This document shows, piece by piece, positions 1 to 64,000 of a stretch of DNA of 64,000 bases. The translations under genes were made by a program, and so were the position numbers. How positions within the stretch are numbered: position 1 is the stretch's first letter; each line of letters opens with the position of its first letter. Origin of the DNA: Deltaproteobacteria bacterium (GTDB lineage Bacteria > Desulfobacterota > Binatia > UBA12015); the NCBI GenBank assembly GCA_046583355.1, contig JAYGCM010000018.1, positions 1,302 through 65,301 of the forward strand. The letters are read 5' to 3'. The notes below the pieces were generated by a model. The model saw nothing but the letters and a program-made list of their open reading frames with translations. It did not search any database and was not told the DNA's origin.

Positions 1-31
1 GCTCGGGGGGTGGGGGTGTTAGGCAGCGGGG

Positions 32-823
32 ATGGACGCTGCGGTATTGTTGGATGTCGAGGATCGGATTGCCACGCTTACGCTGAACCGGCCGGAGAAC
101 CGGAACAGTATGACGCCGGATGTGCTGGAGGCATTGGCGGCGGCCGTAGTGCGGGTGCGCGCGGACGCTGAGGTCCGGTGTCTGATCGTGACCGGCAAGG
201 GCAAGAGCTTCTGTGCCGGTGCGGACTTCAAATCAGCGGGCGGCGCCTGGGATGGCGAGGGCGAGTTCAAGGCGCGCCACGAGCGCTCGCTGGAGATGTA
301 CCAGCCCTTCCTCTCGCTGCTCGATGTCGAGGTTCCGGTGATTGCGGCGATGCAGGGCCACGCAATTGGTGGCGGGTTGGGATTGGCCGTTGTTTGTGAT
401 CTGCGCGTAGCGGCGGAAGAATCGAAGTACGGGGCCAATTTCGTGCAGCTTGGGTTGCATCCGGGGATGGCGACGACCTGGCTACTACCGCGCCTGATGG
501 GCGTGCCGCGCGCGATCGAGTTTCTTCTCACCGGTCGCATCGTCACCGGGCGCGAGGCCGCCGATGCCGGATTGGTGAATTATGCTGTGCCGGCCGACCA
601 GGTTCTCGCCAAGGCGCGGGAACTGGCAAGCGAAATCGCGACCGCCGCACCTCTGGCAGTGCGGTGGACGAAGCAGACCATTTACCAGGGGCTCAGCTGG
701 GACCCGAAGACGGCGGCGCGCTACGAGGCGCATGCGCAATCGCGCACATTTGAGACTGAGGATTTCCGCGAGGGCGTCGCTGCCCTGCTCGCAAAGCGCA
801 AACCCGAATTCAAAGGTCGCTGA
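32..823 (+). CDS. enoyl-CoA hydratase/isomerase (crotonase family)
   Basis: 263 aa; crotonase fold motifs (LTLNRPENRNSM, FCAGADFK, AIGGGLGLA). Confidence 0.85.
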   Translation: MDAAVLLDVEDRIATLTLNRPENRNSMTPDVLEALAAAVVRVRADAEVRCLIVTGKGKSFCAGADFKSAGGAWDGEGEFKARHERSLEMYQPFLSLLDVEVPVIAAMQGHAIGGGLGLAVVCDLRVAAEESKYGANFVQLGLHPGMATTWLLPRLMGVPRAIEFLLTGRIVTGREAADAGLVNYAVPADQVLAKARELASEIATAAPLAVRWTKQTIYQGLSWDPKTAARYEAHAQSRTFETEDFREGVAALLAKRKPEFKGR

Positions 824-1070
824 GGTCTGCAAGCGGCGCGCCGGGCAGGGGCGCGAGGTAGCCCATCTCCGGGAACTCATCGGCCAGCATGATGCGCGAG
901 CCGCCAATTTGGATTTCGGCGTGCATTACCTTGCCGTCGGCCGCGGCCGCGCGGAAAAGCGCGGTGGCCGAGAAGGCTCTTTTGTAGAACTCGATTGCCT
1001 CACCCGTATCTTGGCAGATCAGGTGCGGCGTGATGGCATGGTACCCATCGGGAATTACTTTGACACTCAT
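810..1070 (-). CDS. VOC/glyoxalase family protein (PhnB-like)
   Basis: Internal Met MSVKVIPDGYHAITPHL with AAGGA RBS 8 nt upstream; glyoxalase-fold motifs (EAIEFYKRAF, HAEIQIGGSRIMLADEFPE). The longer ORF to 1160 is probably upstream read-through. Confidence 0.7.
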   Translation of the reverse strand: MSVKVIPDGYHAITPHLICQDTGEAIEFYKRAFSATALFRAAAADGKVMHAEIQIGGSRIMLADEFPEMGYLAPLPGAPLADLSDL

Positions 1071-1190
1071 CGTGGGATCCTTCGTGTCCGTCTTCGGGCC
1101 TCTTTTGGACGCTATGCCCGGTGCATCGGCGAGTAGAGAAATTCGCTGCCCGGATCGCAACCGCGGGCGCGATCATTTACAAGGCCGTAG

Positions 1191-1967
1191 ATGCGCATCG
1201 CCACCTGGAATATCAACGGCATGAAGGCCCGGCTTCCCTTTCTCCTGCACTGGCTTGAGGCTCGCCAGCCTGATCTCGTCGGTCTGCAAGAGCTCAAGAT
1301 GATCGACGAGGTGTTTCCCCATGAAGCCCTGGCGGAGGTTGGCTATAGCGCCGTCACACACGGGCAGAAGGCGTGGAATGGCGTCGCGGTTCTGACTCGG
1401 GGCGAGAAGGCCGAGGTTCTCCAATGCGGGCTGCCCGGGCAGGAAGAGATGGGCGCACGCCTGCTGGCCGTGCGCGCCGAGGCGATCCAATTTCTGACCG
1501 TTTATGTGCCCAACGGCAAGACCCTTGAGCATGACGATTATGGTCGCAAGCTTGCCTGGTACGATGCTTTCTTGGCCTATCTCGAACGTGAATTTTCCCC
1601 GGATGATCCGCTCGTGCTCTGCGGTGATTTCAACGTCTGCCCCACAGCGCTCGACTCCCACGCAGGCGCGGCGGCCGAGGGCGAGATTTTCCATACCGAG
1701 GCCGAGCGGGCGCGCGTGCAGCGCCTCCTCGATTGGGGTCTGGTCGACCTCTTTCGCGCGAGCAAGCCCGAGGAAAAAACTTTTTCCTGGTGGGATTACC
1801 GCGGCGGCTCTTTTTACAGGAACAAGGGCCTGCGGATAGATTTCCTCCTTGCCACCGAGGCCGTGCGTGCGCGCGCCGGCGAGGTCGTGACCGACCGCGA
1901 CTATCGCAAGAAAAAAGACGAACTCTCGGCCTCGGACCATGCGCCCGTGATGGCAGAACTGGCATGA
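1191..1967 (+). CDS. xthA: exodeoxyribonuclease III
   Basis: MRIATWNINGMKAR..., LCGDFNVCP, SDHAP motifs of the ExoIII/APE1 family; 258 aa. Confidence 0.9.
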   Translation: MRIATWNINGMKARLPFLLHWLEARQPDLVGLQELKMIDEVFPHEALAEVGYSAVTHGQKAWNGVAVLTRGEKAEVLQCGLPGQEEMGARLLAVRAEAIQFLTVYVPNGKTLEHDDYGRKLAWYDAFLAYLEREFSPDDPLVLCGDFNVCPTALDSHAGAAAEGEIFHTEAERARVQRLLDWGLVDLFRASKPEEKTFSWWDYRGGSFYRNKGLRIDFLLATEAVRARAGEVVTDRDYRKKKDELSASDHAPVMAELA

Positions 1968-3232
1968 GGAGTGTCATCCTCGCCAGCGCCTCGCCGCGCC
2001 GCCAGGATATGCTGGCGCGCATCACCTGGCCCTATGCGATTGCGCCGGCCGATATAGACGAGACGCAGCTGGCCGGTGAGGCGGCCGAAGCCTATGTGCG
2101 ACGACTGGCGTGCGCCAAGGCCTGCGCGATCAGTCGCGAGCGCCCGCAGGCGGCGGTGCTCGGTTCCGATACGATCGTTGTTCTGGACGGCAAGCTTCTC
2201 GGTAAGCCGGCCAACGAGGAAGAGGCTTTGGCCATGGTCGGCAGCCTATGCGGCCGCACGCATCAGGTGCTTACGGGGATTGCCTGGGCGGTGGGCGGGG
2301 AGGTGCGCGAAGCACAGGTGGTCACAAGTCGCGTGCGCCTGCGCGATGTCAGCGAGGCCGAATTGCGCGCCTATATCGCCACCGGCGAATGCATGGACAA
2401 AGCAGGTGGCTATGCGATCCAAGGCAAGGCCGGCTCGTTTGTATCGGGTGTTGAGGGGTCGGTCACGAATGTCATCGGGCTGCCGCTGGCGGAGACCGAG
2501 GCGCTGGCCCGAGCCATTGGTGTCGCGGCGCTCGCTGGGCCGCTGCCGCCCGACGCAGTAGAGCGCCGTTTTGCTGCGGTCGCGAGCGAGGTCCAGGCGC
2601 TTGCCGTGGCAAGCGGACGGCCGCCCGACTCGGCGCGTCTGCTGACGGTCGTAAAAGGTCTGCCGGTGGAGCTGGCCGAGGCTGCGGTACGCGCTGGCGC
2701 GCGTGATCTCGGAGAGAATTATGTTCAGGAAGCCGCGCGCAAGCGCGAGCGTATCGGCGCTGGGGTAAATTGGCATCTGATCGGGCCCCTCCAGAGCAAT
2801 AAGGCAAAGCTCGCGGCCGGCGTTTTTGATTGTGTTCAGACGATCGCCAAGGCCTCTACCGCACGAGCCTTGGCGCGGCGGGCCACAGGGGAGATGCGGA
2901 TTCTCCTTCAAGTGAATGTGAGCCGCGACGCCGCCAAGAGTGGTGTTGTACCCGAGGGCCTGGCCGCACTCGCCGAAGAGTTGCGCGACGAGCCGAACCT
3001 GCGCGTCGAGGGCCTCATGACGATCGGGCGTGCGGGCGTGACGCGCGCCGAGACGCGGAAGACTTTCGCCGAGTTACACGAGCGCCTCTGCGACCTGCGT
3101 GCCCGCGAACTTCTGGCCGGCGAGGAATTGTCGATGGGCATGAGTGCTGATTATGATCTGGCGATCGCGGAGGGGGCGACCCAAGTGCGTCTGGGCACCG
3201 CCGTTCTCGGGCCGCGTCCGGCTGTGGCATAG
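1964..3232 (+). CDS. Maf-like nucleotide pyrophosphatase fused in-frame to YggS-family PLP-binding protein
   Basis: ATG at 1964 overlaps the xthA stop (ATGA). Residues 1-190 are Maf (ILASASPRRQ, VLGSDTIVVLDGK, GLPL). Residues ~215-422 are YggS (LGENYVQE, WHLIGPLQSNK, LSMGMSADY, VRLGTAVLG). No stop codon lies between them. Confidence 0.8.
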   Translation: MRSVILASASPRRQDMLARITWPYAIAPADIDETQLAGEAAEAYVRRLACAKACAISRERPQAAVLGSDTIVVLDGKLLGKPANEEEALAMVGSLCGRTHQVLTGIAWAVGGEVREAQVVTSRVRLRDVSEAELRAYIATGECMDKAGGYAIQGKAGSFVSGVEGSVTNVIGLPLAETEALARAIGVAALAGPLPPDAVERRFAAVASEVQALAVASGRPPDSARLLTVVKGLPVELAEAAVRAGARDLGENYVQEAARKRERIGAGVNWHLIGPLQSNKAKLAAGVFDCVQTIAKASTARALARRATGEMRILLQVNVSRDAAKSGVVPEGLAALAEELRDEPNLRVEGLMTIGRAGVTRAETRKTFAELHERLCDLRARELLAGEELSMGMSADYDLAIAEGATQVRLGTAVLGPRPAVA

Positions 3233-3240
3233 GAGAGACC

Positions 3241-4047
3241 ATGAAGACGATCGGATTCGCAGGTGCGGGAAATATGGCATGTGCGCTCGGCGGCGGAATT
3301 CTCGCCTCGCCTGGTGCCGCGTTCGAGGTGTTGGCGAGCGACCCAAGCGAGGCCGCACGCGCGCGCTTTGCGCAGGAGACCGGCGGCCGCACGATAGACG
3401 ACCTCGCAGGCTTGGCTGCGGCAGCCGACGTGCTCGTGCTCGCCGTCAAGCCGCAGATCATGCCGCTCGTGCTTGGCGACTTGGCGCCGCACCTGCGCGC
3501 CGATACCATCGTCGTCTCGATCGCAGCTGGCGTCACCCTGGCGACTCTGGCCCAGGCTTTGGGTAGCGATACGCGGCTCGTGCGCGCCATGCCGAATACG
3601 CCTGCTCTCGTGCGCCGCGGCATGACGGTCCTGGTACGCGGCGGTGGTGCCGAGGCCGCCGATCTCAAGCTGGTCGAGGAGTTGCTCGCCGGCGTTGGCC
3701 GCGTGCTTTCAGTCGAAGACGAGAGTCTGCTCGATGCCGTGACGGCCGTCAGTGGCAGCGGCCCGGGCTTTGTCTTCGCCTATGGCGAGGCGATGATCGA
3801 GGCGGCCGTAGCTGCGGGGTTGCCTGCCGCTATGGCGACCATTCTGGTGCAGGAGACGCTGGCGGGTGCCGCGGAACTGTGGTGCTCCTCGGGTGAGGAG
3901 GCGGCGACTCTGCGCCAGCAGGTGACCTCGAAGGGCGGCACGACCGCCGCCGGGCTGGAGGCTTTGGCTGCCGCAGGCTTTGCTGCGAGTATCCGTGCGG
4001 CGGTCGAGGCGGCGACACGGCGCTCGCGCGCGTTGTCGGCCGGTTGA
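3241..4047 (+). CDS. proC: pyrroline-5-carboxylate reductase
   Basis: IGFAGAGNMA Rossmann motif, AVKPQ, RAMPNTPALV motifs; 268 aa; conserved position after yggS. Confidence 0.9.
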   Translation: MKTIGFAGAGNMACALGGGILASPGAAFEVLASDPSEAARARFAQETGGRTIDDLAGLAAAADVLVLAVKPQIMPLVLGDLAPHLRADTIVVSIAAGVTLATLAQALGSDTRLVRAMPNTPALVRRGMTVLVRGGGAEAADLKLVEELLAGVGRVLSVEDESLLDAVTAVSGSGPGFVFAYGEAMIEAAVAAGLPAAMATILVQETLAGAAELWCSSGEEAATLRQQVTSKGGTTAAGLEALAAAGFAASIRAAVEAATRRSRALSAG

Positions 4048-4066
4048 GTTTTCAAGGGAGAAGGCG

Positions 4067-4393
4067 ATGTTCGTGTTCGGAAATTTTCTGCAAGCAACGG
4101 CCGCGGTGCTCGATGCCGTGCTCAATATCTATTGGTGGATCATCATTGCGTCGGTGGTGGTGAGTTGGGTCGGTGCGGACCCCTATAACCCGATCATCCG
4201 CTTCCTACGCAGCGCAACCGAGCCACTTTTTTACCGCCTGCGCTCGGCCTTGCCGCTGGTTTTCGGCGGCATTGACTTCGCGCCGTTGGTGGTACTGCTG
4301 CTGATTCAGTTCCTGCGGATCTTTATTGTCGGCACATTATATGAAGCGTCCGTCGGCATGGGTGGACAAAAGAGCACTGGATTCTTACCCTAG
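4067..4393 (+). CDS. YggT family membrane protein
   Basis: Internal ATG at 4067 preceded by AGGGAGAAGG RBS. Hydrophobic ~108-aa protein with YggT-like motifs; conserved yggS-proC-yggT synteny. Confidence 0.8.
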   Translation: MFVFGNFLQATAAVLDAVLNIYWWIIIASVVVSWVGADPYNPIIRFLRSATEPLFYRLRSALPLVFGGIDFAPLVVLLLIQFLRIFIVGTLYEASVGMGGQKSTGFLP

Positions 4394-4432
4394 GGCAGGC
4401 TTGCCGCACGCGGGGAGTCGGGAGTATCGGCC

Positions 4433-4753
4433 ATGCCCATCTACGAATACGAATGCAGCAAATGTGGCGTCTTTGACGAGATGCAGAAGATCACCGCCAA
4501 GCCTCGGACGAAATGCCCGACCTGCAAGCGCAAGGTGAAGAAGCTGATGTCGAGTACGGCTTTCCAGCTCAAGGGCTCGGGCTGGTACGTGACCGATTAC
4601 GGCAAGGCCGGCCAGAAGCCCAAAGAAGGCAGTGGCGACTCTGCATCGTCTTCCTCCTCCTCCGCAGGCGAAGGCAAGAACTCCGCCGCAAGCTCGGACA
4701 AGAAGAAGTCGAGCGAGAAGAAGAAAAAGCCCGCGAAAAAAGACGCCGCGTAG
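4433..4753 (+). CDS. FmdB family zinc-ribbon protein with K/S-rich tail
   Basis: N-terminus MPIYEYECSKCG...CPTCKRK (two CxxC pairs) typical of FmdB. C-terminal low-complexity S/K-rich tail. Confidence 0.75.
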   Translation: MPIYEYECSKCGVFDEMQKITAKPRTKCPTCKRKVKKLMSSTAFQLKGSGWYVTDYGKAGQKPKEGSGDSASSSSSSAGEGKNSAASSDKKKSSEKKKKPAKKDAA

Positions 4754-5004
4754 GCCGGGGTTTCCCGTCAGCAGGTCGGCGCGGGTTTCCACGCCGGCAA
4801 GCACCACGGCGCGCGCTCGCCGCATCCTCGACTCACTGGTTCCCAGCGGCGTGGCAGCTCATCCGAATCCCGTTCGGTAGCATTTGACGATTCTTCGTGA
4901 CCGCGCCAAGGCTCGGTCCGCCCGGTTTGGTGTAGGCGCTGGGTTGGCGGCAAACCCGCCCCCTCGGCCTCGCCTCCGTGAATCGGCTTGCCTCGCACGC
5001 TGGA

Positions 5005-5038
5005 TAAAAAAAGGGCCGCAGTGCGAACACTGCGACCC
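5005..5038 (-). terminator. intrinsic terminator for the phasin gene
   Basis: On the minus-strand RNA: GGGUCGCAGUG-UUCG-CACUGCGGCCC (11-bp stem, one G-U pair, UUCG tetraloop) followed by U7. Lies about 40 nt downstream of the phasin stop. Confidence 0.6.
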
Positions 5039-5074
5039 TCTGCCGCCTGCATTTTCATGCGGGTGGCAATGCGA

Positions 5075-5506
5075 TCAGGCGGCCTTTTGGCTGGTGAGGT
5101 CGTTGACCTTCTTCTCCAGCGCAGAGACTTTTCGCTTCAGCGCATCGAGCTCCTTGTCGGTCGAGAGGCGCAGGCTTTTGGCCAGCTTCTCTACCGTGAC
5201 GAGGAACTCTTTTTGCAGGCTCTCGAGCTGCTTCTCGAAGAACTCAGGGAGCTTGGTCCACTCAGGCCACTCGCCGGTGCGCTCTTCGATGCTGCCGCGA
5301 GCATTGTCGATGTTTTTGCGGACGAGCTTGAGAGTCTTCTCGGTCTGCTCGCGGGCGTCATCGATGGCCTTCTCCGAGCGGGTGCGGACTTCCTCGGCCG
5401 TATCGCGAACGATCTGGCGGGCTTTTTCGTCGAATTCCTTCATCTGCGCGACGGCCTCTTCGAGGGGCGCCCAGGTCTTGGTCTCTTCGTGTGCATTCTC
5501 ACTCAT
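5075..5506 (-). CDS. phasin family protein (PHA granule-associated)
   Basis: Start MSENAHEE preceded by AGGAGG RBS; ~143 aa. Coiled-coil-rich with charged-residue composition similar to the TIGR01837 phasin family. Confidence 0.6.
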   Translation of the reverse strand: MSENAHEETKTWAPLEEAVAQMKEFDEKARQIVRDTAEEVRTRSEKAIDDAREQTEKTLKLVRKNIDNARGSIEERTGEWPEWTKLPEFFEKQLESLQKEFLVTVEKLAKSLRLSTDKELDALKRKVSALEKKVNDLTSQKAA

Positions 5507-5633
5507 GATGATCCTCCTGTTGGGACAAACATAACACGGTGCGTCATAGTGGCAAGGGGGGGAGAATGGATATTTTTCTCCGCGCGAGCGCTGGTTCAAA
5601 TCACGTAAATTTGCTAGGAAATCCGGGCATCTC

Positions 5634-7373
5634 ATGCGAGCTACACGCTTTTTGCCTTGGTTTGGTCTGGTCGCTCTCCTGGCGCTCTTCTTCAGCCGGA
5701 TCGCGGGTTTCCCCCTACAAGACCCCGATGAGGGGCGTTACGCCGCCATCCCTCTGGCCATGCTGGCCCAGGGCGATTGGCTCACGCCCATGTTGGCGGG
5801 CATTCCTTATTTCGAGAAGCCGCCGCTTTTCTATTGGTTGATCGCGGCTTCTTTTGAACTCTTCGGGCCTTCGGCCTTCGCCGCACGCTTCGTCTCGGCG
5901 CTGGCAGCACTTGCGACGGTCGCGATGACCTATGCCTTCGCCCGTCATGTTTTCGGGCGACGTGCCGCATTACTCGCGGCGGGCATGCTCGCCACGGCAC
6001 CGCTGTTCTTCTTCCTCTCGCAGGCAGCTGTGATCGATATGCTGCTGACCGCCTGTTTCACCGCAACGATGCTCGCCTTCTTCCTCGCCTGCGAGGCCGA
6101 GGAAAAAGGACGCTGGATCGCCGTTGTCTGTGTAGCTGCGGCGCTCGGCTTATTAGCCAAGGGGCTCGTGGCATTGGCGCTGCCGGGGGCGATCGCGCTT
6201 CTTCTGCTCTTGCTGCGCCGCGACCTGGGAACCTTGCGGGCGCTGCTGCGGCCTTGGCCGATTCTACTTTTCCTTGCCGTCGGTGCGCCTTGGTTTATCT
6301 GGATCAGCATCGAGCACCCGGCCTTCCCGGATTATTTTTTCATCCAACAACATTTCAATCGCTTCCTCGATGCCGGTGCGCACGACCTACCGCACGTCGA
6401 GGGGCGCTTTTTCTATATCCCCGTGATTCTCGGTGCGGCACTTCCGTGGTCACTGGTGCCTTTGCTGCTCGTATTACGGGAGCGCGGGCGTGGTGCCTTC
6501 TCGTTGCTACGCCGCGACCTGCTGCTCTTCCTGGGCGTCTGGGCACTCGGCGTCGTCGGGTTCTTCTCGCTCTCAAGCTCCAAATTGGCACCCTATATTC
6601 TGCCCGCCTTCCCGCCAATCGCGCTCGCGGTGGGCGCCTGGCTGGATGCAGCATTGGACGATGAAGCGGCCTTTGATCCTCTGGGGCGTAGCCTTTGGCT
6701 TGGCGTGCTCGGCCTGGGAATCGTATTGGCGCCGGTGGGCGTGGTGGCGTCGGTCTTCGCGCAGCCTCTGGCCGAAGCCTTCCCGACCGACGCAGAGGAC
6801 CTGCGTGCCGTAGGCGGTGGCGTGCTCTGGGCGGGACTCGCCCTTCTCGGTGGCGGGCTACTCTGGCGACGACTGGCCGGGGCGGGGCGCTTGCTGCCCG
6901 TGGATGCCTTCTTGCTGCTGGTGCTTACGCTGGGAGCAACCGAGGTTGGCGCGATGGGCGCGAGGGCGGTTGCCAAATCCGGCATCTACGCCGCGCGCGT
7001 GATCAACGCCGAGGCCGGCCCGGACGACCGCATCGTGCTCTACCATCAGCTGAGCCCGTCGCTGCTCTTCTACTCGGCGCGGCGCGTGGTGCATGTGGAG
7101 GATTTCGGCGAAATCACCGAGTTGGTCGCGATGCTCCCCGAGTCGGAGCGTGAAGAATGGTTCTGGGAAGACGACGAGCAGCTTTTGCGCGAATGGAACT
7201 CCGAGAAGCGGGTCTTCCTCTATATAGACCAGCGGCGGCTCGATGCATTGCAGCCGCGTCTCGGACGACCCGCCCGGCTGCTGGCGCAGAACCGCAGGCG
7301 CGTTCTGGTGGACAATCCGGCAGTGTCGGCGGCAGGGCTGCCACCGGCTGCCGTTGGCCCGACCTCCAGATAG
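5634..7373 (+). CDS. glycosyltransferase family 39 (ArnT/PMT-like) membrane protein
   Basis: N-terminal DEGRYAAIPLAM...YFEKPPLFYW motif typical of ArnT/PMT GT-C enzymes. Many TM helices; 579 aa. Confidence 0.8.
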   Translation: MRATRFLPWFGLVALLALFFSRIAGFPLQDPDEGRYAAIPLAMLAQGDWLTPMLAGIPYFEKPPLFYWLIAASFELFGPSAFAARFVSALAALATVAMTYAFARHVFGRRAALLAAGMLATAPLFFFLSQAAVIDMLLTACFTATMLAFFLACEAEEKGRWIAVVCVAAALGLLAKGLVALALPGAIALLLLLLRRDLGTLRALLRPWPILLFLAVGAPWFIWISIEHPAFPDYFFIQQHFNRFLDAGAHDLPHVEGRFFYIPVILGAALPWSLVPLLLVLRERGRGAFSLLRRDLLLFLGVWALGVVGFFSLSSSKLAPYILPAFPPIALAVGAWLDAALDDEAAFDPLGRSLWLGVLGLGIVLAPVGVVASVFAQPLAEAFPTDAEDLRAVGGGVLWAGLALLGGGLLWRRLAGAGRLLPVDAFLLLVLTLGATEVGAMGARAVAKSGIYAARVINAEAGPDDRIVLYHQLSPSLLFYSARRVVHVEDFGEITELVAMLPESEREEWFWEDDEQLLREWNSEKRVFLYIDQRRLDALQPRLGRPARLLAQNRRRVLVDNPAVSAAGLPPAAVGPTSR

Positions 7374-7439
7374 TCATCAAGGCGGATGTGGCGGCATCGC
7401 TGCCGGATCGCTAGGCTTCGGGCGGAGAGAAGCTGAGCT

Positions 7440-8048
7440 ATGGCAACCGAAATTCAAGAGTTTCTGAACCCGGACGGTCGACCGGGGGGATCGGATGCGC
7501 GCGACTCCTTCTTCACCTCACGGTACGAAGACGCGCTCGCGTGGGCGCAGAAGTACGCCATGTTCCAATACCCCTTCGTGACGGCCTGCTGCGGCATGGA
7601 ATATATGTCAGTTACCGGGCCGCGCTACGACACCGACCGCTTCGGCATGACGCTGCCGCGCTTCACGCCGCGCCAATCGGACCTGCTCCTTGTGGTCGGC
7701 ACGATCACGCAGCGCCAGGCGCCGGTTCTGCGTCGTATCTTCGACCAGATGGCCGACCCCAAATGGGTGATGTCCTTCGGCAATTGCACCAATACGGGCG
7801 GGCCCTACAACAACTACGCCGTGGTCCAGGGCATCGACGAAATCATTCCGGTCGATATCTACATTCCCGGCTGTCCGCCGCGTCCAGAGGCCGTGATCGA
7901 CGGCCTGCTGAAGCTGCAGGAGCGGATTCGTCGCGAACGCAAGGGTCAGCCGGTCGAGAATATTCACGGGCGCATCAAGGCGCTTGATTTCCAGGCCGGC
8001 AAGCCGGCGCAGATTCTTCCAGGCACGGTTCCGAACAGCCATGAGTGA
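7440..8048 (+). CDS. nuoB: NADH-quinone oxidoreductase subunit B
   Basis: FVTACCGMEYM, GNCTNTGGPY, IPGCPPRPEA motifs binding cluster N2; 202 aa. Confidence 0.95.
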   Translation: MATEIQEFLNPDGRPGGSDARDSFFTSRYEDALAWAQKYAMFQYPFVTACCGMEYMSVTGPRYDTDRFGMTLPRFTPRQSDLLLVVGTITQRQAPVLRRIFDQMADPKWVMSFGNCTNTGGPYNNYAVVQGIDEIIPVDIYIPGCPPRPEAVIDGLLKLQERIRRERKGQPVENIHGRIKALDFQAGKPAQILPGTVPNSHE

Positions 8049-9714
8049 TGCACCGACGGCTCCGGCCGACGACAATCAAGTCCGCCTGACGATCGACGGC
8101 CAGGAACTCGTCGCCGAGAAGGGGCAGATGCTCCTGCAGGTCGCGCTCGATAACGGCGTCGAGATTCCGCATTATTGCTACCACCCAAAACTTTCGATCG
8201 ACGGAAGCTGTCGGATGTGTCAGGTCCACGTCGAGGGTGGCCGCAAGCTGGCAATCTCGTGCAACGAGCCGGTGCGCGACGGCATGGTTGTCGACACCAA
8301 ATGCGAAGAGGTCGAGCAGGCCCGCAAGGGAGTGCTTGAACTCCTGCTGGTCAACCACCCGCTCGATTGTCCGATTTGCGATCAAGCCGGCGAGTGTTTC
8401 CTGCAAGATTATTCCTTCGGCTATGGGCGCGACCATGCGCGTACCACGGCGCCGCGTCGCAAAGGCGTGAAGCGCGAGCCGATCGGTGAGCATGTGATCT
8501 TTGACCAGGAGCGCTGCATTCTCTGCCGGCGCTGTGTGCGTTTCACCAACGAGATTTCCAAAACCGATGAGTTGCGGGTCTTCGGCATCGGCGACCATTC
8601 CCATATCGGTACGCTGCCCGAAGCACCTCTCAATAACGATTATTCCGTCAACGTGGCCGATGTCTGCCCGGTCGGAGCCTTGCTCTCCAGCGACTTCCAC
8701 CACAAGCGTCGGGTGTGGTTTCTCGAAGATACCGAAAGTGTTTGTCCGAGTTGCTCGAAGGGCTGCAATGTCCAGCTTGGCGTCTTCAAGAACGAGGTCC
8801 AACGCCTCGTGCCGCGGCGCAACGACGAGGTCAACGACACCTGGATGTGTGACCACGGCCGGCTCCGCTACGCCTTCCTGCAAGACGAGACGCGCATCCG
8901 CGCGGCGCGCGCAGCCGAAAATGGCAGCCCTGCCGTTGCAGTATCGCTTGATGATGCGCTCGGACGTGCTGCCGAAGCCCTGAAGGCGGCCAAGGAAAAT
9001 CCGGCGAGTCTCGCGGTGGTCGCCTCGCCGCATCTCACCAACGAAGAAAGCTTCCGCTTCGCGGCCCTTGTGAGCGACACATTGGCAGCCGCACATATGC
9101 TCCTGGCCATTCCCCTTGGCGACTCCGACGACTTCCTGATTCAGGCCGAAAAGGCCGCGAACGGCCGCGGGGCCCGCGAGGTCGGCGCGGCGGTGCGCGG
9201 GCATGATGCCGAGGCCTTGCTGGCCGCCATTGAAAACGGCGAAGTCAAAACACTTTATTGTGTGGGTAGCGAGCTTCTTCAGGCTGCCGATGAGGCGCTG
9301 GTCCTCGCGGCCGTTGCGAAACTCGATATGCTGATTGTGCAGGACTCCAACGAGTCGGCGCTGAGTGCGGCCGCCACTATCGTTCTGCCTGGACTGACCT
9401 TTGCCGAGAAAGACGGCTCGTTCACCAATGGCGAGGGCCGGGTGCAGCGCATCCGTCGCGCCTTGAACGCCCCGGAGGGGTTGCTCAGCGACGGCGAGAT
9501 CTTCGCTGTTCTGGAGGCGCGTATCTCCGGTGCGGCTGAGAATGCTTTTGACGCAGCAAGCACGCTTGAGGCAATTGCCGCCGCGGTTCCGGAATATGCC
9601 GGGATGAGCTTTGCGCGCCTTGGCGACCAGGGCGTGCCGGTAGGCGAGGGCGTCGTCTTGCCTGCGCCGGAGCCCGCCGGGGCAGGCACCGAATCGCCGG
9701 CGGAGGGTGCGTAA
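8041..9714 (+). CDS. nuoG: NADH-quinone oxidoreductase subunit G (short form, 557 aa)
   Basis: ATGAGTGA overlap with the nuoB stop. 2Fe-2S motif (CYHP...CRMCQV), N1b motif (HPLDCPICDQAGEC), CILCRRCVRF, CPVGAL. C-terminal molybdopterin-like domain is shortened. Confidence 0.9.
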   Translation: MSDAPTAPADDNQVRLTIDGQELVAEKGQMLLQVALDNGVEIPHYCYHPKLSIDGSCRMCQVHVEGGRKLAISCNEPVRDGMVVDTKCEEVEQARKGVLELLLVNHPLDCPICDQAGECFLQDYSFGYGRDHARTTAPRRKGVKREPIGEHVIFDQERCILCRRCVRFTNEISKTDELRVFGIGDHSHIGTLPEAPLNNDYSVNVADVCPVGALLSSDFHHKRRVWFLEDTESVCPSCSKGCNVQLGVFKNEVQRLVPRRNDEVNDTWMCDHGRLRYAFLQDETRIRAARAAENGSPAVAVSLDDALGRAAEALKAAKENPASLAVVASPHLTNEESFRFAALVSDTLAAAHMLLAIPLGDSDDFLIQAEKAANGRGAREVGAAVRGHDAEALLAAIENGEVKTLYCVGSELLQAADEALVLAAVAKLDMLIVQDSNESALSAAATIVLPGLTFAEKDGSFTNGEGRVQRIRRALNAPEGLLSDGEIFAVLEARISGAAENAFDAASTLEAIAAAVPEYAGMSFARLGDQGVPVGEGVVLPAPEPAGAGTESPAEGA

Positions 9715-10260
9715 ATGGCGACTCGTATCGTAACCGTCGACCGAGAAAAATACCGCAAGGCGGCGGGGCCTTTTGGAGTCCGGGCTATCATGGTCGGACT
9801 CGGCGTCACTTCGCGTCATTTCTTCGGCAACCTCTGGGGCTGGATCATCGGCAAGCCTACCGTGGCCACCGTGATGTTCCCCGAGGAGCATCTGCCCAAG
9901 CCGCCCGCATTTCGTGGCATGCCCGTGCTGGTCGAAATGGACGGCGGCAAAGAGCGCTGCGTTGCTTGCGGCCTTTGCGAATGGGCCTGCCCGGTCGATT
10001 GCATTCATATCGAACCCGCCGAGACCAGCGACGAGGTCGAGCGTTACCCGCAGGTCTTCGACATCGATATGGGTCGTTGCATGTATTGCGGCCTCTGCGA
10101 AGAGGCCTGCCCCGAGGAAGCGATTGTCATGAGCGACCGCGTCGAGATCTCCGCCTTCACGCGTGCGGGAACGATGTGGCGCAAGAGCGACCTCCTGGTG
10201 CCCGCGAGCAAGCTCACGCGGCGCCTTGAGTATCTTCGCCGGAACTACGATCGGAGTTAG
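9715..10260 (+). CDS. nuoI: NADH-quinone oxidoreductase subunit I
   Basis: Two 4Fe-4S ferredoxin motifs (CVACGLCEWACP, CMYCGLCEEACP). ATG immediately follows the nuoG TAA. Confidence 0.9.
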   Translation: MATRIVTVDREKYRKAAGPFGVRAIMVGLGVTSRHFFGNLWGWIIGKPTVATVMFPEEHLPKPPAFRGMPVLVEMDGGKERCVACGLCEWACPVDCIHIEPAETSDEVERYPQVFDIDMGRCMYCGLCEEACPEEAIVMSDRVEISAFTRAGTMWRKSDLLVPASKLTRRLEYLRRNYDRS

Positions 10261-10262
10261 CC

Positions 10263-10814
10263 GTGGCCGACGACGCAGAGAACCAGGAGACGGCCGCCGA
10301 GGACGTGGCGGCCGAGTCCGTCCATCCCCTTTTTGCTCGCCTCGGCGAGAAATTCCCCGAAGGCATACTGGCAACAGCCGACTATCGCGGCGACCTATGC
10401 GCGACCATCGAGCGCAAGGCGTTGGTTGCTATAATGACTTTCCTGCGCGACCAAGAAGGCTTCGAGATGCTTCTCGACGTCACGGCCGTCGATTATCTCG
10501 GCCGCGCGCCGCGCTTCGAGATTGTCTATCACCTCGTTTCGCTCGAAGAGGCCACGCGCGTGCGCGTGAAAGTCCCGCTGGAAGAAGCGGATGTGAAAAT
10601 TCCATCCTTGACGAAGCTCTGGACTGGCGCCGATTGGCTCGAGCGCGAGACCTTCGATATGTACGGCATTGAATTCACCGGGCATCCGAACCTCAAGCGA
10701 ATTTACCTCTATGAGGAGTTCGTGGGCCACCCCCTGCGCAAGGACTACCCGAAAGAGAAGCGGCAGCCTCTGATCGGCCCCGGCGCGATCACCCGCAGCG
10801 GCGAGGCCGATTGA
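10263..10814 (+). CDS. nuoC: NADH-quinone oxidoreductase subunit C
   Basis: GTG start; 30-kDa subunit motifs (ERETFDMYGIEFTGHPNLKRIY). Confidence 0.9.
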   Translation: MADDAENQETAAEDVAAESVHPLFARLGEKFPEGILATADYRGDLCATIERKALVAIMTFLRDQEGFEMLLDVTAVDYLGRAPRFEIVYHLVSLEEATRVRVKVPLEEADVKIPSLTKLWTGADWLERETFDMYGIEFTGHPNLKRIYLYEEFVGHPLRKDYPKEKRQPLIGPGAITRSGEAD

Positions 10815-10815
10815 G

Positions 10816-12024
10816 ATGGCAGAGCAGATCCAGATAGAGGACGATACCATCGAGTTGCCACATGAGCCGCTTGAGATGAAGCTCGGCCCCTCGCATCCGG
10901 CCACGCATGGCACGGTGCGGATTCTTCTCAAACTCGACGGTGAGACCATTCTCAGCTGCGAGGTTGAGGTGGGCTATTTGCACCGCGGCTTCGAGAAGGA
11001 ATGCGAAAGCGGCCTCTATTACCAGGCATTCCCCTACACCGACCGGCTGAATTACGTCTCGCCGATGATCAATAATGTCGGCTACGCATTGGCCTGCGAA
11101 AAGCTCTTCGGCGTCGAGGCCCCCGAGCGTTGTCAGTACCTGCGCGTCATCGCCAGTGAGGCGTCGCGCATTGCTGACCACCTGACTTGCCTGGGTGCCT
11201 GCGCGCTGGAACTCGGTGCGTTTTCCGCCTTCCTCTATGCAGTCGAGGCGCGCGAGAGTGCCTGGGATATTCTGGACTCGATGTGCGGCGCGCGCGTTAC
11301 GCCCAATTACGTTCGCATTGGCGGCGTATCGCATGACACTGACCCCGACTTTCCCGAATTGGCGCGCGAGAAACTCGCTGAAGTCGCGCGTTTGCAGAAA
11401 GATTTCGAAGACCTCCTGCTCGCCAACCCGATCTTCCGTGAGCGCATGGAGGGCACCGGCGTGCTCGGTCGCGAAGAACTTATCTCCTTCGGCGTGACCG
11501 GACCTCTGCTGCGCGCAGCCGGCGTGCCCTACGACCTGCGTCGCGTCTCTCCCTATCTGGTCTACGACCGCCTCGACTTCGATATTCCGGTCGGTTCGAC
11601 GGGCGATAACTTCGACCGCTTCCTGGTCCGCCTTGAAGAGATCCGTCAAAGCGCGGGCATGATCGACCAATGCTTGAACGATATGCCAGAGGGGCCGGTC
11701 GATATCGACGATCCGCAGATCCGCTTGCCTGGCAAGAGCAAGGTTTTCGGGCAGATGGAAGAATTGATTGCACAATTTAAAATTGTCACCGAGGGGCCAA
11801 AGCCGCCGGCTGGCGAGGTCTATCAGGCAGTCGAAGGCGGCAACGGTGAGCTCGGCTTCTACCTGGTCAGCGACGGAAGCGGGAAGCCTCTGAAATGCCG
11901 TGCGCGTTCGCCGAGTTTTTCCAATACGGCAGCGCTCGGAAAAATGGTCGAAGGGAGCATGTTCGCCGACGTGGTGCCTACCTTCGATATGGTCAATATG
12001 ATCGGCGGCGAGTGCGACCGTTGA
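10816..12024 (+). CDS. nuoD: NADH-quinone oxidoreductase subunit D
   Basis: 49-kDa subunit: LGPSHPATHG, GYLHRGFEK, RIGGVSHD; 402 aa. Confidence 0.95.
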   Translation: MAEQIQIEDDTIELPHEPLEMKLGPSHPATHGTVRILLKLDGETILSCEVEVGYLHRGFEKECESGLYYQAFPYTDRLNYVSPMINNVGYALACEKLFGVEAPERCQYLRVIASEASRIADHLTCLGACALELGAFSAFLYAVEARESAWDILDSMCGARVTPNYVRIGGVSHDTDPDFPELAREKLAEVARLQKDFEDLLLANPIFRERMEGTGVLGREELISFGVTGPLLRAAGVPYDLRRVSPYLVYDRLDFDIPVGSTGDNFDRFLVRLEEIRQSAGMIDQCLNDMPEGPVDIDDPQIRLPGKSKVFGQMEELIAQFKIVTEGPKPPAGEVYQAVEGGNGELGFYLVSDGSGKPLKCRARSPSFSNTAALGKMVEGSMFADVVPTFDMVNMIGGECDR

Positions 12025-12034
12025 GGATATTTGC

Positions 12035-12541
12035 ATGGCACTCTCTGAAGAGCTGAAGCAACGAATTCGGGCCGAATTCCCGAAATACCCTGAGAAACGG
12101 GCGGTGCTGATTACCGCCCTGCATTTTGCGCAGGAAGAAGGCGAAGGCTGGATTGAAGCCTCCGTCATCCCGGAAATCGGTGCCTTGCTCGATATTCCAG
12201 CGATTGACGTCAAAGAAGTCGTCAGCTTCTACGCGATGTTCAACGAGTCGCCGGTGGGCAAGCGCCATCTGCGGGTTTGTACCGGCCTTTCCTGCTGCCT
12301 GCGCGGTGCGCGCCGCCTGCAGAACAGGATCCAGGACGATCTCGACCTGCGACCCTTCGAGGTGACGGCCGATGGCGTCTTCTCGGTCGGCTCGGTCGAA
12401 TGCCTGGGTTCCTGCGGCACGGCGCCAGTCCTGCAAGTGAACAACCGGGTCTATATCGAGAACCTCGGAAGCGATGATGTTCCAGCGTTGCTTGATAATC
12501 TGCGTCGCGAAGTCGCAGACGAAGATGCGGAGAGTGCCTGA
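12035..12541 (+). CDS. nuoE: NADH-quinone oxidoreductase subunit E
   Basis: 24-kDa subunit 2Fe-2S motif (CTGLSCC...CLGSCGTAP); 168 aa. Confidence 0.9.
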   Translation: MALSEELKQRIRAEFPKYPEKRAVLITALHFAQEEGEGWIEASVIPEIGALLDIPAIDVKEVVSFYAMFNESPVGKRHLRVCTGLSCCLRGARRLQNRIQDDLDLRPFEVTADGVFSVGSVECLGSCGTAPVLQVNNRVYIENLGSDDVPALLDNLRREVADEDAESA

Positions 12542-12543
12542 TC

Positions 12544-13848
12544 GTGGCTGTCACCGAGATGATGGACCGTCCGGGCCTTCTCCTGCCTCCGGGCGACGAG
12601 AATTGGTCGTCAATAGACGAATATAAATCCCATAGGGGTTATGCTGCGGCGACCTTGGCGGTCGGCAAGATGGATCCCGCGAGCCTGGTTGATCTGGTCA
12701 AGGAATCGGGGCTACGCGGCCGCGGCGGCGCAGGCTTCTCGGCCGGAATGAAATGGTCGTTTCTGCCCAAAGACGGCCGGCGTCCGCGCTATATCGCGTG
12801 TAACGGCGACGAGAGCGAACCGGGGACGTTCAAAGATCGCCAGATCCTTGAGCGTAATCCGCATAAGCTGATCGAGGGGCTTCTGATTGCCGGCTGGACC
12901 AACACGATCGATGCCGCCTACGTCTACCTTCGCGGCGAGTACCGTGGCGCCTATGACAACCTCGTGCGCGCCGTCGACGAGGCCTATGCGGCTGGTTTTC
13001 TCGGCAAGAATATTCTCGGCAGTGGCATGGATTTCGAGGTCTACGTCCACCGCGGCGCGGGCGCTTATATCTGTGGCGAAGAGACCGGCCTGATGGAGTC
13101 ACTCGAGGGCCGCAAGGGGCAGCCACGCAAGCGGCCTCCGTTCCCGGCGGTCGCCGGGCTATGGGCCCAGCCGACGGTGATCAACAACGTCGAGACGATG
13201 GCGCATGTGCCGTCCATCGTTCTGGACGGTGTCGAGAATTTCAAAAGCTACGGCACCGAGAAGAGTTCCGGCACGACAATTTTCGGGATCAGTGGCGATG
13301 TCCTGAAACCTGGCGCCTACGAGCTTCCCTTCGGGATCCATCTGGACAAGCTCATCAATGAGGTCGCCGGTGGCCTGGCCCCTGGGCGTACGCTCAAGGC
13401 GGTAATTCCTGGTGGCACCTCGATGCCTGTTCTGACCGCCGACATGGTTCAGGGCCTGCCCATGGACCACGATTCGGTGCAGAAGGCTGGGTCTTTGCTC
13501 GGCACCGGCGCCGTCATCGTGATGGACGATAGGCAATGTATGGTGCGTGCCGGACTCGTGATCGCACGTTTCTTCCGCCATGAATCCTGCGGGCAATGTA
13601 CCCAATGCCGCGAGGGCACAGGCTGGATCCACAAACTCTTCCTGAAGATCGAGAGCGGGGCCGGGACCATGGCCGATATCGACACCATCGAGGAAGTGGC
13701 TAGCTTCATGGAAGGCCATACTATCTGCGGTCTCGCCGATGCCGCTTCGTGGGGCGCGGGTTGGTTCGTGCGCCGCTTCCGCTCTGAATTCGAGGCTCAT
13801 ATCGAGCAGGGCTGTTGCCCGCTCGCCGACACTTCCTTCGAGGTCTGA
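12544..13848 (+). CDS. nuoF: NADH-quinone oxidoreductase subunit F
   Basis: 51-kDa subunit: GLRGRGGAGF FMN/NADH site, ESCGQCTQCREG N3 cluster motif; 434 aa. Confidence 0.95.
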   Translation: MAVTEMMDRPGLLLPPGDENWSSIDEYKSHRGYAAATLAVGKMDPASLVDLVKESGLRGRGGAGFSAGMKWSFLPKDGRRPRYIACNGDESEPGTFKDRQILERNPHKLIEGLLIAGWTNTIDAAYVYLRGEYRGAYDNLVRAVDEAYAAGFLGKNILGSGMDFEVYVHRGAGAYICGEETGLMESLEGRKGQPRKRPPFPAVAGLWAQPTVINNVETMAHVPSIVLDGVENFKSYGTEKSSGTTIFGISGDVLKPGAYELPFGIHLDKLINEVAGGLAPGRTLKAVIPGGTSMPVLTADMVQGLPMDHDSVQKAGSLLGTGAVIVMDDRQCMVRAGLVIARFFRHESCGQCTQCREGTGWIHKLFLKIESGAGTMADIDTIEEVASFMEGHTICGLADAASWGAGWFVRRFRSEFEAHIEQGCCPLADTSFEV

Positions 13849-13852
13849 CGCC

Positions 13853-14137
13853 ATGAGTGACGCTGCAAACCAAGCTGCTGTGCTCCGCCGCAACGATGTG
13901 GTGCGTCTTTGGGGCACCCCGGATGCCACCGAGGGAAGCCTGAACGACCCCCGGATACGCCGCGAGAACGGCATCTCCTGGAACGAAAAATGGGTCTATA
14001 AGCGCCCGGCGGGTGAGGCCAGTCGGCCGCGCCAGCGCGTCCTCTATTGGCAGCGTTATGACTTCATCGCGGCCGAGCGGGTCGAAGAAGATGGTCATTG
14101 TGTCCGTGAATCAGCGGCCGAAATCCTTGCGCGCTGA
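13853..14137 (+). CDS. small hypothetical protein (possibly DUF2845-like), co-transcribed with nuoF
   Basis: ATG 4 nt after the nuoF stop; 94 aa. Motifs RLWGTPD...EKWVYKRP...YWQRYDFIAAERV faintly resemble DUF2845. No signal peptide. Confidence 0.4.
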   Translation: MSDAANQAAVLRRNDVVRLWGTPDATEGSLNDPRIRRENGISWNEKWVYKRPAGEASRPRQRVLYWQRYDFIAAERVEEDGHCVRESAAEILAR

Positions 14138-14280
14138 GCATTTTGCCGTACCACGACGCATCTGCCAGCGCATCACCTATACTGGGCATTAATCCGCTAT
14201 TGCTGAACATCCGATGTCCCCGTAGGCTTTCTTGATGCCCAGCCTTTCGGCCGGGTTGCTGGTCTGTGGAGATACCCCCA

Positions 14281-15762
14281 ATGAAGGTTCGTTTTTCGCG
14301 TTTCATCACGCTTCCCTTTGTCTGTCTGGTCGTCACTCTCGCCACGCTCTCGTCGTGCGCCAAGAAGAACGAGCCGCCTCCGGTACCGGATGGGTTGCAA
14401 ATCCTGCTTGAAGATGGCGATTCATTGCCGGGGAATTTCGTGATCCTCTCGATCGAATCCGCCAATATGGCGGCCGATCGCTCGATCTCCTTCATTGCCT
14501 CGCGGACGGGGTTGCCGTCGCTCAACGGTGTCTTCTACCGAACGCCTACAGGCGATATCCGGACGATCCTCACACCGGAGTCCGAGCAGGCCGGCGAGCT
14601 CTCCTTCACCACAGTTCGTAACCTCACCATGGCCCAAACCGGCGAGTTCGCCTTCCAGGTCGGCAACCGTCTCGACGACGACGGGCTCTTCTATTCCGAT
14701 GGCGAGACGCTGACCACGCTTGCCACGACGGATTCGGACGATGTCCTCGACGGCTTCCGGCTTCTCGGGGAATTGCGCGTTGCCAGCGGAGGTTCGGTCG
14801 CCTTCAGCGACGGAACCAGTCCCTGTATCGTGGACTCGTCAGGCGCGCAGGACCGTCTCACCTGCGACCTGCGGCTTCATTACGGGATGCCCGGTGATAT
14901 CCGCACCGTCAATGTTCCCAATGCGATGACCAACCAGAAGGCCAGTACCCTGATCCTGCAGGTCAACGCGAAAGCCGAGTTTGCCGTCGGGCTTCCGGCG
15001 CGCGGTGACGAACCCATGGTCGGCCGAATTCGTGACGGAATCTTTGAAGCACTGCTGACCCGGCGCGAGACTCTGCCGGGTCTGGGTGTCCTCACCGCCG
15101 CAAAGCCTCGCGCGATCGGCGCCAGCGGCGCGATCGGAATCGATGGGAGCTTCGACACGACCGGCGACGGCGACAAGGATACCGTACGCGTTCTCCTTTA
15201 TCGCGATGGCAATATCGAGGCGGCGGCCTCGACCTTGGATCAGACCCAATTGGGCGAGATAGTCGACCTGAACGCGGTTGCTGTCGATGACCGCGACCAC
15301 CTCTACTATACCGCCGAATTTGTGGTGGACGGCGACGAACGTGACCTCTTGCGTGTCTGGGATGGCACCGAAACCCGAGACATCATCTGGGATCGGATGT
15401 GGTACGGGGGCACGGATCCCAAGGGCCGGCGGCTGGCGATCACCGAAATCGTCCAGACTCGCGTCCTGGGCGACGGTACGGTGCTGATCATCGTGACGAT
15501 CGGCTTCTTCGAGGAGGGTACCCGTAAAATCACATCCAAGCAGCTTCTGCGTTGGCAGGACGGAGAGATCACCACGATCCTGCAGTCCAAGAGTCCGATC
15601 GGTGAGGGCACGCGCACCCTGGTCGGCTTCCAGATCGCCGATCTCAACTCGGCGGGCGACCTTCTTCTGATCGGCGAGATCAACGCGAAGTCAAACCGCG
15701 CACTTCTGCTTCTCCCGAGCGACGAAGTCTACGGCACGGCGACAAACGACGACAGCGCTTAG
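14281..15762 (+). CDS. lipoprotein of unknown function (repetitive D/G-rich, possibly beta-propeller-like)
   Basis: Signal peptide with lipobox LATLSS-C. GGAG lies 9 nt upstream of the ATG. Recurrent DG/DGT-containing segments. Confidence 0.55.
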   Translation: MKVRFSRFITLPFVCLVVTLATLSSCAKKNEPPPVPDGLQILLEDGDSLPGNFVILSIESANMAADRSISFIASRTGLPSLNGVFYRTPTGDIRTILTPESEQAGELSFTTVRNLTMAQTGEFAFQVGNRLDDDGLFYSDGETLTTLATTDSDDVLDGFRLLGELRVASGGSVAFSDGTSPCIVDSSGAQDRLTCDLRLHYGMPGDIRTVNVPNAMTNQKASTLILQVNAKAEFAVGLPARGDEPMVGRIRDGIFEALLTRRETLPGLGVLTAAKPRAIGASGAIGIDGSFDTTGDGDKDTVRVLLYRDGNIEAAASTLDQTQLGEIVDLNAVAVDDRDHLYYTAEFVVDGDERDLLRVWDGTETRDIIWDRMWYGGTDPKGRRLAITEIVQTRVLGDGTVLIIVTIGFFEEGTRKITSKQLLRWQDGEITTILQSKSPIGEGTRTLVGFQIADLNSAGDLLLIGEINAKSNRALLLLPSDEVYGTATNDDSA

Positions 15763-15789
15763 ACCGCAGCCTGGAGGCGCGGCCGAGTC

Positions 15790-16824
15790 TCAGCAGCAAC
15801 GAACCTGAACCTTGATCGATCCGGTCGTCTTGTCGGCGGCCGTCGCCAAGGCCGTGGCGAAGTCCGCGAGCATAAAGGAATGGGTCACCAGGGTCCCGCT
15901 CAGCAGCTCTCCGTGCTCGACCAGGAGCGCATGGGCACGCTCGAAGTCGGGGCCTGCGGGACCTTTGCCGTAGCAATTGGCACCATGTAGCTGGATTTCG
16001 CGGCTCATCAGCTCAAGAGCGGGCAGGCGCGGCGCTTCCGCGAAGAGCCCGAGTAGAACAACGCGGCCGCCGGAGCGTGTCCGCTGGATGGCTTCGATAA
16101 GAGAGGCATCGTTGGGGCCACCCACGGTCTCAAATACAATATCAAAGCGCGCGCCATCGCCATCGCCCCCGGGCGCCAGGACCTCGCTCACGCCGAGGCT
16201 GGCAGCAGCCTCGCGCTGCTGCTTTCGCCGCGCCGTAATGGCGACGTGTGCGGCGCCGCTTTGGCGCGCGACGAAGGCCGTGAGGAGACCGATCGAGCCG
16301 GCGCCAATCACCAGAACGCGTTGGCCGTCCACGCCACCGGCAACTCTCTCGGCGTGAAGAGCGACGGCCAAAGGTTCCGCAAGCGCGCCAGCCGCATCGT
16401 CGATCCGCTCGGGGATGAGGTGCAATTGGCTCGTCTGCGCCACCACAAACTCGGCGAAACCACCGGGAAGATGAACCCCGAGAATCTGGAGTTCTTCACA
16501 AAGTTGGCTGTCGCCTCGCTTGCAGGCAAGGCAATGGCCGCAGGTGCGCGTCGCTTCGATGGTGACCCGGTCGCCTCTGTGAAAGCCCGAAGCGGCAGGC
16601 GGATTGCCAGCTATGCGGCCGAGGATCTCGTGACCGGGGCAAACCCCGCTGCGTTTGCCCGAGGCACCGTATAGATGAAGGTCCGAGCCGCAGATTCCGC
16701 AGCGAAGAACCTGGACCAAAATTTCGCCGGCGCGGGGCATAGGAACGGCCACTCCCTCGACTACGATGCCCGTCTCGTGCACGCATACGGCCTGCATGGT
16801 CTGCGAGGTTCCCGGATCTGCCAT
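15790..16824 (-). CDS. zinc-binding alcohol dehydrogenase (MDR family)
   Basis: GHEILGRI, CGHCLACKRGDSQLC structural-Zn motif, VIGAGSIG Rossmann motif. Start taken at MADPG; the alternative MQAVCV lies 30 nt downstream. Confidence 0.8.
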   Translation of the reverse strand: MADPGTSQTMQAVCVHETGIVVEGVAVPMPRAGEILVQVLRCGICGSDLHLYGASGKRSGVCPGHEILGRIAGNPPAASGFHRGDRVTIEATRTCGHCLACKRGDSQLCEELQILGVHLPGGFAEFVVAQTSQLHLIPERIDDAAGALAEPLAVALHAERVAGGVDGQRVLVIGAGSIGLLTAFVARQSGAAHVAITARRKQQREAAASLGVSEVLAPGGDGDGARFDIVFETVGGPNDASLIEAIQRTRSGGRVVLLGLFAEAPRLPALELMSREIQLHGANCYGKGPAGPDFERAHALLVEHGELLSGTLVTHSFMLADFATALATAADKTTGSIKVQVRCC

Positions 16825-16928
16825 GGCGAAAAAGGGTAGCGCGTGGTGCGGCCGACCCCAACCGGCCACCGGACAAAAAAAAGGGGCCGCCGAGTTTCCC
16901 CGGCGGCCCCCTTTCACAGCCTCTCGGC

Positions 16929-17531
16929 TTAGCGACGCTTCTTCGCGCCGGCCTTTTTCTTCTTGGCTGCGGCTTTTTTCTTCGGCGCAGCCTTTTTCTT
17001 GGCCACGGCCTTTTTCTTCGGCGCAGCCTTTTTCTTGGCTACGGCCTTTTTCTTCGGTGCAGCCTTTTTCTTGGCTACGGCCTTTTTCTTCGGTGCAGCC
17101 TTTTTCTTGGCTACGGCCTTCTTCTTCGGCGCGGCCTTTTTCTTGGCTACGGCCTTCTTCTTCGGCGCAGCCTTTTTCTTGGCTACGGCCTTCTTCTTCG
17201 CCACCGTCTTTTTGACGACAGGCTTAGTCGCAGTAGCTTTCTTCTTGCTACCGGCCTTTTTCTTGGCTGCGGCGCGCTTGGCTGCTGTGCGCTTCTTGGC
17301 GGCTTCGAGCTTCTTGCGAGCTGCTTCTTCCGAGAACTTTACGCCACCGACTTTGTAACGGCCGCGAACCTTCGGCTGGTACCGCAGGCGCATGGTGATC
17401 TTGTGCTGCTCGTAATGCTTTTCGCAGCGCCAGCCCTTGAAGGCTTTCTCGCTACAAAGAACACAAAGGCCCATGGCACGGTGCTTGCGCTGCCAGCGAG
17501 CCTGGCGACTGATTTGAGATGCGTCTTTCAT
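16929..17531 (-). CDS. histone H1-like / nucleoid-associated K/A-repeat protein with N-terminal Cys/His motif
   Basis: AGGAGG RBS 5 nt upstream of the ATG. N-terminus has C-x2-C-x9-C-x2-H. C-terminal tail is 6 x KKKAVAKKKAAP plus further AKK-rich sequence; 200 aa. Confidence 0.7.
   Translation of the reverse strand: MKDASQISRQARWQRKHRAMGLCVLCSEKAFKGWRCEKHYEQHKITMRLRYQPKVRGRYKVGGVKFSEEAARKKLEAAKKRTAAKRAAAKKKAGSKKKATATKPVVKKTVAKKKAVAKKKAAPKKKAVAKKKAAPKKKAVAKKKAAPKKKAVAKKKAAPKKKAVAKKKAAPKKKAVAKKKAAPKKKAAAKKKKAGAKKRR
16975..17215. repeat. perfect 36-bp tandem repeat array (~6.5 copies) encoding the KKKAVAKKKAAP repeats
   Basis: Unit ggcgcagcctttttcttggctacggcctttttcttc recurs head-to-tail with only silent or near-silent variants. 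Lies inside the CDS; there are no spacers, so it is not CRISPR. Confidence 0.85.
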
Positions 17532-17991
17532 TTTGTCCTCCTGGACGGCTGTGACCGGATGGTTTCATTTGGGCGTGCCGCGAAACCAAGTTGCAGATGC
17601 CAAGTAGTGCAGGGGGCTGGCAGCTGCGCGCCCGTCATTTAACATTTTGGTACAGGAGTGCCGCGGGCGAGTCAATCTCTGTAACGGTTGGATTCTGTTT
17701 TTTTTCGGGCCTGATTCGGGCGGTCCTCGGTGCGCGAATCCTGCTTGATCGAAGCCTTGCGGGCCCGCATTCGCATACTTGCGCGGCCAAGCAGGTTTTT
17801 GCCCGTATACGGGCTGCGCGCGGACTCTCCGTGGCGCTCGGCAGGAGCGCGGGGGATGAGGGCACGATGCCGCGCGTCGGCCCGCGGTTGCCTGGTATCG
17901 ATTTCGGCTTTCGAGGTTACTCTCGGGCAGGGTCGTGCCGATGTAGAGTGATGACCGGTTGCGCCTCCAGGGCCCTATCCATGTACTAAAC

Positions 17992-18007
17992 CGTGCAAGT
18001 TTGCACG
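17992..18007. promoter_or_regulatory. perfect palindrome CGTGCAA-GT-TTGCACG in the AT-richer intergenic region (candidate operator)
   Basis: 7-bp inverted repeat with 2-bp spacer, ~245 bp upstream of the sulfatase-like gene, inside a 720-bp non-coding region of lower GC. Confidence 0.3.
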
Positions 18008-18250
18008 ATTCGGGTAGGGTTGGAGATCAGAAGATGTAGCCGGGATCGCGCTATTTCCCTTGCAAATTCCGGAAAAACCTGAGAAATCAGCCGCAAAGTC
18101 TGGTTTATTCTTTAGCTGGTCCTGCTTTGGCGGATTCCCTGTGGCTCGCGGGCGCGGGGACACGTACTCTGTGACTCGTTCTATATTCCATCATTCCCGA
18201 AGCTCCCTCTGGGCGCTTCCTTTCTGCTCTGTTCCGAGGATGTCCTTCCC

Positions 18251-19774
18251 ATGACCAACCATTCCCGCCGCGATTCGCTGAATGTGATCGTGGTGTTGCT
18301 CGATACGCTCCGCGCCGACCATCTCTCCTGTTATGGCGCCGGCCGTCGGACCTCGCCGAATCTCGACCGCATCGCGAGCCAGGCGACTCTTTTCGAAAAA
18401 GCGATCTCACCAGCCGCCTGGACGCCACCGGCGCATGCCTCGCTCTTCACCGGCACCTATCCCTCGCGTCACCGCGTGGACCGCAGCAACCTGACGTTGA
18501 GTGCAGACTTGCAACCTCTGCCGGAAGTCCTGCGTCGCGGCGGCTACCGAACCTACGGAGTCTCAAGCAACTACTGGCTCTCGCGAGAAACCTCCTTCGA
18601 CCGCGGCTTCGATGAGTTCGTGCATAGCTGGCAACTGGTCCAGACCGCGGGCACCAATGCGCCGCTGGCGCGTCAGCAGCGCAAACAGGATCTCGGCCTC
18701 GGCGAGTTGGGCGGGCCGGCGGAGACGCCGAGCAAATACGCGCAGCAGGCCAATCGGCTCTTCGAGAAGGCGACCAACAAACTTCGCAACCGCCTACAGG
18801 CCTATGATGACGGCGCCTACCGTGTCGTGAACCAGGTAAAACGCTGGATTCCACGTTGGGTCCGAGAAGAGCAGCCCTTCTTTGCCTTCCTGCATTTCAT
18901 GGAGCCGCATATCCGCTACTCCGCTCCGGGCCAATACCACCTCAAGCACGTCCCCAAGGGCGTCAGCGCCGAGCGTGCGCGCCAGGTGAATCAGGACCCT
19001 TGGCGTTTTCTCACCGGTCAAACCGAGATGACCGAAGAGGATTTCGTGATCCTCTCCGCTCTCTACGACGGCGAGATCAGTTATCTCGACTCCCGCATCG
19101 GGCAATTGCATGAAATGCTCGAGCGCTCCGGCCTGTTGGAGAATACCGTCGTCATCTTCACCAGCGACCACGGCGAGAACCTCGGCGAGCATGGTCTGAT
19201 GGACCATGCCTATTGCCTCTACGACACGCTGCTGAATGTGCCCTTGATCATTCAGGCACCAACTGAATTTACCGCCGGCGAGCGAATCTCGCGGCCGGTT
19301 CAGTCTGCCGATCTCTTCGGCACGATTCTCACGCTGGCCGGGATGGACGAAGACCCGGTCTGGGACCAGGTGCAGGCACGCAACTCGCTGCTGCCCGCGG
19401 AGGTCGCCAAGCGCAATGGGGCCGAGAACTACACGCTGGCGGAATATCGGGAACCACAGCCGCCCTTGTCCGTGCTGCGGCGACGCTTCGAAGGCTTCAA
19501 CGGAGCCTATTTCGATCGATCGTTGCGCATGGCACGGACCGAGACGCATAAATATATCTGGTCGTCGGACGGGCATGCCGAGCTCTATGATCTGACGAAA
19601 GATCCTGGTGAAGAGAAGAATCTGGTCAATATCGAGCGCGATACGGCCGCGCGGCTGGCCGGCGTAATCGACGAAAAGCTCGGGACCTTCGAAGCGCCCG
19701 ACGCCGGCGATACCGGCATCGACCTCGACGACGATACGCTCAAAAAACTCGAGCAATTGGGATACCTCGCGTAA
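18251..19774 (+). CDS. sulfatase-like protein (alkaline phosphatase superfamily) lacking the formylglycine motif
   Basis: N-terminus aligns to arylsulfatases (VLLDTLRADHLSCYG ~ ADDLGYGDLGCYG; SPNLDRIA). The C/S-x-P-x-R position reads AAWTPPAHASLFTG. Metal-site motif TSDHGE is present. Confidence 0.8.
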   Translation: MTNHSRRDSLNVIVVLLDTLRADHLSCYGAGRRTSPNLDRIASQATLFEKAISPAAWTPPAHASLFTGTYPSRHRVDRSNLTLSADLQPLPEVLRRGGYRTYGVSSNYWLSRETSFDRGFDEFVHSWQLVQTAGTNAPLARQQRKQDLGLGELGGPAETPSKYAQQANRLFEKATNKLRNRLQAYDDGAYRVVNQVKRWIPRWVREEQPFFAFLHFMEPHIRYSAPGQYHLKHVPKGVSAERARQVNQDPWRFLTGQTEMTEEDFVILSALYDGEISYLDSRIGQLHEMLERSGLLENTVVIFTSDHGENLGEHGLMDHAYCLYDTLLNVPLIIQAPTEFTAGERISRPVQSADLFGTILTLAGMDEDPVWDQVQARNSLLPAEVAKRNGAENYTLAEYREPQPPLSVLRRRFEGFNGAYFDRSLRMARTETHKYIWSSDGHAELYDLTKDPGEEKNLVNIERDTAARLAGVIDEKLGTFEAPDAGDTGIDLDDDTLKKLEQLGYLA

Positions 19775-19798
19775 GCGGGCGGCAAGGCGGAAACTACG

Positions 19799-20764
19799 AT
19801 GGCAATCTGGAATCGAAACCGGGGTGGCGGCGGTGATGCAGGCGCAGGTGGCGCGAGTCGCATTGTCGTGCCGGCCCTCACGAGGCAGGAACCTTTGCTC
19901 ATGCCAGCGCAGGAGGGGCTCAATAACTATATTATCGTGATCCTCGACAGCTGCCGCTTTGACGCCCTCAAATCGGCACAGCCGAAGACGCTCCTGAAGC
20001 TCGGCGAGCTGGAACGGCGCTGGAGTTACGCCTCTTGGACGGCGCCCTCGCATTATAATTTGCTGATGGGGCTACTGCCGCACCATAGCCCGCAACAGGT
20101 CTATGCCTCGGACTACTATAAAAAAGATTTCCTCAACTACCAGAAACGTCTGGGCGTCGAGGATATCCAATTCAAGAGTATGGTGCCGCAGCTTTTCCTG
20201 CCGACTTATTTGAAACATCGGCTGGGTTATCGCACCAATGCCTTGGTCTCCATGCCCGTGCTCAACCCGCAGACGCTGCTGAACAAGGACTTTGATCGCT
20301 ACGAATTGATGGCCAAGCATAACGATATGGACGCGATGCTTGATACCATGGAATTCCCCGAGGATAGGCCGTCCTTTTACCTGCTCAATACCGGCGAGAC
20401 GCATTACCCTTACGCCTTGCCCTCCGAGACCGAGAACGATTGGCCGAAAATCCACGGAGTCAACGGCGTTTTCAAGCATATGGGCGACAAGTTGGTGGAC
20501 GGCAAGATGGTTGAAGAAGAAGAGGAACCCGAAGAGTTCTTCGACCAACCGAAGCTCGACGCGTTGCGCCAGCGCCAGATCGAGGCCGTGACCTACCTCG
20601 ATACCGTCTTCGAGCGCCTCTTCGATATGGTGCCGAAGAATACCTTCATCACCGTCACCGCCGACCATGGCGAACTCTTCGGCGAGGAAGGCTACTTCGG
20701 TCACGGACCGATTGCCCACGAGAAGGTCTACGAAGTCCCCTTCCTTGAGGGCAAAATCCGCTAG
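19799..20764 (+). CDS. sulfatase-like protein, paralog of the upstream gene
   Basis: VILDSCRFDAL, ASWTAPSHYNLLMG (same W-T-x-P-x-H variant), TADHGELFGEEGYFGHG. Alternative start MPAQEG at 19901. Confidence 0.65.
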   Translation: MAIWNRNRGGGGDAGAGGASRIVVPALTRQEPLLMPAQEGLNNYIIVILDSCRFDALKSAQPKTLLKLGELERRWSYASWTAPSHYNLLMGLLPHHSPQQVYASDYYKKDFLNYQKRLGVEDIQFKSMVPQLFLPTYLKHRLGYRTNALVSMPVLNPQTLLNKDFDRYELMAKHNDMDAMLDTMEFPEDRPSFYLLNTGETHYPYALPSETENDWPKIHGVNGVFKHMGDKLVDGKMVEEEEEPEEFFDQPKLDALRQRQIEAVTYLDTVFERLFDMVPKNTFITVTADHGELFGEEGYFGHGPIAHEKVYEVPFLEGKIR

Positions 20765-20800
20765 CAACCCGGATATTACGGCCCGTCGCGCCGGGCTCTT

Positions 20801-21496
20801 TCAGATATCGATGTAGACCCAGGCCTGGCCGGATTCCGTGACCAGCTTGCTCGGGCAATTCTCGATCGCGATGGCGTCGTCGCGAAAGCGGGCGAGGGCA
20901 TCGGCCTTGGCATCGCCATAGAAGACCAGGACGCTCAGCCCCGAAGCTTCGAGGAGTTCACGACTGGCCGAGAGGCGCCGGGCGGGCGGCTTGGGTGCGT
21001 CCGTGACCAGCACGAAATGGCTCCCGTGCGCCCGCACGCTGGCGTGGTCCGGGAAAAGCGATGCCGTATGGCCGTCTTCGCCCGCGCTCAGGATCACCGC
21101 ATCGAAGCGGCCGCCGCAGCGCCGCAGATCGTCGGCATAGGCCGCGATTCCCGCATCGGAGGCATCCTCCTGCACGAAGAAGGGGTGCGCATTTTCGCGT
21201 GGCAGTCGGCCCGTCTCTCCGAGTGGGTGCACCAGAGTCCGGTGTACGACTTGCCAATTGCTCTCATCGCTGGTGATCGGCACGAGCCTCTCGTCGGCAA
21301 GAAAAATGTGGATTTTCGTCCAGGGAAGCTCGCGTCCGGCCAGCTCCGCATAGATACCCGCGACGCTACTACCACCGACCAGGCCAAGGACCGCGCTGCC
21401 GGACTCGCGCACGCGGCTGGCAAGTTTGTCTGCGACCACACCGGCCGCGTGGCGATCGAGTTCTTCTCTATCTCCGTTTCGTTCTTCGACTGACAT
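20801..21496 (-). CDS. pgl: 6-phosphogluconolactonase
   Basis: NagB/RpiA/Pgl fold: LGLVGGSS, HIFLADERLVP, LSAGEDGHTASLFP. Confidence 0.85.
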   Translation of the reverse strand: MSVEERNGDREELDRHAAGVVADKLASRVRESGSAVLGLVGGSSVAGIYAELAGRELPWTKIHIFLADERLVPITSDESNWQVVHRTLVHPLGETGRLPRENAHPFFVQEDASDAGIAAYADDLRRCGGRFDAVILSAGEDGHTASLFPDHASVRAHGSHFVLVTDAPKPPARRLSASRELLEASGLSVLVFYGDAKADALARFRDDAIAIENCPSKLVTESGQAWVYIDI

Positions 21497-21553
21497 GGCT
21501 CCTTCTACCTCATTTTCACCACTCAGCCCAGAAGACTTGCGCCGGGGAGGCTT

Positions 21554-21973
21554 CTACCACTCGCCGGAATTCTCCATGGATCCCCACGGCTCCGTGGGCG
21601 CGAGTGCCGCACCATTTTGCAGAAGCTCCACTGAGATTCCGTCGGGTGAGCGCACGAATGCCATATGCCCGTCGCGGGGCGGGCGGTTGATCGTCACCCC
21701 GAGTGCCTGGAGACGTTCGCAGGCCGCGTAGATATCATCGACAGCATAGGCGAGGTGGCCAAAATTCCGGCCGCCCGCATACGCTTCCGGATCCCAATTC
21801 CAGGTCAGTTCAACCTGCGCATCATCGTCGCCCGGAGCGGCGAGAAAGACCAACGTAAAGCGGCCCGGCTCGACATCAAAACGCCGCATCTCGCGCAATC
21901 CGAGCCCGTCGCAATAGAATTTCAAAGACGCATCCAGATCCTTCACGCGAACCATCGTATGCAGGTATTTCAT
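21554..21973 (-). CDS. gloA: lactoylglutathione lyase (glyoxalase I)
   Basis: MKYLHTMVRVKDLDASLKFY...GHLAYAVDDIY...VELLQ; 139 aa. Confidence 0.9.
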   Translation of the reverse strand: MKYLHTMVRVKDLDASLKFYCDGLGLREMRRFDVEPGRFTLVFLAAPGDDDAQVELTWNWDPEAYAGGRNFGHLAYAVDDIYAACERLQALGVTINRPPRDGHMAFVRSPDGISVELLQNGAALAPTEPWGSMENSGEW

Positions 21974-22065
21974 GGCCCACGTTTGCCGCAGCGAGCATGC
22001 AGTCGCAAGGGGACAGAATTCGGTACACGTCCCGCTGAAGGGGACAGGTTTGGGTACACGTCCCC

Positions 22066-23382
22066 TTAAAGGGCCGCGTCGAAGAAAAGGTGACAGGCGG
22101 CTACGGCGCCGGCGATGCCGGCCAGGTCACCGATCAGGCAGCAGGCGAGTGCGTGGCGGGCGTCGCGGACGCCTGCGGCGCCGAGGTAGAGGGCCAGGAC
22201 GTAGAAGGTGGTTTCGGTGGAGCCCTGGAGGGTGCTGACCAGGTAGCCGACAAAGGAGTCGGGGCCGTAGGCGGTGAGGGTTTCGCTCATGATCGCAAAA
22301 GAGCCGGAGCCGGAGAGGGGGCGCAGCAGGGCCATCGGGAGTGCGGCGGCGGGCAGGCCGATGCGGCTGGTGATGGGGTCGATGGCGCCGATGATCAGGT
22401 CGAGGGCGCCCGAGGCGCGGAACATGCCGACGGCGACGAGAATGCCGACCAGGTAGGGAACGATGCGGGCGGCGACTTCGAGGCCTTCGCGCGCGCCGGC
22501 GACCATCGACTCGTAGACACGCACGCGACCACGGATGCCGATCAGCAGAAGTCCGACGATCAGGAGCGGGAAGAGCCAGGTTTGCAGAAGGTTCTGCACG
22601 ATCGCGCCGGGGCCTTCGCTTTGCGCGAGGCGACTGGCCTCGCGCAAAAGACCCACAGCGAGGGCACCCAGGGTGAACCAGATGGTCAAGCGATTGCCCA
22701 GGCTACGCGGCGTCGCGGCGGTTGGCACGGGTGTCTCGGTCGGGAGTTCGATCTCGGGCGGAGGCGCGGCGGGAGCGGCGCCACCGGCGGGTGATCGGTG
22801 GCGGAAACGGGGCAGGCGGCGCAGCAAATAAAAGGCGCTTACGGCGGCGACGGTGGAGCAGGTGGTGGCGATCAAAGTAGGCAGCCAGATGGCCTCGGGA
22901 TGCGCCGAACCCGCGGCCACACGCACGCCGATTGTGCCCAGCGGCGGCAGGATGGTGATCGCCGAGGTGTTGATCGCGAGAAAGAGCACCATCGCATCGG
23001 TGGCGGCACCGCGATGCGGGTTCAGGCGATCGAGATCCGCCATCGCCTTGAGGCCGAAGGGCGTGGCCGCGTTGCCCAGGCCCGCCATATTGGACGACAT
23101 ATTCATGACCATCGCGCTCATAGCGGGATGGTCTTCGGGAACGTCCGGGAAGAGACGGCGCAGCACGGGAGCGAGAACGCGTGCAATGCCTTCCCGCAGG
23201 CCGCCGTCGAAGGCCACGCGCATGGCACCGAGCAGGAAGACCATGATGCCGACCAAGCCGATCACCAGCGTTACCGCCGAGTTCGCACTGCTGAAAATCG
23301 CCGCCGTGACCTCGGCCATGCGACCGGTCAGACCGCCCCAGACCACTGCCACCAGAATTAACCCCGCCCAGACCGCATTCAC
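22066..23382 (-). CDS. nucleoside-recognition (Gate) domain membrane protein, SpmA/SpmB-like fusion
   Basis: Two hydrophobic halves with Gate-domain-like motifs separated by a Pro/Ala-rich linker; 438 aa. Confidence 0.55.
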   Translation of the reverse strand: MNAVWAGLILVAVVWGGLTGRMAEVTAAIFSSANSAVTLVIGLVGIMVFLLGAMRVAFDGGLREGIARVLAPVLRRLFPDVPEDHPAMSAMVMNMSSNMAGLGNAATPFGLKAMADLDRLNPHRGAATDAMVLFLAINTSAITILPPLGTIGVRVAAGSAHPEAIWLPTLIATTCSTVAAVSAFYLLRRLPRFRHRSPAGGAAPAAPPPEIELPTETPVPTAATPRSLGNRLTIWFTLGALAVGLLREASRLAQSEGPGAIVQNLLQTWLFPLLIVGLLLIGIRGRVRVYESMVAGAREGLEVAARIVPYLVGILVAVGMFRASGALDLIIGAIDPITSRIGLPAAALPMALLRPLSGSGSFAIMSETLTAYGPDSFVGYLVSTLQGSTETTFYVLALYLGAAGVRDARHALACCLIGDLAGIAGAVAACHLFFDAAL

Positions 23383-23487
23383 GGCTGCGATGCCTAACGT
23401 GATTTAGGTGGGAAGCCCAACCGCGCTCTCGTAGTTTCGCCAAGTAGTGACGTTGGCGCTCGGGGCGCCTTTGCCTATGGTTGGAAT

Positions 23488-24606
23488 ATGTACGCGCGGC
23501 GAGCAACGGGTCGGGTCGATTTCCGATGGGGGGTGGTTCTGGGATGCGCGATCCTGCTTGCGGGCTGCGCGGGGGGTGAGAGCCCGGACCAGCCCAAGCG
23601 GCCCGCTCTGCCCGTAGAGGTGACCGAGGTCGTCGCGCGCGATGTGGATGTCGTGGTGCATGCCGTGGGTGGACTTGAAGCGCCTGCCAGTATCGAACTC
23701 CGCGCCCGCAGGGCCGGGCGCCTGGTGGGCCGCTTTGGCGCCGAAGGAACGCATGTCGCGGCCGGGACACGGTTGGTGGAACTCGACGCGCGCGAGGCCA
23801 AGGCCGAAGTCGTCCTCGCCCAGGCTTCGGTCGCCGACGCCGGGGCGCGCCATCGCAATGCCAAGCGGATCTTTGAACGGATGCGTGAATTGCACGGCAA
23901 GGGAGTCGCCTCCGAGCAGAGCGGCGACGATGCCAAGGCTGAAATGGAGCAGGCGGCGGCTTCTCTTGGGGTCACCCGCGCGCGGCTGGTGGTAGTGCAG
24001 GCGGTTCTCGCCGACACCGAAATCACCGCGCCCTTTGCCGGCTGGTTGGGCCGTTGGCGGGTGGATGTCGGCGCGTTTGTGCAACCCGGGGAGATTCTCG
24101 GCACGCTTTCGAACGATGACCCGTTGGAGATTGTCTTCGCCATCCCCGAGCGTGAGTTAGCCGCGTTGGCGCTGGGCCAGGCTGTCGTCGTGCGCACGGC
24201 CAGCCACCCCGGCGAGATCTTCTCTGGCGAGGTGACCTTCATCGCGCCCGAGGTCGACCCGCGCACCCGCACGGCGACGGTGGTCGGCTTGTTGCCGAAC
24301 CCGGAGCGTCGGCTGCGGCCGGGTCAATTTGCCCGCGTGGAGTTGGTGCTTGGCCGGCACATGGATGCGGCCGTCGTTCCCGAAGAGGCCGTGCGCCATA
24401 TCGGCGGCGATGATTTTGTTTTTGTCGTCGAGGCGGGCCAGGCGCATGCGCGCCGGGTAGAACCGGGCGAGCGTCGCGACGGCACCATCGAGATTGTCAG
24501 CGGGTTGGCGGCCGGCGAGATCGTGATCCGCAACGGCCATGGCCGTCTCGGGCTGCGTGAACCCGAGGCGGTGCGTATCGTCGAACTAGAGGACGACCGC
24601 GTCTAG
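23488..24606 (+). CDS. efflux RND transporter periplasmic adaptor subunit
   Basis: Lipoprotein-like N-terminus (LLAGC); HlyD/MFP barrel-sandwich and coiled-coil architecture; 372 aa. Confidence 0.85.
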   Translation: MYARRATGRVDFRWGVVLGCAILLAGCAGGESPDQPKRPALPVEVTEVVARDVDVVVHAVGGLEAPASIELRARRAGRLVGRFGAEGTHVAAGTRLVELDAREAKAEVVLAQASVADAGARHRNAKRIFERMRELHGKGVASEQSGDDAKAEMEQAAASLGVTRARLVVVQAVLADTEITAPFAGWLGRWRVDVGAFVQPGEILGTLSNDDPLEIVFAIPERELAALALGQAVVVRTASHPGEIFSGEVTFIAPEVDPRTRTATVVGLLPNPERRLRPGQFARVELVLGRHMDAAVVPEEAVRHIGGDDFVFVVEAGQAHARRVEPGERRDGTIEIVSGLAAGEIVIRNGHGRLGLREPEAVRIVELEDDRV

Positions 24607-27600
24607 TGTCGCTCTGGGCGCTTTGTATCAGGCGGCCGGTCCTGGCGACCGTGCTCTCGCTTGCGTTGATTCTCTTCGGCTCGATCGGTTTCGAGCGCCT
24701 CTCGGTGCGCGAGTTGCCCGATATTGAGTTCCCGACCGTAAGCATCCAGACGGTCCTGCCCGGCGCGAGCCCGGCGGTGGTCGAGAAGGAAATCACCGAA
24801 GAACTCGAAGAGGCCATCAGTACGGTCGAGGGCATTCGCACGCTGACCTCCTCAAGCTCCGAGGAATCGAGTCGCATCTCGATTGAATTCGAGCTGGATC
24901 GGTCCATCGACGCCGCGGTGCAGGATGTGCGCGACCGCGTGCGCAGTGTCCTTCGCTACCTGCCCGAGGAAGCCGAGACGCCGGTCGTCCGCAAGGTCGA
25001 TATGGACGCGCGTGCGATCCTCTGGATCTCGCTCAATGCGGACGATGCCAGCCTGCGCGAACTGACCGAATACGCCGAGGATGTGGTCAAGGAACGACTA
25101 CAACGGCTGTCCGGCGTCGGCACCATCTTCATCGGCGGCCGCAAGCGTTTTGCAATCAAGGTCGAACTCGATGCTGCCCGATTATCCGCGCACGGGCTGA
25201 CTGTCGGTGATGTAAGCGCAGCATTGCGGCGCGAAAATGTCGAGATCCCGTCGGGCCGTATCGAAGGCCGCCAGCGCGAATTCGTTGTCCAGACCGAGGG
25301 CAACCTCGCCTCGGTCGAAGCGTTCAATCAGCTGGTGATCGCCTGGACTGGCGAGGCGCCGATACGCCTGCGCGATATCGGCGTGGCGATCGAAGGCGAC
25401 GAAGGAGAGCGCAGTCTCGCGCGCTTCAACCTCGTGCCGCATGTTTCGGTCGGTATCGTCAAGCAATCCGAAGCCAATACGGTGGATGTGGCGCGCGCCG
25501 CACGCGCCGCCGTGCTGGCGATGCAGGCGGCGCTGCCACCTGGCTACCATATGCAGGTCAGCTACGACGGCGCCCGCTTCATCGAGGATTCGGTGGCGGA
25601 GGTGCAGGGCTCGCTCCTCATCGCCGGGTTGTTGGTTGTCCTGGTGATCTATCTCTTCCTGCATGCGCCGCGCAGTGCCCTGATCCCGGCGCTGACGATT
25701 CCGACCTCGCTGCTCGCGACCTTCGGCGTAATGTATTTTGCCGGCTTCACACTCAATAGTCTGACGCTGCTGGCACTCACGCTCGCCATCGGGGTGGTCG
25801 TGGATGACGCCATCATCGTGCTCGAGAACGTCCACCGGCATATGGAACAAGGCGAGGAACGCCGGGCCGCTGCGCTGGCCGGCACCACCGAAATTGCCTT
25901 TGCGGCAATCGCCTCGACCTTGACCCTGGTCGCGGTATTCGTGCCGGTAGCCTTTGTCTCGGGCGTGATCGGACGTTTTTTCTTCGAATTCGGCGTAACC
26001 GTGGTTGCGGCTGTGGTCGTGTCCTCCTTCGTCGCATTGACGCTGACGCCGATGCTCTGCTCGCGCTTCCTGCGGGTGGATGAGCCGCGCGGCCTTTTCC
26101 GCCGCTTCGAGCGAGGCTTCCTGCGCCTGAGCGAGAGCTATGGCGAATGGCTGGCATGGGCCCTGGCGCATCGCCCGATCGTGGCCTTATCCAGTTTCGG
26201 ATTGGTGCTGGCGGCGGTCGCACTTTTCTTCTCGCTCAGCCAGGAATTCGTGCCCCCGGAGGACCGCGGCGGCTTCATGGTCCTGCTGGAGACGCCGGAG
26301 GGTTCCACCTTGGAGCACCATGACCGCCTGCAATGGCCCGTCGAGAAAATCCTTTCCTCGATGCCGGAGATGCGCGCCGCGACCGCTTTCATCGGCTCGG
26401 GCTCCGGCGGTGTGGGCTCGGTCAATAGCGGAATGATCTTCGCACGATTGCATGACCGCAGCCAGCGTACGCGCAGCCAGGACGAAGTCTTGCGCGACTT
26501 CCGCAAGCGTACGGCCGATATCCCCGGCATTCGGGTCTTTGCGACGCCCTTCTCGGGTCTGCCGACGGGAGGACGGGGGCGGCCGCTGCAATTTGTCGTC
26601 CAGGCCGCCGATTGGCAGCGCCTCGGCGATGAAAGCGCTCGGCTTGCGCGTGCGATGGGCGAGATACCGGGACTGGTCGGCGTGAACTCGAACCTTGAGG
26701 TCGACAACCCTGAATTGCGGGTGCGGATCGACCGCGAGCGCGCCGCCGCACTCGGTGTGAGCGCGGCCGATATCGCCGATACGCTTCGCATCCTGCTGGG
26801 GGGCGCGCGCACGACGCGTTTTCGCCGCGGTAACCAGCGCTATGATGTCATCGTGCGATTAGAGGAGGGCCAACGCGCGGCCCCCGAGCAGCTCTCGCAG
26901 ATCTATGTGCGCTCGCGCACCGGAGCGTTGGTGCAGCTTGCCAATGTGGTCGAGGTCGAAGAAGGCGTCGGTCCGAGCTCAATCGGCCACTACAACCGGC
27001 GACGCTCGGTTGTGCTCTCGGCCGATCTCGACGGATTGGCGCTGGGCGATGGTCTGGCTGCCGTGCAAAGCCTGGCGGCAAGAATGTTGCCGCTTGATTT
27101 CTCCACCACGGTATCGGGTCAGTCACAGGAAATGGAGGAAGCTTTCGGCGATCTCAGCTTCACCTTCCTGCTTGCCCTGGTGGCCGTCTATCTGGTTCTG
27201 GCGGCGCAATTCGAGAGCTTCGTGCATCCCTTCACGATTCTACTGGCGCTACCGCTGGCCCTTTTCGGTGCCTTCGCACTCCTCGCAGCTCTCGGCATGA
27301 CGCTCAATATCTACAGCTTCATCGGCATGGTCATGTTGGTCGGCCTGGTGACCAAAAACTCGATCCTGCTGGTGGATTATACGAATACGCTGCGCGCGCG
27401 TGGATTGCCTCGCGATGTGGCCGTGATCGATGCGGCCAAGATACGCCTGCGCCCGATCCTCATGACCGCGATCTCGACCGTAGCCGGCATTCTTCCGGTG
27501 GCCGTCGGTCTGGGCGCCGGCGCCGAAAGCCGGCGCCCGCTCGGCGTCGTAGTAGCCGGCGGGATCGCCGCCTCGACCGTGCTGACTCTGATCGTCGTAC

Positions 27601-27659
27601 CGGTCTTCTACACTCTGATCGACGATCTGGTGCAGAAGACCCGCGGCCGAAAATGCTAG
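24606..27659 (+). CDS. efflux RND transporter permease (AcrB/HAE1 family)
   Basis: 1017 aa, 12-TM AcrB architecture. GTG start overlaps the MFP stop. Confidence 0.95.
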   Translation: MSLWALCIRRPVLATVLSLALILFGSIGFERLSVRELPDIEFPTVSIQTVLPGASPAVVEKEITEELEEAISTVEGIRTLTSSSSEESSRISIEFELDRSIDAAVQDVRDRVRSVLRYLPEEAETPVVRKVDMDARAILWISLNADDASLRELTEYAEDVVKERLQRLSGVGTIFIGGRKRFAIKVELDAARLSAHGLTVGDVSAALRRENVEIPSGRIEGRQREFVVQTEGNLASVEAFNQLVIAWTGEAPIRLRDIGVAIEGDEGERSLARFNLVPHVSVGIVKQSEANTVDVARAARAAVLAMQAALPPGYHMQVSYDGARFIEDSVAEVQGSLLIAGLLVVLVIYLFLHAPRSALIPALTIPTSLLATFGVMYFAGFTLNSLTLLALTLAIGVVVDDAIIVLENVHRHMEQGEERRAAALAGTTEIAFAAIASTLTLVAVFVPVAFVSGVIGRFFFEFGVTVVAAVVVSSFVALTLTPMLCSRFLRVDEPRGLFRRFERGFLRLSESYGEWLAWALAHRPIVALSSFGLVLAAVALFFSLSQEFVPPEDRGGFMVLLETPEGSTLEHHDRLQWPVEKILSSMPEMRAATAFIGSGSGGVGSVNSGMIFARLHDRSQRTRSQDEVLRDFRKRTADIPGIRVFATPFSGLPTGGRGRPLQFVVQAADWQRLGDESARLARAMGEIPGLVGVNSNLEVDNPELRVRIDRERAAALGVSAADIADTLRILLGGARTTRFRRGNQRYDVIVRLEEGQRAAPEQLSQIYVRSRTGALVQLANVVEVEEGVGPSSIGHYNRRRSVVLSADLDGLALGDGLAAVQSLAARMLPLDFSTTVSGQSQEMEEAFGDLSFTFLLALVAVYLVLAAQFESFVHPFTILLALPLALFGAFALLAALGMTLNIYSFIGMVMLVGLVTKNSILLVDYTNTLRARGLPRDVAVIDAAKIRLRPILMTAISTVAGILPVAVGLGAGAESRRPLGVVVAGGIAASTVLTLIVVPVFYTLIDDLVQKTRGRKC

Positions 27660-27677
27660 ACGCGTGGTGGCCTCACT

Positions 27678-28196
27678 TCAGTCGCGTGGCGGTTGCCAGG
27701 GTTTTTTCAGGCGGGGTTCGATGCCGGCTGCGAGGAATTCGTCGAGCCATCCGTTGCCGGCGTCAGGGAAGGCATCCGTCAGGGGTAAATAGGGCTTGAT
27801 ATCCAGGATGGGCGTCTGGTCGAGGAGATCGATGCCGCGGACTTCAAGAGAACCCTGCTCGGCTTCGAGGCTGAGAAGTTCGACATTGGTGAGGCCGATT
27901 TGTGAGGGGCGGTTCGGGGCGCGGGTGGCGAGTACGCCGCGTTTGGGGCCACCGCGCGGCGGCTTCACCTGCGGCGCAAATCCCTGGCTACGGTCAAAGA
28001 GGAAGATCAGCCAGATACGGGTGAAGGATTCCAGATCCTGGAGGGCGGCGCGGAATTCAGGGGCGATCTCGATGGTGCCGCGCGTGTCGGGGCGTGCGTT
28101 AGGTTGGTGCGGCGCATCTTGGCGGCGCTTCCACGGCGTGCGCGCCCGGCCGATGATCTGAATCTCCATCGCCGGGGCGCCGGACGCAGCGCTCAC
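27678..28196 (-). CDS. tsaA: tRNA (N6-threonylcarbamoyladenosine37-N6)-methyltransferase TsaA (YaeB family)
   Basis: YaeB-fold motifs (RIWLIFLFD, GVLATRAPNRPSQIGLT). ATGA overlap with the upstream D-aminoacylase stop. Confidence 0.75.
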   Translation of the reverse strand: MSAASGAPAMEIQIIGRARTPWKRRQDAPHQPNARPDTRGTIEIAPEFRAALQDLESFTRIWLIFLFDRSQGFAPQVKPPRGGPKRGVLATRAPNRPSQIGLTNVELLSLEAEQGSLEVRGIDLLDQTPILDIKPYLPLTDAFPDAGNGWLDEFLAAGIEPRLKKPWQPPRD

Positions 28197-29947
28197 GCCG
28201 GTGCGCTACGCGGGCCGCGCAACAAGCTGCCGGGCAGGGCGCCGGTAGGTTCGCCTTCTTCCATGACGACCTCGCCCGAAACCATTTTCATCACGTAGCC
28301 ATCGGCCTTCTGCAAAAGGCGGCGGGCCCCTGCGGGCAGATCGTAGGCCATCTCGGGCCGGCGCAGCGCGAGGCGGTCGAAGTCGATGAGGTTCAGGTCG
28401 GCCTTGTAGCCTGGCGCCACTACACCGCGATCGTGCAAACCATAATAGCTGGCCGTGCGCTGAGTCGTGATATGCACAGCGCGTTCGATCGGCAGGCGGG
28501 CGCCGCGTTTGCGGTCGCGCGCCCAATGCGTGAGCAGGAAGGTCGGCAATGAGGCGTCGCAGATCAGGCCGCAATGCGCGCCGCCATCGCCAAGGCTGAC
28601 GAGCGAGCGTGGGTGCTCGATCATCTCATAATGCGGGTCCAGGTTATGGTCGGAGTAGTTCAGGAGCGGCAGGAGGAGCAACTCGCGAGCATCGTCGCGC
28701 AGCATGAAATCATAGAGGACTTCGCTGGCTCCGCGGCCTTCGCGCCGGGCGATCGCGGCGACGCTCTGGCTCTCGTCGGGCTCGTAATCGGGCGGATCGC
28801 CCATCGGGAAGAGTTTGGCGCAGATCGACTCGTCGGCGAGCAGGATGTCGAAGCCATTCGGGTCGGCCATCCGCTCGTCGCCGAGCACGCGTGCGCGAAA
28901 GGCCGGGTCGCGCAGGCGCTCGGCGCGCTCGGCCAGTGGCAGGTCGGCGATCTCGACCAGGGCCGGGCGATTCATGAAGGGATTCGCCGCTGTCTGGTGG
29001 CCGGCGAGGAGGCCGAAGGGGCGTACCGCGATCTGCGCGGTGACGTTCGAGCCTTTTTCGGCCGAGCTGCGGCAGCGTTCGAGCAGCTCGCGCCAGAGCT
29101 CGGGGCGTGAGTCGAATTGCAGCATCGCAAAAGATACCGGGCAGCCGATCTCGGCCGAGAGTCGCTCCATCCAATCGATTTCGGCCAGAGCATCATCGGC
29201 GCCGTCGCCGGTCAATTCGCCCGCCGAGCCCGCCCCCGCGACCTCGAAGATGCCGCGCCCGGCGTCCGCCAGGCCGCGTGCGATGCCGAAGAGTTCGTCG
29301 TCCTGTGCGAAGGTGCCCGGCACCGGTTCACCATCGACCGCGCGGTGGCCGAGCGTGCGCGAGGTTGAAAAGCCGAAGGCTCCGACCTCGACACCTTCGC
29401 GCACGATCTGGCGCATGGCCTCGATATCGTCGGCGGTGGCCGGCTCGTTGGCGGCCCCGCGCTCGCCCATCACGTAGGCGCGCACGGCCGCATGCGGGAC
29501 GTGCGTGCCGATATCCATCGCCAATGGCGAGGCTTCGAGCGCGTCCATATATTCGGGGAAGGTCTCCCAATTCCATTGGATGCCTTCGGCGAGGGCGGCG
29601 CCGGGAATATCTTCGACTCCTTCCATCAAGCCAATCAGCCATTCGCGACGCTCGGGTGCGGCCGGTGCGAAGCCGACGCCGCAGTTGCCGAAGATGGTCG
29701 TAGTCACGCCATGCCAGCCGGTGGGCAGAAGGTGGGGATCCCAGGTGGCCTGCGCATCATAATGCGTGTGGATATCGACAAAGCCGGGTGTGACCAGACG
29801 CCCGGCGGCGTCAATTTCGCGCTGCGCTCGCCCGCTGACCTTGCCCACCTCGGTGATCTTGCCGTTGCTGATGGCGATATCGCCGGAGAAGGCCGGCGCG
29901 CCGGTGCCGTCAACAATGCGGGCGTTGCGAATCACTACGTCATGCAT
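28193..29947 (-). CDS. N-acyl-D-amino-acid deacylase (D-aminoacylase, amidohydrolase superfamily)
   Basis: MHDVVIRNARIVDGTG...GFVDIHTHYD, CGVGFAP motifs; 584 aa. Confidence 0.85.
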   Translation of the reverse strand: MHDVVIRNARIVDGTGAPAFSGDIAISNGKITEVGKVSGRAQREIDAAGRLVTPGFVDIHTHYDAQATWDPHLLPTGWHGVTTTIFGNCGVGFAPAAPERREWLIGLMEGVEDIPGAALAEGIQWNWETFPEYMDALEASPLAMDIGTHVPHAAVRAYVMGERGAANEPATADDIEAMRQIVREGVEVGAFGFSTSRTLGHRAVDGEPVPGTFAQDDELFGIARGLADAGRGIFEVAGAGSAGELTGDGADDALAEIDWMERLSAEIGCPVSFAMLQFDSRPELWRELLERCRSSAEKGSNVTAQIAVRPFGLLAGHQTAANPFMNRPALVEIADLPLAERAERLRDPAFRARVLGDERMADPNGFDILLADESICAKLFPMGDPPDYEPDESQSVAAIARREGRGASEVLYDFMLRDDARELLLLPLLNYSDHNLDPHYEMIEHPRSLVSLGDGGAHCGLICDASLPTFLLTHWARDRKRGARLPIERAVHITTQRTASYYGLHDRGVVAPGYKADLNLIDFDRLALRRPEMAYDLPAGARRLLQKADGYVMKMVSGEVVMEEGEPTGALPGSLLRGPRSAPA

Positions 29948-30091
29948 GAGTAGACGGTGTCATGCCTCGGCGCTCCCTGCCAGAGGTGCGGCCGATCGCA
30001 GCGTTGCACCGGGGCGGGGGGATTGGTTCCCTCAGGAGGTCGCGGCGATTTGCTGTGGCGCGTCGGCTGAGACAGCCAAGGAGAGAGCACC

Positions 30092-31231
30092 ATGAGCGGA
30101 CCCCTGAGCGGATTCAAAATCATCGAGATGGCGGGCATCGGCCCTGGACCCTTCTGCGGCATGATGCTCTCGGACCTCGGTGCCGAGATTCTGCGCATCG
30201 ACCGGGCAGACAAGGTGAAACCCGACGCGGTGCCCAATACGGATCTGATGGGCCGGGGCCGCCGAAGTATTGGCGTGAACCTCAAAACACCCGAGGGCGT
30301 CGAGTTGGTGCTGGGCCTCCTGGAGAAAGCCGACGGCCTGATTGAAGGCTATCGGCCCGGCGTGATGGAACGCCTCGGCCTCGGCCCTGATGCCTGCCTC
30401 GCGCGCAACCCGGGTCTGGTCTACGGCCGCATGACGGGCTGGGGGCAGGACGGACCCCTGGCCCAGGCCGCCGGACACGATATCAACTATATCGCGATTG
30501 CCGGTGCTTTGGAGCCAATGGGTCGCAGCGGCGAGGCGCCCCTTCCGCCGCTCAATCTGGTCGGCGATTTCGGCGGCGGCGGTATGTTGCTTGCCTACGG
30601 CATGGTTGCGGGGATGCTTGAGAAAACGCGGTCGGGCAAAGGCCAGGTCATCGACGCGGCCATGGTCGACGGCGCTGCCGCGCTGATGACGATGATCAAC
30701 GGAATGCGGCAGACCGGCTTCTGGAAAGAAGAGCGCGGCGCGAACCTGCTCGATACCGGTGCCTTCTATTACGATGTCTATGAGTGCAGTGATGGGAAAT
30801 TCATCTCGATCGGTGCGATCGAACCGCAATTTTATGCCGAGATGCTTGAGAAGCTGGGCTTGACGCACGACGATTTCCCAGGGCAATTCGAGCGCGAGAA
30901 ATGGCCCGCGGCCAAAGTGAAAATCGCCGCCATCTGGAAGACCAAGACGCGCGCTGCGTGGTGTGAAATCTTCGCCGGCAGCGATGCCTGCTTTGCGCCC
31001 GTGCTCGCGATGTCCGAGGCGCCTGAACATGAGCATATGAAGGCCCGCGGCACCTTCGTCGAGCGCGATGGCATGGTGCAAGCGGCGCCGGCACCGCGTT
31101 TCTCGCGCACGCCGGGCGAAATTCAGGGCCCGCCGGTGAACCCCGGGCAACATACCGACTCGGCGCTTGCCGATTGGGGGCTGTCGGCAGACGAGGTCGC
31201 CAAGCTCAAAGCGAGCAGCGCGATCGCCTAG
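30092..31231 (+). CDS. CoA transferase family III (CaiB/BaiF; alpha-methylacyl-CoA racemase-like)
   Basis: GFKIIEMAGIGPGPFCGMMLSDLGAE, GYRPGVMERLGLGPD, HDINYIA motifs; 379 aa. Confidence 0.85.
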   Translation: MSGPLSGFKIIEMAGIGPGPFCGMMLSDLGAEILRIDRADKVKPDAVPNTDLMGRGRRSIGVNLKTPEGVELVLGLLEKADGLIEGYRPGVMERLGLGPDACLARNPGLVYGRMTGWGQDGPLAQAAGHDINYIAIAGALEPMGRSGEAPLPPLNLVGDFGGGGMLLAYGMVAGMLEKTRSGKGQVIDAAMVDGAAALMTMINGMRQTGFWKEERGANLLDTGAFYYDVYECSDGKFISIGAIEPQFYAEMLEKLGLTHDDFPGQFEREKWPAAKVKIAAIWKTKTRAAWCEIFAGSDACFAPVLAMSEAPEHEHMKARGTFVERDGMVQAAPAPRFSRTPGEIQGPPVNPGQHTDSALADWGLSADEVAKLKASSAIA

Positions 31232-31317
31232 AGGCACGGCCGAAAAGCCGGGCTTTGCACAGAGGCAGGCCTGTTTTTCGGCCGGGGCGTTCGAGGTTCG
31301 GTAGTCGGCCGCCGGCG

Positions 31318-31851
31318 TCAGGAGAGTGGGAACTCGAGAAAGAAGGTGCCGGGGGCCGCGTCGTTGCCCGACTCGCCGCTATAGCCCCGACGGTGGTAGA
31401 GCCGGCGCGCTTGGCGATTGTCTTCACGGACTTCCAGGGTGACTTTGCAGCAACCGCGCTTTTCGGCTTCGCGCTCGGTGCGGCGCAATAGTTCGTTGGC
31501 AACACCGCGGCTGCGAAATTCTCGGCGGACCATCAAGTCATGCACGTTCAGAACCGGCGCGGCATGGAAGGTCGAGAAACTCATCAGGCAGACGGCCATT
31601 CCGGCCGGTTCCTCGCCCAGGTAGGCGAGGAGGACCAAGGCACCGGGTATATCGCGCAATCCGACGATCGCAGCGCGGCGCAGAGCTTCGGGCAGCCCGG
31701 AATCGTCTTCGAGCAATTCGCGTGCGTATTCGTCGAGGAGGCCGCTGAACAAGGCGGCATCCGCGGACGCGTCGAGGTCGGCTACACGGACCGTGCAGGC
31801 GGGGCCGGGCGGGATTTGTGGCGGAAGGTGTCGGAGAGTCTGGCTCATCAA
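31318..31851 (-). CDS. GNAT family N-acetyltransferase
   Basis: Acetyl-CoA binding motif RREFRSRGVANELL; 177 aa. Confidence 0.75.
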   Translation of the reverse strand: MMSQTLRHLPPQIPPGPACTVRVADLDASADAALFSGLLDEYARELLEDDSGLPEALRRAAIVGLRDIPGALVLLAYLGEEPAGMAVCLMSFSTFHAAPVLNVHDLMVRREFRSRGVANELLRRTEREAEKRGCCKVTLEVREDNRQARRLYHRRGYSGESGNDAAPGTFFLEFPLS

Positions 31852-32029
31852 TTCGTTTCAAGCGGGGGCAAGATGGAAAAAGCGGGGCTGCGTCAAAAAT
31901 ACCTTCACCCGAAGGCGATGTCCAACCTGACCAATCGGCCGGCGCATCGGCTGCAGGAGGATTCCGCTTCCAAGAGCTGCCGCGAGTTCGGTGAATTTTC
32001 GACTCGAGCGCGCTAAAAACCAAACTCCA

Positions 32030-32932
32030 ATGGCAGAGCGCATCCCCGTAACGGTTCTCAGCGGTTTTCTCGGCAGCGGCAAAACAACCCTCCTGAACCG
32101 CCTTTTGCATGATGCGCATGGCTATCGCGTGGCCGTCGTGGTCAACGAATTCGGCGAGGTTGGCATCGACGGCGCGCAGGTGGCCGGAGCCGAGCAATTC
32201 GTTGAACTCGATAATGGCTGCCTTTGCTGCACGATCAACGAAGATCTACAGCGCACTTTGCGGGAGTTGCATACACGCGGCGGTTTCGACCACCTTCTGC
32301 TCGAGACGACGGGGTTGGCCGATCCGCTGCCAGTCGGTTGGACCATGAGCAAGGAGGGTCTGGTCGAGAATTATCGTCTCGACGCGCTGATCACAGTGGT
32401 CGATGCACTCAACCTGGAACAGGCTCTCGGCGAGGCGCCCGAGGCCGAGTTGCAGATCGACCGTGCCGATATTCTCATCTTGAACAAGCTGGACCTGGTG
32501 GACGATGCGGGAGCGGCGGCCGAAGCGCGCGTCCGGACGATCAATACGCATGCGCCGATTCTGCCCGCGACGCGGGGCAATATTCCCTGGGAGGTTTTGC
32601 TTGCGGCGTCGCCCGTGGACACGATTCGCAAGGTCGGCGAAGAGAGCCACCATCATCCCTCGCTCGAAACCTGGACCTTCCAGACTCCCGAGCGATTGGA
32701 CGACCAAGCGCTCGAAGATTTTCTCTACGAAATCCTCTCCGGCGTTTATCGCCTCAAAGGAATCGTGCGGACCAATGGCCCGTTTGCGTGGACTTCCGTG
32801 AACGGTGTCGCGGGTCGATTTGAAATGGAAGATTTCGACGGGACTCCGCCTCGCCAGAGCACTCTGGTTTTCATCGGCCGTACCCTCGACCGCGAAGATC
32901 TCGCCCGGCGCTGCGCCGGGCTGCTTGCTTGA
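32030..32932 (+). CDS. CobW/COG0523 family G3E GTPase (putative metallochaperone)
   Basis: Start [23 protein letters not shown] (P-loop), CxCC motif (GCLCCT), short His-rich stretch HHHP. Confidence 0.85.
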
Positions 32933-33401
32933 ATTGCAGGCCCTTTGCCCGGCCGCCTCGGTGGGCTTCCGCGTGGCGGAATCGTCGATCGCGCTGCTGG
33001 GCATGGAGGTGCGCGCACCATCGAGCGAAATCCATCTCGCGGGTGGCAGTGCCGACCCATTGCATTTCGAGGTTACCCGCGACGGAGTGATCGAGGCCGA
33101 GATCCGCGATGCGCGCGGTTTGAAGGTTCGTTCGATGCCACTTGGCGCGTACGCATCGGGCTCGCATCTCTTCGACCCAACGACCCTCACCGAAGGAGTC
33201 GGGCTGCCCGACGGTCGCTACCATATTACCTTCCGCTATCAGGGCGGCGAAGCGGGAACGCTTGCCAGCTTCGCCGAGGGCCGTGTGGACGGCATCGAAT
33301 TCGATGAAACTGGCGATTTTCTACTTGTAGGGGGCCATCGAGAGTACGGGGCGCCCGACAGATATGGCAATCGAGGGCAGTGGGTTCTTCGTTCTCACTG
33401 A
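32933..33401 (+). pseudogene. flgD: flgD remnant (C-terminal domain only) of flagellar hook-capping protein
   Basis: Translation (GLPDGRYHITFRYQGG...VDGIEFDETGDFLLVGG) resembles the FlgD C-terminal Ig-like/Tudor region. No N-terminal half is present; the reading frame runs out of the cobW-like gene. Confidence 0.45.
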
Positions 33402-34165
33402 TGGTGACGCGCAACTCTATACCCGTGCCGGCAATTTCCACCTCGATGCGAATAGTCGCCTCGTGAACGGACAGGAATTTGCGGTGCAGGGTTTCGCACT
33501 GGACGCCGCGGGCAACGCGGTAGCAGGCGCGAGCGATATCGATTTCAGCAGCGTCAGCGCCAGTGCAGTCGAGACGACTCGGCTCGATATCTCGAACAAT
33601 CTCTCCGCCGATGCACAGGTAGTGGTTGGTGGATTTGACGGCAGTAGTTTCGCTGCCGCCTACGGCTCGAGCAATTATGCCACGACGACCAGGGTCTTCG
33701 ACTCACTCGGGCGTTCGCATGAGATGACACTCTTTTTCACCAAAACCGGTGCGAATGCCTGGGAGGTCAATGTCGGCGTCAATCGCGAGGATCTTCCGGG
33801 CAGGCAACCCCGCCGGACTCCAGATCATGGGCACGACAGGCGTGACCTTCGATGGGACGGGCGCCCTGACCGCGCCGGCCCCATTGGATATCGCGGTGAC
33901 CTTCGATGGCGCGGCCGCCCAGACCGTAGGGATCAACCTGGGCACGCCAAGCACCACTCCGGGCGACGGCCGAGTCCGGCACAGCCGAGGTGGGAACAGC
34001 GGCGGCCTGGGGAGCATCATTGGCTCCGCGATTGAGCGTGCCAATGTGGAGCTGGCAAAGGAGTTCGTTGACCTCATCTCTTTGCAGCGCAGCTTCCAGG
34101 CGAATGCCCGGGTCATCACAACCAGCGATGGCCTGCTCAATGAGCTGATCAATATCGTTCGTTAG
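33364..34165 (+). pseudogene. flgE: flgE (flagellar hook protein) remnant, N-terminally truncated and frameshifted
   Basis: Frame 1 has MAIEGSGFFVL...YTRAGNFHLD...VQGF and DSLGRSHEMTLFFTKTGANAWEV. After ~33790 the FlgE-like sequence continues in frame 2 (NPAGLQIMGTTG...ANVELAKEFVDLISLQRSFQANARVITTSDGLLNELINIVR). The ~80 N-terminal residues are absent. Confidence 0.7.
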
Positions 34166-36222
34166 GGCGCGATGGCTTCGGCGGGGGCGGGCCATGAGGG
34201 AGGATAGTCGCCCAATGGCTCAGGCCCCTTTCGGCGGCGCAACTCGGCGAAAATACGCCGCGATTGCGCGAGCTGCGCCGGGGAATATTTCAAGCGCAGG
34301 ATCTGAACGCCATCATGGTCGTAGACCAGCTCAAGGCGCGGTTGCCGGGCGAGTTTGCGGGCGTCGACGATCCCGCGTGCCGATCGACTGAAATAATAAT
34401 AACCGACGCCGCGCAGCAGCAGCTGGTTGAGCTTGCGATCAGCGAAACCGGGCTTGCGTTGCAAAGCGAATTGCCTTGCCGCCCGTTGCAGAAAGCGCGG
34501 CGCAAGCGGCGCGAGCATCGGCCCCGGGATCGTTTGGTGGCCGGTGAAGTAGGGGATCCAATAGCCGCCGTCGGTCCCCACGATGAAGTCCGGGAAGAGG
34601 GCATGGCCCGCGATCGCAAAGCGTTCGCGCGGGGCGACATTCTCGCGAATCCAGGCGAATGCTTCGATATCGGCGGTTTCGACGAGATTATGGGCGGCCG
34701 GAATTTCCTCGATCCTTGTGGGCAGCGAGAGCAGCCCGAGGACGAAAGCCGTACCGACGGCCGCCCTCTGCCAGGAGTCCTGGCGTGCCAGCGGCAGCAT
34801 CTCCCCGACGGCCTGGACGCCACAACCGAGCAGGAGAGCCAGCGGAAAATAGAGAAATATCAGAACAGAATTCAACGGTACGATATTCAGAACATGGATG
34901 CCTAAGTAGGGCACAGCGCCGAGCAGAAGGAGTGCGAGCGTCCAGGCCAGAACGATCCGACTCAGACGTTCGCCGCGCAAAAGCGCGATCGCGCCGAAAC
35001 TCAGGCCGGCAAAAATCAGCAGAGGCGAGCCCACCCATTGTGTGAGAGGGAGGGATTCCCATGTCCGGAAATACTCCTCTGCGTTCAGCCCACGCAGGTC
35101 ACCAGTCCCCGACCATGAATTGCCGTCGCTGGCGAGGAACCAATGCCCCCAGACCCAATGCCACAAGCCGCGGCCATAGCGTGGCAGGAGCAGCAGCAGG
35201 GCAGCCAAGCCGCCGCCGAGCACGGGGAGAAGGAGCTTTCTCATCCGTCCACTGCCTCGTGCCGCGGCCATCTCATGGGCGAGCGTGAAGAGCAGGAGAG
35301 GAACAAGAAAAAGCGCCACACGCAGATGCACCAGGGCTACGGCGGCCGAAAGAAGAATGGCGAAAGCGCCGAGGATGGCGGTTGGTGGGCCGGCGGCCGA
35401 CGAGGATGGCCGGTGCAGGCGGCGCAGCCACTCCCAACTGACGACCCAGGCAATCGGCAGAATCGCCTGGCCGGCGACCTGGGTGAAGCGGCCCCACCCG
35501 AGATACGCACTCGGCATGGAATTGATCAGACCGACGCTGAGGGCACCCACCAGGGCAGCCGGCCGTGAGACGTGGCGGTCAAGCACCAGATAAACACCGA
35601 GGGCGGCCAGCGCATTGAGAAGTTGGCCCATCCACACCAGCGCGACAAAACCCTCCACATTGCCGAGCCAGGCCGTAGCGGCGGTGATCGCATAGAGGCC
35701 AAGGTGGTAGCGATCCAGCTCGATGGCCGGGAAGACGGGCATCGTCTGCGGTAAAAGACCGCTGCGCGCCACCTCTTCAGTCAGCATGGCATGGTGCAGG
35801 GAATCGGTAAGGGGAGGCACGGGGAAGAGATCGGCAAGCCAGGCCCGCAGGCCGACGATCAGCGCGAAGGCCAAGAGCGCCAGGGCCTCTCCCGATCCGA
35901 CGCGAAGCGTCGCGGGGCGCCGCCAGAGTTGGGCCAGGACCATCAGCCCCGCCAGGCCGATTAGGACCTGGAAAAAACCGGCCTCCAGCGGCGGCCAGGT
36001 GGGCCAGACGACGCGCAAGACGCCGGCGGCGGCGAAGAGGAGAGGCGGTAGAGCGGCGCCGATTCCGGCGGCCACGAGCCAGCCCTGGAGGCCACGAAAG
36101 CTCCGATCGAGGCCACAGGCGCCCAGCAGGGCACGGCCCGGCAAAAGCAATAGGGCGAGTGCAGCGAGTGCGGCGCAAAGTTCGGCGTGGCTCGAAGGCA
36201 TGGCTGAGGAACCTGGTATCAT
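34162..36222 (-). CDS. large polytopic membrane protein of unknown function (possible GT-C-like)
   Basis: 686 aa; >10 predicted TM helices in the first ~450 aa and a C-terminal soluble domain. No recognisable catalytic motif. Confidence 0.55.
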   Translation of the reverse strand: MIPGSSAMPSSHAELCAALAALALLLLPGRALLGACGLDRSFRGLQGWLVAAGIGAALPPLLFAAAGVLRVVWPTWPPLEAGFFQVLIGLAGLMVLAQLWRRPATLRVGSGEALALLAFALIVGLRAWLADLFPVPPLTDSLHHAMLTEEVARSGLLPQTMPVFPAIELDRYHLGLYAITAATAWLGNVEGFVALVWMGQLLNALAALGVYLVLDRHVSRPAALVGALSVGLINSMPSAYLGWGRFTQVAGQAILPIAWVVSWEWLRRLHRPSSSAAGPPTAILGAFAILLSAAVALVHLRVALFLVPLLLFTLAHEMAAARGSGRMRKLLLPVLGGGLAALLLLLPRYGRGLWHWVWGHWFLASDGNSWSGTGDLRGLNAEEYFRTWESLPLTQWVGSPLLIFAGLSFGAIALLRGERLSRIVLAWTLALLLLGAVPYLGIHVLNIVPLNSVLIFLYFPLALLLGCGVQAVGEMLPLARQDSWQRAAVGTAFVLGLLSLPTRIEEIPAAHNLVETADIEAFAWIRENVAPRERFAIAGHALFPDFIVGTDGGYWIPYFTGHQTIPGPMLAPLAPRFLQRAARQFALQRKPGFADRKLNQLLLRGVGYYYFSRSARGIVDARKLARQPRLELVYDHDGVQILRLKYSPAQLAQSRRIFAELRRRKGPEPLGDYPPSWPAPAEAIAP

Positions 36223-36424
36223 GTCTCGCCTGCAGAGGCCCGACGGTCAGGATTCCCGACCAGGGGGGCGGACTTTCTGACTGTGGCGAAAAGATGATAC
36301 CCGAGAAAAGCGCAGCAAAACCTTGGCGCTTTTACCGCTCGCGGCCGAGAGGAGAGGTTTATCGTCAGGCACGCGAGTTGCACTAAGCCCCAATGTGTCC
36401 GGTTTTCCGGACCGGGAGGATTTG

Positions 36425-37366
36425 ATGGCAGCCGCAGCAGAAGGAACCGAAGATGTCCCAAACGAGAAGAAAAACGCCGCTGGGGGCAAGAGCAAGATTC
36501 TGATGATCGTACTGCCTCTGCTTCTCCTTGTCGGAGGCGGCGGTCGCTACCTCAAGACCACCATCGAGGTTGAGTTCGTCTCCGACACGGCTTCAGATAC
36601 CGAGGAAGCCCGCTCTTACGATATTCTCGGCGAGGAGCGTTCGGCAACCCGACAATTTCCAGGTCTGGATCTGGTGCACGACCGTTTCATCCGCATCATG
36701 CGTCAGGCGCTCGGGACTCTGGTCGGCACGGCGGTCACAATCGAGATCGCCTCGGTAGATGGCCTGCGCTTCGCGGCCCTGCGCAATCGCCTCGAAGCAG
36801 GGGTGCCCGTCTGCCTTTTTCGGATGTCGCCGCTGCGCGGGCAGGCAATCGCAGCCTTCGCTCCCTCCTTGATCTTTCAGATGATTGATCGAATCTTCGG
36901 GGGCTCCGGACGTCCGCCAACCCAATTGGAAGAACGTGAATATTCGCCCCTGTAATTGCGGATCCTCGGCCGCATCCTCGATACCATACTTGCTGAATAT
37001 AGCGCTGCATGGGCGCCGATCGCAGCGCTGCAATGTACGTACTCCCGGACCGAGGTGAATCCGGCGGTGGTCTCGATCGCCGGCCCCGATGACATGGTTC
37101 TGGTGATGGAACTGACCTGTGACCTCGGTTGCGGTGCGGCAAAATTACACCTTGGAATTCCCTACGCGATGCTCGAACCCGTGCGGGTCAAGCTGAATGA
37201 GGCGATGCACCATGGTGGAGGGGCCGATTGCCTTGATCGGCAAACTCGAAGAGAAACAGCCGGCCTCGTGCGGGCGCCCATCGCCGTGAATATGAATACG
37301 CTCGAAGCGTGTCAGTTGGTCCTCGAATACAGCAAGCTGGCGCCCGCCCATCGCGTGATCGGCTAG
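36425..37366 (+). pseudogene. fliM: fliL'-fliM' chimeric remnant with internal in-frame TAA
   Basis: Residues 1-45 look like a FliL N-terminus (K-rich then a TM helix, KSKILMIVLPLLLLVGGGG). The rest is FliM-like (LDLVHDRFIR..., RMSPLRGQAIAAFAPSLIFQMIDRIFGG, LRILGRILDT...AW, GIPYAMLEPVR). A TAA at 36953-36955 interrupts a conserved segment. The FliM C-terminal SpoA domain and fliN are missing. Confidence 0.65.
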
Positions 37367-37392
37367 CCAGTCAGCCTGAGACGGCCTGGAAT

Positions 37393-38295
37393 TCAGGCGG
37401 GGGGAAGGCCGGTCAGGAAGTCGCGGATGACCTCGGCGACGGCCTCGGGTTTTTCGAGGTGGAGGCTATGGGTGGTTCCCGCAATCTCGGCGCCCGTGGC
37501 CGCGGGGAAACGCGCGACCATCTCGGCGTATTCGTTTGCCGGTAATATCGAGGACTCGCCTCCGCGTAAAACCAGAACCGGGATTTTGATCTCGCGGAAG
37601 CGATCGGGAAAATCCGCCAGCATATTGCCGTCAGGATCGCGGGGACCGCGCATGCGCGCCCAATGAAATTTCGACAAAAATCCCCCCTCGTCCGAGGCGC
37701 GAAAACTATGCCCGGCGAGATGCTCAACGACGGCGTCATTCGCCTTATGCGGCAGCGGGTAGGGTTGAAAGCCGCGCGTCGCCACCTCCCAGGAAGGATA
37801 GCGAATCTGCGGCACCCGACGCAGACGATCGCCGGTGCGACGCATGCTCGGTGCCAATGGGTCAAAGGGCATATCGAGGAGGATCAGGGCGCGCAGCGGC
37901 AAGCGTTGGCGCAAGGCGAGCGGCACCGAGAGCACGCCGCCCTGGGAATGGCCGAGGAGGATCCAAGGTGCCGGGTCGACCTGCATGCAGGCGGCCTCGA
38001 TATCTTCGATATCGCGCCGAAACCCATAATTGCCTGGTTCGGTCCAATCGCTCTCTCCGTGTCCGCGCCTATCCAGCGCGAAGGGGCGGGCCACGTCGCG
38101 CAGGCGAGGTGCGAGGAAATCAAAGAAGCGCGAATGTGCCATGCCGCCGTGCAGGCACATCAGCGGCGAGGCATCGACGCGCCCGCGATAATCGGTCAAA
38201 TGAAAGGAGAGATCGTCGATCGTCAGGGATCGCTCCGCAAAGGTCTCGACCACGTCCGCGCCGGCCAAGCCCCCGGCGGTCTTTTCTTCTTTCAT
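37393..38295 (-). CDS. alpha/beta hydrolase fold protein
   Basis: HGGMAHS oxyanion region and nucleophile elbow GHSQGG; 300 aa. Confidence 0.8.
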   Translation of the reverse strand: MKEEKTAGGLAGADVVETFAERSLTIDDLSFHLTDYRGRVDASPLMCLHGGMAHSRFFDFLAPRLRDVARPFALDRRGHGESDWTEPGNYGFRRDIEDIEAACMQVDPAPWILLGHSQGGVLSVPLALRQRLPLRALILLDMPFDPLAPSMRRTGDRLRRVPQIRYPSWEVATRGFQPYPLPHKANDAVVEHLAGHSFRASDEGGFLSKFHWARMRGPRDPDGNMLADFPDRFREIKIPVLVLRGGESSILPANEYAEMVARFPAATGAEIAGTTHSLHLEKPEAVAEVIRDFLTGLPPA

Positions 38296-38312
38296 ATCGG
38301 CCGCGCCGCCGA

Positions 38313-40223
38313 TCAGATATCGACGTCCGCTACTGCGGTCGCACGTTCCATGATGAGCTCGTAGCGCGGCGCGACATCCTTGCCCATCAGGGCTCGGATC
38401 ATCGTATCGGTGCTCTCGGCATCGTCGATCGTCACGCGCAGCATGGAGCGCGTGTCGGGGTCCAGCGTGGTGAGCTTCAAGGTCTTGGGGTTCATCTCGC
38501 CCAGGCCCTTGAAGCGGGTGATCTGCGGCGTCGCGCGGCTTTTGCTGCGCGCGATGAAAGCAGCCTTTTCTTCTTCGTCCTGCGCCCAGCAGGTCTCTTT
38601 GCCGATATCGACCCGGTAGAGCGGTGGCACTGCAAGATAGAGGTGCCCGCCGGCGATCAACTGCGGCATATGGCGGTAGAAGAAGGTCATCAGCAAAGTG
38701 GCAATATGATGCCCGTCGGAATCGGCGTCCATCAGGAGGATGAGCTTGTGGTAGCGCAGCTTGGAGGCGTCAAAGTCGTTGCCCAAACCGCAGCCCATCG
38801 CCTTCACGATGTCCGAGAGTTCCGCGTTGGCAAGCACCTTCGCGCGCGAGGCGGTTTCGGTATTCAGAACCTTGCCGCGCAAGGGCAGGATCGCCTGAAA
38901 TTTTCGATCACGGCCCTGCTTGGCCGAGCCGCCGGCGGAGTCGCCCTCGACCAGGAAGAGCTCTGATTTCCGCGGGTCGGTCGAGGAGCAATCGGCGAGT
39001 TTTCCGGGCAGGTTCAGGCGATGCGAGACCGCGCTTTTGCGCGTCACCTCTTTGGCCGCAGCACGCGAGGCGCTGCGCGCCCGCGCTGCCAGCACGACGC
39101 GACTGGCAATCGCCTCGGCCGAAGAGCGGTGCCCGTTGAGCCAGTTTTCGAGCGCGTTGCGGATGAAGGAATCGACCGCGCTCGCGGCTTCGGGGTTGTT
39201 CAAGCGACCCTTGGTCTGGCCCTGGAATTGCGGCTCGGGAAGAAAGCAGGAAAGAATTCCGACGACGCCTTCGCGGACATCGTCAGCAGTAATCGCGACG
39301 CCACGCGGCACCAGATTATGGATGTCGAGGTAGTTGCGCACTGCTTTCACCAGACCGGATTTCAGACCGTTCTCATGTGTGCCACCGTCGGTGGTGGGGA
39401 TGCTGTTGACGAACGACGAAATTCCCTCGGTCGGGTCCTCGGTCCAGGCCAGCGCGCAATCAATATGAATCCCCTTGCCGTCCTTGGTGGAGTGGAAGAT
39501 CTCGGCGGGTATTCGCTTTTGCTTGCGCCTCTCGATCTGCTTCTCGAGGTAGGCCCGGATGCCTTCCTCGTAATGGTAGAGATGCTTCTCGCCCGTCGTT
39601 TTGTCGTCAAAAACGACATGCAGACCTTTGTGCAGATAAGCCTTCGACTCCAGCCGTTCGGCGATCGTTGCTGAATTAAACCTGACGTTGCCGAAAATAT
39701 CGGGGTCGGGATGGAACTCGATCTCGGTTCCCGTGCCGCGGATTTTTCTGCCCTTCTTGAGCTTGGTCGTCGGCTTGCCGCGTGAGAATTTCTGCTCGAA
39801 TTCGTGGCCGTCGCGGCGGACCCGTACCGTCATCACATCCGAGAGGGCGGTTACGACGGAGGCGCCGACGCCATGCAAGCCACCGGAGTGGAAATAGTTG
39901 GTTGCCTCGAACTTGCCGCCGGCGTGCAGGGTGGTGAGGATCAGTTCCAGCGCAGGCTTGCGATATTTCTTGTGCATATCGACGGGGATGCCACGCCCGT
40001 CGTCGCGGACGCTGAGGGTCTCGCCGTCCTTCGCGAGTACGACCTCTATCTTCTCGCAATGGCCGTTCATGGCCTCGTCGACTGAGTTGTCGACAATCTC
40101 CCAAAGAAGGTGGTGCAATCCGGTCGCGTTGACGCCGCCGATGTACATGCCGGGCCGCTTGCGCACCGGCTCCAATCCCTCCAGGACCGTAATATCCTTG
40201 GCTGTATACTCTTTTGCCACCAC
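38313..40223 (-). CDS. parE: type IIA topoisomerase B subunit (probably topoisomerase IV ParE)
   Basis: GLEPVRKRPGMYIGG, EIVDNSVDEA, Toprim and C-terminal domains; ~637 aa. GTG start chosen just downstream of GGAGG. Confidence 0.75.
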   Translation of the reverse strand: MVAKEYTAKDITVLEGLEPVRKRPGMYIGGVNATGLHHLLWEIVDNSVDEAMNGHCEKIEVVLAKDGETLSVRDDGRGIPVDMHKKYRKPALELILTTLHAGGKFEATNYFHSGGLHGVGASVVTALSDVMTVRVRRDGHEFEQKFSRGKPTTKLKKGRKIRGTGTEIEFHPDPDIFGNVRFNSATIAERLESKAYLHKGLHVVFDDKTTGEKHLYHYEEGIRAYLEKQIERRKQKRIPAEIFHSTKDGKGIHIDCALAWTEDPTEGISSFVNSIPTTDGGTHENGLKSGLVKAVRNYLDIHNLVPRGVAITADDVREGVVGILSCFLPEPQFQGQTKGRLNNPEAASAVDSFIRNALENWLNGHRSSAEAIASRVVLAARARSASRAAAKEVTRKSAVSHRLNLPGKLADCSSTDPRKSELFLVEGDSAGGSAKQGRDRKFQAILPLRGKVLNTETASRAKVLANAELSDIVKAMGCGLGNDFDASKLRYHKLILLMDADSDGHHIATLLMTFFYRHMPQLIAGGHLYLAVPPLYRVDIGKETCWAQDEEEKAAFIARSKSRATPQITRFKGLGEMNPKTLKLTTLDPDTRSMLRVTIDDAESTDTMIRALMGKDVAPRYELIMERATAVADVDI

Positions 40224-40306
40224 ACCACCTCCGCTATGAACCCGGGCAGGAATAACCCGAAACGACTCCGATCGCGAGCACTCTCCCCACGCGCTGACGA
40301 GAGCGA

Positions 40307-41440
40307 TCAATCCAAAGCGAAACGCTCCGGCGCCAGGCGGGCTGCGTCGAAACATGAGGTGCGTCCCGAGGCGATCAATTCGGCAGCAATCCGCGCATAG
40401 GCCGGGCTGGTCTCGATGCCGGCCCCTCCCTGGCCGGCGAGCCAGAAGAAGCCCGGTCGCCGTGGGTCGGCGCCGATAACAGGCGCTCCGTCTGGGGCAA
40501 AGGTACGCAGGCCGGACCAGCGCGAGCGAATGGTCCGCGGCACAAGCGAGGGCGCAAGATCGCGCAATCGCTCGATCGCGGCGGCGATCGTCTCCTCGTC
40601 GGGACTCGGGTCGCAGGCCTGCATGGGAACCTGGTCCATCGGACTGAGCATCAACGAACCAGCCTCGGGCACGAAATAGACGTTATGCGGGTCGCTCCAG
40701 ACCATCGGCCAGTCCGCAAAATCGGCGTCGGCCGGGCCGGGAAAGGTAAAGAGCGAGCGGCGCTTCGGCTGCAAGGGAATCGGACTTGCTTCGGCCAATG
40801 CGCCGATATGCCCGGCCCAGGCGCCGGCGGCATTCACGACCAGGTCGGCACGCACATCGCCCTGGGGCAGACGCACGCCGACCACGCGGGGGCCATCGCG
40901 CAAAAGACCCGCCACCTCGGCGCCCAGGACCAACTCCGCCCCCGCGGCGCGGGCATGGCGCAGATAGCTTTGCAGAATCCCGTGTACATCCAAACGGCCA
41001 TCGTGAGCGATGAAGAGTCCGCCTGCGATCCCCGGTGCCGCCAGTACAGGCATCTTCGCCCGGCAAGAGGCTGCGGATAGGAGTTCAAATTCCAAGCCCC
41101 GGCTGCGCAACTCGGCCTCACGCGCTGCCAGCGCGGCCCAGCCCTCGGCGGCGAAGAGCGACAGGACGCCGATCGGGTTGAGCGGCGCGTCGGCGAAAAG
41201 GGCAGCTGGTGGATTGCGCCAGAAGCGCGAGCCGAGGATCTTCAGGTCGAGCACGACCTCGTTTTCATCAAACGCACTGATGGACGCAGCACTGCGGCCC
41301 GTCGCATGGACGGCGAGCTGAGTCTCACGCTCGAGAATCAGGACGTCTCCGATGCCCTCATCGGCAAGGAAAGAGGCGAGGGAGGCCCCGGCGATGCCGC
41401 CTCCAATGATGATCACGTCATAGCCGGCAGCTGGCTTCAT
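40307..41440 (-). CDS. FAD-dependent oxidoreductase (DAO family)
   Basis: N-terminal FAD motif DVIIIGGGIAGASLA; 377 aa. Confidence 0.8.
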   Translation of the reverse strand: MKPAAGYDVIIIGGGIAGASLASFLADEGIGDVLILERETQLAVHATGRSAASISAFDENEVVLDLKILGSRFWRNPPAALFADAPLNPIGVLSLFAAEGWAALAAREAELRSRGLEFELLSAASCRAKMPVLAAPGIAGGLFIAHDGRLDVHGILQSYLRHARAAGAELVLGAEVAGLLRDGPRVVGVRLPQGDVRADLVVNAAGAWAGHIGALAEASPIPLQPKRRSLFTFPGPADADFADWPMVWSDPHNVYFVPEAGSLMLSPMDQVPMQACDPSPDEETIAAAIERLRDLAPSLVPRTIRSRWSGLRTFAPDGAPVIGADPRRPGFFWLAGQGGAGIETSPAYARIAAELIASGRTSCFDAARLAPERFALD

Positions 41441-41691
41441 AGACTCGGAAGTATCAGAAAAAATCCCGGATTGCGGCGCGCGCTCTCCCTCTGGGCGGGA
41501 CAGATACCAAATCTGAGGATTGAGGGGGGCGCCGCGATGCTGCTACCATGGAGGTGCGACGCACCGACAAAGCAGGAGCACCGGTCCGCCTGGCAGCGGC
41601 CCGACTCGCAGAACGCTCCACTTTCCGTTTTATTCAGAGCGCGTTTACGGCCTTGGGCCGATTCACTTCAGGAAGCCGAGACACGATAATT

Positions 41692-42585
41692 ATGAGTATT
41701 CACGACGATCAGTTGAAAAAGGTGCAGAACGAGGACGGGTTTCTCGCAGCCCTGGACCAGAGCGGCGGCAGCACGCCGAAGGCACTCAAACTCTACGGCG
41801 TCGAAGAGAACGAATATTCCGGCGAAGCCGAGATGTTCGACCGCATCCACGCGATGCGCACGCGCATCATGGCGAGCTCGGTCTTCGGCGGCGATCGTAT
41901 TCTCGGCGCCATCCTCTTTGAGATGACAATGGATCGCAAAGTCGAGGGCCAGCACTCGGCGGCCTACCTCTGGAACGAGAAAAAGGTCGTCCCTTTCCTG
42001 AAGACCGACAAGGGCCTGGCGGACGAAGCAAATGGCGTACAGGTGATGAAGCCGATGCCGGATCTCGATGCGCTCTGCGAGCGTGCGGTTACCAAGGCGG
42101 TTTTCGGCACCAAGATGCGCTCGGTCGTGAAACTCGCCAATGCGCAGGGAATCGACGCGATTGTCGAGCAACAATTTGCTATTGGAAAGCAGATCATCGG
42201 GCATGGTCTGGTGCCCATCCTGGAGCCCGAAGTTGATATCCATAGCCCGGAAAAAGCACAGGCAGAGTCCTTGCTTCGTGCCGCTCTTCTCGCCCATGCC
42301 GGACAACTCGCCGACGACCAGCAAATCATGCTCAAGCTGACCTTGCCCGAAGAGGACGGCTTCTACACGGAACTGATCGATCATCCGCGCGTCATCAAGG
42401 TGGTCGCACTCTCGGGCGGCTACAGCCGTGACGAGGCAAACACGCGATTGGGCCGGAACAAGGGCATGATCGCGAGCTTCTCGCGCGCGCTGACGCAGGG
42501 GCTTTCGGCCAAGCAGAGCGACGCCGAGTTCGACAAAATGTTGGACGGCTCGATCGAGTCGATCTTCCAGGCCTCCCGCACATGA
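41692..42585 (+). CDS. fda: fructose-bisphosphate aldolase, class I (Fda/PRK05377 type)
   Basis: [52 protein letters not shown] match the staphylococcal-type class I FBA along its whole length. Confidence 0.85.
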
Positions 42586-44249
42586 GCTTCGAGCGAGACC
42601 GGCGCGGCCCCGGATCTGCGGGTCCGCCGCGCGACGATAGACGAGGACCGCCACGCGACTTCAGCCCCGGTGGACCGGGTCGCGACGACCGTCGTGGTCC
42701 GCCACGCGGGGATTTCCGTGGTCCGCCACGCGACGATAGACGAGGACCGCCACGCGACTTCAGCCCCGGTGGACCGGGTCGCGACGACCGCCGTGGTCCG
42801 CCGCGCGGGGATTTCCGTGGTCCGCCACGCGACGATAGACGAGGATCGCCGCGTGACTTCAGCCCCGGTGGGCCGGGCCGCGATGACCGCCGTGGCCCGC
42901 CGCGCGAGGATTTCCGTGGTCCGCCGCGCGACGATAGACGAGGACCGCCACGTGATTTTCGCGGCGAACCGCGCCGCGACGAAGGCAGACGCCCAGCCGA
43001 GGCGCGCGACGGCGGCAGCGAGCGGCCCGAACCCCGCAAGCCATTGCTGCGTCACGTTCCAAAAACAGACCAGGTTCAATGCCCGCATTGGCCCGCCTGC
43101 ATCGGCTGCCCGGGGATGGGGCGCTCCTATACGAAGCAATTGACCGTCAAGCATCAGAAGCTGGTGGATGCCTTTGCCGAGCATTCCGAACTCGAAGGCG
43201 TACAGATTCTCAGCCCGGTCGGGAGCCCACGGGCCACAGGCTACCGCAATCACGCCAAGCTCGTCTTCCGGGCGCGCCGCAACCGCGAAACGCTTGAGGA
43301 CGAAGTGATCCTTGGCGTCTTCAAGCCGGGCACCCATAGCGTCATGCCGGCCGATTCCTGTATTGTCCACCATCGCCGCCTGCAGCCGCTCCTGCGCGTG
43401 CTGCGCAGGGAAGTCGAGGAACTCGGGATTCCGATCTACGACGAGCGGACCGGGGAGGGTGCGCTGCGCTTCGCCTTGGCCCGGACCTCCGATATGGCCA
43501 GCCGAACCCATCTGACCCTGGTCTCCGCCACCGACAAGATCCAGAAATTGAACACCTTGGTGCTGCGCATGCAGCATAAGTTCAAGGAATTGGAGTCGGT
43601 CTTTCTCTGCGTGAACGCAGAGGGCGGCAACCAACTCCTGACCGATGATATCCGGCAGATCAAAGGCCCGCCGGCGCTGCGTGAGAAATTCGGCGACCTG
43701 ATTCTGGAGTCGCGCTCGGGCGCTTTCCTGCAGGCCAATACGGAGATTGCTTCCCGCATCTACGATACCGCAGCACGCTGGCTGGATGCTTGGGCGGCCG
43801 AGGGTGTCATCGACCTCTATTGCGGGGTGGGCGCGTTGGGTCTCGCCGCAGCAGGGCGCAATACGCGCCTGCTGGGCATCGAAGCGTCCAAGTCGGCGGT
43901 CGAATGCGCGACGGCGAATGCGAAACGCATGCAGCGTCATGGCGCTGAATTCGTCGCAGCACCTGCTGAAGATGTTGGTAAAATCGCGGCCGAAAAGGGC
44001 TTCGCAAAGCCGGCGGCACTGATCGTCAACCCGCCGCGGCGAGGTTTGAGTCAGGAAGCGGGTGACGCGATCCTGAAACTCGCGCCGCGCCGGATTCTCT
44101 ATGTCTCGTGTAACCTGGAGACATTGACGCGCGATCTACTCGCGTTCGTGCGCGAGGGCTGGGTGGTTAGCCGAGCACGTATGTTCGATATGCTGCCGCA
44201 AACGCCGCATATCGAGATCATGGTCCTGATGGAGCGTCGGGCTACCTGA
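42582..44249 (+). CDS. 23S rRNA (uracil-C5)-methyltransferase RlmD/RumA family with R/D/P-rich repetitive N-terminal extension
   Basis: ATGA overlap with the fda stop. Residues 14-125 are 16/17-aa RDDRRGPPR(G)DF... repeats. A 4-Cys cluster follows ([12 protein letters not shown]), then SAM-MTase motifs ([16 protein letters not shown]). Confidence 0.85.
42620..42960. repeat. 99-bp tandem repeat (~3.3 copies) encoding the [33 protein letters not shown] super-repeat
   Basis: Near-identical 99-nt units visible directly in the DNA, inside the CDS. Confidence 0.8.
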
Positions 44250-44327
44250 CGCTCCCGCCTGCCTATCTCACCAGGATTGTCGTACGAGTGACCAATCCTG
44301 GTGAGGAACGCGGGTGAGCGGCTGGAA

Positions 44328-46649
44328 TCAGTCGCGGGCGCGTAGACCGGCTGGCTTGCCGCGCTTGACGACCTTATTGCCTTTGCCGCCTCGATTGATC
44401 GGGGGGAATTCCTTCACCGGCGTCTGGCGTGGGTTGCCGCCTTCAATCTCGATGATCAGCTTCTCGTTGATATCGGCCGTCACGGCACCCAATAAGCTCT
44501 CGCTTGGGTCCACACGCATCAGAATCACACCGCGTCCGACGCCGGCGAGTTCGGCCACATCACCGAGCGGAAAGCGCAGCCCCTTGCCGCCGGAGGCTAG
44601 ACAGACCACCTCGTCGCCGGCAATTTCGCTGACGACCACAAGTTGGTCGTCGGTGGCGACGCGTGCGAAGCGCCGCCCGGTTCGCGTGGTGGGGGAGAGT
44701 TCCGGCGCCGCCCGGAATCCGTAGCCACGCTCCGATGCGACCAGAATCGGCCGCGTTTCTTGTTCGAGTTCGATCACATCGTTTTTGGCGAAGAGTTCGG
44801 CCTGCGTTTTCTTCTCTTTCACACTCGGTGCGGGTAGCTCGGGCGCGTCTTCCTGGACCAGCATGGAGTAGAGGATTTTCTCGCGGTCCTTGAAGCGGAA
44901 AAGCGATTGGACGGGCTCGCCGTAGCCAGTGGTGGCGGGCAGGTCGGCCACCGCCGTGACGTAGAGGACGCCCTGCGTACTGAAGAAGGCAATCCGATCC
45001 TTGGTGGAACCGATATGCGTGGCCCACAAGGAATCGCCTTCACGAAGGCGTGGCTTGGCGCCTTCTTTGAGCTCGCGAACGCGTCGTATCCAGCCGTCTT
45101 TGGTGATGAGAACCGTGGCCTCTTCATGCACGATATAGGCATCCGGATCGTAGGCGAGATCTTCTTTGCCGCGCACGGAAGTGGCCGTGCGACGCTTGTC
45201 GCCGTGGTCTTCGCGAAGCTGCAACATCTCGTTACGGATCATGCCCCAGCGCGCCTTGGGACTCTTGAGCAGCTTTTCGACTTCTTTGAGACGCTTGGAT
45301 TTCGCGGCGAACTCTTCGCGAATTTTATCAATCTCGAGCTTGGCGAGCTGGTAGAGGCGGATCTCGAGGATCGCATCGGCCTGCACTTCGTCGAGTTCGA
45401 ATGCCTTGCAGAGCTTTTTGTTGGCATTGGCGCGGCTCTCGGCCTTGCGAATGATGCGGATGGCTAAATCGATATCACCATAGATCGCGATGAAGCCGGC
45501 CAGAATATGCAGGCGCTCCTGCAATTTGCGCTGCTCGAAGGCCAGCCGGCGCGTCACGACCTCGAGGCGGAAGTCAAGAAAGGAGCGGCAGAGTTCCAGC
45601 AACGAGACGCGACTGGGCTGTCCGGCCGGCGAGTCGGCCACCGGCGAGAGGCAGGTGAGGTTTACATGGAAGTTCACCTGCAGGTCGGAATGTTTGAAGA
45701 GATAGGCCATGGCGGCCTCGGGATCAGCGCCGGTCTTCAATTCCAGGACGATACGCACCTCGGCGGTTGATTCGTCACGAACATCGACCAGCAGGGGAAG
45801 TTTGCGATCGATGATCAAGTTGGCGATCTGCTCGATCAGGGTCGCCTTGTTCACCGCATAGGGAATCTCATGGACAATAATATGCTGCTTGCCGCGCGGC
45901 GCCTTCTCCATCTTCCAGGCACCGCGCAGCTTGAGCGGGCCGTGGCCGGTTTCGTAGATCGAGAGCAACTCGCCGCGGCTCGTGAGCAATTCGCCCGCCG
46001 TCGGGAAATCCGGGCCCTTGATATGCTTGAGCAGGTCCTTCACTTCGAGCTTGGGATCATCGATCAGGGCGATCAACGCGTCGCAAACCTCGTTGAGGTT
46101 ATGCGGCGGAATATTGGTCGCCATGCCGACGGCGATTCCGGTCGAGCCGTTGATCAGAAGCTGCGGCAGGCGACTGGGCAGGACGGAGGGCTCGTCGTTG
46201 GTGGCGTCGTAATTCGGTCGCCAGTCGACCGTGTCGGCGCCGAGGTCTTCGAGCAACTCCTCGGCAATCCGGGTGAGCTTCGCCTCGGTGTAGCGGTAGG
46301 CGGCCGGCGAGTCGCCGTCGAGCGAGCCGAAATTGCCCTGGCCGTTGACCAGCGGGTAGCGCAGCGAGAAATCCTGCGCCATACGAACCATCGCATCGTA
46401 AGCGGCCGTATCGCCATGCGGATGGTATTTGCCGATCACCTCGCCAACGATTTGTGCGGATTTCCGCGGCTTGGCCCCGGAGAGAAGGCGCAGGTTGCGA
46501 AACATAGCAAAGAGAATGCGCCGCTGGACGGGTTTCAAGCCATCGCGGACGTCGGGCAATGCCCGCGACGTGATGACCGAAAGCGCATAGCTCAGATAGC
46601 GGTGTTCGGCGGCCGTGCGTAGATCGGCGTCAGTGGCCTCGTTGCTCAT
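44328..46649 (-). CDS. parC: type IIA topoisomerase A subunit (probably topoisomerase IV ParC)
   Basis: [21 protein letters not shown], active-site region [10 protein letters not shown]; 773 aa, shorter than a typical GyrA. Confidence 0.8.
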
Positions 46650-46785
46650 CCTCTTCCCCTCATCCCCTGAACATCCCGAGAGCGCTTGTAGGGGCTAGCG
46701 CCGCAATTCTCCAGCGCCGCGCAGCAGGCATGAAATCAGACCGGATATCTTGGCGGCACCGCCACCCGCTTGCTAACGGCCTTGG

Positions 46786-48636
46786 GTGCCTGCTGAATTG
46801 GAAAAGAAGGCGGATTCCGCCCGCCGCGCCGACCTCCGCAATATCGCGATCATCGCCCATGTTGACCACGGCAAGACCACTTTGGTCGATGCCATGCTGC
46901 ATCAGGCCGGAATCTTCCGGAAAAACCAGAAGGTCGCCGAGCGGGTCATGGATTCGGGCGCAATCGAACGCGAACGTGGCCTGACGATTCTGGCTAAAAA
47001 TACCGCCGTCGACTTCGACGGAGTGCGGGTCAATATCGTCGACACACCGGGACACGCGGATTTCGGCGGTGAGGTCGAACGCACGCTCGCGCTTGTCGAC
47101 GGCGTGTTGCTGCTGGTCGATTCCTCGGAAGGCCCGATGCCGCAGACACGCTTCGTCCTGCGCAAGGCGCTGGAAGCCGGCCTGCAGCCCATCGTCTGCA
47201 TCAACAAAATCGATCGCGCGGACGCTCGCATCGCCGAGGTCCTCGATGAGGTCTACGGGCTTTTCATCGACCTCGATGCCTCCGAAGACCAGTTGGAATT
47301 CCCGGTTGTCTACACCAACGCTCGGGAGGGCACGGCGACCACCGAACTCGAAAATCCGGCCACCGACCTGAGTACGCTCTTCCGGCTGATTCTCGACGAA
47401 CTGCCGGGCCCGATGGTCGATCCCACACGGCCGCTGCAATTCCAAGCCAATAATCTCGACTATGATGATTATATCGGCCGCCTCGCGGTGGGCCGCGTAG
47501 AGGCCGGCGAGCTGATCGTCGGCCAGACCTATGTGCTCTGCGGCGAGGGCGAGGCACGTCCTAAATTTCGCTTGACGAGACTCTTCGGCTGGCTCGGCCT
47601 TGAACGCCAAGCGATCGAGCGCGCCACCGCCGGCGATATCGTCGCGATTGCCGGCGTAGAAGAAATCCAGATCGGCGATACCGTAGCCGATCCAGAATCC
47701 CCCGTGCCGCTGCCGCGCCTACAGATCGACGAGCCGACCATCACGATGGTCTTCGCCGCCAATACCTCGCCCTGGGTCGGACGGGAGGGCAATTTCGTCA
47801 CATCACGAAAGCTCCGCGAGCGTCTCGAGCTGGAAGCCAAGCGCAATGTCAGCCTTCGCGTCGAAGACACCGACTCCCCCGAGCGCTTGCGTGTTTCCGG
47901 GCGAGGCGAGTTGCAACTCGCGATTCTGATCGAAACGATGCGGCGTGAAGGCTACGAGATCGAGGTCTCCAAGCCCGACGTCATTACCCGCGAAGTCGAT
48001 GGTAAAATTCACGAACCGATGGAAACCGCCATCATCGACCTGCCCGAGGAATTCATCGGCGTGGTGAGCCAACTCCTCTCCATGCGCAAGGGCGTGATGA
48101 ACCATATGAGTCCGCCGGCTTCCGGGCGTGTGCGCCTTGAGTTCGCCGTCCCCTCACGCGGGTTGATCGGCTTCCGCTCTCCCTTCCTCACCGACACCCG
48201 CGGCACCGGGATTCTGCATGCGGTCTTCAACGGCTGGACGCCCTGGGCCGGCGATATCCATCGCCGCACCAATGGCGCCATGGTGGCCGACCGCGAAGGA
48301 AAAACCACCGGCTACGCGCTCGACCATCTGCAGGAACGTGGCACGCTCTTCACCACCTCGGGGACGGCGGTCTACGCAGGCATGGTCGTTGGCGAGTATT
48401 CCCGCCAGGGTGACCTCGACATCAACGTCACCAAAGAGAAAAAGCAGACCAACGTCCGCGCCTCCGGCCGCGACGATGCGATCCGCCTGACGCCGCCGCG
48501 CCAGATGGGCTTGGAAGACGCGCTGGACTGGATCGGCGACGATGAACTCATCGAGGTCACGCCCAAATCGATCCGCATCCGCAAGCGCGTGCTGGACCAT
48601 ACCCAGCGGCCGAAGAAGCGCCGCTCGGCCTCCTGA
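46786..48636 (+). CDS. typA: translational GTPase TypA/BipA
   Basis: [35 protein letters not shown]-motifs; TypA-specific C-terminal domain; 616 aa. GTG start. Confidence 0.9.
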
Positions 48637-49166
48637 CAAGCGTCTCATTGGCGAACTCATCCTGCCGCAGCCTTGGCATCTCTTCGACCACGAAGAGCAA
48701 GGCAGGATGGAACTTATGGAGCCGCGCGACCCCGCGGAATAGCTACCGCTTCCGCCTGGATTATAGACAGGGCGCGTTACGACCGATCAGGACAAATGCG
48801 CCCCAACGTCGAATCCAGCCACCGCTCAAGCCCCTGTTCTATAATGAGTTGGTGGTTGGCCTCCCGAGGCCTTCATGCATACTCCAACGCTATCCTCCTT
48901 GCTCTTCGGTCGAACGGATGCGGGCGCTTGCCCCATCCTGCGCACCGTCCTGGCGGCGATGGTGTTCGCCGTCCTGGGCTGGCACACATTCTTTCGACGA
49001 CGATACCGAACTCCAGATCTGGAACGTGCTTACGCAGGCGGGCCATCCCGAGGCGCAGGCAGCAGCGCCTCGTAGGCGCGCGGCGGCGCTCCGGGTCGAT
49101 TCGAATTTCGTCGGCGCGGGCTTGCGCCGAGCAGGCGTCTCGGCTGCGCGTGCGGACCGCCGAGTT

Positions 49167-50522
<1,356 letters not shown>

Positions 50523-50680
50523 CTCCCACGGCGCCGGCTCTCCGCATTTCTAGCTGCGATCCGGGACATTGAGCAAGCGTGAACTCGGGGGCGAACTTCC
50601 AATTCGGCAGGCCACCCGCCGGGCGGCATCGCATCGGGCCATATTGACCTCCTGCGAATCGCCGGATATTGACCAGCGCC

Positions 50681-51310
50681 ATGCAGATTCGAAAATGGTT
50701 CGTAATGTCCTTGCTCGCGGGGATCTCACTCGCGGCTTCCTCTTCGGTGGCCTTGGCGGAAGCCGAGAAAGCGGCGGCGCCAGCGGTGGCGGCAAATCCG
50801 GTCGTCGTGATCGTCACATCCAAGGGTACGATTGAGGCCGAGCTCTTTGCCGACAAGGCACCGACCTCGGTTGCGAATTTCCTCGCCTATACGAAGTCTG
50901 GGTTTTTCGATGGCACGATCTTCCATCGCGTGATTCCGAGTTTCATGATCCAGGGCGGCGGCATGCTGCCGAACCTCGCGCGCAAACCGGGCGTTTTGGC
51001 ACCGATCAAAAACGAGGCGACCAACGGATTGAAGAACGAGAAGGGGACCCTGGCCATGGCACGGACCGGCGTGGTCGATAGCGCGACTGCGCAATTCTTC
51101 ATCAACACGAAGAAGAACACCTTCCTCGACCACAAGAACCCCACCAAGAGCGGCTACGGCTATGCCGTCTTCGGCAAAGTGGTGTCGGGGATGGATGTCG
51201 TCCAGAAGATCGAAGACGTCCGCACAGCACGCAAGAACGGCATGGGCGACGTTCCCGTGGAGACCGTCCTGATCGAGTCTGTGCGCCTCAAAGACGCCGC
51301 ATCCCAATAG
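50681..51310 (+). CDS. ppiA: peptidyl-prolyl cis-trans isomerase, cyclophilin type (periplasmic)
   Basis: Signal peptide, then [14 protein letters not shown], cyclophilin fold motifs. Confidence 0.85.
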
Positions 51311-51493
51311 GGGCCCAGAGCCCGAGATCAGCCCCGAAACCACAATATCTTGTGTTTCCCGGACCGCCGGCTTGCTAGATGCAGGGGTAGTTGATAGGCA
51401 GCGACATGGTTACTTCCTCGGTTGCACACACTCAATGCGGGGCAGATCGGAGCCCGGGTTCACGCCTGGGCTTCTGTCGTTTCGGGGGCTGAA

Positions 51494-52957
51494 ATGGAAT
51501 TGCACCGCCTCGGCGAAGGCCTTACTTTTGATGATGTTCTCCTGGTTCCTGCAGGAACCGAGATCCTGCCGCGCGACGCGCGCGTCAACAGTCGTCTGAC
51601 CCGCAAGATCGCGCTCTCCATTCCCTTCGTCAGCGCGGCGATGGATACCGTAACCGAGGCGCGCACAGCGATCGCCATCGCGCAGGAGGGCGGGCTCGGC
51701 TTCATTCACAAGAATCTGTCAGTCGCGGCACAGGCCGCCGAGGTCGCCCGGGTCAAGAAATTCGAGAGCGGCATGGTCGCCGACCCACTGACCATGGGGC
51801 CTGACGAGACGCTCGCCGACGCACTTGCCATCATGCATCAGGCCGGGATCTCCGGGCTGCCGATCACCGAAGGTGGCAAACTCATCGGTATCCTCACCAA
51901 CCGCGATCTGCGTTTCGAGGAAAACCTGACCCGCAAGATCCGCGAGGTGATGACGCAGGAGAACCTCATCACCGCCGCGCCAGGTGTCTCGCTCAAGGAC
52001 GCGCGCCGTATTCTGCACCAGCATCGCATCGAGAAATTGCTCGTGGTGGATGCCGGCGGCCGACTGCATGGGCTGATCACCGTAAAAGATATCGAAAAAA
52101 CGACCCTCTTTCCCGCCGCCTGTCGCGACGAGCGCGGTCGTCTGCGGGTAGGCGCTGCGGTTGGGGTCGGCTCGGACTGGCAGGCGCGTGCCGAGGCATT
52201 GGTCCAGGCCGGCGCCGATGTGATCTGCGTCGATACAGCGCACGGCCACTCGCGCGGCGTGCTCGATACGATTGCGAATCTGAAACGTGCCTACCCCGAA
52301 CTCGAGGTCGTGGGCGGCAACGTGGGTACGGCCGACGGCGCCAAGGCCCTGATCGACGCCGGCGTCGACGGCGTGAAAGTCGGCATGGGAGTCGGTTCGA
52401 TCTGCACCACGCGCATCATCTCGGGCGTCGGCATGCCTCAAGTAACAGCGGTCGAAGACGCGAGTCGCGCTTGTCGCGACGCCGGCATCCCTCTGATTGC
52501 CGACGGCGGCATCCGCTACTCGGGCGATGTGGTCAAATGCCTCGCCTTCGGGGCCGATGCCATCATGATCGGCAGCCTCTTTGCGGGCACCGAAGAGAGT
52601 CCGGGCGAGACGATCCTCTACCAGGGACGGACCTACAAAACGTACCGCGGCATGGGTTCGCTGGGCGCAATGCAGGCCGGATCACGCGACCGCTATTTTC
52701 AGGAAGGCGAGGAAGACGCCGTCAAGCTGGTGCCGGAAGGCATCGAAGGCCGGGTGCCCTATAAGGGCTCGCTTGGCTCCAATATTCACCAACTCGTCGG
52801 CGGCATTCGCGCCGGCATGGGCTATCTCGGCGTGCCGGATCTCGAATCCCTGCGCCGTGACGCCCGCTATCTTCGTATTTCCGAGGCGGGGCATCGCGAG
52901 AGCCATGTGCACGACGTTGTGGTCGCGAAAGAAGCGCCCAACTACCGACTCGGCTGA
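51494..52957 (+). CDS. guaB: IMP dehydrogenase
   Basis: [10 protein letters not shown], tandem CBS domains, catalytic loop GVGSICTTR; start chosen at [14 protein letters not shown]. Confidence 0.9.
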
Positions 52958-52971
52958 CACTGGACGGACCC

Positions 52972-54501
52972 GTGATCGCGATCATCGACTTCGGAAGCCA
53001 ATATACCCAACTCATCGCTCGTCGCGTTCGCGAGGCGAACGTCTACTGCGAGATCATTCCCTGCACCGTCTCGGTCGAGGAGGTCGCCAGCCGTGGTGCC
53101 GATGGCATCATCCTCTCGGGTGGTCCGGCCAGCATCTACGTGGAGTCTGCGCCGCGCCTGGCGGAGGGCATCTTGCACCTCGGCGTGCCGGTACTCGGTA
53201 TCTGTTACGGCATGGCGGTGCTGAACCTCTCGGGCGGCGCTGAGGTCGAGGCGGCCGAGCGCGGCGAATACGGCCGGACGGATGTCGAAATCCTCGATGA
53301 TGCCGATCTTTTTGCCGGCTTCGAGACTGGCGCCCTGACGACCGTCTGGATGTCGCATGGCGACCGTATGGAAACGCTGCCGGAGGGATGGAAACTCTTG
53401 GCACGCAGTGCCAACGCACCGATTCAGGCGTTCCGCGACCCGACCGGCCGACTCTTCGGCGTGCAATTCCACCCCGAGGTCGTGCACTCCGAGCGCGGCG
53501 CCGAAATGATCAACAACTTTCTCTTCAAGGTCTGCAAGGTCGCAGCCGATTGGACGGCCGACTCCTTTGTCGACTCGACGATCGCGCGTCTACGCGAACA
53601 AGCCGGCGAGGGCATCGTGATCTGTGCGCTTTCGGGCGGCGTCGACTCGACAGTGGCTGCCGTGCTGCTGCACCGGGCGATCGGCGACCGTCTGAAATGC
53701 GTTTTTGTCGACAACGGCCTATTGCGTCAGGGCGACCGCGTTGTGGTCGAAGAGACTCTGGCTCACCTCGGCCTCGATATCACCACAATCGATGCGGCGG
53801 ATCGCTTCTTCGCAGCCCTCGACGGCGTCACCGACCCCGAGCTCAAGCGCAAACGAATCGGCAACCTCTTCATCGAAATCTTTGAAGAAGAGGCGGCCAA
53901 GCTCGACGATGTTCGCTTCCTCGCCCAGGGCACTCTTTACCCCGATGTGATCGAGTCGATCTCGGTCAATGGGCCTTCGGCCACCATCAAGACGCATCAT
54001 AATGTCGGCGGTCTCCCCGATCGCATGAAGCTCAAGCTGATCGAGCCCTTGCGTGAGCTTTTCAAGGACGAAGTGCGCCGCGTCGGTCGCGAACTCGGCC
54101 TCAGCGCCGAATTGGTCGACCGCGAGCCCTTCCCAGGGCCCGGTTTCGCCGTGCGGATTCTCGGTCTGGTTACACCCAAGCAGGCCGAACTCCTGCGGGC
54201 CGCAGATGCTGTAGTACGTGATGTATTGAAAGATCAGGGCGAGAGTACGCGACTTTGGCAGGGATTTGCGGTATTGCTGCCCGTAATGACAGTGGGGGTA
54301 CAAGGCGATGAACGGACCTACGATCAAGTGATCGCAGTGCGTTGCGTTGAGAGCCTCGACGGCATGACGGCCGATTGGGCGCGCCTCTCCTTCGAGACCA
54401 TGGAGATCCTCGGACGTCGCGTGACCAACGAAGTCCGCGGCATCAATCGCGTAGTTTACGATATCTCCTCCAAGCCGCCTGCGACCATCGAGTGGGAATG
54501 A
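52972..54501 (+). CDS. guaA: GMP synthase (glutamine-hydrolysing)
   Basis: GATase domain (GICYG, FHPEV) plus ATP-PPase SGGVDS motif. C-terminus PATIEWE; 509 aa. Confidence 0.95.
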   Translation: MIAIIDFGSQYTQLIARRVREANVYCEIIPCTVSVEEVASRGADGIILSGGPASIYVESAPRLAEGILHLGVPVLGICYGMAVLNLSGGAEVEAAERGEYGRTDVEILDDADLFAGFETGALTTVWMSHGDRMETLPEGWKLLARSANAPIQAFRDPTGRLFGVQFHPEVVHSERGAEMINNFLFKVCKVAADWTADSFVDSTIARLREQAGEGIVICALSGGVDSTVAAVLLHRAIGDRLKCVFVDNGLLRQGDRVVVEETLAHLGLDITTIDAADRFFAALDGVTDPELKRKRIGNLFIEIFEEEAAKLDDVRFLAQGTLYPDVIESISVNGPSATIKTHHNVGGLPDRMKLKLIEPLRELFKDEVRRVGRELGLSAELVDREPFPGPGFAVRILGLVTPKQAELLRAADAVVRDVLKDQGESTRLWQGFAVLLPVMTVGVQGDERTYDQVIAVRCVESLDGMTADWARLSFETMEILGRRVTNEVRGINRVVYDISSKPPATIEWE

Positions 54502-54514
54502 GGGGGAAGATGCT

Positions 54515-57500
54515 TTGAGCTTCGTCCACCTCCATACGCATACGCAATACTCGCTCCTTGACGGAGCGAATAAGATCAAGGATCTAGTTCCGCATGTCGC
54601 GGCGGCCGGAATGTCGGCTCTCGCGATGACCGACCATGGCAATATGTTCGGCGCGGTCGACTTCTACAAAACCTGCGAAGCCGGAGGCATACAGCCGATC
54701 ATCGGCTGCGAGGTTTATGTCGCGCCGCGCTCGCGCTTTGACAAGGCCCAGGCACGCAGCGAAGACCCGGAGACCGGCGGCAACTACCATTTGGTCCTGC
54801 TGGCACGAAACGAAAAAGGCTACCGCAACCTCTGCCGACTCGTGACCCAGGCCTACACCGAAGGCTTCTATTACAAGCCCCGGATCGACCGGGAGCTACT
54901 CGAAGAATTCAACGAAGGCCTCTTCTGCCTCTCGGGTTGTCTCGGCAGCGAGGTGAACCAGGCAATCCAACGGGGAGATATCGCGAAGGCACACCAGGTC
55001 GCCGCCGATTTCGCCACGATTTTCGACAAGGACCGCTATTATATCGAGGTCCAGGACAATCATATGAAAGAGCAGGAGGTCTCGAATCGCGAGCTCTTCT
55101 CTCTGGCAAAAAAGCTCGGCTTGCCGCTGATCGCCACCAACGATTGCCATTATCTGCAACCCGGCGATGCCGAGGCGCATGAAGCGCTGCTCTGCATCCA
55201 GACCGGCAAGACCCTCAGCGATCCGACCCGCTTCAAATTCCCCACCGACCAACTCTTCGTCAAGACCCCCGAGCAGATGGCGAACGCCTTCCGCGACTAT
55301 CCCGAAGCGATCTCGAATACCGTGGACCTCGCCAAGCGTTGCGATTTCAAGATGAGCTTCGGGCAATACGAGTTCCCGAACTACGAACTGGACGCAGACG
55401 ATACCCTGGAGGCCGCACTCGAGCGCGACAGCCGTGCAGGGCTCGCCAAACGGCTCAAAGCGGCGCGAAAATTCGACAAGAACTGGGATGAGAATCGCGT
55501 TCCCGAATACGAGGAGCGCCTGAATATCGAGTTGAAGGTCATCAAATCGATGGGCTTCGCCGGTTATTTCCTGATCGTTGCGGATTTCATTCTCTGGGCC
55601 AAGCGCCAGGGCATTCCGGTCGGGCCGGGCCGCGGTTCGGCGGCCGGCAGCCTGGTTGCCTACTCGATGGAAATCACCGACATCGATCCGATCCCGCTGG
55701 GCCTTCTCTTCGAGCGCTTCCTCAACCCGGAACGCATCTCGATGCCGGATATCGACGTCGATTTCTGTTATGAACGGCGCGACGAAGTGATCCAATATGT
55801 GCGAGAGAAATACGGCGCAGACCGCGTCGCGCAGATCATCACCTTCGGAACCCTGAAGGGCAAGGCTGCCCTGAAGGATGTCGGCCGGGTGCTCGAGTTC
55901 ACCTACGCCGAGACCGACAAGATGGCGAAGCTCTACCCGACCGCACGTCAGGGCAAAGATTACCCCCTGCAAGCAGCGCTGGAGATGGAACCGAAGCTCA
56001 AGGAAATCGCCACGGCCGGCGACCGCGAGCGCCAACTCTTTGCCTACGCCACAAAGCTCGAAGGCCTGATGCGCCATTCGTCCAAGCACGCAGCCGGCCT
56101 GGTCGTGGGTTGCCGCCCGCTGGTCGAATCGCTGCCGCTTTGCGTCGACAAAGGCAACCTGATCACCCAATTCCCGGGCGGTGATGTCGAAGCCATCGGG
56201 TTGATCAAATTCGATTTCCTCGGCCTCAAGAACCTCACGCTGATCGCCGATATCGTGCGCCGGGTCAAAGAAACACGCGGTGTCGAGGTCGATCTTGCGA
56301 CGCTGCCTCGCGACGACCCCAAAAGCTACCGGATCTTCTGCAAGGGTGAGACCGTCGGCATCTTCCAGATGGAATCCAGCGGCATGAGTGAGCTCGTGCA
56401 GCGGCTCAAGCCGACCACCTTCGAGGAGATCACGGCGGTCAACGCGCTCTATCGGCCGGGTCCGCTCGACTCGGGCATGACCGATAATTTCGTTGACCGA
56501 AAGCATGGTCGCGAGGACGTCGCCTATCCGCACCCCAAGCTCGAGGGCATCCTGAAAGAAACCTTCGGCATCATGGTCTACCAGGAGCAGGTCATGCAAT
56601 CGGCGCAGATCCTCGCCGGCTACTCGCTTGGTGATGCCGATAATCTGCGCCGCGCCATGGGCAAGAAAAAAGTCGACGTCATGGCCAAGGAGCGCGAGCG
56701 CTTCATGTCCGGCTGCAAGAAGAACAAGATTCCGCACGAGCAGGCCGGATCGATCTTCGACCAGATGGAGACCTTCGCGGGCTACGGCTTCAACAAAAGC
56801 CACGCCGCAGCCTATGCCCTGATCTCCTTCCAGACCGCTTATCTCAAAGCGCATTACCCCGATGAATTCATCGCCGGATTGATGACGCTGGAGATGGGCG
56901 ATAGCGACAAAACGCACAAGAATATCGCCGAGGCGCGGGCCCGAAAAATTGAAGTATTGCCGCCCGATATCAACGAAAGCCACGCGGATTTCACCGTCGT
57001 GGCGCCGCGCAAAATTCGCTTCGGCCTGGGCGCCGTCAAGGGCTTGGGCAGCAAAGCGATCGAAGCCATCCTCGCCGAACGCAAGGACCGCGGCCCCTTT
57101 ATCGGCCTGGACGACCTGATTTCGCGGGTGCGGGCTGCCGGCGTCAATAAAAAGGCGCTGGATAGTCTGGTCAAATGCGGCGCATTTGATTTCTGCGGAA
57201 TTGAGCGCTCGACCATGGCCGGGGCGCTCGACGATATTCTGCGCTGGGCACAGGTCGCAGCGAGTAACGTGAATCAGCATAATCTCTTTGCCAGTGGCCC
57301 GGCCGGCGAGCCGGAGCGCTTCCGCTTCGAGCGCGGCGCCGAGTGGGGCGAGGCCGAGAAGCTCCGCCAGGAGAAAGACACGCTCGGCTTCTTCATCACC
57401 GGACATCCGCTCGACCGCTACAAACGCCAACTCAGCAAGCTGGTCACGGCGCGCACGATGGACCTCAAGCAGATGCCGAACCAGCAGAAGGTCACGCTAG

Positions 57501-57979
57501 CGGGCGTAATTCAGGGCCTACGTGCCAAGAACACTCGCAAAGGCGACCGCTATGCGAGCTTCTATTTCGAAGACCTGCACGGCCACGTCGAGGTGATTGC
57601 CTGGCCCGACACTTACCGGAAGCACGAGGAACTCTTCGCGACCGACGAGCCGCTCTGCCTGAGTGGCCGGCTCGATGTGACCGAGGAGCGCTGTCAGGTG
57701 ATTGTGGAGAAGATCGTGCGCCTCGATGACGCACGGGCGCGCTCGGTCCGCGAGGTACAGATCCGAATTCGCGAAGAAGAAATCACGGAATCGGAGATCC
57801 GTCATCTCGGCCGCACGCTGGAGCACCATCGCGGGGAGATTCCGGCCTACCTGCATATCATCCGCAAACGCTTCGAGACCCGCATCGCCTTGGAATCTCA
57901 TCCGCTTTCGACGACTCAGGATCTTCTCGTGGCGCTCTCGGAGCGCTTCTCGAAGGCCGAAGTCCGATTCATTACCTGA
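54515..57979 (+). CDS. dnaE: DNA polymerase III subunit alpha
   Basis: PHP domain (FVHLHTHTQYSLLDG), polymerase core, OB fold; 1154 aa. Confidence 0.95.
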   Translation: MSFVHLHTHTQYSLLDGANKIKDLVPHVAAAGMSALAMTDHGNMFGAVDFYKTCEAGGIQPIIGCEVYVAPRSRFDKAQARSEDPETGGNYHLVLLARNEKGYRNLCRLVTQAYTEGFYYKPRIDRELLEEFNEGLFCLSGCLGSEVNQAIQRGDIAKAHQVAADFATIFDKDRYYIEVQDNHMKEQEVSNRELFSLAKKLGLPLIATNDCHYLQPGDAEAHEALLCIQTGKTLSDPTRFKFPTDQLFVKTPEQMANAFRDYPEAISNTVDLAKRCDFKMSFGQYEFPNYELDADDTLEAALERDSRAGLAKRLKAARKFDKNWDENRVPEYEERLNIELKVIKSMGFAGYFLIVADFILWAKRQGIPVGPGRGSAAGSLVAYSMEITDIDPIPLGLLFERFLNPERISMPDIDVDFCYERRDEVIQYVREKYGADRVAQIITFGTLKGKAALKDVGRVLEFTYAETDKMAKLYPTARQGKDYPLQAALEMEPKLKEIATAGDRERQLFAYATKLEGLMRHSSKHAAGLVVGCRPLVESLPLCVDKGNLITQFPGGDVEAIGLIKFDFLGLKNLTLIADIVRRVKETRGVEVDLATLPRDDPKSYRIFCKGETVGIFQMESSGMSELVQRLKPTTFEEITAVNALYRPGPLDSGMTDNFVDRKHGREDVAYPHPKLEGILKETFGIMVYQEQVMQSAQILAGYSLGDADNLRRAMGKKKVDVMAKERERFMSGCKKNKIPHEQAGSIFDQMETFAGYGFNKSHAAAYALISFQTAYLKAHYPDEFIAGLMTLEMGDSDKTHKNIAEARARKIEVLPPDINESHADFTVVAPRKIRFGLGAVKGLGSKAIEAILAERKDRGPFIGLDDLISRVRAAGVNKKALDSLVKCGAFDFCGIERSTMAGALDDILRWAQVAASNVNQHNLFASGPAGEPERFRFERGAEWGEAEKLRQEKDTLGFFITGHPLDRYKRQLSKLVTARTMDLKQMPNQQKVTLAGVIQGLRAKNTRKGDRYASFYFEDLHGHVEVIAWPDTYRKHEELFATDEPLCLSGRLDVTEERCQVIVEKIVRLDDARARSVREVQIRIREEEITESEIRHLGRTLEHHRGEIPAYLHIIRKRFETRIALESHPLSTTQDLLVALSERFSKAEVRFIT

Positions 57980-57989
57980 CGGAGCCGAT

Positions 57990-59324
57990 TTGTCGAAATC
58001 CAGACGCTCTTTGCATTCCACTGTTGCCAAAAAGGAAACCGCCTATCTGGTCGGTTTCGATAATGGGCGCATTTCCGCGGACGCACTCGCACTTGACGAG
58101 TCGCTCGATGAGTTACAACGCCTATGCGAGAGTGCGGGCGCCCGCGTCGTCGGCCGCACCTTTCAGCGGCGTGCCAAACCAGACGTCCGCACCTACGTCG
58201 GCTTGGGCAAAGTCGAGGAGATCAAGCAGGCGGTCTGGGACCTTTGCGCCGATATCGTGATTTTCGACGATCCGCTCTCGCCCAACCAACAACGTAACCT
58301 GGAGCGCGAACTGGGCCTGGACCCGGGCGGCGAGCCGACGATCCGCGTGCTCGACCGCAGCCAACTCATCCTCGATATCTTCGCGCGACGAGCGCGTACC
58401 CTTGAGGGGAAATTGCAAGTCGAGCTGGCTCAGCTGGAATACCTCGTGCCGCGGCTGACGCGCCATTGGACCCATCTCTCGCGCCAGCGCGGCGGCGGCG
58501 TCGGAACCCGCGGGCCAGGCGAGACCCAGCTGGAGGTCGATCGTCGTCGGGTGCGCGAGCGCATGGCGATGCTGCATCGCCGACTGCGTGAGGTTGCCCG
58601 GACGCGCGAATTGCATCGCCGCGAACGGGCCGAGGTTCCCTTCCCGACGATCGCGCTCGTCGGGTATACCAACGCCGGAAAATCGACCTTGATGCGCGCG
58701 CTCACCGGTGCCGATGTACTGATCGACGACCTCCTCTTCGCCACACTCGACCCGACGATCCGCAAATTGGAATTGCCCGAATCCGGACGCGTTCTGGTGA
58801 GCGATACCGTCGGCTTCGTGCATAAATTGCCGCACGAGCTTGTCGAGGCTTTCAAGAGCACGCTGGATGAGGTCCGCGAGGCCGATCTATTGATCCACCT
58901 GATCGACGCGTCGAGCCCGGCCCATGATGTCCACCGCGGCGTCGTGCGCGCTGTTCTGGCCGATATCGATGCGGCTGATGTGCCGATGCTGGAGGTCTGG
59001 AACAAGATCGACCGCCTGGGCGTAGACGAGCGCGAAGACCTGGAGCCCTATATCCGGCGCGAGGGAATGCTGGCGATCTCAGCTGAGGCCGAGATCGGAT
59101 TGGAGGCACTTTGTGCGGCGATCGACTCGCGCATCGTTGCAAATCTCGGACGCGAGGAGTTCTTCGTTCCCTTTGCCCGCGGCGATGTGCTGGCCCGCCT
59201 GCACCGCGAAGCCTCGGTCCAGAATCTGGCACCCGAGGATGAAGGCACCCGAGTCGACGTGCTCATCACAGCCAAACTCGCCGGCCAGATCCGCCATGCG
59301 CTGGGGGAGGGCGGCGGTTGCTGA
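57990..59324 (+). CDS. hflX: GTPase HflX
   Basis: HflX N-domain then G-domain (GYTNAGKSTL, DTVGF, NKID). No ATG lies between the dnaE stop and the conserved region, so a TTG start at 57990 or 58011 is assumed. Confidence 0.8.
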   Translation: MSKSRRSLHSTVAKKETAYLVGFDNGRISADALALDESLDELQRLCESAGARVVGRTFQRRAKPDVRTYVGLGKVEEIKQAVWDLCADIVIFDDPLSPNQQRNLERELGLDPGGEPTIRVLDRSQLILDIFARRARTLEGKLQVELAQLEYLVPRLTRHWTHLSRQRGGGVGTRGPGETQLEVDRRRVRERMAMLHRRLREVARTRELHRRERAEVPFPTIALVGYTNAGKSTLMRALTGADVLIDDLLFATLDPTIRKLELPESGRVLVSDTVGFVHKLPHELVEAFKSTLDEVREADLLIHLIDASSPAHDVHRGVVRAVLADIDAADVPMLEVWNKIDRLGVDEREDLEPYIRREGMLAISAEAEIGLEALCAAIDSRIVANLGREEFFVPFARGDVLARLHREASVQNLAPEDEGTRVDVLITAKLAGQIRHALGEGGGC

Positions 59325-59866
59325 ATATCCCGAATAGCCTCACCATGCTGCGCATCTGTATGATTCCCGGCATCATCATCGCGCTCGATTACGGCCATTT
59401 CGGTGTGGGTTTCGGGCTCTTCGTCGCGGCCGGCATCACCGACGGCCTCGACGGGCTGATCGCGCGCATGACCAATACCCGCACCGAATTGGGCGCCTAC
59501 CTGGACCCATTGGCGGATAAGGGCCTGGTGCTCGCCTTGCTGGTGTCGCTGACTTCGCTGGGTCAGGTACCGGGGTGGGTCTTGACGATCATCCTGACCC
59601 GCGACATCATCTGCCTCGGCGGCTATCTTCTGCTCTTTTTCTTGACAGGGGAACAGCTCGAAGTCCGCCCGAGTCGAATCGGAAAAATGGCGACCTTCCT
59701 GCAACTCACCGGCATCGCCGGCGCACTCCTGATTCTCTGGCAACCCTTCGTGGCAGCGAGCCTTCCCGACCAACTCGTGCTTGAGGTAGCGGCGATCATC
59801 ACCGCGGCTGCCGGCATTCAATACGTGACACGCGGCCTACTCTGGTACCAGGAGCAGCCGAGTTAG
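59318..59866 (+). CDS. pgsA: CDP-diacylglycerol--glycerol-3-phosphate 3-phosphatidyltransferase (CDP-alcohol phosphatidyltransferase family)
   Basis: TTG start; NIPNSLTMLRI, DGxxAR...G...D...D motif (TDGLDGLIAR...GAYLDPLADK); 182 aa. Confidence 0.8.
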   Translation: MLNIPNSLTMLRICMIPGIIIALDYGHFGVGFGLFVAAGITDGLDGLIARMTNTRTELGAYLDPLADKGLVLALLVSLTSLGQVPGWVLTIILTRDIICLGGYLLLFFLTGEQLEVRPSRIGKMATFLQLTGIAGALLILWQPFVAASLPDQLVLEVAAIITAAAGIQYVTRGLLWYQEQPS

Positions 59867-59875
59867 GAGAGAGAG

Positions 59876-60706
59876 ATGCAGGGACGAAGCTCGCTTCACA
59901 AAGGACTTCTTTGGGCGGCTTTTTGCGTTGCCCTCGCCGGCGCTAACGCCGGGGCGGAGACCAGCGGTCGCGCCACCATGGACCGATTGCGCACCTTGGA
60001 GCATGGTGCGCGCAATTGGCAAGATCGCAGCCAGACGCTGGCGTTGCAGATCTTCGACCGTCGCGGCGGGCAGCGCGCCCGTTCGTTGGTGATGAAAACC
60101 AAACGGACGGAACCCGGCGAGGACCGGACGCTGACGGTATTCACGGCGCCAGCGGAACTCCGCGGCACGGCGTTCCTGCAATTTGCCCATAGCGACCGCG
60201 ACGCCGAGCAATGGCTTTATTTACCTGAGATGGAACGCGTCCGACGGATCACCTCACGGGCCAAGAAGCAGAGCTTCATGGGAACCGATTTCAGCTACCG
60301 CGACCTGGAATTATTGAGCGATGTGGTGGAATGGACCGAGGCCGACGCCTCGGCCCGGAGCCTGGACGTGGTCGATTGGGAAGGCGGCAAGGCCGAGCGC
60401 ATCGAGCTGCGTTCGGCCGGTAAAGAAATCGGCTACGAACGCATCGTGGTTACCGTGGCCAAGCCCGCGCTGATCCTGCGCCGCATGGAATTTTTCACAG
60501 AAGGCGATCAACCCGCAAAGGTTCTCGACCTCGACCAGATCCGCGACGTGAAGGGAATCCCGACACCGGGGCGCATGGTGATGGTACAGCCCGCACGCGG
60601 CAGCCGCACCGAGATCCTTGTCTCCAATATCGGCTATGACGCCGGATTGTCGGCGCGGCTCTTCAGCCAGCGGTCATTGGAGCGGAGTCTCGATTCCATC
60701 GAGTGA
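59876..60706 (+). CDS. outer-membrane lipoprotein-sorting (LolA-like) family protein
   Basis: Signal peptide; hallmark FMGTDFSYRDL motif of the LolA-like family. Confidence 0.65.
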   Translation: MQGRSSLHKGLLWAAFCVALAGANAGAETSGRATMDRLRTLEHGARNWQDRSQTLALQIFDRRGGQRARSLVMKTKRTEPGEDRTLTVFTAPAELRGTAFLQFAHSDRDAEQWLYLPEMERVRRITSRAKKQSFMGTDFSYRDLELLSDVVEWTEADASARSLDVVDWEGGKAERIELRSAGKEIGYERIVVTVAKPALILRRMEFFTEGDQPAKVLDLDQIRDVKGIPTPGRMVMVQPARGSRTEILVSNIGYDAGLSARLFSQRSLERSLDSIE

Positions 60707-61477
60707 TGTGGTGCTTGGTGCCGCCGCTGATGGGCGCAGAGCGATCTTCCGGTAGGGCGTCCGACAGGGTGCGCCGGCGGCGTGGAAATATTGCTTTTCG
60801 CCTTTGTCGTCAATGAGAATGATGCTTGAGGAGCGCGTGCCGTAGACCGAGGTATGAATGCAGAGTTGGTCGGTCGGCTGCCGATCGTCGACGGCCGTGC
60901 GGTGATCAGCCAGCACACGGCGCAGGGAAGAGAGCAGGGCGCTGCGATCGGCTGCGCGACAAAAGGCCTCACCGGTGGCCTCGAAATGCTGCCAGGAATG
61001 CGAGATGCGAGTGCATTCATGATCGTCAAGGTCGAGGTTGGTAAGTACATGCAGGCCGGGTGCCAGTTCCTCGACGTCCATACCCGCACGGCGATTCTGT
61101 GCAACAAAGGCGCGCGTCGTGTCGGCGACAAGAATATTGAAGGGGTTATGCCGATCGGTGGGCGTCGCCGCGAGAAGCTTTGCCGCCGCCGTGGCGTCGG
61201 GGCAGCGAGCGAGTTCCAGGCAGAGTTCGCCGCGCGAGCGGAGCGCCGGGTCGGCCGCACGCGGTGTGCGCCTATTCAGTACGCCGACGATCAGACCATG
61301 CTCCGAGAGCGTCAGCCATGAGCCTCCGGCGACCTCATCGCGGCCGCCGATAATCTGCGGCATCGTCTCCAATACCATCGGGCCGCGGGTGGGCCGTGCG
61401 AGGAATTCATCGCGGTTGGCCGCGACCAACACCGGCAATCCGGGCAGGTAGCGATGGTAGATCGCAAGCGTGCACAC
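60674..61477 (-). CDS. NRDE family protein
   Basis: LVAANRDEFLARPT motif close to the N-terminus; GTG start at VCTLAIY assumed. Confidence 0.7.
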   Translation of the reverse strand: MCTLAIYHRYLPGLPVLVAANRDEFLARPTRGPMVLETMPQIIGGRDEVAGGSWLTLSEHGLIVGVLNRRTPRAADPALRSRGELCLELARCPDATAAAKLLAATPTDRHNPFNILVADTTRAFVAQNRRAGMDVEELAPGLHVLTNLDLDDHECTRISHSWQHFEATGEAFCRAADRSALLSSLRRVLADHRTAVDDRQPTDQLCIHTSVYGTRSSSIILIDDKGEKQYFHAAGAPCRTPYRKIALRPSAAAPSTTSLDGIETPLQ

Positions 61478-61603
61478 GTTGGCGTGCTCTAGAGGTCCGA
61501 CCGAAAAGTGCAACGGGGCGCAGTCCCACCACGCCCCTCCACGGCCGTGTCGAGGCGCGCGTTGTCAGGCCTCCAGCACAAATGCTAGCGTTCCCTGAAG
61601 CCC

Positions 61604-62581
61604 ATGTTTGCTTCTATTGATGATGTAATGGAGCGCTTCGCCGAGCAGCGCTATATCTGCAGCCGGCCGATCGCGACCGTAGTCTATCTCGCCTCCGAGA
61701 TGGGCAAGCCGATCCTGATCGAGGGACCCGCCGGCGTCGGCAAGACCGAGCTTGCCAAAGTGGTCGCTAGCGCGACCGGCCATCCGCTGATCCGCCTCCA
61801 ATGTTACGAAGGACTCGACGAGGCCAAGGCACTCTACGAGTGGGAATACGGCAAGCAACTCCTCTATACCCAGATCCTCAAGGACAAAATCTCCGAAATT
61901 CTGGCCGGTACCAAAACGCTGGACGAGGCCGTCGAGCGCATCAGCCAGCAGGATAGTGTCTTCTTCTCGGAGCGTTTCATCCTGCCGCGACCCTTGCTGG
62001 CGGCGATCCGCTCCGAAGAGCCGACCATTTTGCTGATCGATGAGATCGACAAGGCCGACCCGGAATTCGAGGCCTTTCTGCTTGAAGTACTGAGCGATTT
62101 CCAGGTCAGCGTGCCGGAACTCGGCACAATCACGGCCCGCTCGCAGCCTCTGGCCATCCTGACCAGCAACAGCAGCCGCGAGGTCTCTGATGCCCTCAAG
62201 CGACGCTGCCTGCATCTCTTTATCGATTTCCCTGACCGCGACCAGGAACTGAGAATCGTCCGCCTCAAGGTGCCGGAACTGGAAGAGCGCCTGGCCGAAG
62301 AGGTCGTCACTATCGTGCAAAGAGTTCGCCGACTCGACCTGAAAAAAGCACCGAGCATCAGCGAGACGCTCGATTGGTCCAAGGCTCTGGCGATTCTCAA
62401 CGTCGAATCGCTTGGCGAGGCTCAGGTGCGCGAGACATTGAGCACAATCTTCAAATACGAAGGTGATATGCGCAAGGCCGAGACCGAGCTACGCGAGTTC
62501 GTCGCGCGCAAGAAGGTCGCCGCGGATGCCGCCGAGGCGACCAAGGCCGCGGCCGATTCCAAGGACGATGTCCTTCATTAG
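61604..62581 (+). CDS. MoxR-family AAA+ ATPase (CoxD-like)
   Basis: Walker A (EGPAGVGKTELAK) and Walker B (LLIDEIDKA); 325 aa. Confidence 0.9.
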   Translation: MFASIDDVMERFAEQRYICSRPIATVVYLASEMGKPILIEGPAGVGKTELAKVVASATGHPLIRLQCYEGLDEAKALYEWEYGKQLLYTQILKDKISEILAGTKTLDEAVERISQQDSVFFSERFILPRPLLAAIRSEEPTILLIDEIDKADPEFEAFLLEVLSDFQVSVPELGTITARSQPLAILTSNSSREVSDALKRRCLHLFIDFPDRDQELRIVRLKVPELEERLAEEVVTIVQRVRRLDLKKAPSISETLDWSKALAILNVESLGEAQVRETLSTIFKYEGDMRKAETELREFVARKKVAADAAEATKAAADSKDDVLH

Positions 62582-62589
62582 GTAACGGC

Positions 62590-64000
62590 GTGCAGGCGCG
62601 AATTCTTGAATTTGCGGAGCTTCTCCGCCACCACGGCCTGCGTATCAGTCCGGCCGAGAGTATGGACGCTCTGAGCGGACTCACGCATACCGGCCTGGGC
62701 GATCGCGAGACCGTTCGCGGCGCGTTGCGCGCCACCATGGTCAAGCGCCTGGTCGATGTGCCGATCTTCGACGAACTTTTCGATGTCTATTTCTCGGCCC
62801 TGGGCCAGGCGATCCGCGAGACCGCCGACGGAGCCGGCGAGGTACTCGGCCAGACGCTCGAAGAGATGCGTGAGTTGCTGGCGAAGCTGGAGGCGATGCT
62901 GGCAGAGCAGGGCATCGAACTCTCCGATATTGCGCGGGCCTTGCTCGCGGCCGATGAGGGCGTGCTCGAGCAACGTATGCGTGAGGCAATCGACGAAGCG
63001 CGCGGCGAGGCCGAGGGCAAGGGCCGGTTCCGCCCCGGTGCCTTTGCCAGCGCCGTGGGCAATGCCTTCGGCATGCCGCAATTGCAGGAGGAACTCGAAG
63101 GCGCCGCCGATTCCGCCGACGAAGCCATGCCGGACGACGAGTCGGCCAAGCTACGCGAGATGATCCAGCAACGCCTCGGCGAGTTGCAGGAGTTGATGAA
63201 GCGCGCATCCGATATCGAGAAGAAGCGCAAAGAAGAAGGCAAGCGCGACGATGCCGGCCTTGGCCCGATCGGCGAGAAGAGCTTCTATTATCTCACCGAA
63301 GAAGAAACCCGCCAAATGAAGGAGGCGGTTGCCAAGCTCGCGCAGCGAATCAAGAACGTGGTCGCTGTGAAACGCACCCGAACCCGCCGCGGCGTGCTCG
63401 ATCTGCATCGGACGCTGCGTAAAAATATCAGCTACGGCGGCGTGCCTTTCGATGTTCATTTTGAGCGCAAACGGCGTCATAAGCCCCAGATCGTCGTGCT
63501 CTGCGACGTTTCGGACTCGGTGCGCAACGTCTCACGCTTCATGCTGCAATTCGTCTACGCGCTGCAAGATCTCTATTCGCGCGTGCGCAGCTTCATCTTC
63601 GTCGCCGAGATCGGCGAGGTCACGCGCCTCTTTGAGGACAACGAGGCGGGCGAAGCTCTCGAACTCTCCCTGCGCGGCGATGTCATCAACGTCTTCGCGC
63701 ACTCGGATTTCGGCCGTGCTTTCAAGAATTTCCACACCGATCACCTCGGTTCGATCAACCGCCGCACGACCGTGATCATTCTGGGCGACGCGCGCAATAA
63801 CTACAATCTGCCGCACGAATGGGCCGTGCACGACATCCAGGCGCGCGCGCGCCAGGTGATCTGGCTCAACCCGGAAGCAAAGACCACCTGGGGCTTCGGC
63901 GACAGCGAGATGGACCGCTACCGGCCGTATTGCGATCTGGTCGAGGAATGCCGCAACCTGAACCAACTCTACCGCGTGGTCGACCGGCTGCTTCTCGCAT
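62590..64000 (+). CDS. VWA domain protein (CoxE-like), 3'-partial at window end
   Basis: Not in the ORF track because there is no stop before the window end. Frame-1 translation from a GTG 8 nt after the MoxR stop gives a continuous >470-aa protein with a VWA MIDAS-like region (VVLCDVSDS) and CoxE-like N-terminus. Confidence 0.8.
   Translation, partial: MQARILEFAELLRHHGLRISPAESMDALSGLTHTGLGDRETVRGALRATMVKRLVDVPIFDELFDVYFSALGQAIRETADGAGEVLGQTLEEMRELLAKLEAMLAEQGIELSDIARALLAADEGVLEQRMREAIDEARGEAEGKGRFRPGAFASAVGNAFGMPQLQEELEGAADSADEAMPDDESAKLREMIQQRLGELQELMKRASDIEKKRKEEGKRDDAGLGPIGEKSFYYLTEEETRQMKEAVAKLAQRIKNVVAVKRTRTRRGVLDLHRTLRKNISYGGVPFDVHFERKRRHKPQIVVLCDVSDSVRNVSRFMLQFVYALQDLYSRVRSFIFVAEIGEVTRLFEDNEAGEALELSLRGDVINVFAHSDFGRAFKNFHTDHLGSINRRTTVIILGDARNNYNLPHEWAVHDIQARARQVIWLNPEAKTTWGFGDSEMDRYRPYCDLVEECRNLNQLYRVVDRLLLA

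Follow-up and report, generated by a model that had tools for sequence, protein, structure and literature searches.

The open reading frame (ORF) at positions 36425-37366 (+) of the window, the 64-kb stretch of DNA analyzed here, is a real, non-functional flagellar relic and represents a new instance of a well-known process. By far the best explanation, held with high confidence, is that an uncultured marine Binatia bacterium once had a flagellar cluster here and that the ORF is what remains of its right-hand half; inactivation would be recent and decay ongoing. BLASTP and blastn recovered pieces of FliL and tblastn recovered FliM residues 26-240, in agreement with the original prediction of a fliL'-fliM' deletion chimera.

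The closest flagellated relative, found on TARA Oceans scaffold_355 / k119_214761 (L001 and L002; its FliM is P0001), has the same gene order and orientation as the window and the same opposite-strand membrane-protein gene of 677-686 aa. Its FliM 26-240 is 68% identical to the window and colinear with it, and its FliL N-terminus and RYLKTTIEVEF segment are recognizably alike. This relative encodes full-length FliL (168 aa, PF03748) and FliM (323 aa, PF02154 and PF01052), followed by fliN-O-P-Q-R-flhB-A-F-G-fliA-flgF-G, whereas the window is devoid of FliL 39-88 and ~100-168, FliM 1-25 and 241-323 and all downstream genes, and carries a TAA at FliM Glu149.

Structure of the fused reading frame

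Translation of 36425-37366 (+) gave a single frame comprising 176 codons, a TAA at 36953-36955, a further 136 codons and a terminal TAG at 37364-37366. The first fliL' fragment (36425-36544, +) contains the start codon, a Lys-rich cytoplasmic tip, the transmembrane helix and GGGG; by BLASTP and DNA alignment, chimera residues 1-40 correspond to L001 FliL 1-38, with residues 1-28 matching FliL 1-27 in BLASTP (E 5e-5). The start is preceded by a GGGAGG ribosome-binding site at a distance of 6 nt, and the DNA alignment with L001 takes in both this site and the ATG. The hydrophobic stretch, read directly from the sequence as ILMIVLPLLLLV, forms the putative transmembrane helix, and alignment to L001 FliL showed that the short cytoplasmic N-terminus and single putative transmembrane helix of this protein are both present.

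The second fliL' fragment (36545-36577, +) encodes RYLKTTIEVEF, which corresponds to FliL residues 89-99. Window positions 36524-36578 matched L001 9730-9784 with 87% identity over 55 nt (blastn, E 8e-13), and the peptide matched L001 FliL 89-99 (BLASTP, E 4e-9). These 11 residues are what remains of the periplasmic FliL domain, for which no PF03748 match was found in the ORF of the window. In the intact fliL of L001, a 28-nt imperfect direct repeat occurs at 9572-9599 and 9722-9749, with a spacing of 150 nt, and its two copies sit exactly at the boundaries of the 150-nt fliL deletion. It had been proposed that one internal deletion joined FliL to FliM; the fusion itself is borne out, but the separate 150-nt deletion means that at least two events occurred in the 5' part.

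The fliL/fliM junction was placed at 36578-36583 (+; Val52-Ser53) by alignments and the clade FliM profile, in which chimera residue 52 aligns to profile position 24; the origin of the junction residues is ambiguous by about ±5 codons. Lost at this point are FliL ~100-168 and FliM 1-~25, including the LSQDEVDALL CheY-binding peptide. All ten homologues (10/10) start with this N-terminal CheY-P-binding element, M..(T/V/H)LSQ(D/N/A)E(V/I)(D/N).L(L/I), in place of which the window has FliL sequence.

The fliM' middle domain (36584-37228, +), detected by tblastn, Pfam and the clade HMM, covers FliM residues 26-240 of L001 and is colinear with no indels. Its start lies at about FliM residue 24-28, close to the residue of about 30 proposed earlier, and its end at residue 240-241; identity to L001 FliM was 67.9% over 215 aa (tblastn, E 3e-101), and the clade FliM HMM matched across FliM 24-241 (E 1e-98). 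PF02154 matched over profile positions 1-110 before the internal stop (E 1.4e-20) and, beyond it, over 114-192 (E 2.6e-16); once the stop was bridged, a single match spanned positions 1-192 of 192 (E 1.8e-43). The conserved FGG(x)G segment is kept, with F158-G159-G160 invariant in an alignment of 11 sequences.

The internal TAA (36953-36955, +) occupies the position of FliM residue 149 of L001. The claim that it replaces a conserved Q/E was upheld by alignment, as this column (REYSxxE) is Glu in 10/10 aligned homologues, with GAG as the codon in L001 and L099. Given Glu in all ten, the TAA would most simply have arisen through a single G-to-T change from GAA.

The FliM SpoA domain is needed to bind FliN and assemble the C-ring. 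As predicted, this domain is absent: PF01052 (FliMN_C/SpoA), present in 29/29 database FliM homologues, had no match in the ORF at E up to 1, no frame of 37150-37400 matched the FliM C-terminal part, and the clade HMM alignment ends at position 241 of 323. The predicted absence of fliN, fliO and fliP was likewise confirmed, since tblastn with all 24 proteins of the L001 cluster detected none of these, nor any later cluster gene, in the 64 kb. Additional searches returned no Rfam family and no tRNA in the whole window, no sigma-70 promoter site in 36100-37500, and no excess of terminator-like sites around the relic over shuffled controls.

The C-terminal tail

The assignment of everything after the FliL part to FliM holds as far as residue 240-241 and fails for the last 45 codons, which are not FliM. 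This tail with its TAG (37229-37366, +), which includes TAGLVRAPIAVNMNTLEACQLVLEYSKLAPAHRVIG, continues in frame with fliM' and is most probably the last ~35-45 codons of fliW, as judged from profile matches. FliW was the sole library match both in Pfam (PF02623, E 0.0047, 17.1 bits against a cut-off of 25, tail residues 14-41 on profile positions 93-120 of 122) and in NCBIfam (FliW equivalog NF009793, E 0.089, 12.4 bits against a cut-off of 130, profile positions 97-130 of 132). Both matches fall below the curated thresholds and cover only the last ~28-34 profile positions, ending at the ORF's own stop; ten shuffled tail controls gave a best E of 0.14, with none flagellar. As the only family match of the tail is to the C-terminal end of FliW, the ORF is probably a three-gene fusion of fliL, fliM and fliW, with the third deletion lying within flagellar DNA.

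Codon-usage periodicity of the tail is coding-like in the ORF frame or its antisense, and the minus-strand reading had no family match in Pfam or NCBIfam. Searches with phmmer returned only the self-hit among 1.84 billion representatives and no match among PDB sequences, and blastn and tblastx against 94 loci found nothing. Two other origins of the tail were rejected: a remnant of an AI-2E transporter gene, for which Smith-Waterman scores of 37229-37392 against six orthologues were no better than shuffles (p 0.39-0.99), and frame-shifted FliM or FliN, as none of the six frames matched the clade FliM HMM.

Two relics of one former cluster

Upstream of the chimera lies an intact gene, hereafter X, encoding a 686-aa polytopic membrane protein (34162-36222, -) with 55% identity to the 677-aa gene of L001 and no Pfam domain found. 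On its other side is a flgD'-flgE' relic (32985-34162, +), in which tblastn and Pfam identified FlgD 84-199, FlgE 72-285 and FlgE 370-424; at 33799-33802, a tandem duplication of GGCA breaks the flgE' frame; it is absent from L091, a sequence of the same species from an independent Logan assembly (run SRR22098103). The fliL-fliM relic had been regarded as a second, separate flagellar relic 2 kb from the flgDE remnant. This separation must be abandoned: in the intact L001 cluster the same opposite-strand X stands between flgE and fliL, and the two remnants in the window are, from this comparison of gene order, two sides of one former cluster. The cluster in L001, L002 and L003 reads fliG-H-I-J-?-K-flgD-flgE-X(-)-fliL-fliM-fliN-O-P-Q-R-flhB-A-F-G-fliA-..-flgF-G. 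The presumed ancestral neighbors of the intact cluster are cobW upstream and fliW at the right end.

Directly after the relic, as anticipated, an alpha/beta hydrolase gene identified by Pfam (37393-38295, -) begins 26 nt past the ORF stop; it is convergent with the relic, starts the parE-parC block and is 100% identical to NCBI MFP6663378.1. Separate exact look-ups of the hydrolase brought up no record. In the relatives L004, L008 and L009, this block adjoins an AI-2E transporter gene, the neighbor of the hydrolase there, and not flagellar genes, and blastn homology of the window with L004 stops at 37396. In passing, no insertion sequences were noticed around the breakpoints in the 32-41 kb region.

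X orthologues are kept in relatives at 78-99% identity. The sister lineages L092/L093 and L094, in which X is 78-80% identical, have the order M50-X-cobW with no flagellar DNA, and in the more distant Binatia L096/L097 and L098, M50 and cobW also flank X, and flagellar genes are absent. A profile search of GTDB representative genome contigs with the X alignment found no relative, and the corresponding search of metagenome contigs found one locus, 34% identical and uninformative.

A second allele and the age of the inactivation

L091 provided a second allele of the relic. Across 36704-37392, a stretch that takes in the TAA and the junction with the hydrolase gene, it is 100% identical to the window, which answers the earlier call for a check of the TAA against sequencing error. 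A 161-bp segment of the window (36543-36703, +) is deleted in L091, as seen in the alignment of the two, causing a frameshift and removing the second fliL' fragment, the fusion junction and FliM 26-65. Relic DNA showed 25 substitutions and 3 indels in 2238 bp between the alleles, compared with 18 substitutions and 0 indels in 4994 bp of intact genes, an approximately threefold difference in substitutions per site (Fisher p 3.5e-4); all three indels (3/3) fall in relic DNA (p 0.03). Divergence is 3.4% immediately left of the 161-bp deletion but 0% to its right, and with such patchiness recombination may have complicated the history of the alleles beyond a plain succession of decay steps.

Comparison with relatives, which had been advised as a means to date the loss, indicated a recent event: the genes are intact in L001 and have left no trace in the sister lineages. 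The dN/dS ratio of the fliM relic against L001 was 0.15, compared with 0.12-0.18 for four intact window/L008 pairs (parE, parC, DAO and the hydrolase), and a relative-rate test found no excess of window-specific amino-acid changes (10-19 vs 14-25). Together, the low dN/dS and the unaccelerated rate indicate recent inactivation.

Proposed history and alternative explanations

In our model, the former cluster had the order flgD-flgE-[X, opposite strand]-fliL-fliM-fliN..., and at least four lesions would have produced the relic from it. A 150-nt in-frame deletion in fliL between the 28-nt imperfect repeats, by slipped-strand or illegitimate recombination, would have brought FliL residue 89 up to the transmembrane helix; we infer this repeat-mediated mechanism from the position of the repeat. 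Another deletion, ~290 nt long, would have begun at FliL codon ~100 and ended at FliM codon ~25, creating the in-frame gene fusion with loss of the CheY-binding N-terminus. The third lesion, a large deletion or rearrangement that began at FliM codon 241, would have eliminated the SpoA domain along with all flagellar genes downstream, most probably leaving the last ~35-45 fliW codons abutting the hydrolase-parE block that lies elsewhere in relatives. The fourth lesion would be the G-to-T nonsense change at FliM Glu149, and with additional private deletions and frameshifts, decay would still be under way in the population. The lesions are present in the DNA and the genes are non-functional; we infer the order of events, the identity of the tail as FliW, and the third lesion as a deletion or an inversion.

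It is barely credible that the relic is an artefact, with the TAA a sequencing error or the fliM'/hydrolase junction a mis-assembly that conceals an intact fliM-fliN at this locus. The source is indeed a metagenome-assembled genome (MAG; NCBI 'MAG: Deltaproteobacteria bacterium'), and chimeric joins and consensus errors occur in MAGs; however, the L091 allele, from another run, is identical across both of these features, other Logan and ENA contigs also encode the exact 176-aa and 136-aa ORF products, and the two internal fliL/fliM deletions, independent of the TAA, suffice to inactivate the genes. Only marginally easier to credit, and still highly improbable, is a living fusion, in which a membrane-anchored FliL(TM)-FliM(middle domain)-FliW(C-terminus) protein, or the 176-aa product, would still be made and serve some residual or novel function, perhaps by binding partners of the FliG or CheC type, with the TAA tolerated or read through. 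All three fusions are in one reading frame, which could hint at past selection for translation; the odds of this by chance are about 1 in 9, since the mechanism of the first fusion already sets its frame. Both the ATG and a good GGGAGG ribosome-binding site are retained, the FliM part has no indels and a dN/dS of 0.15 against the intact relative, and the window and L091 do not differ over 36704-37392. Nevertheless, the 161-bp deletion puts the FliM part of L091 out of frame with the start codon, so that no ORF is conserved even within the species, and the low dN/dS spans the long branch to L001, mostly time before inactivation. Moreover, both the CheY-binding peptide and the SpoA domain of FliM are gone, all partner genes (fliN, fliG and the export apparatus) are missing from the locus, and the region is wholly deleted in the closest sister lineages.

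Somewhat less improbable than either, though still unlikely, is that the fragments are pieces of foreign flagellar DNA, brought in beside X through horizontal transfer or through recombination with a flagellated relative, and not the product of in-place decay of a cluster. The M50-X-cobW order in L096/L097, L098 and the sister lineages, which have no flagellar genes, would suit this scenario, as would the patchy divergence between the window and L091; in addition, L099, the next-closest flagellar cluster, has fliL directly after flgE without X, so that an X inside the cluster is an unusual arrangement. Against a foreign origin, the fragments flank X in the order and orientation of L001 (flgD-flgE / X / fliL-fliM), and the X phylogeny joins L001 to the window clade with 97% bootstrap, as expected if the whole arrangement descended vertically. 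The 54-94% identity of flgE, fliM and X to L001 lies within the range that neighboring housekeeping genes show against L008, and relic G+C (0.56-0.60, vs 0.63-0.65 in two neighboring intact genes) and codon-position pattern are close to those of the host. A bolder reading, which we put forward tentatively and consider doubtful, is that the flagellar cluster of this clade was not ancestral to the locus: acquisition or translocation would have set a complete flagellar regulon on both sides of a resident X, normally M50-X-cobW, and the regulon would have been lost again at least three times, recently and independently, within one small clade (the window, L092 and L094 lineages), with the window caught in mid-decay with strain-level lesion polymorphism. 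Of this genome, the analysis covered the 64-kb window, and a second intact flagellar locus, hence retained motility, may lie elsewhere.

Known parallels and implications

Flagellar pseudogenization is familiar from lineages that have turned non-motile, such as Shigella, Yersinia pestis, Bordetella pertussis and insect and protist symbionts. Loss in those lineages proceeds through nonsense mutations, frameshifts and small and large deletions, leaving fragments that still match flagellar profile HMMs; private lesions differ by strain, and related lineages lose the system independently. In contrast to these cases, the host here is an uncultured marine Candidatus Binatia, free-living or host-associated and no known pathogen or endosymbiont, and the relic is a three-gene in-frame fusion, the third part of which is probably fliW.

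In Ircinia metagenomes, flagellin, 31 flagellar-assembly genes and 11 chemotaxis genes are reported to be depleted, and 14 Binatia MAGs were recovered from sponges; at the level of single phyla, complete depletion of motility genes was seen only in Proteobacteria (PMC9531527). By analogy, sponge association may be one ecological setting for flagellar loss in Binatia, a suggestion that we offer as a lead only. A literature search on sample accessions found nothing on the habitat of SRR22098103 and related runs.

The relic is nothing new in kind, flagellar pseudogenization being a textbook process, and its relatives make it unusually well documented. This MAG will still yield profile hits to FliM, FlgD and FlgE, and to take these hits as evidence of motility in Binatia reconstructions would be wrong. 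The relatives form a staged natural series, from the intact cluster of the TARA relative, through the fused and truncated relic with strain-specific lesions in the window and L091, to clean loss in L092 and L094, along which flagellar loss is recent and probably repeated. The series illustrates bacterial deletion bias, by which a system of ~25 kb is erased to nothing while one embedded, unrelated gene is spared, and the breakpoints exemplify two mechanisms, deletion between short direct repeats and tandem duplication of 4 bp.

A fused and interrupted fliL-fliM remnant

The open reading frame (ORF) at 36425-37366 (+) comprises 176 codons, a TAA stop at 36953-36955, a further 136 codons and a TAG at 37364-37366, and we regard it with high confidence as a relic of flagellar genes. 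In Pfam, the FliM domain (PF02154) flanked the TAA (profile positions 1-110 upstream, E 1.4e-20; 114-192 downstream, E 2.6e-16), and bridging the stop yielded a single end-to-end match (1-192, E 1.8e-43). Used as a protein query, the bridged sequence retrieved 29 FliM proteins, all of about 320 aa and all carrying PF02154 together with PF01052. The best match (P0001, 68% identity) is located in a complete flagellar cluster on marine contigs (L001-L003), including TARA Oceans contigs, with the order fliG-fliH-fliI-(fliJ)-?-(fliK)-flgD-flgE-[677-aa membrane protein, opposite strand]-fliL-fliM, followed by fliN-fliO-fliP-fliQ-fliR-flhB-flhA-flhF-flhG-fliA-?-flgF-flgG.

Comparison with L001 confirmed the originally predicted fusion of a FliL start to FliM, while showing that the FliL part consists of two pieces, that FliM resumes at about residue 24-26 rather than 30, and that the end of the ORF is not FliM. 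Chimera residues 1-40 correspond to FliL 1-38 (start codon, Lys-rich tip, transmembrane helix and GGGG; BLASTP E 5e-5), preceded by a GGGAGG ribosome-binding site common to the ORF and L001 fliL. Residues 41-51 correspond to FliL 89-99 (RYLKTTIEVEF; blastn 87% over 55 nt, E 8e-13; BLASTP E 4e-9), residues 52-53 are of ambiguous origin, and residues 54-268 are colinear with FliM 26-240, indel-free and 67.9% identical. A profile of the 19 closest FliM proteins aligned FliM 24-241 to chimera residues 52-269 and nothing further (E 1e-98), with no FliM match in any frame of the remaining tail (residues 269-313; 37229-37363, +).

The stop lies, as predicted, at a conserved position: its column holds Glu in 10 of 10 aligned homologues, encoded by GAG in L001 and in L099 (the next-closest flagellar cluster), so that a single G-to-T change from GAA would account for the TAA. 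The SpoA domain was likewise correctly called absent, since a Pfam search found no FliMN_C/SpoA match in the ORF and the alignment to the profile of close relatives ends at FliM 241. The predicted absence of fliN, fliO and fliP was borne out: when all 24 proteins of the L001 cluster were used as tblastn queries, no other gene of the cluster was located in the 64-kb window. Although the ORF keeps the middle domain of FliM, it lacks the CheY-binding peptide, the SpoA domain, an open frame and a fliN context, and it falls outside the functional FliM family.

Besides the nonsense change, three lesions produced this structure. Intact L001 fliL contains an imperfect 28-nt direct repeat (9572-9599 and 9722-9749), and it is within this repeat that the window crosses over between the two copies. 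Because the copies are spaced 150 nt (50 codons) apart and share the frame in which each encodes the Gly run, the deletion joining FliL 38 to 89 remains in frame, and it carries the signature of a slipped-strand or short-homology event. A second deletion of about 290 nt joined FliL codon ~100 to FliM codon ~25; through it the conserved N-terminal FliM peptide LSQDEVDALL, known as the CheY-P binding site, was lost. The third removed FliM from codon 241 onward, with the SpoA domain and everything downstream.

One former cluster around a membrane-protein gene

Fragments of flgD and flgE lie at 32985-34162 (+), where FlgD 84-199 is fused to FlgE 72-285 and followed by FlgE 370-424 (94.5% identical to L001), FlgE 286-369 having been lost internally. 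Between them and the ORF lies an intact opposite-strand gene (gene X; 34162-36222, 686 aa), which is 55% identical to the 677-aa gene of L001 and has no Pfam match, DUF6541 (PF20176) being present in its distant homologues. It and its homologues in L001 (7220-9253), the sister lineage L094 (2612-4639) and the more distant Binatia locus L096 (10001-12055) encode polytopic membrane proteins of 660-690 aa. As gene X also stands between flgE and fliL in L001, the 2-kb gap is filled by a gene present from the outset, and the two relics are the two sides of one former cluster, not separate as originally proposed. In L099 (FliM 49% identical), fliL directly follows flgE without gene X, and in all non-flagellate Binatia examined gene X has a Peptidase_M50 gene on one side and cobW on the other. 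The cluster may have formed around gene X in an ancestor and then been lost many times, or it may secondarily have come to flank a gene X already in place; the reading of the relic is the same in either case.

Reproducibility and ongoing decay

The TAA could have been a sequencing error concealing an intact fliM-fliN. This was ruled out by L091, an independent 7.2-kb Logan contig (run SRR22098103) of the same species (99.2-99.9% identity) covering hydrolase-fliM'-fliL'-X-flgE'-flgD'-cobW, in which 36704-37392 is identical, including the TAA and the hydrolase junction, and by the exact 176-aa and 136-aa products on further Logan and ENA contigs. A 161-bp deletion in L091 (window 36543-36703) causes a frameshift; the second FliL fragment, the fusion junction and FliM 26-65 are lost with it. 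Conversely, a GGCA tandem duplication at 33799-33802 breaks the frame of flgE' in the window; L091 lacks it and keeps a 257-aa ORF, with FlgE 72-285 still one tblastn segment.

Between window and L091, relic DNA (2238 bp) carries 25 substitutions and 3 indels, compared with 18 and 0 in intact genes (4994 bp; Fisher p 3.5e-4 for substitutions, 0.03 for indels). The relic is still decaying. No ORF is conserved at the relic even within the species, which argues strongly that it is without any function.

Divergence from L091 was uneven around the 161-bp deletion, with 10 substitutions and 1 indel in 320 bp to its left (36223-36542; 3.4%) and 1 substitution in 1452 bp to its right (36704-38155; 0.07%), suggesting either that a recombination tract ends at the deletion or that two haplotypes have had separate histories.

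Timing of the loss

In parE comparisons, the window falls with Candidatus Binatia MAGs (identities of 83% and 75%). Gene X is 99% identical in L091, which shares the window's arrangement and relic; 80% in L092/L093 and 78% in L094, sister lineages with M50-X-cobW and no flagellar DNA; 54% in L001, inside the intact cluster; and 51-53% in L096/L097 and L098, with copA-M50-X-cobW-GNAT-... and no flagellar DNA. In a neighbour-joining tree of gene X, L001 joins the clade of the window, L092 and L094 (97% bootstrap).

The dN/dS of the fliM relic against L001 was 0.15, and that of parE, parC and other intact genes between the window and its relative L008 was 0.12-0.18, both ratios being only indicative because dS is saturated. 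A relative-rate test gave 10-19 window-specific amino-acid changes versus 14-25 in the intact lineage, with no excess. These values indicate that purifying selection acted on the flagellar genes through nearly the whole period since the L001 split, from which we infer that inactivation was recent and that the L092 and L094 copies were lost independently.

Many lineages that abandoned motility show well-documented flagellar pseudogenisation, and the ORF is a new instance of this process by deletion, fusion, nonsense mutation and frameshift; the original reading of it is supported, with refinements. One sponge-microbiome study (PMC9531527) reports that motility genes are generally depleted and that Binatia MAGs occur in sponges; a literature search connected the present samples to no habitat.

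The tail and the right-hand junction

The 45-codon tail has coding-like triplet periodicity, in the reading frame of fliM' or in its antisense. Its only Pfam match was FliW (PF02623, E 0.0047; tail residues 14-41 against profile 93-120 of 122) and its only NCBIfam match the FliW equivalog (E 0.089; 97-130 of 132), both terminating at the ORF's own stop codon, whereas the best E from ten shuffled tails was 0.14, with no flagellar family among the matches. On these grounds, the tail is more likely than not the 3' end of fliW, at sub-threshold profile scores, and the ORF would then be a fliL'-fliM'-fliW' fusion. By phmmer, the ORF itself was the sole match among 1.84 billion proteins, and PDB sequences gave none. 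An origin of the tail as an AI-2E transporter gene remnant was rejected after comparison with AI-2E genes.

The opposite-strand alpha/beta hydrolase gene expected beside the ORF was found at 37393-38295 (-), followed by parE, an FAD oxidoreductase gene, an aldolase gene, a trmA-like gene and parC. In the relatives L004 (79% hydrolase identity), L008 and L009, the hydrolase is followed by genes for an AI-2E transporter, ECH, a selD-like protein, a DEAD helicase and the mevalonate pathway, and nucleotide homology to L004 ends exactly at the hydrolase stop codon. Since neither these neighbours nor the M50-copA-enolase block that flanks gene X in relatives occurs in the window, the adjacency of the putative fliW' and the hydrolase gene is a rearrangement specific to the window lineage; an inversion and a large deletion are both compatible with the gene orientations. 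The left side (23530-36120) is colinear with L096 and L098, so synteny breaks only to the right of gene X.

Within that left side, 23530-32932 encodes an RND efflux pair, trmO, an amidohydrolase, a CoA-transferase, GNAT and cobW, colinear with L096 (Binatia MAG GCA_965658895) and L098. To the right, a 106-aa rhodanese gene separates parE and the hydrolase in L008 (9674-9994) and L009 (9684-10004); it is missing from the window (38296-38315) and L004, where the gap is 17-18 nt. The longest parE ORF (38313-40355, -; 680 aa) begins about 42 codons ahead of the start used in relatives (636-640 aa) and runs into the 3' end of the preceding FAD-oxidoreductase gene (40307-41440, -). These extra codons are an artefact of calling ORFs at high G+C content, and the true start probably lies near 40229. 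The trmA-like methyltransferase (42582-44249, +) has 555 aa, compared with 559 aa in L009 (3708-5387) and 375 aa in L008 (4006-5133); as the L008 protein aligns end to end with window 43116-44240 (78.7% identity), the N-terminal ~180 residues are an extension present or called in only some lineages.

Follow-up and report, generated by a model that had tools for sequence, protein, structure and literature searches.

Layout of the locus and identity of the enzyme core

Two forward-strand genes overlap by four nucleotides within the window, the 64,000-nt stretch of DNA analyzed here. The upstream gene (41692..42585, +) encodes a class I fructose-bisphosphate aldolase (PF00274, 36.5 bits); it lies in a 345-aa ORF (41548..42585), of which the likely product is a 297-aa form starting at Met49, and its orthologues are called at 297 aa in L001, L002, L005 and L008. 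The downstream CDS (42582..44249, +) corresponds to 555 aa, comprising a disordered tail, an Fe-S/central domain and a SAM-dependent m5U methyltransferase domain. The ATGA shared by the aldolase TGA and the methyltransferase ATG (42582..42585, +) can be read directly from the sequence, so the overlap with an upstream class I aldolase named in the original prediction is real. GTGA replaces ATGA at the same junction in L001, L002, L003, L005, L008 and L012, and in L095 and L096 the methyltransferase likewise begins at a GTG, one preceded by the same conserved residues. Because no obvious Shine-Dalgarno-like sequence was found before ATG 42582, we infer that expression of the methyltransferase may be coupled to translation of the aldolase through the 4-nt overlap.

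Profile, structure and residue comparisons showed that residues ~165-555 constitute a TRAM-less [4Fe-4S]-type RNA (uracil-C5)-methyltransferase of the RumA/RlmD-RlmC-TrmA family (COG2265), in agreement with the RumA/RlmD-type assignment originally proposed. For TIGR00479 (rumA) the score was 241.2 bits (cutoff 183.55) over profile positions 51-432, and for PF05958 it was 77 bits (cutoff 23), the latter match delimiting a SAM-dependent (uracil-5)-methyltransferase domain at aa 374-553 (43701..44240, +; E=1.8e-21) that includes a 17-aa motif. Sequence matches in the PDB were RlmCD, RumA, the P. horikoshii protein 8z62 and TrmA, and the best Foldseek matches were RlmCD, RumA and the same proteins as in the sequence search, over ~378 core columns; the core was modeled by AF2 with pLDDT >90.

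The predicted catalytic and cluster-binding residues are all intact. The first three putative [4Fe-4S] ligands fall in a 10-aa segment (43080..43109, +) with the spacing C167-x5-C173-x2-C176 and align to RumA C81, C87 and C90, while the fourth, Cys260 (43359..43361, +), aligns to RumA C162; in RumA these four cysteines are the cluster ligands (PMC5614603). The RumA-type four-cysteine cluster recognized at the outset was thus recovered residue by residue, with C167, C173 and C176 nearly invariant among 13 aligned homologues and Cys260 invariant in the alignment. The presumed nucleophile, Cys510 in YVSCN (44109-44111, +), and base, Glu545 in TPHIE (44214-44216, +), align to RumA C389 and E424 (HLE), respectively, and both are invariant in a 50-sequence alignment. 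SAM-binding motif I (a 10-aa segment) is also present. Models for two other members of the family were rejected: all RlmC models scored below cutoff (NF002910, 203.8 vs 558; NF002909, 192.9 vs 553; TIGR02085, 187.6 vs 429.5), and the TrmA model TIGR02143 reached 79.3 against 334.65 over the catalytic domain only, the cysteine cluster being present here and TrmA having no Fe-S cluster.

Typical family members carry a TRAM domain of ~75 aa. No match to TRAM (PF01938) was found in the 555-aa protein, and the TIGR00479 alignment begins only at profile position 51. Long R/D-rich N-terminal extensions without a precomputed TRAM match also occur in P0059, P0075, P0078 and P0080. The original prediction had the extension replacing the TRAM region; this is accurate only with respect to position, since other Binatia-type relatives (L013 and L014) are devoid of TRAM and tail alike. 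A scan of GTDB genomes for close relatives returned none and yielded mostly TRAM-bearing Firmicutes enzymes; it was used as a background sample of family architectures.

Repeat structure and translation of the N-terminal extension

The N-terminal extension, as delimited by composition, AF2, charge measures and a stop-free frame in nine loci, covers aa 1-166 (42582..43079, +). Within it, Tandem Repeats Finder identified 3.4 copies of a 99-bp tandem repeat (42621..42952, +; score 580, 93% matches, no indels), a periodicity far beyond chance, with a degenerate 24-bp period nested inside. The array is in frame, 99 bp being 33 codons, and spans aa 14-124. Each 33-aa unit consists of four GPPR-type sub-units of 8 or 9 aa (GPPRDDRR, GPPRDFSPG, GPGRDDRR and GPPRGDFR), which bears out the near-perfect 99-bp repeats and the alternation of 17 and 16 aa described earlier. 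The tail arose by recent tandem duplication of this unit. How many copies the window truly contains is uncertain, and the assembled number could be an artefact, because 330 bp of copies that are 91-97% identical are hard for short-read assemblers and the contigs of six relatives end inside the repeat region.

In the public annotation, the protein (P0001, NCBI MFP6663383.1, 100% identical) has 377 aa and starts at Met179, an internal ATG (43116..43118, +) in the list of possible starts. Judged from the alignment to RumA, this start call is wrong, because three of the four Fe-S cysteines come before Met179. The coding evidence instead showed a single predicted 555-aa protein translated from the ATG overlapping the aldolase stop. 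The methyltransferase frame, and no other, is stop-free from the aldolase stop to the Cys cluster in nine of nine syntenic loci from related Binatia-like bacteria. In L005, L008 and L012, no in-frame start precedes the first Cys other than the GTG that overlaps the aldolase stop; in L095 the only other one sits 2 codons before that Cys, and L096 has an additional in-frame ATG 22 codons into the tail. One gene caller already predicted the 555-aa form in L001. The (R)VPK(S/T)(D/E)QVQC segment directly before the Cys cluster is conserved. Among the repeat copies, codon position 3 accounts for 9 of the 11 variable columns (binomial p=0.0014), and pairwise comparison gave 23 synonymous and 5 non-synonymous differences, counts that cannot tell the sense frame from an antisense frame sharing third positions; the strand was instead assigned from stop-codon counts and from the way the frame runs on into the enzyme core. 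The upstream region, which might have proved non-coding in homologues, stays open in the relatives, where the R/D/G/P composition is kept and the start overlaps the aldolase stop.

An untranslated repeat region, with 42586-43043 an intergenic tandem repeat and the true start at TTG 43044 or at the annotated ATG 43116, is therefore extremely unlikely. NCBI and JGI annotations do begin at Met179 or later (P0001, P0003-P0006, P0122 and P0123), GC3 is lower in the tail (0.61) than in the core (0.74), and the missing Shine-Dalgarno-like sequence at ATG 42582 would also fit this reading. However, a start at Met179 would fall after three nearly invariant cysteines, TTG 43044 has no counterpart in the three loci whose sole in-frame start is the GTG at the aldolase stop, and neither the stop-free frame at nine loci nor the clustering of repeat differences at codon position 3 would be expected of intergenic DNA.

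The correction extends beyond this gene, since for most close relatives, too, NCBI and JGI place the start at an internal Met or divide the gene between two ORFs. Expression or modeling of the annotated protein, from which three Fe-S ligands out of four are missing, would give a defective enzyme. The misannotation has a general cause: a GTG or ATG start overlaps an upstream stop and leads into repeat DNA whose codon statistics are atypical. Annotation is the most certain of the three reasons for which the locus is important, ahead of evolution and then mechanism.

Composition and turnover of the tail

The extension (aa 1-166) contains 26% R, 15% D, 17% G and 20% P, with 8% hydrophobic residues and a net charge of +13. 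Its fraction of charged residues is 0.46, 19% of residues are acidic, and the net charge per residue is +0.08. Compared with shuffled sequences, positive and negative charges are interspersed more evenly along it (z = -3). AF2 gave pLDDT <50 for residues 1-158, values that may partly reflect the shallow alignment there, and placed no secondary structure in residues 1-158 or in 8-180; the charge-hydropathy measure also puts the tail on the disordered side. Residues 1 to ~160 are thus predicted to be a disordered, well-mixed Arg/Asp/Gly/Pro polyampholyte with net positive charge, and the disorder suspected from the composition was recovered by both predictors. The tail contains no RGG motifs and no aromatic-rich motifs.

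A word-indexed protein search with the tail alone gave one match, a Bacteroidota hypothetical protein with (RDDRRGGP)x10, a result that says little about distribution because composition-bias correction strips the tail signal in such searches. An exhaustive phmmer search gave 32 matches, and the 31 scanned against Pfam carried unrelated domains (zf-C2H2, cornifin, gp5, RRM and others). The similarity of the tail to other proteins is therefore compositional, as judged by these searches, and not that of a homologous domain; a portable domain or a specific, conserved 'RDDRRGP' motif family was rejected on this basis.

Length polymorphism, which the original prediction had anticipated from the repeats, was found between relatives. 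Tails are between 59 and 323 aa long, the repeat unit is 24, 75 or 99 bp depending on lineage, and a clean in-frame indel of 48 bp separates two near-identical loci, L002 and L003. All three of the contigs closest to this one (L097-L099; 76-81% DNA identity, from different species) end inside the repeat, the unit in L097 being 75 bp. In the seven loci measured, R makes up 24-28% and D 10-16% of the tail, net charge is +9 to +37 and hydrophobic residues account for 3-8%, and tail loss was seen in none of the loci of the clade examined. A metagenome scan with a single core protein as query found nothing, and one with an alignment as query recovered four loci, two of them with full tails. The tail is a lineage-specific feature whose frame and composition are kept while its length and repeat unit turn over fast, most simply by slippage or unequal recombination. 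The locus offers a natural series, in which one enzyme core carries tails that differ in repeat unit and run from 59 to 323 aa, and which could be used as a test set for the effects of disordered-region length and charge on an RNA-modifying enzyme.

Tail function and comparison with known systems

The explanation that we favor, at a probability of roughly 60%, is that a translated, repeat-built tail on a TRAM-less m5U methyltransferase acts as an RNA tether in a gene coupled to the aldolase. By analogy with other RNA-handling enzymes, the tail would serve as a non-specific, electrostatic arm that raises the affinity or capture radius of the enzyme for its substrate, a large structured RNA that would most likely be 23S rRNA within 50S particles under assembly. 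It would be functionally analogous, not homologous, to the TRAM/OB domain of RumA and to the Arg-rich disordered regions of Rho and RhlE. For example, Arg-rich disordered insertions increase the RNA affinity of Mycobacterium and Micrococcus Rho (PMC11347177), and disordered regions of RhlE facilitate RNA binding (PMC11260450). The R/D-tailed homologues without a precomputed TRAM match also bear on this proposal. Several observations count against a tether: the fold can do without the tail, as shown by L013, L014 and others that lack it along with TRAM; the more than five-fold variation in length and the low sequence conservation also fit weak constraint; and the tail has no homologous domain family and is 19% acidic, which lowers its charge per residue.

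Weak constraint in its extreme form would make the tail a translated but essentially neutral product of slippage-driven low-complexity expansion at a permissive N-terminus, contributing nothing meaningful to RNA binding or activity. The lineage-dependent length and repeat unit, the missing homologous family, and related enzymes that work without an N-terminal domain, such as E. coli RlmC, which has no TRAM (PMC5614603), and those of L013 and L014, are all consistent with neutrality. Nevertheless, we consider it rather unlikely, given that every lineage retains the composition, the positive net charge and the very low hydrophobicity even though the repeat structure has turned over completely, that repeat differences are biased to synonymous sites, and that the tail is retained in every examined locus of the clade. 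A tail that works mainly through condensate partitioning, docking to proteins (ribosomal proteins or degradosome-like assemblies), autoinhibition or turnover control seems decidedly improbable, even though in RhlE2 both clustering and partner binding are driven by Arg-rich disordered regions of mixed charge (PMC11260450), as is phase separation in Bacteroides Rho (PMC11347177). The high charged fraction of the tail would also suit such a role. Well-mixed charges, however, favor expanded coils over homotypic condensation in polyampholyte theory, so strong self-association of this evenly mixed tail is disfavored; moreover, it has neither aromatic-rich nor RGG motifs, and no candidate partner was identified.

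The choice of RNA substrate is a separate question from that of tail function. Substrate specificity in COG2265 is not readable from sequence, and neither is the rRNA substrate named in the original prediction; 23S rRNA would be the most likely one. That the substrate is tRNA U54 (the TrmA function) or U747, and not U1939 as the name RlmD implies, is a substantive but clearly less probable option. The RumA-like enzyme of the archaeon Pyrococcus abyssi is described as a tRNA U54 methyltransferase (PMC2528175), and PDB 2jjq is among the matches; the TRAM-less architecture is like that of RlmC and unlike that of RumA, and RlmCD in complex with U747 RNA gives the closest structural matches. Weighing against both sites, TIGR00479 is above its cutoff, whereas the RlmC and TrmA equivalog models are far below theirs.

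A more speculative extension of the tether reading, which we regard as quite unlikely, is that selection maintains the tail as a module able to evolve rapidly, with repeat number tuning recruitment to nascent rRNA or RNA-rich assemblies, and that R/D tails arose independently several times (in the Binatia clade, P0059 and P0075/P0078/P0080) as a substitute for TRAM/OB. If so, this would be a general, undescribed route by which bacterial RNA-modification enzymes swap a folded RNA-binding domain for a low-complexity one. Substitution for TRAM would likewise extend the role of disordered regions known in Rho, RhlE and RNase E to bacterial rRNA/tRNA methyltransferases. The literature searched contained no report of disordered tails on RlmD-type enzymes, and nothing here overturns current understanding.

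Among characterized enzymes, E. coli RumA/RlmD (PDB 1UWV and 2BH2; 23S rRNA m5U1939) has the same central and catalytic domains, four cysteines, nucleophile and base, with a target-normalized Foldseek TM-score of 0.76 and a core identity of only ~25%; its N-terminal TRAM/OB beta-barrel of ~70 aa contrasts with the 166-aa disordered R/D/G/P repeat tail found here. RlmC (RumB) and other TRAM-less COG2265 proteins (L013, L014 and L046) resemble this protein in that the folded part begins close to the Cys cluster, but a long disordered extension at the N-terminus is absent from RlmC. Over the central and catalytic domains, the best match both in sequence (E=2.7e-42) and in structure (Foldseek E=4.8e-40, rmsd 1.9 A) is Streptococcus pneumoniae RlmCD (PDB 5XJ1, 5XJ2 and 5ZQ0), which has a TRAM domain and no Fe-S cluster, the reverse of the arrangement here. 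Atypical Rho proteins of Mycobacterium, Micrococcus and Bacteroides likewise carry lineage-specific, variable-length Arg/Asp/Gly-rich disorder on an RNA-handling enzyme (PMC11347177), although the host protein is unrelated and the likeness is one of analogy, no sequence homology to the tail being detected. Finally, the basic disordered tails of RhlE-type DEAD-box helicases tune core activity in addition to facilitating RNA binding (PMC11260450); they are C-terminal, belong to another enzyme class and differ in composition, and the function that has been demonstrated experimentally for them is the one suggested here by analogy.

Reading frame and start site

The methyltransferase ORF (42582..44249, +, 555 aa) contains an in-frame tandem array with a 99-bp period at 42621-42952 (Tandem Repeats Finder: 3.4 copies, 93% matches, no indels, score 580), within which a weaker 24-bp period is nested. 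Each copy encodes the 33-aa unit GPPRDDRR / GPPRDFSPG / GPGRDDRR / GPPRGDFR, whose four sub-units match the alternating 17- and 16-aa units of the original prediction. Its start ATG shares bases with the TGA of the upstream class I fructose-bisphosphate aldolase gene (PF00274; 41548..42585, +, 345 aa from the first ATG) in the predicted ATGA overlap, so that this description of repeat and ORF was confirmed in all particulars. Aldolase orthologues are called at 297 aa versus 345 aa for the window ORF, and the true aldolase start is likely Met49 at 41692.

The NCBI protein identical to that of the window (P0001, MFP6663383.1, "MAG: ... RlmD [Deltaproteobacteria bacterium]") has 377 aa and starts at Met179. 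To assess whether the region upstream is non-coding in homologues, the outcome named as refuting the original prediction, we compared the syntenic loci of the closest relatives (FAD oxidase(-), aldolase, methyltransferase, gyrA(-)). At every locus reaching the aldolase gene the frame is open back to a start overlapping the aldolase stop (GTGA in L001, L002, L003, L005, L008 and L012; L-numbers denote loci from other genomes or metagenomes), and the prediction stands. L095 and L096 also have a GTG start, preceded by the same conserved upstream residues. The overlapping GTG is the sole in-frame ATG, GTG or TTG ahead of the first cluster Cys in L005, L008 and L012; L095 has a single other in-frame start, 2 codons ahead of that Cys, and L096 an additional ATG 22 codons into the tail. 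When the extension was read in six frames at nine loci, only the methyltransferase frame had zero stops. When the three full repeat copies of the window are compared, codon position 3 holds 9 of the 11 variable columns (binomial p=0.0014); of the pairwise differences, 23 are synonymous and 5 non-synonymous. Finally, C167, C173 and C176 all precede Met179; they are nearly invariant among 13 aligned homologues and align to C81, C87 and C90 of RumA, ligands of its [4Fe-4S] cluster (PMC5614603). The open frame, the conserved overlapping start, the position-3 bias and the Fe-S cysteines upstream of Met179 together show that the annotated start is incorrect and that the 555-aa reading is the right one. 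For a relative, P0002, the 555-aa form is already the output of one gene caller.

An internal-Met start past the CxxxxxCxxC motif recurs in the protein matches P0001, P0003-P0005, P0122 and P0123, and that of P0006 is even further downstream. ORFs called across the repeats in another frame (L002 1465-1968, L008 3348-3950, L012 569-1423) are spurious, their frames carrying stops in sister loci. Gene calls in public databases are systematically wrong for this family, and the firmest practical consequence is that start mis-annotation deprives the predicted proteins of Fe-S ligands.

The order FAD-dependent oxidase(-), aldolase(+), methyltransferase(+), gyrA(-) spans 40307..46649 of the window and is kept in L001 and L008, which also have gyrB upstream and a BipA-type GTPase downstream. 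Since the start overlaps the aldolase stop by 4 nt and no Shine-Dalgarno-like sequence precedes it in the window, methyltransferase synthesis may rely on termination by the ribosomes that translate the aldolase, which we propose with low-to-moderate confidence.

A methyltransferase core with a predicted disordered tail

The predicted RlmD-type assignment is supported by the rumA/RlmD equivalog model TIGR00479 (NCBIfam; 241 bits, above the 183.6 cutoff), although the alignment begins only at profile position 51; scores for the RlmC and TrmA equivalog models were far under their cutoffs. A Pfam scan of the 555-aa protein matched PF05958 and found no TRAM domain. Of proteins with solved structures, the closest are S. 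pneumoniae RlmCD, E. coli RumA, P. horikoshii 8Z62, P. abyssi TrmU54 and TrmA. AlphaFold2, run with a 50-sequence alignment, gave pLDDT >90 for residues about 165-555, and Foldseek recovered the same relatives over about 378 columns, covering the central and catalytic domains only. C260 aligns to RumA C162, completing with C167, C173 and C176 the RumA-type 4-Cys cluster that had been predicted. The catalytic residues match as well, C510 (YVSCN) with the nucleophile, C389, and E545 with the base, E424. The 50-sequence alignment shows no variation at C260, C510 or E545. Family models, fold match and aligned ligand and catalytic residues argue for an intact Fe-S-type m5U RNA methyltransferase. 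It shares its TRAM-less architecture with RlmC but is closer in sequence to RumA/RlmD, and sequence does not fix whether the target is U1939, U747 or tRNA U54.

In residues 1-166, Arg accounts for 26%, Asp for 15%, Gly for 17%, Pro for 20% and hydrophobic residues for 8%; the net charge is +13. As predicted, this tail is probably disordered: it falls firmly on the disordered side of the charge-hydropathy plot, and AlphaFold models residues 1-158 without secondary structure at pLDDT <50, a value partly expected from shallow alignment coverage. Charged residues make up a fraction of 0.46, and charges of opposite sign alternate more evenly than in shuffled versions (z = -3). Established polyampholyte theory predicts expanded coils for charges so well mixed, and this pattern argues against strong self-driven condensation, though not against RNA binding; chaperone- or condensate-like behaviour would be conjectural. 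The window encodes one translated protein, an Fe-S m5U methyltransferase core without TRAM joined to a disordered, net-positive polyampholyte tail.

Turnover and origin of the tail

Tail length, taken as the residues ahead of the first cluster Cys, is 166 in the window, 159 in L001, 210 in L002, 194 in L003, 59 in L005, 189 in L008, 319 in L012, 305 in L095 and 323 in L096. Composition is similar in the seven loci other than L095 and L096 (Arg 24-28%, Asp 10-16%, hydrophobic 3-8%, net charge +9 to +37). Repeat structure is not conserved: the amplified unit is 99 bp in the window and 75 bp in L097 (81% DNA identity), L002 and L008 carry runs of a 24-bp DDRRGPPR unit, and L012, L095 and L096 carry GGPRGSD-type units. 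L002 and L003, from different samples, encode identical core proteins; in the tail stretch their differences are three SNPs and a single clean in-frame indel of 48 bp (two units), and L093 shows a third arrangement. This is direct evidence from a sister lineage for the repeat-number polymorphism originally predicted. The tail was built by recent tandem duplication, its frame and composition kept while its length turns over. Because six independent metagenome contigs (L004, L093, L094, L097, L098 and L099) have 5' ends inside the repeat-encoding region, short-read assemblies break at this repeat and the copy number in any single assembly, the window included, is provisional.

Another highly basic, low-complexity tail made of repeats lies in the window, in a 200-aa ORF (16929..17531, -) with a 36-bp tandem repeat at 16960-17200 (6.7 copies, 95% matches). 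Its C-terminal half comprises about seven copies of AKKKAAPKKKAV and resembles a histone-H1-like or AlgP-like Lys/Ala-rich tail, and its N-terminal part has a CxxC...C..H motif. Shorter tandem repeats lie at 22007-22073 (31-bp unit x2.2) and 30334-30392 (24-bp unit x2.4).

Possible role of the tail

Across 80 GTDB loci sampled as background, a ~75-aa TRAM precedes the cluster in most enzymes. Some, among them the Binatia-type L013 and L014, lack anything at that place, and a few others bear low-complexity extensions of basic character (L018, L028, L029); neither TRAM nor tail is obligatory in the family. The prediction that the extension replaces TRAM holds for its position, but replacement proper is not borne out by these sequences, given the tail-less, TRAM-less L013 and L014. 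In the protein matches P0059 (781 aa), P0075, P0078 and P0080, which have no precomputed TRAM match, the cluster directly follows a very long R/D-rich N-extension, compatible with a repeated origin of disordered R/D-rich tails in TRAM-less members.

With moderate confidence, we propose that the tail would tether a large RNA substrate through non-specific electrostatic contacts, standing in functionally for the missing OB-fold. The main rival is that it is a tolerated, near-neutral slippage product, as its extreme length variation and the existence of tail-less relatives would suggest; nevertheless, its composition is conserved, repeat differences are biased to codon position 3, and it is kept in every clade locus examined.

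We also considered whether the tail is a known or homologous module and rejected this, since an exhaustive phmmer search against 1.84 billion representative proteins gave 32 matches, and the 31 scanned with Pfam have unrelated domains (C2H2 zinc fingers, cornifin, phage gp5, RRM, bactofilin and others), indicating compositional similarity. A word-indexed search with the tail alone returned one match, P0121, an unrelated 284-aa hypothetical protein from a Bacteroidota MAG with no Pfam domain and about ten tandem RDDRRGGP octapeptides; its unit is nearly that of the window and is probably of convergent origin. The literature searched contains no description of disordered tails on RlmD-type enzymes. 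The protein is a novel form within an enzyme family that is already well known and does not represent a new type of system. For the proposed function, the nearest analogues of the tail are the Arg/Asp/Gly-rich disordered insertions of atypical Rho, reported to increase affinity for RNA or to promote phase separation (PMC11347177); RhlE helicases offer a further comparison, as their disordered C-terminal regions help RNA binding and tune core activity (PMC11260450).
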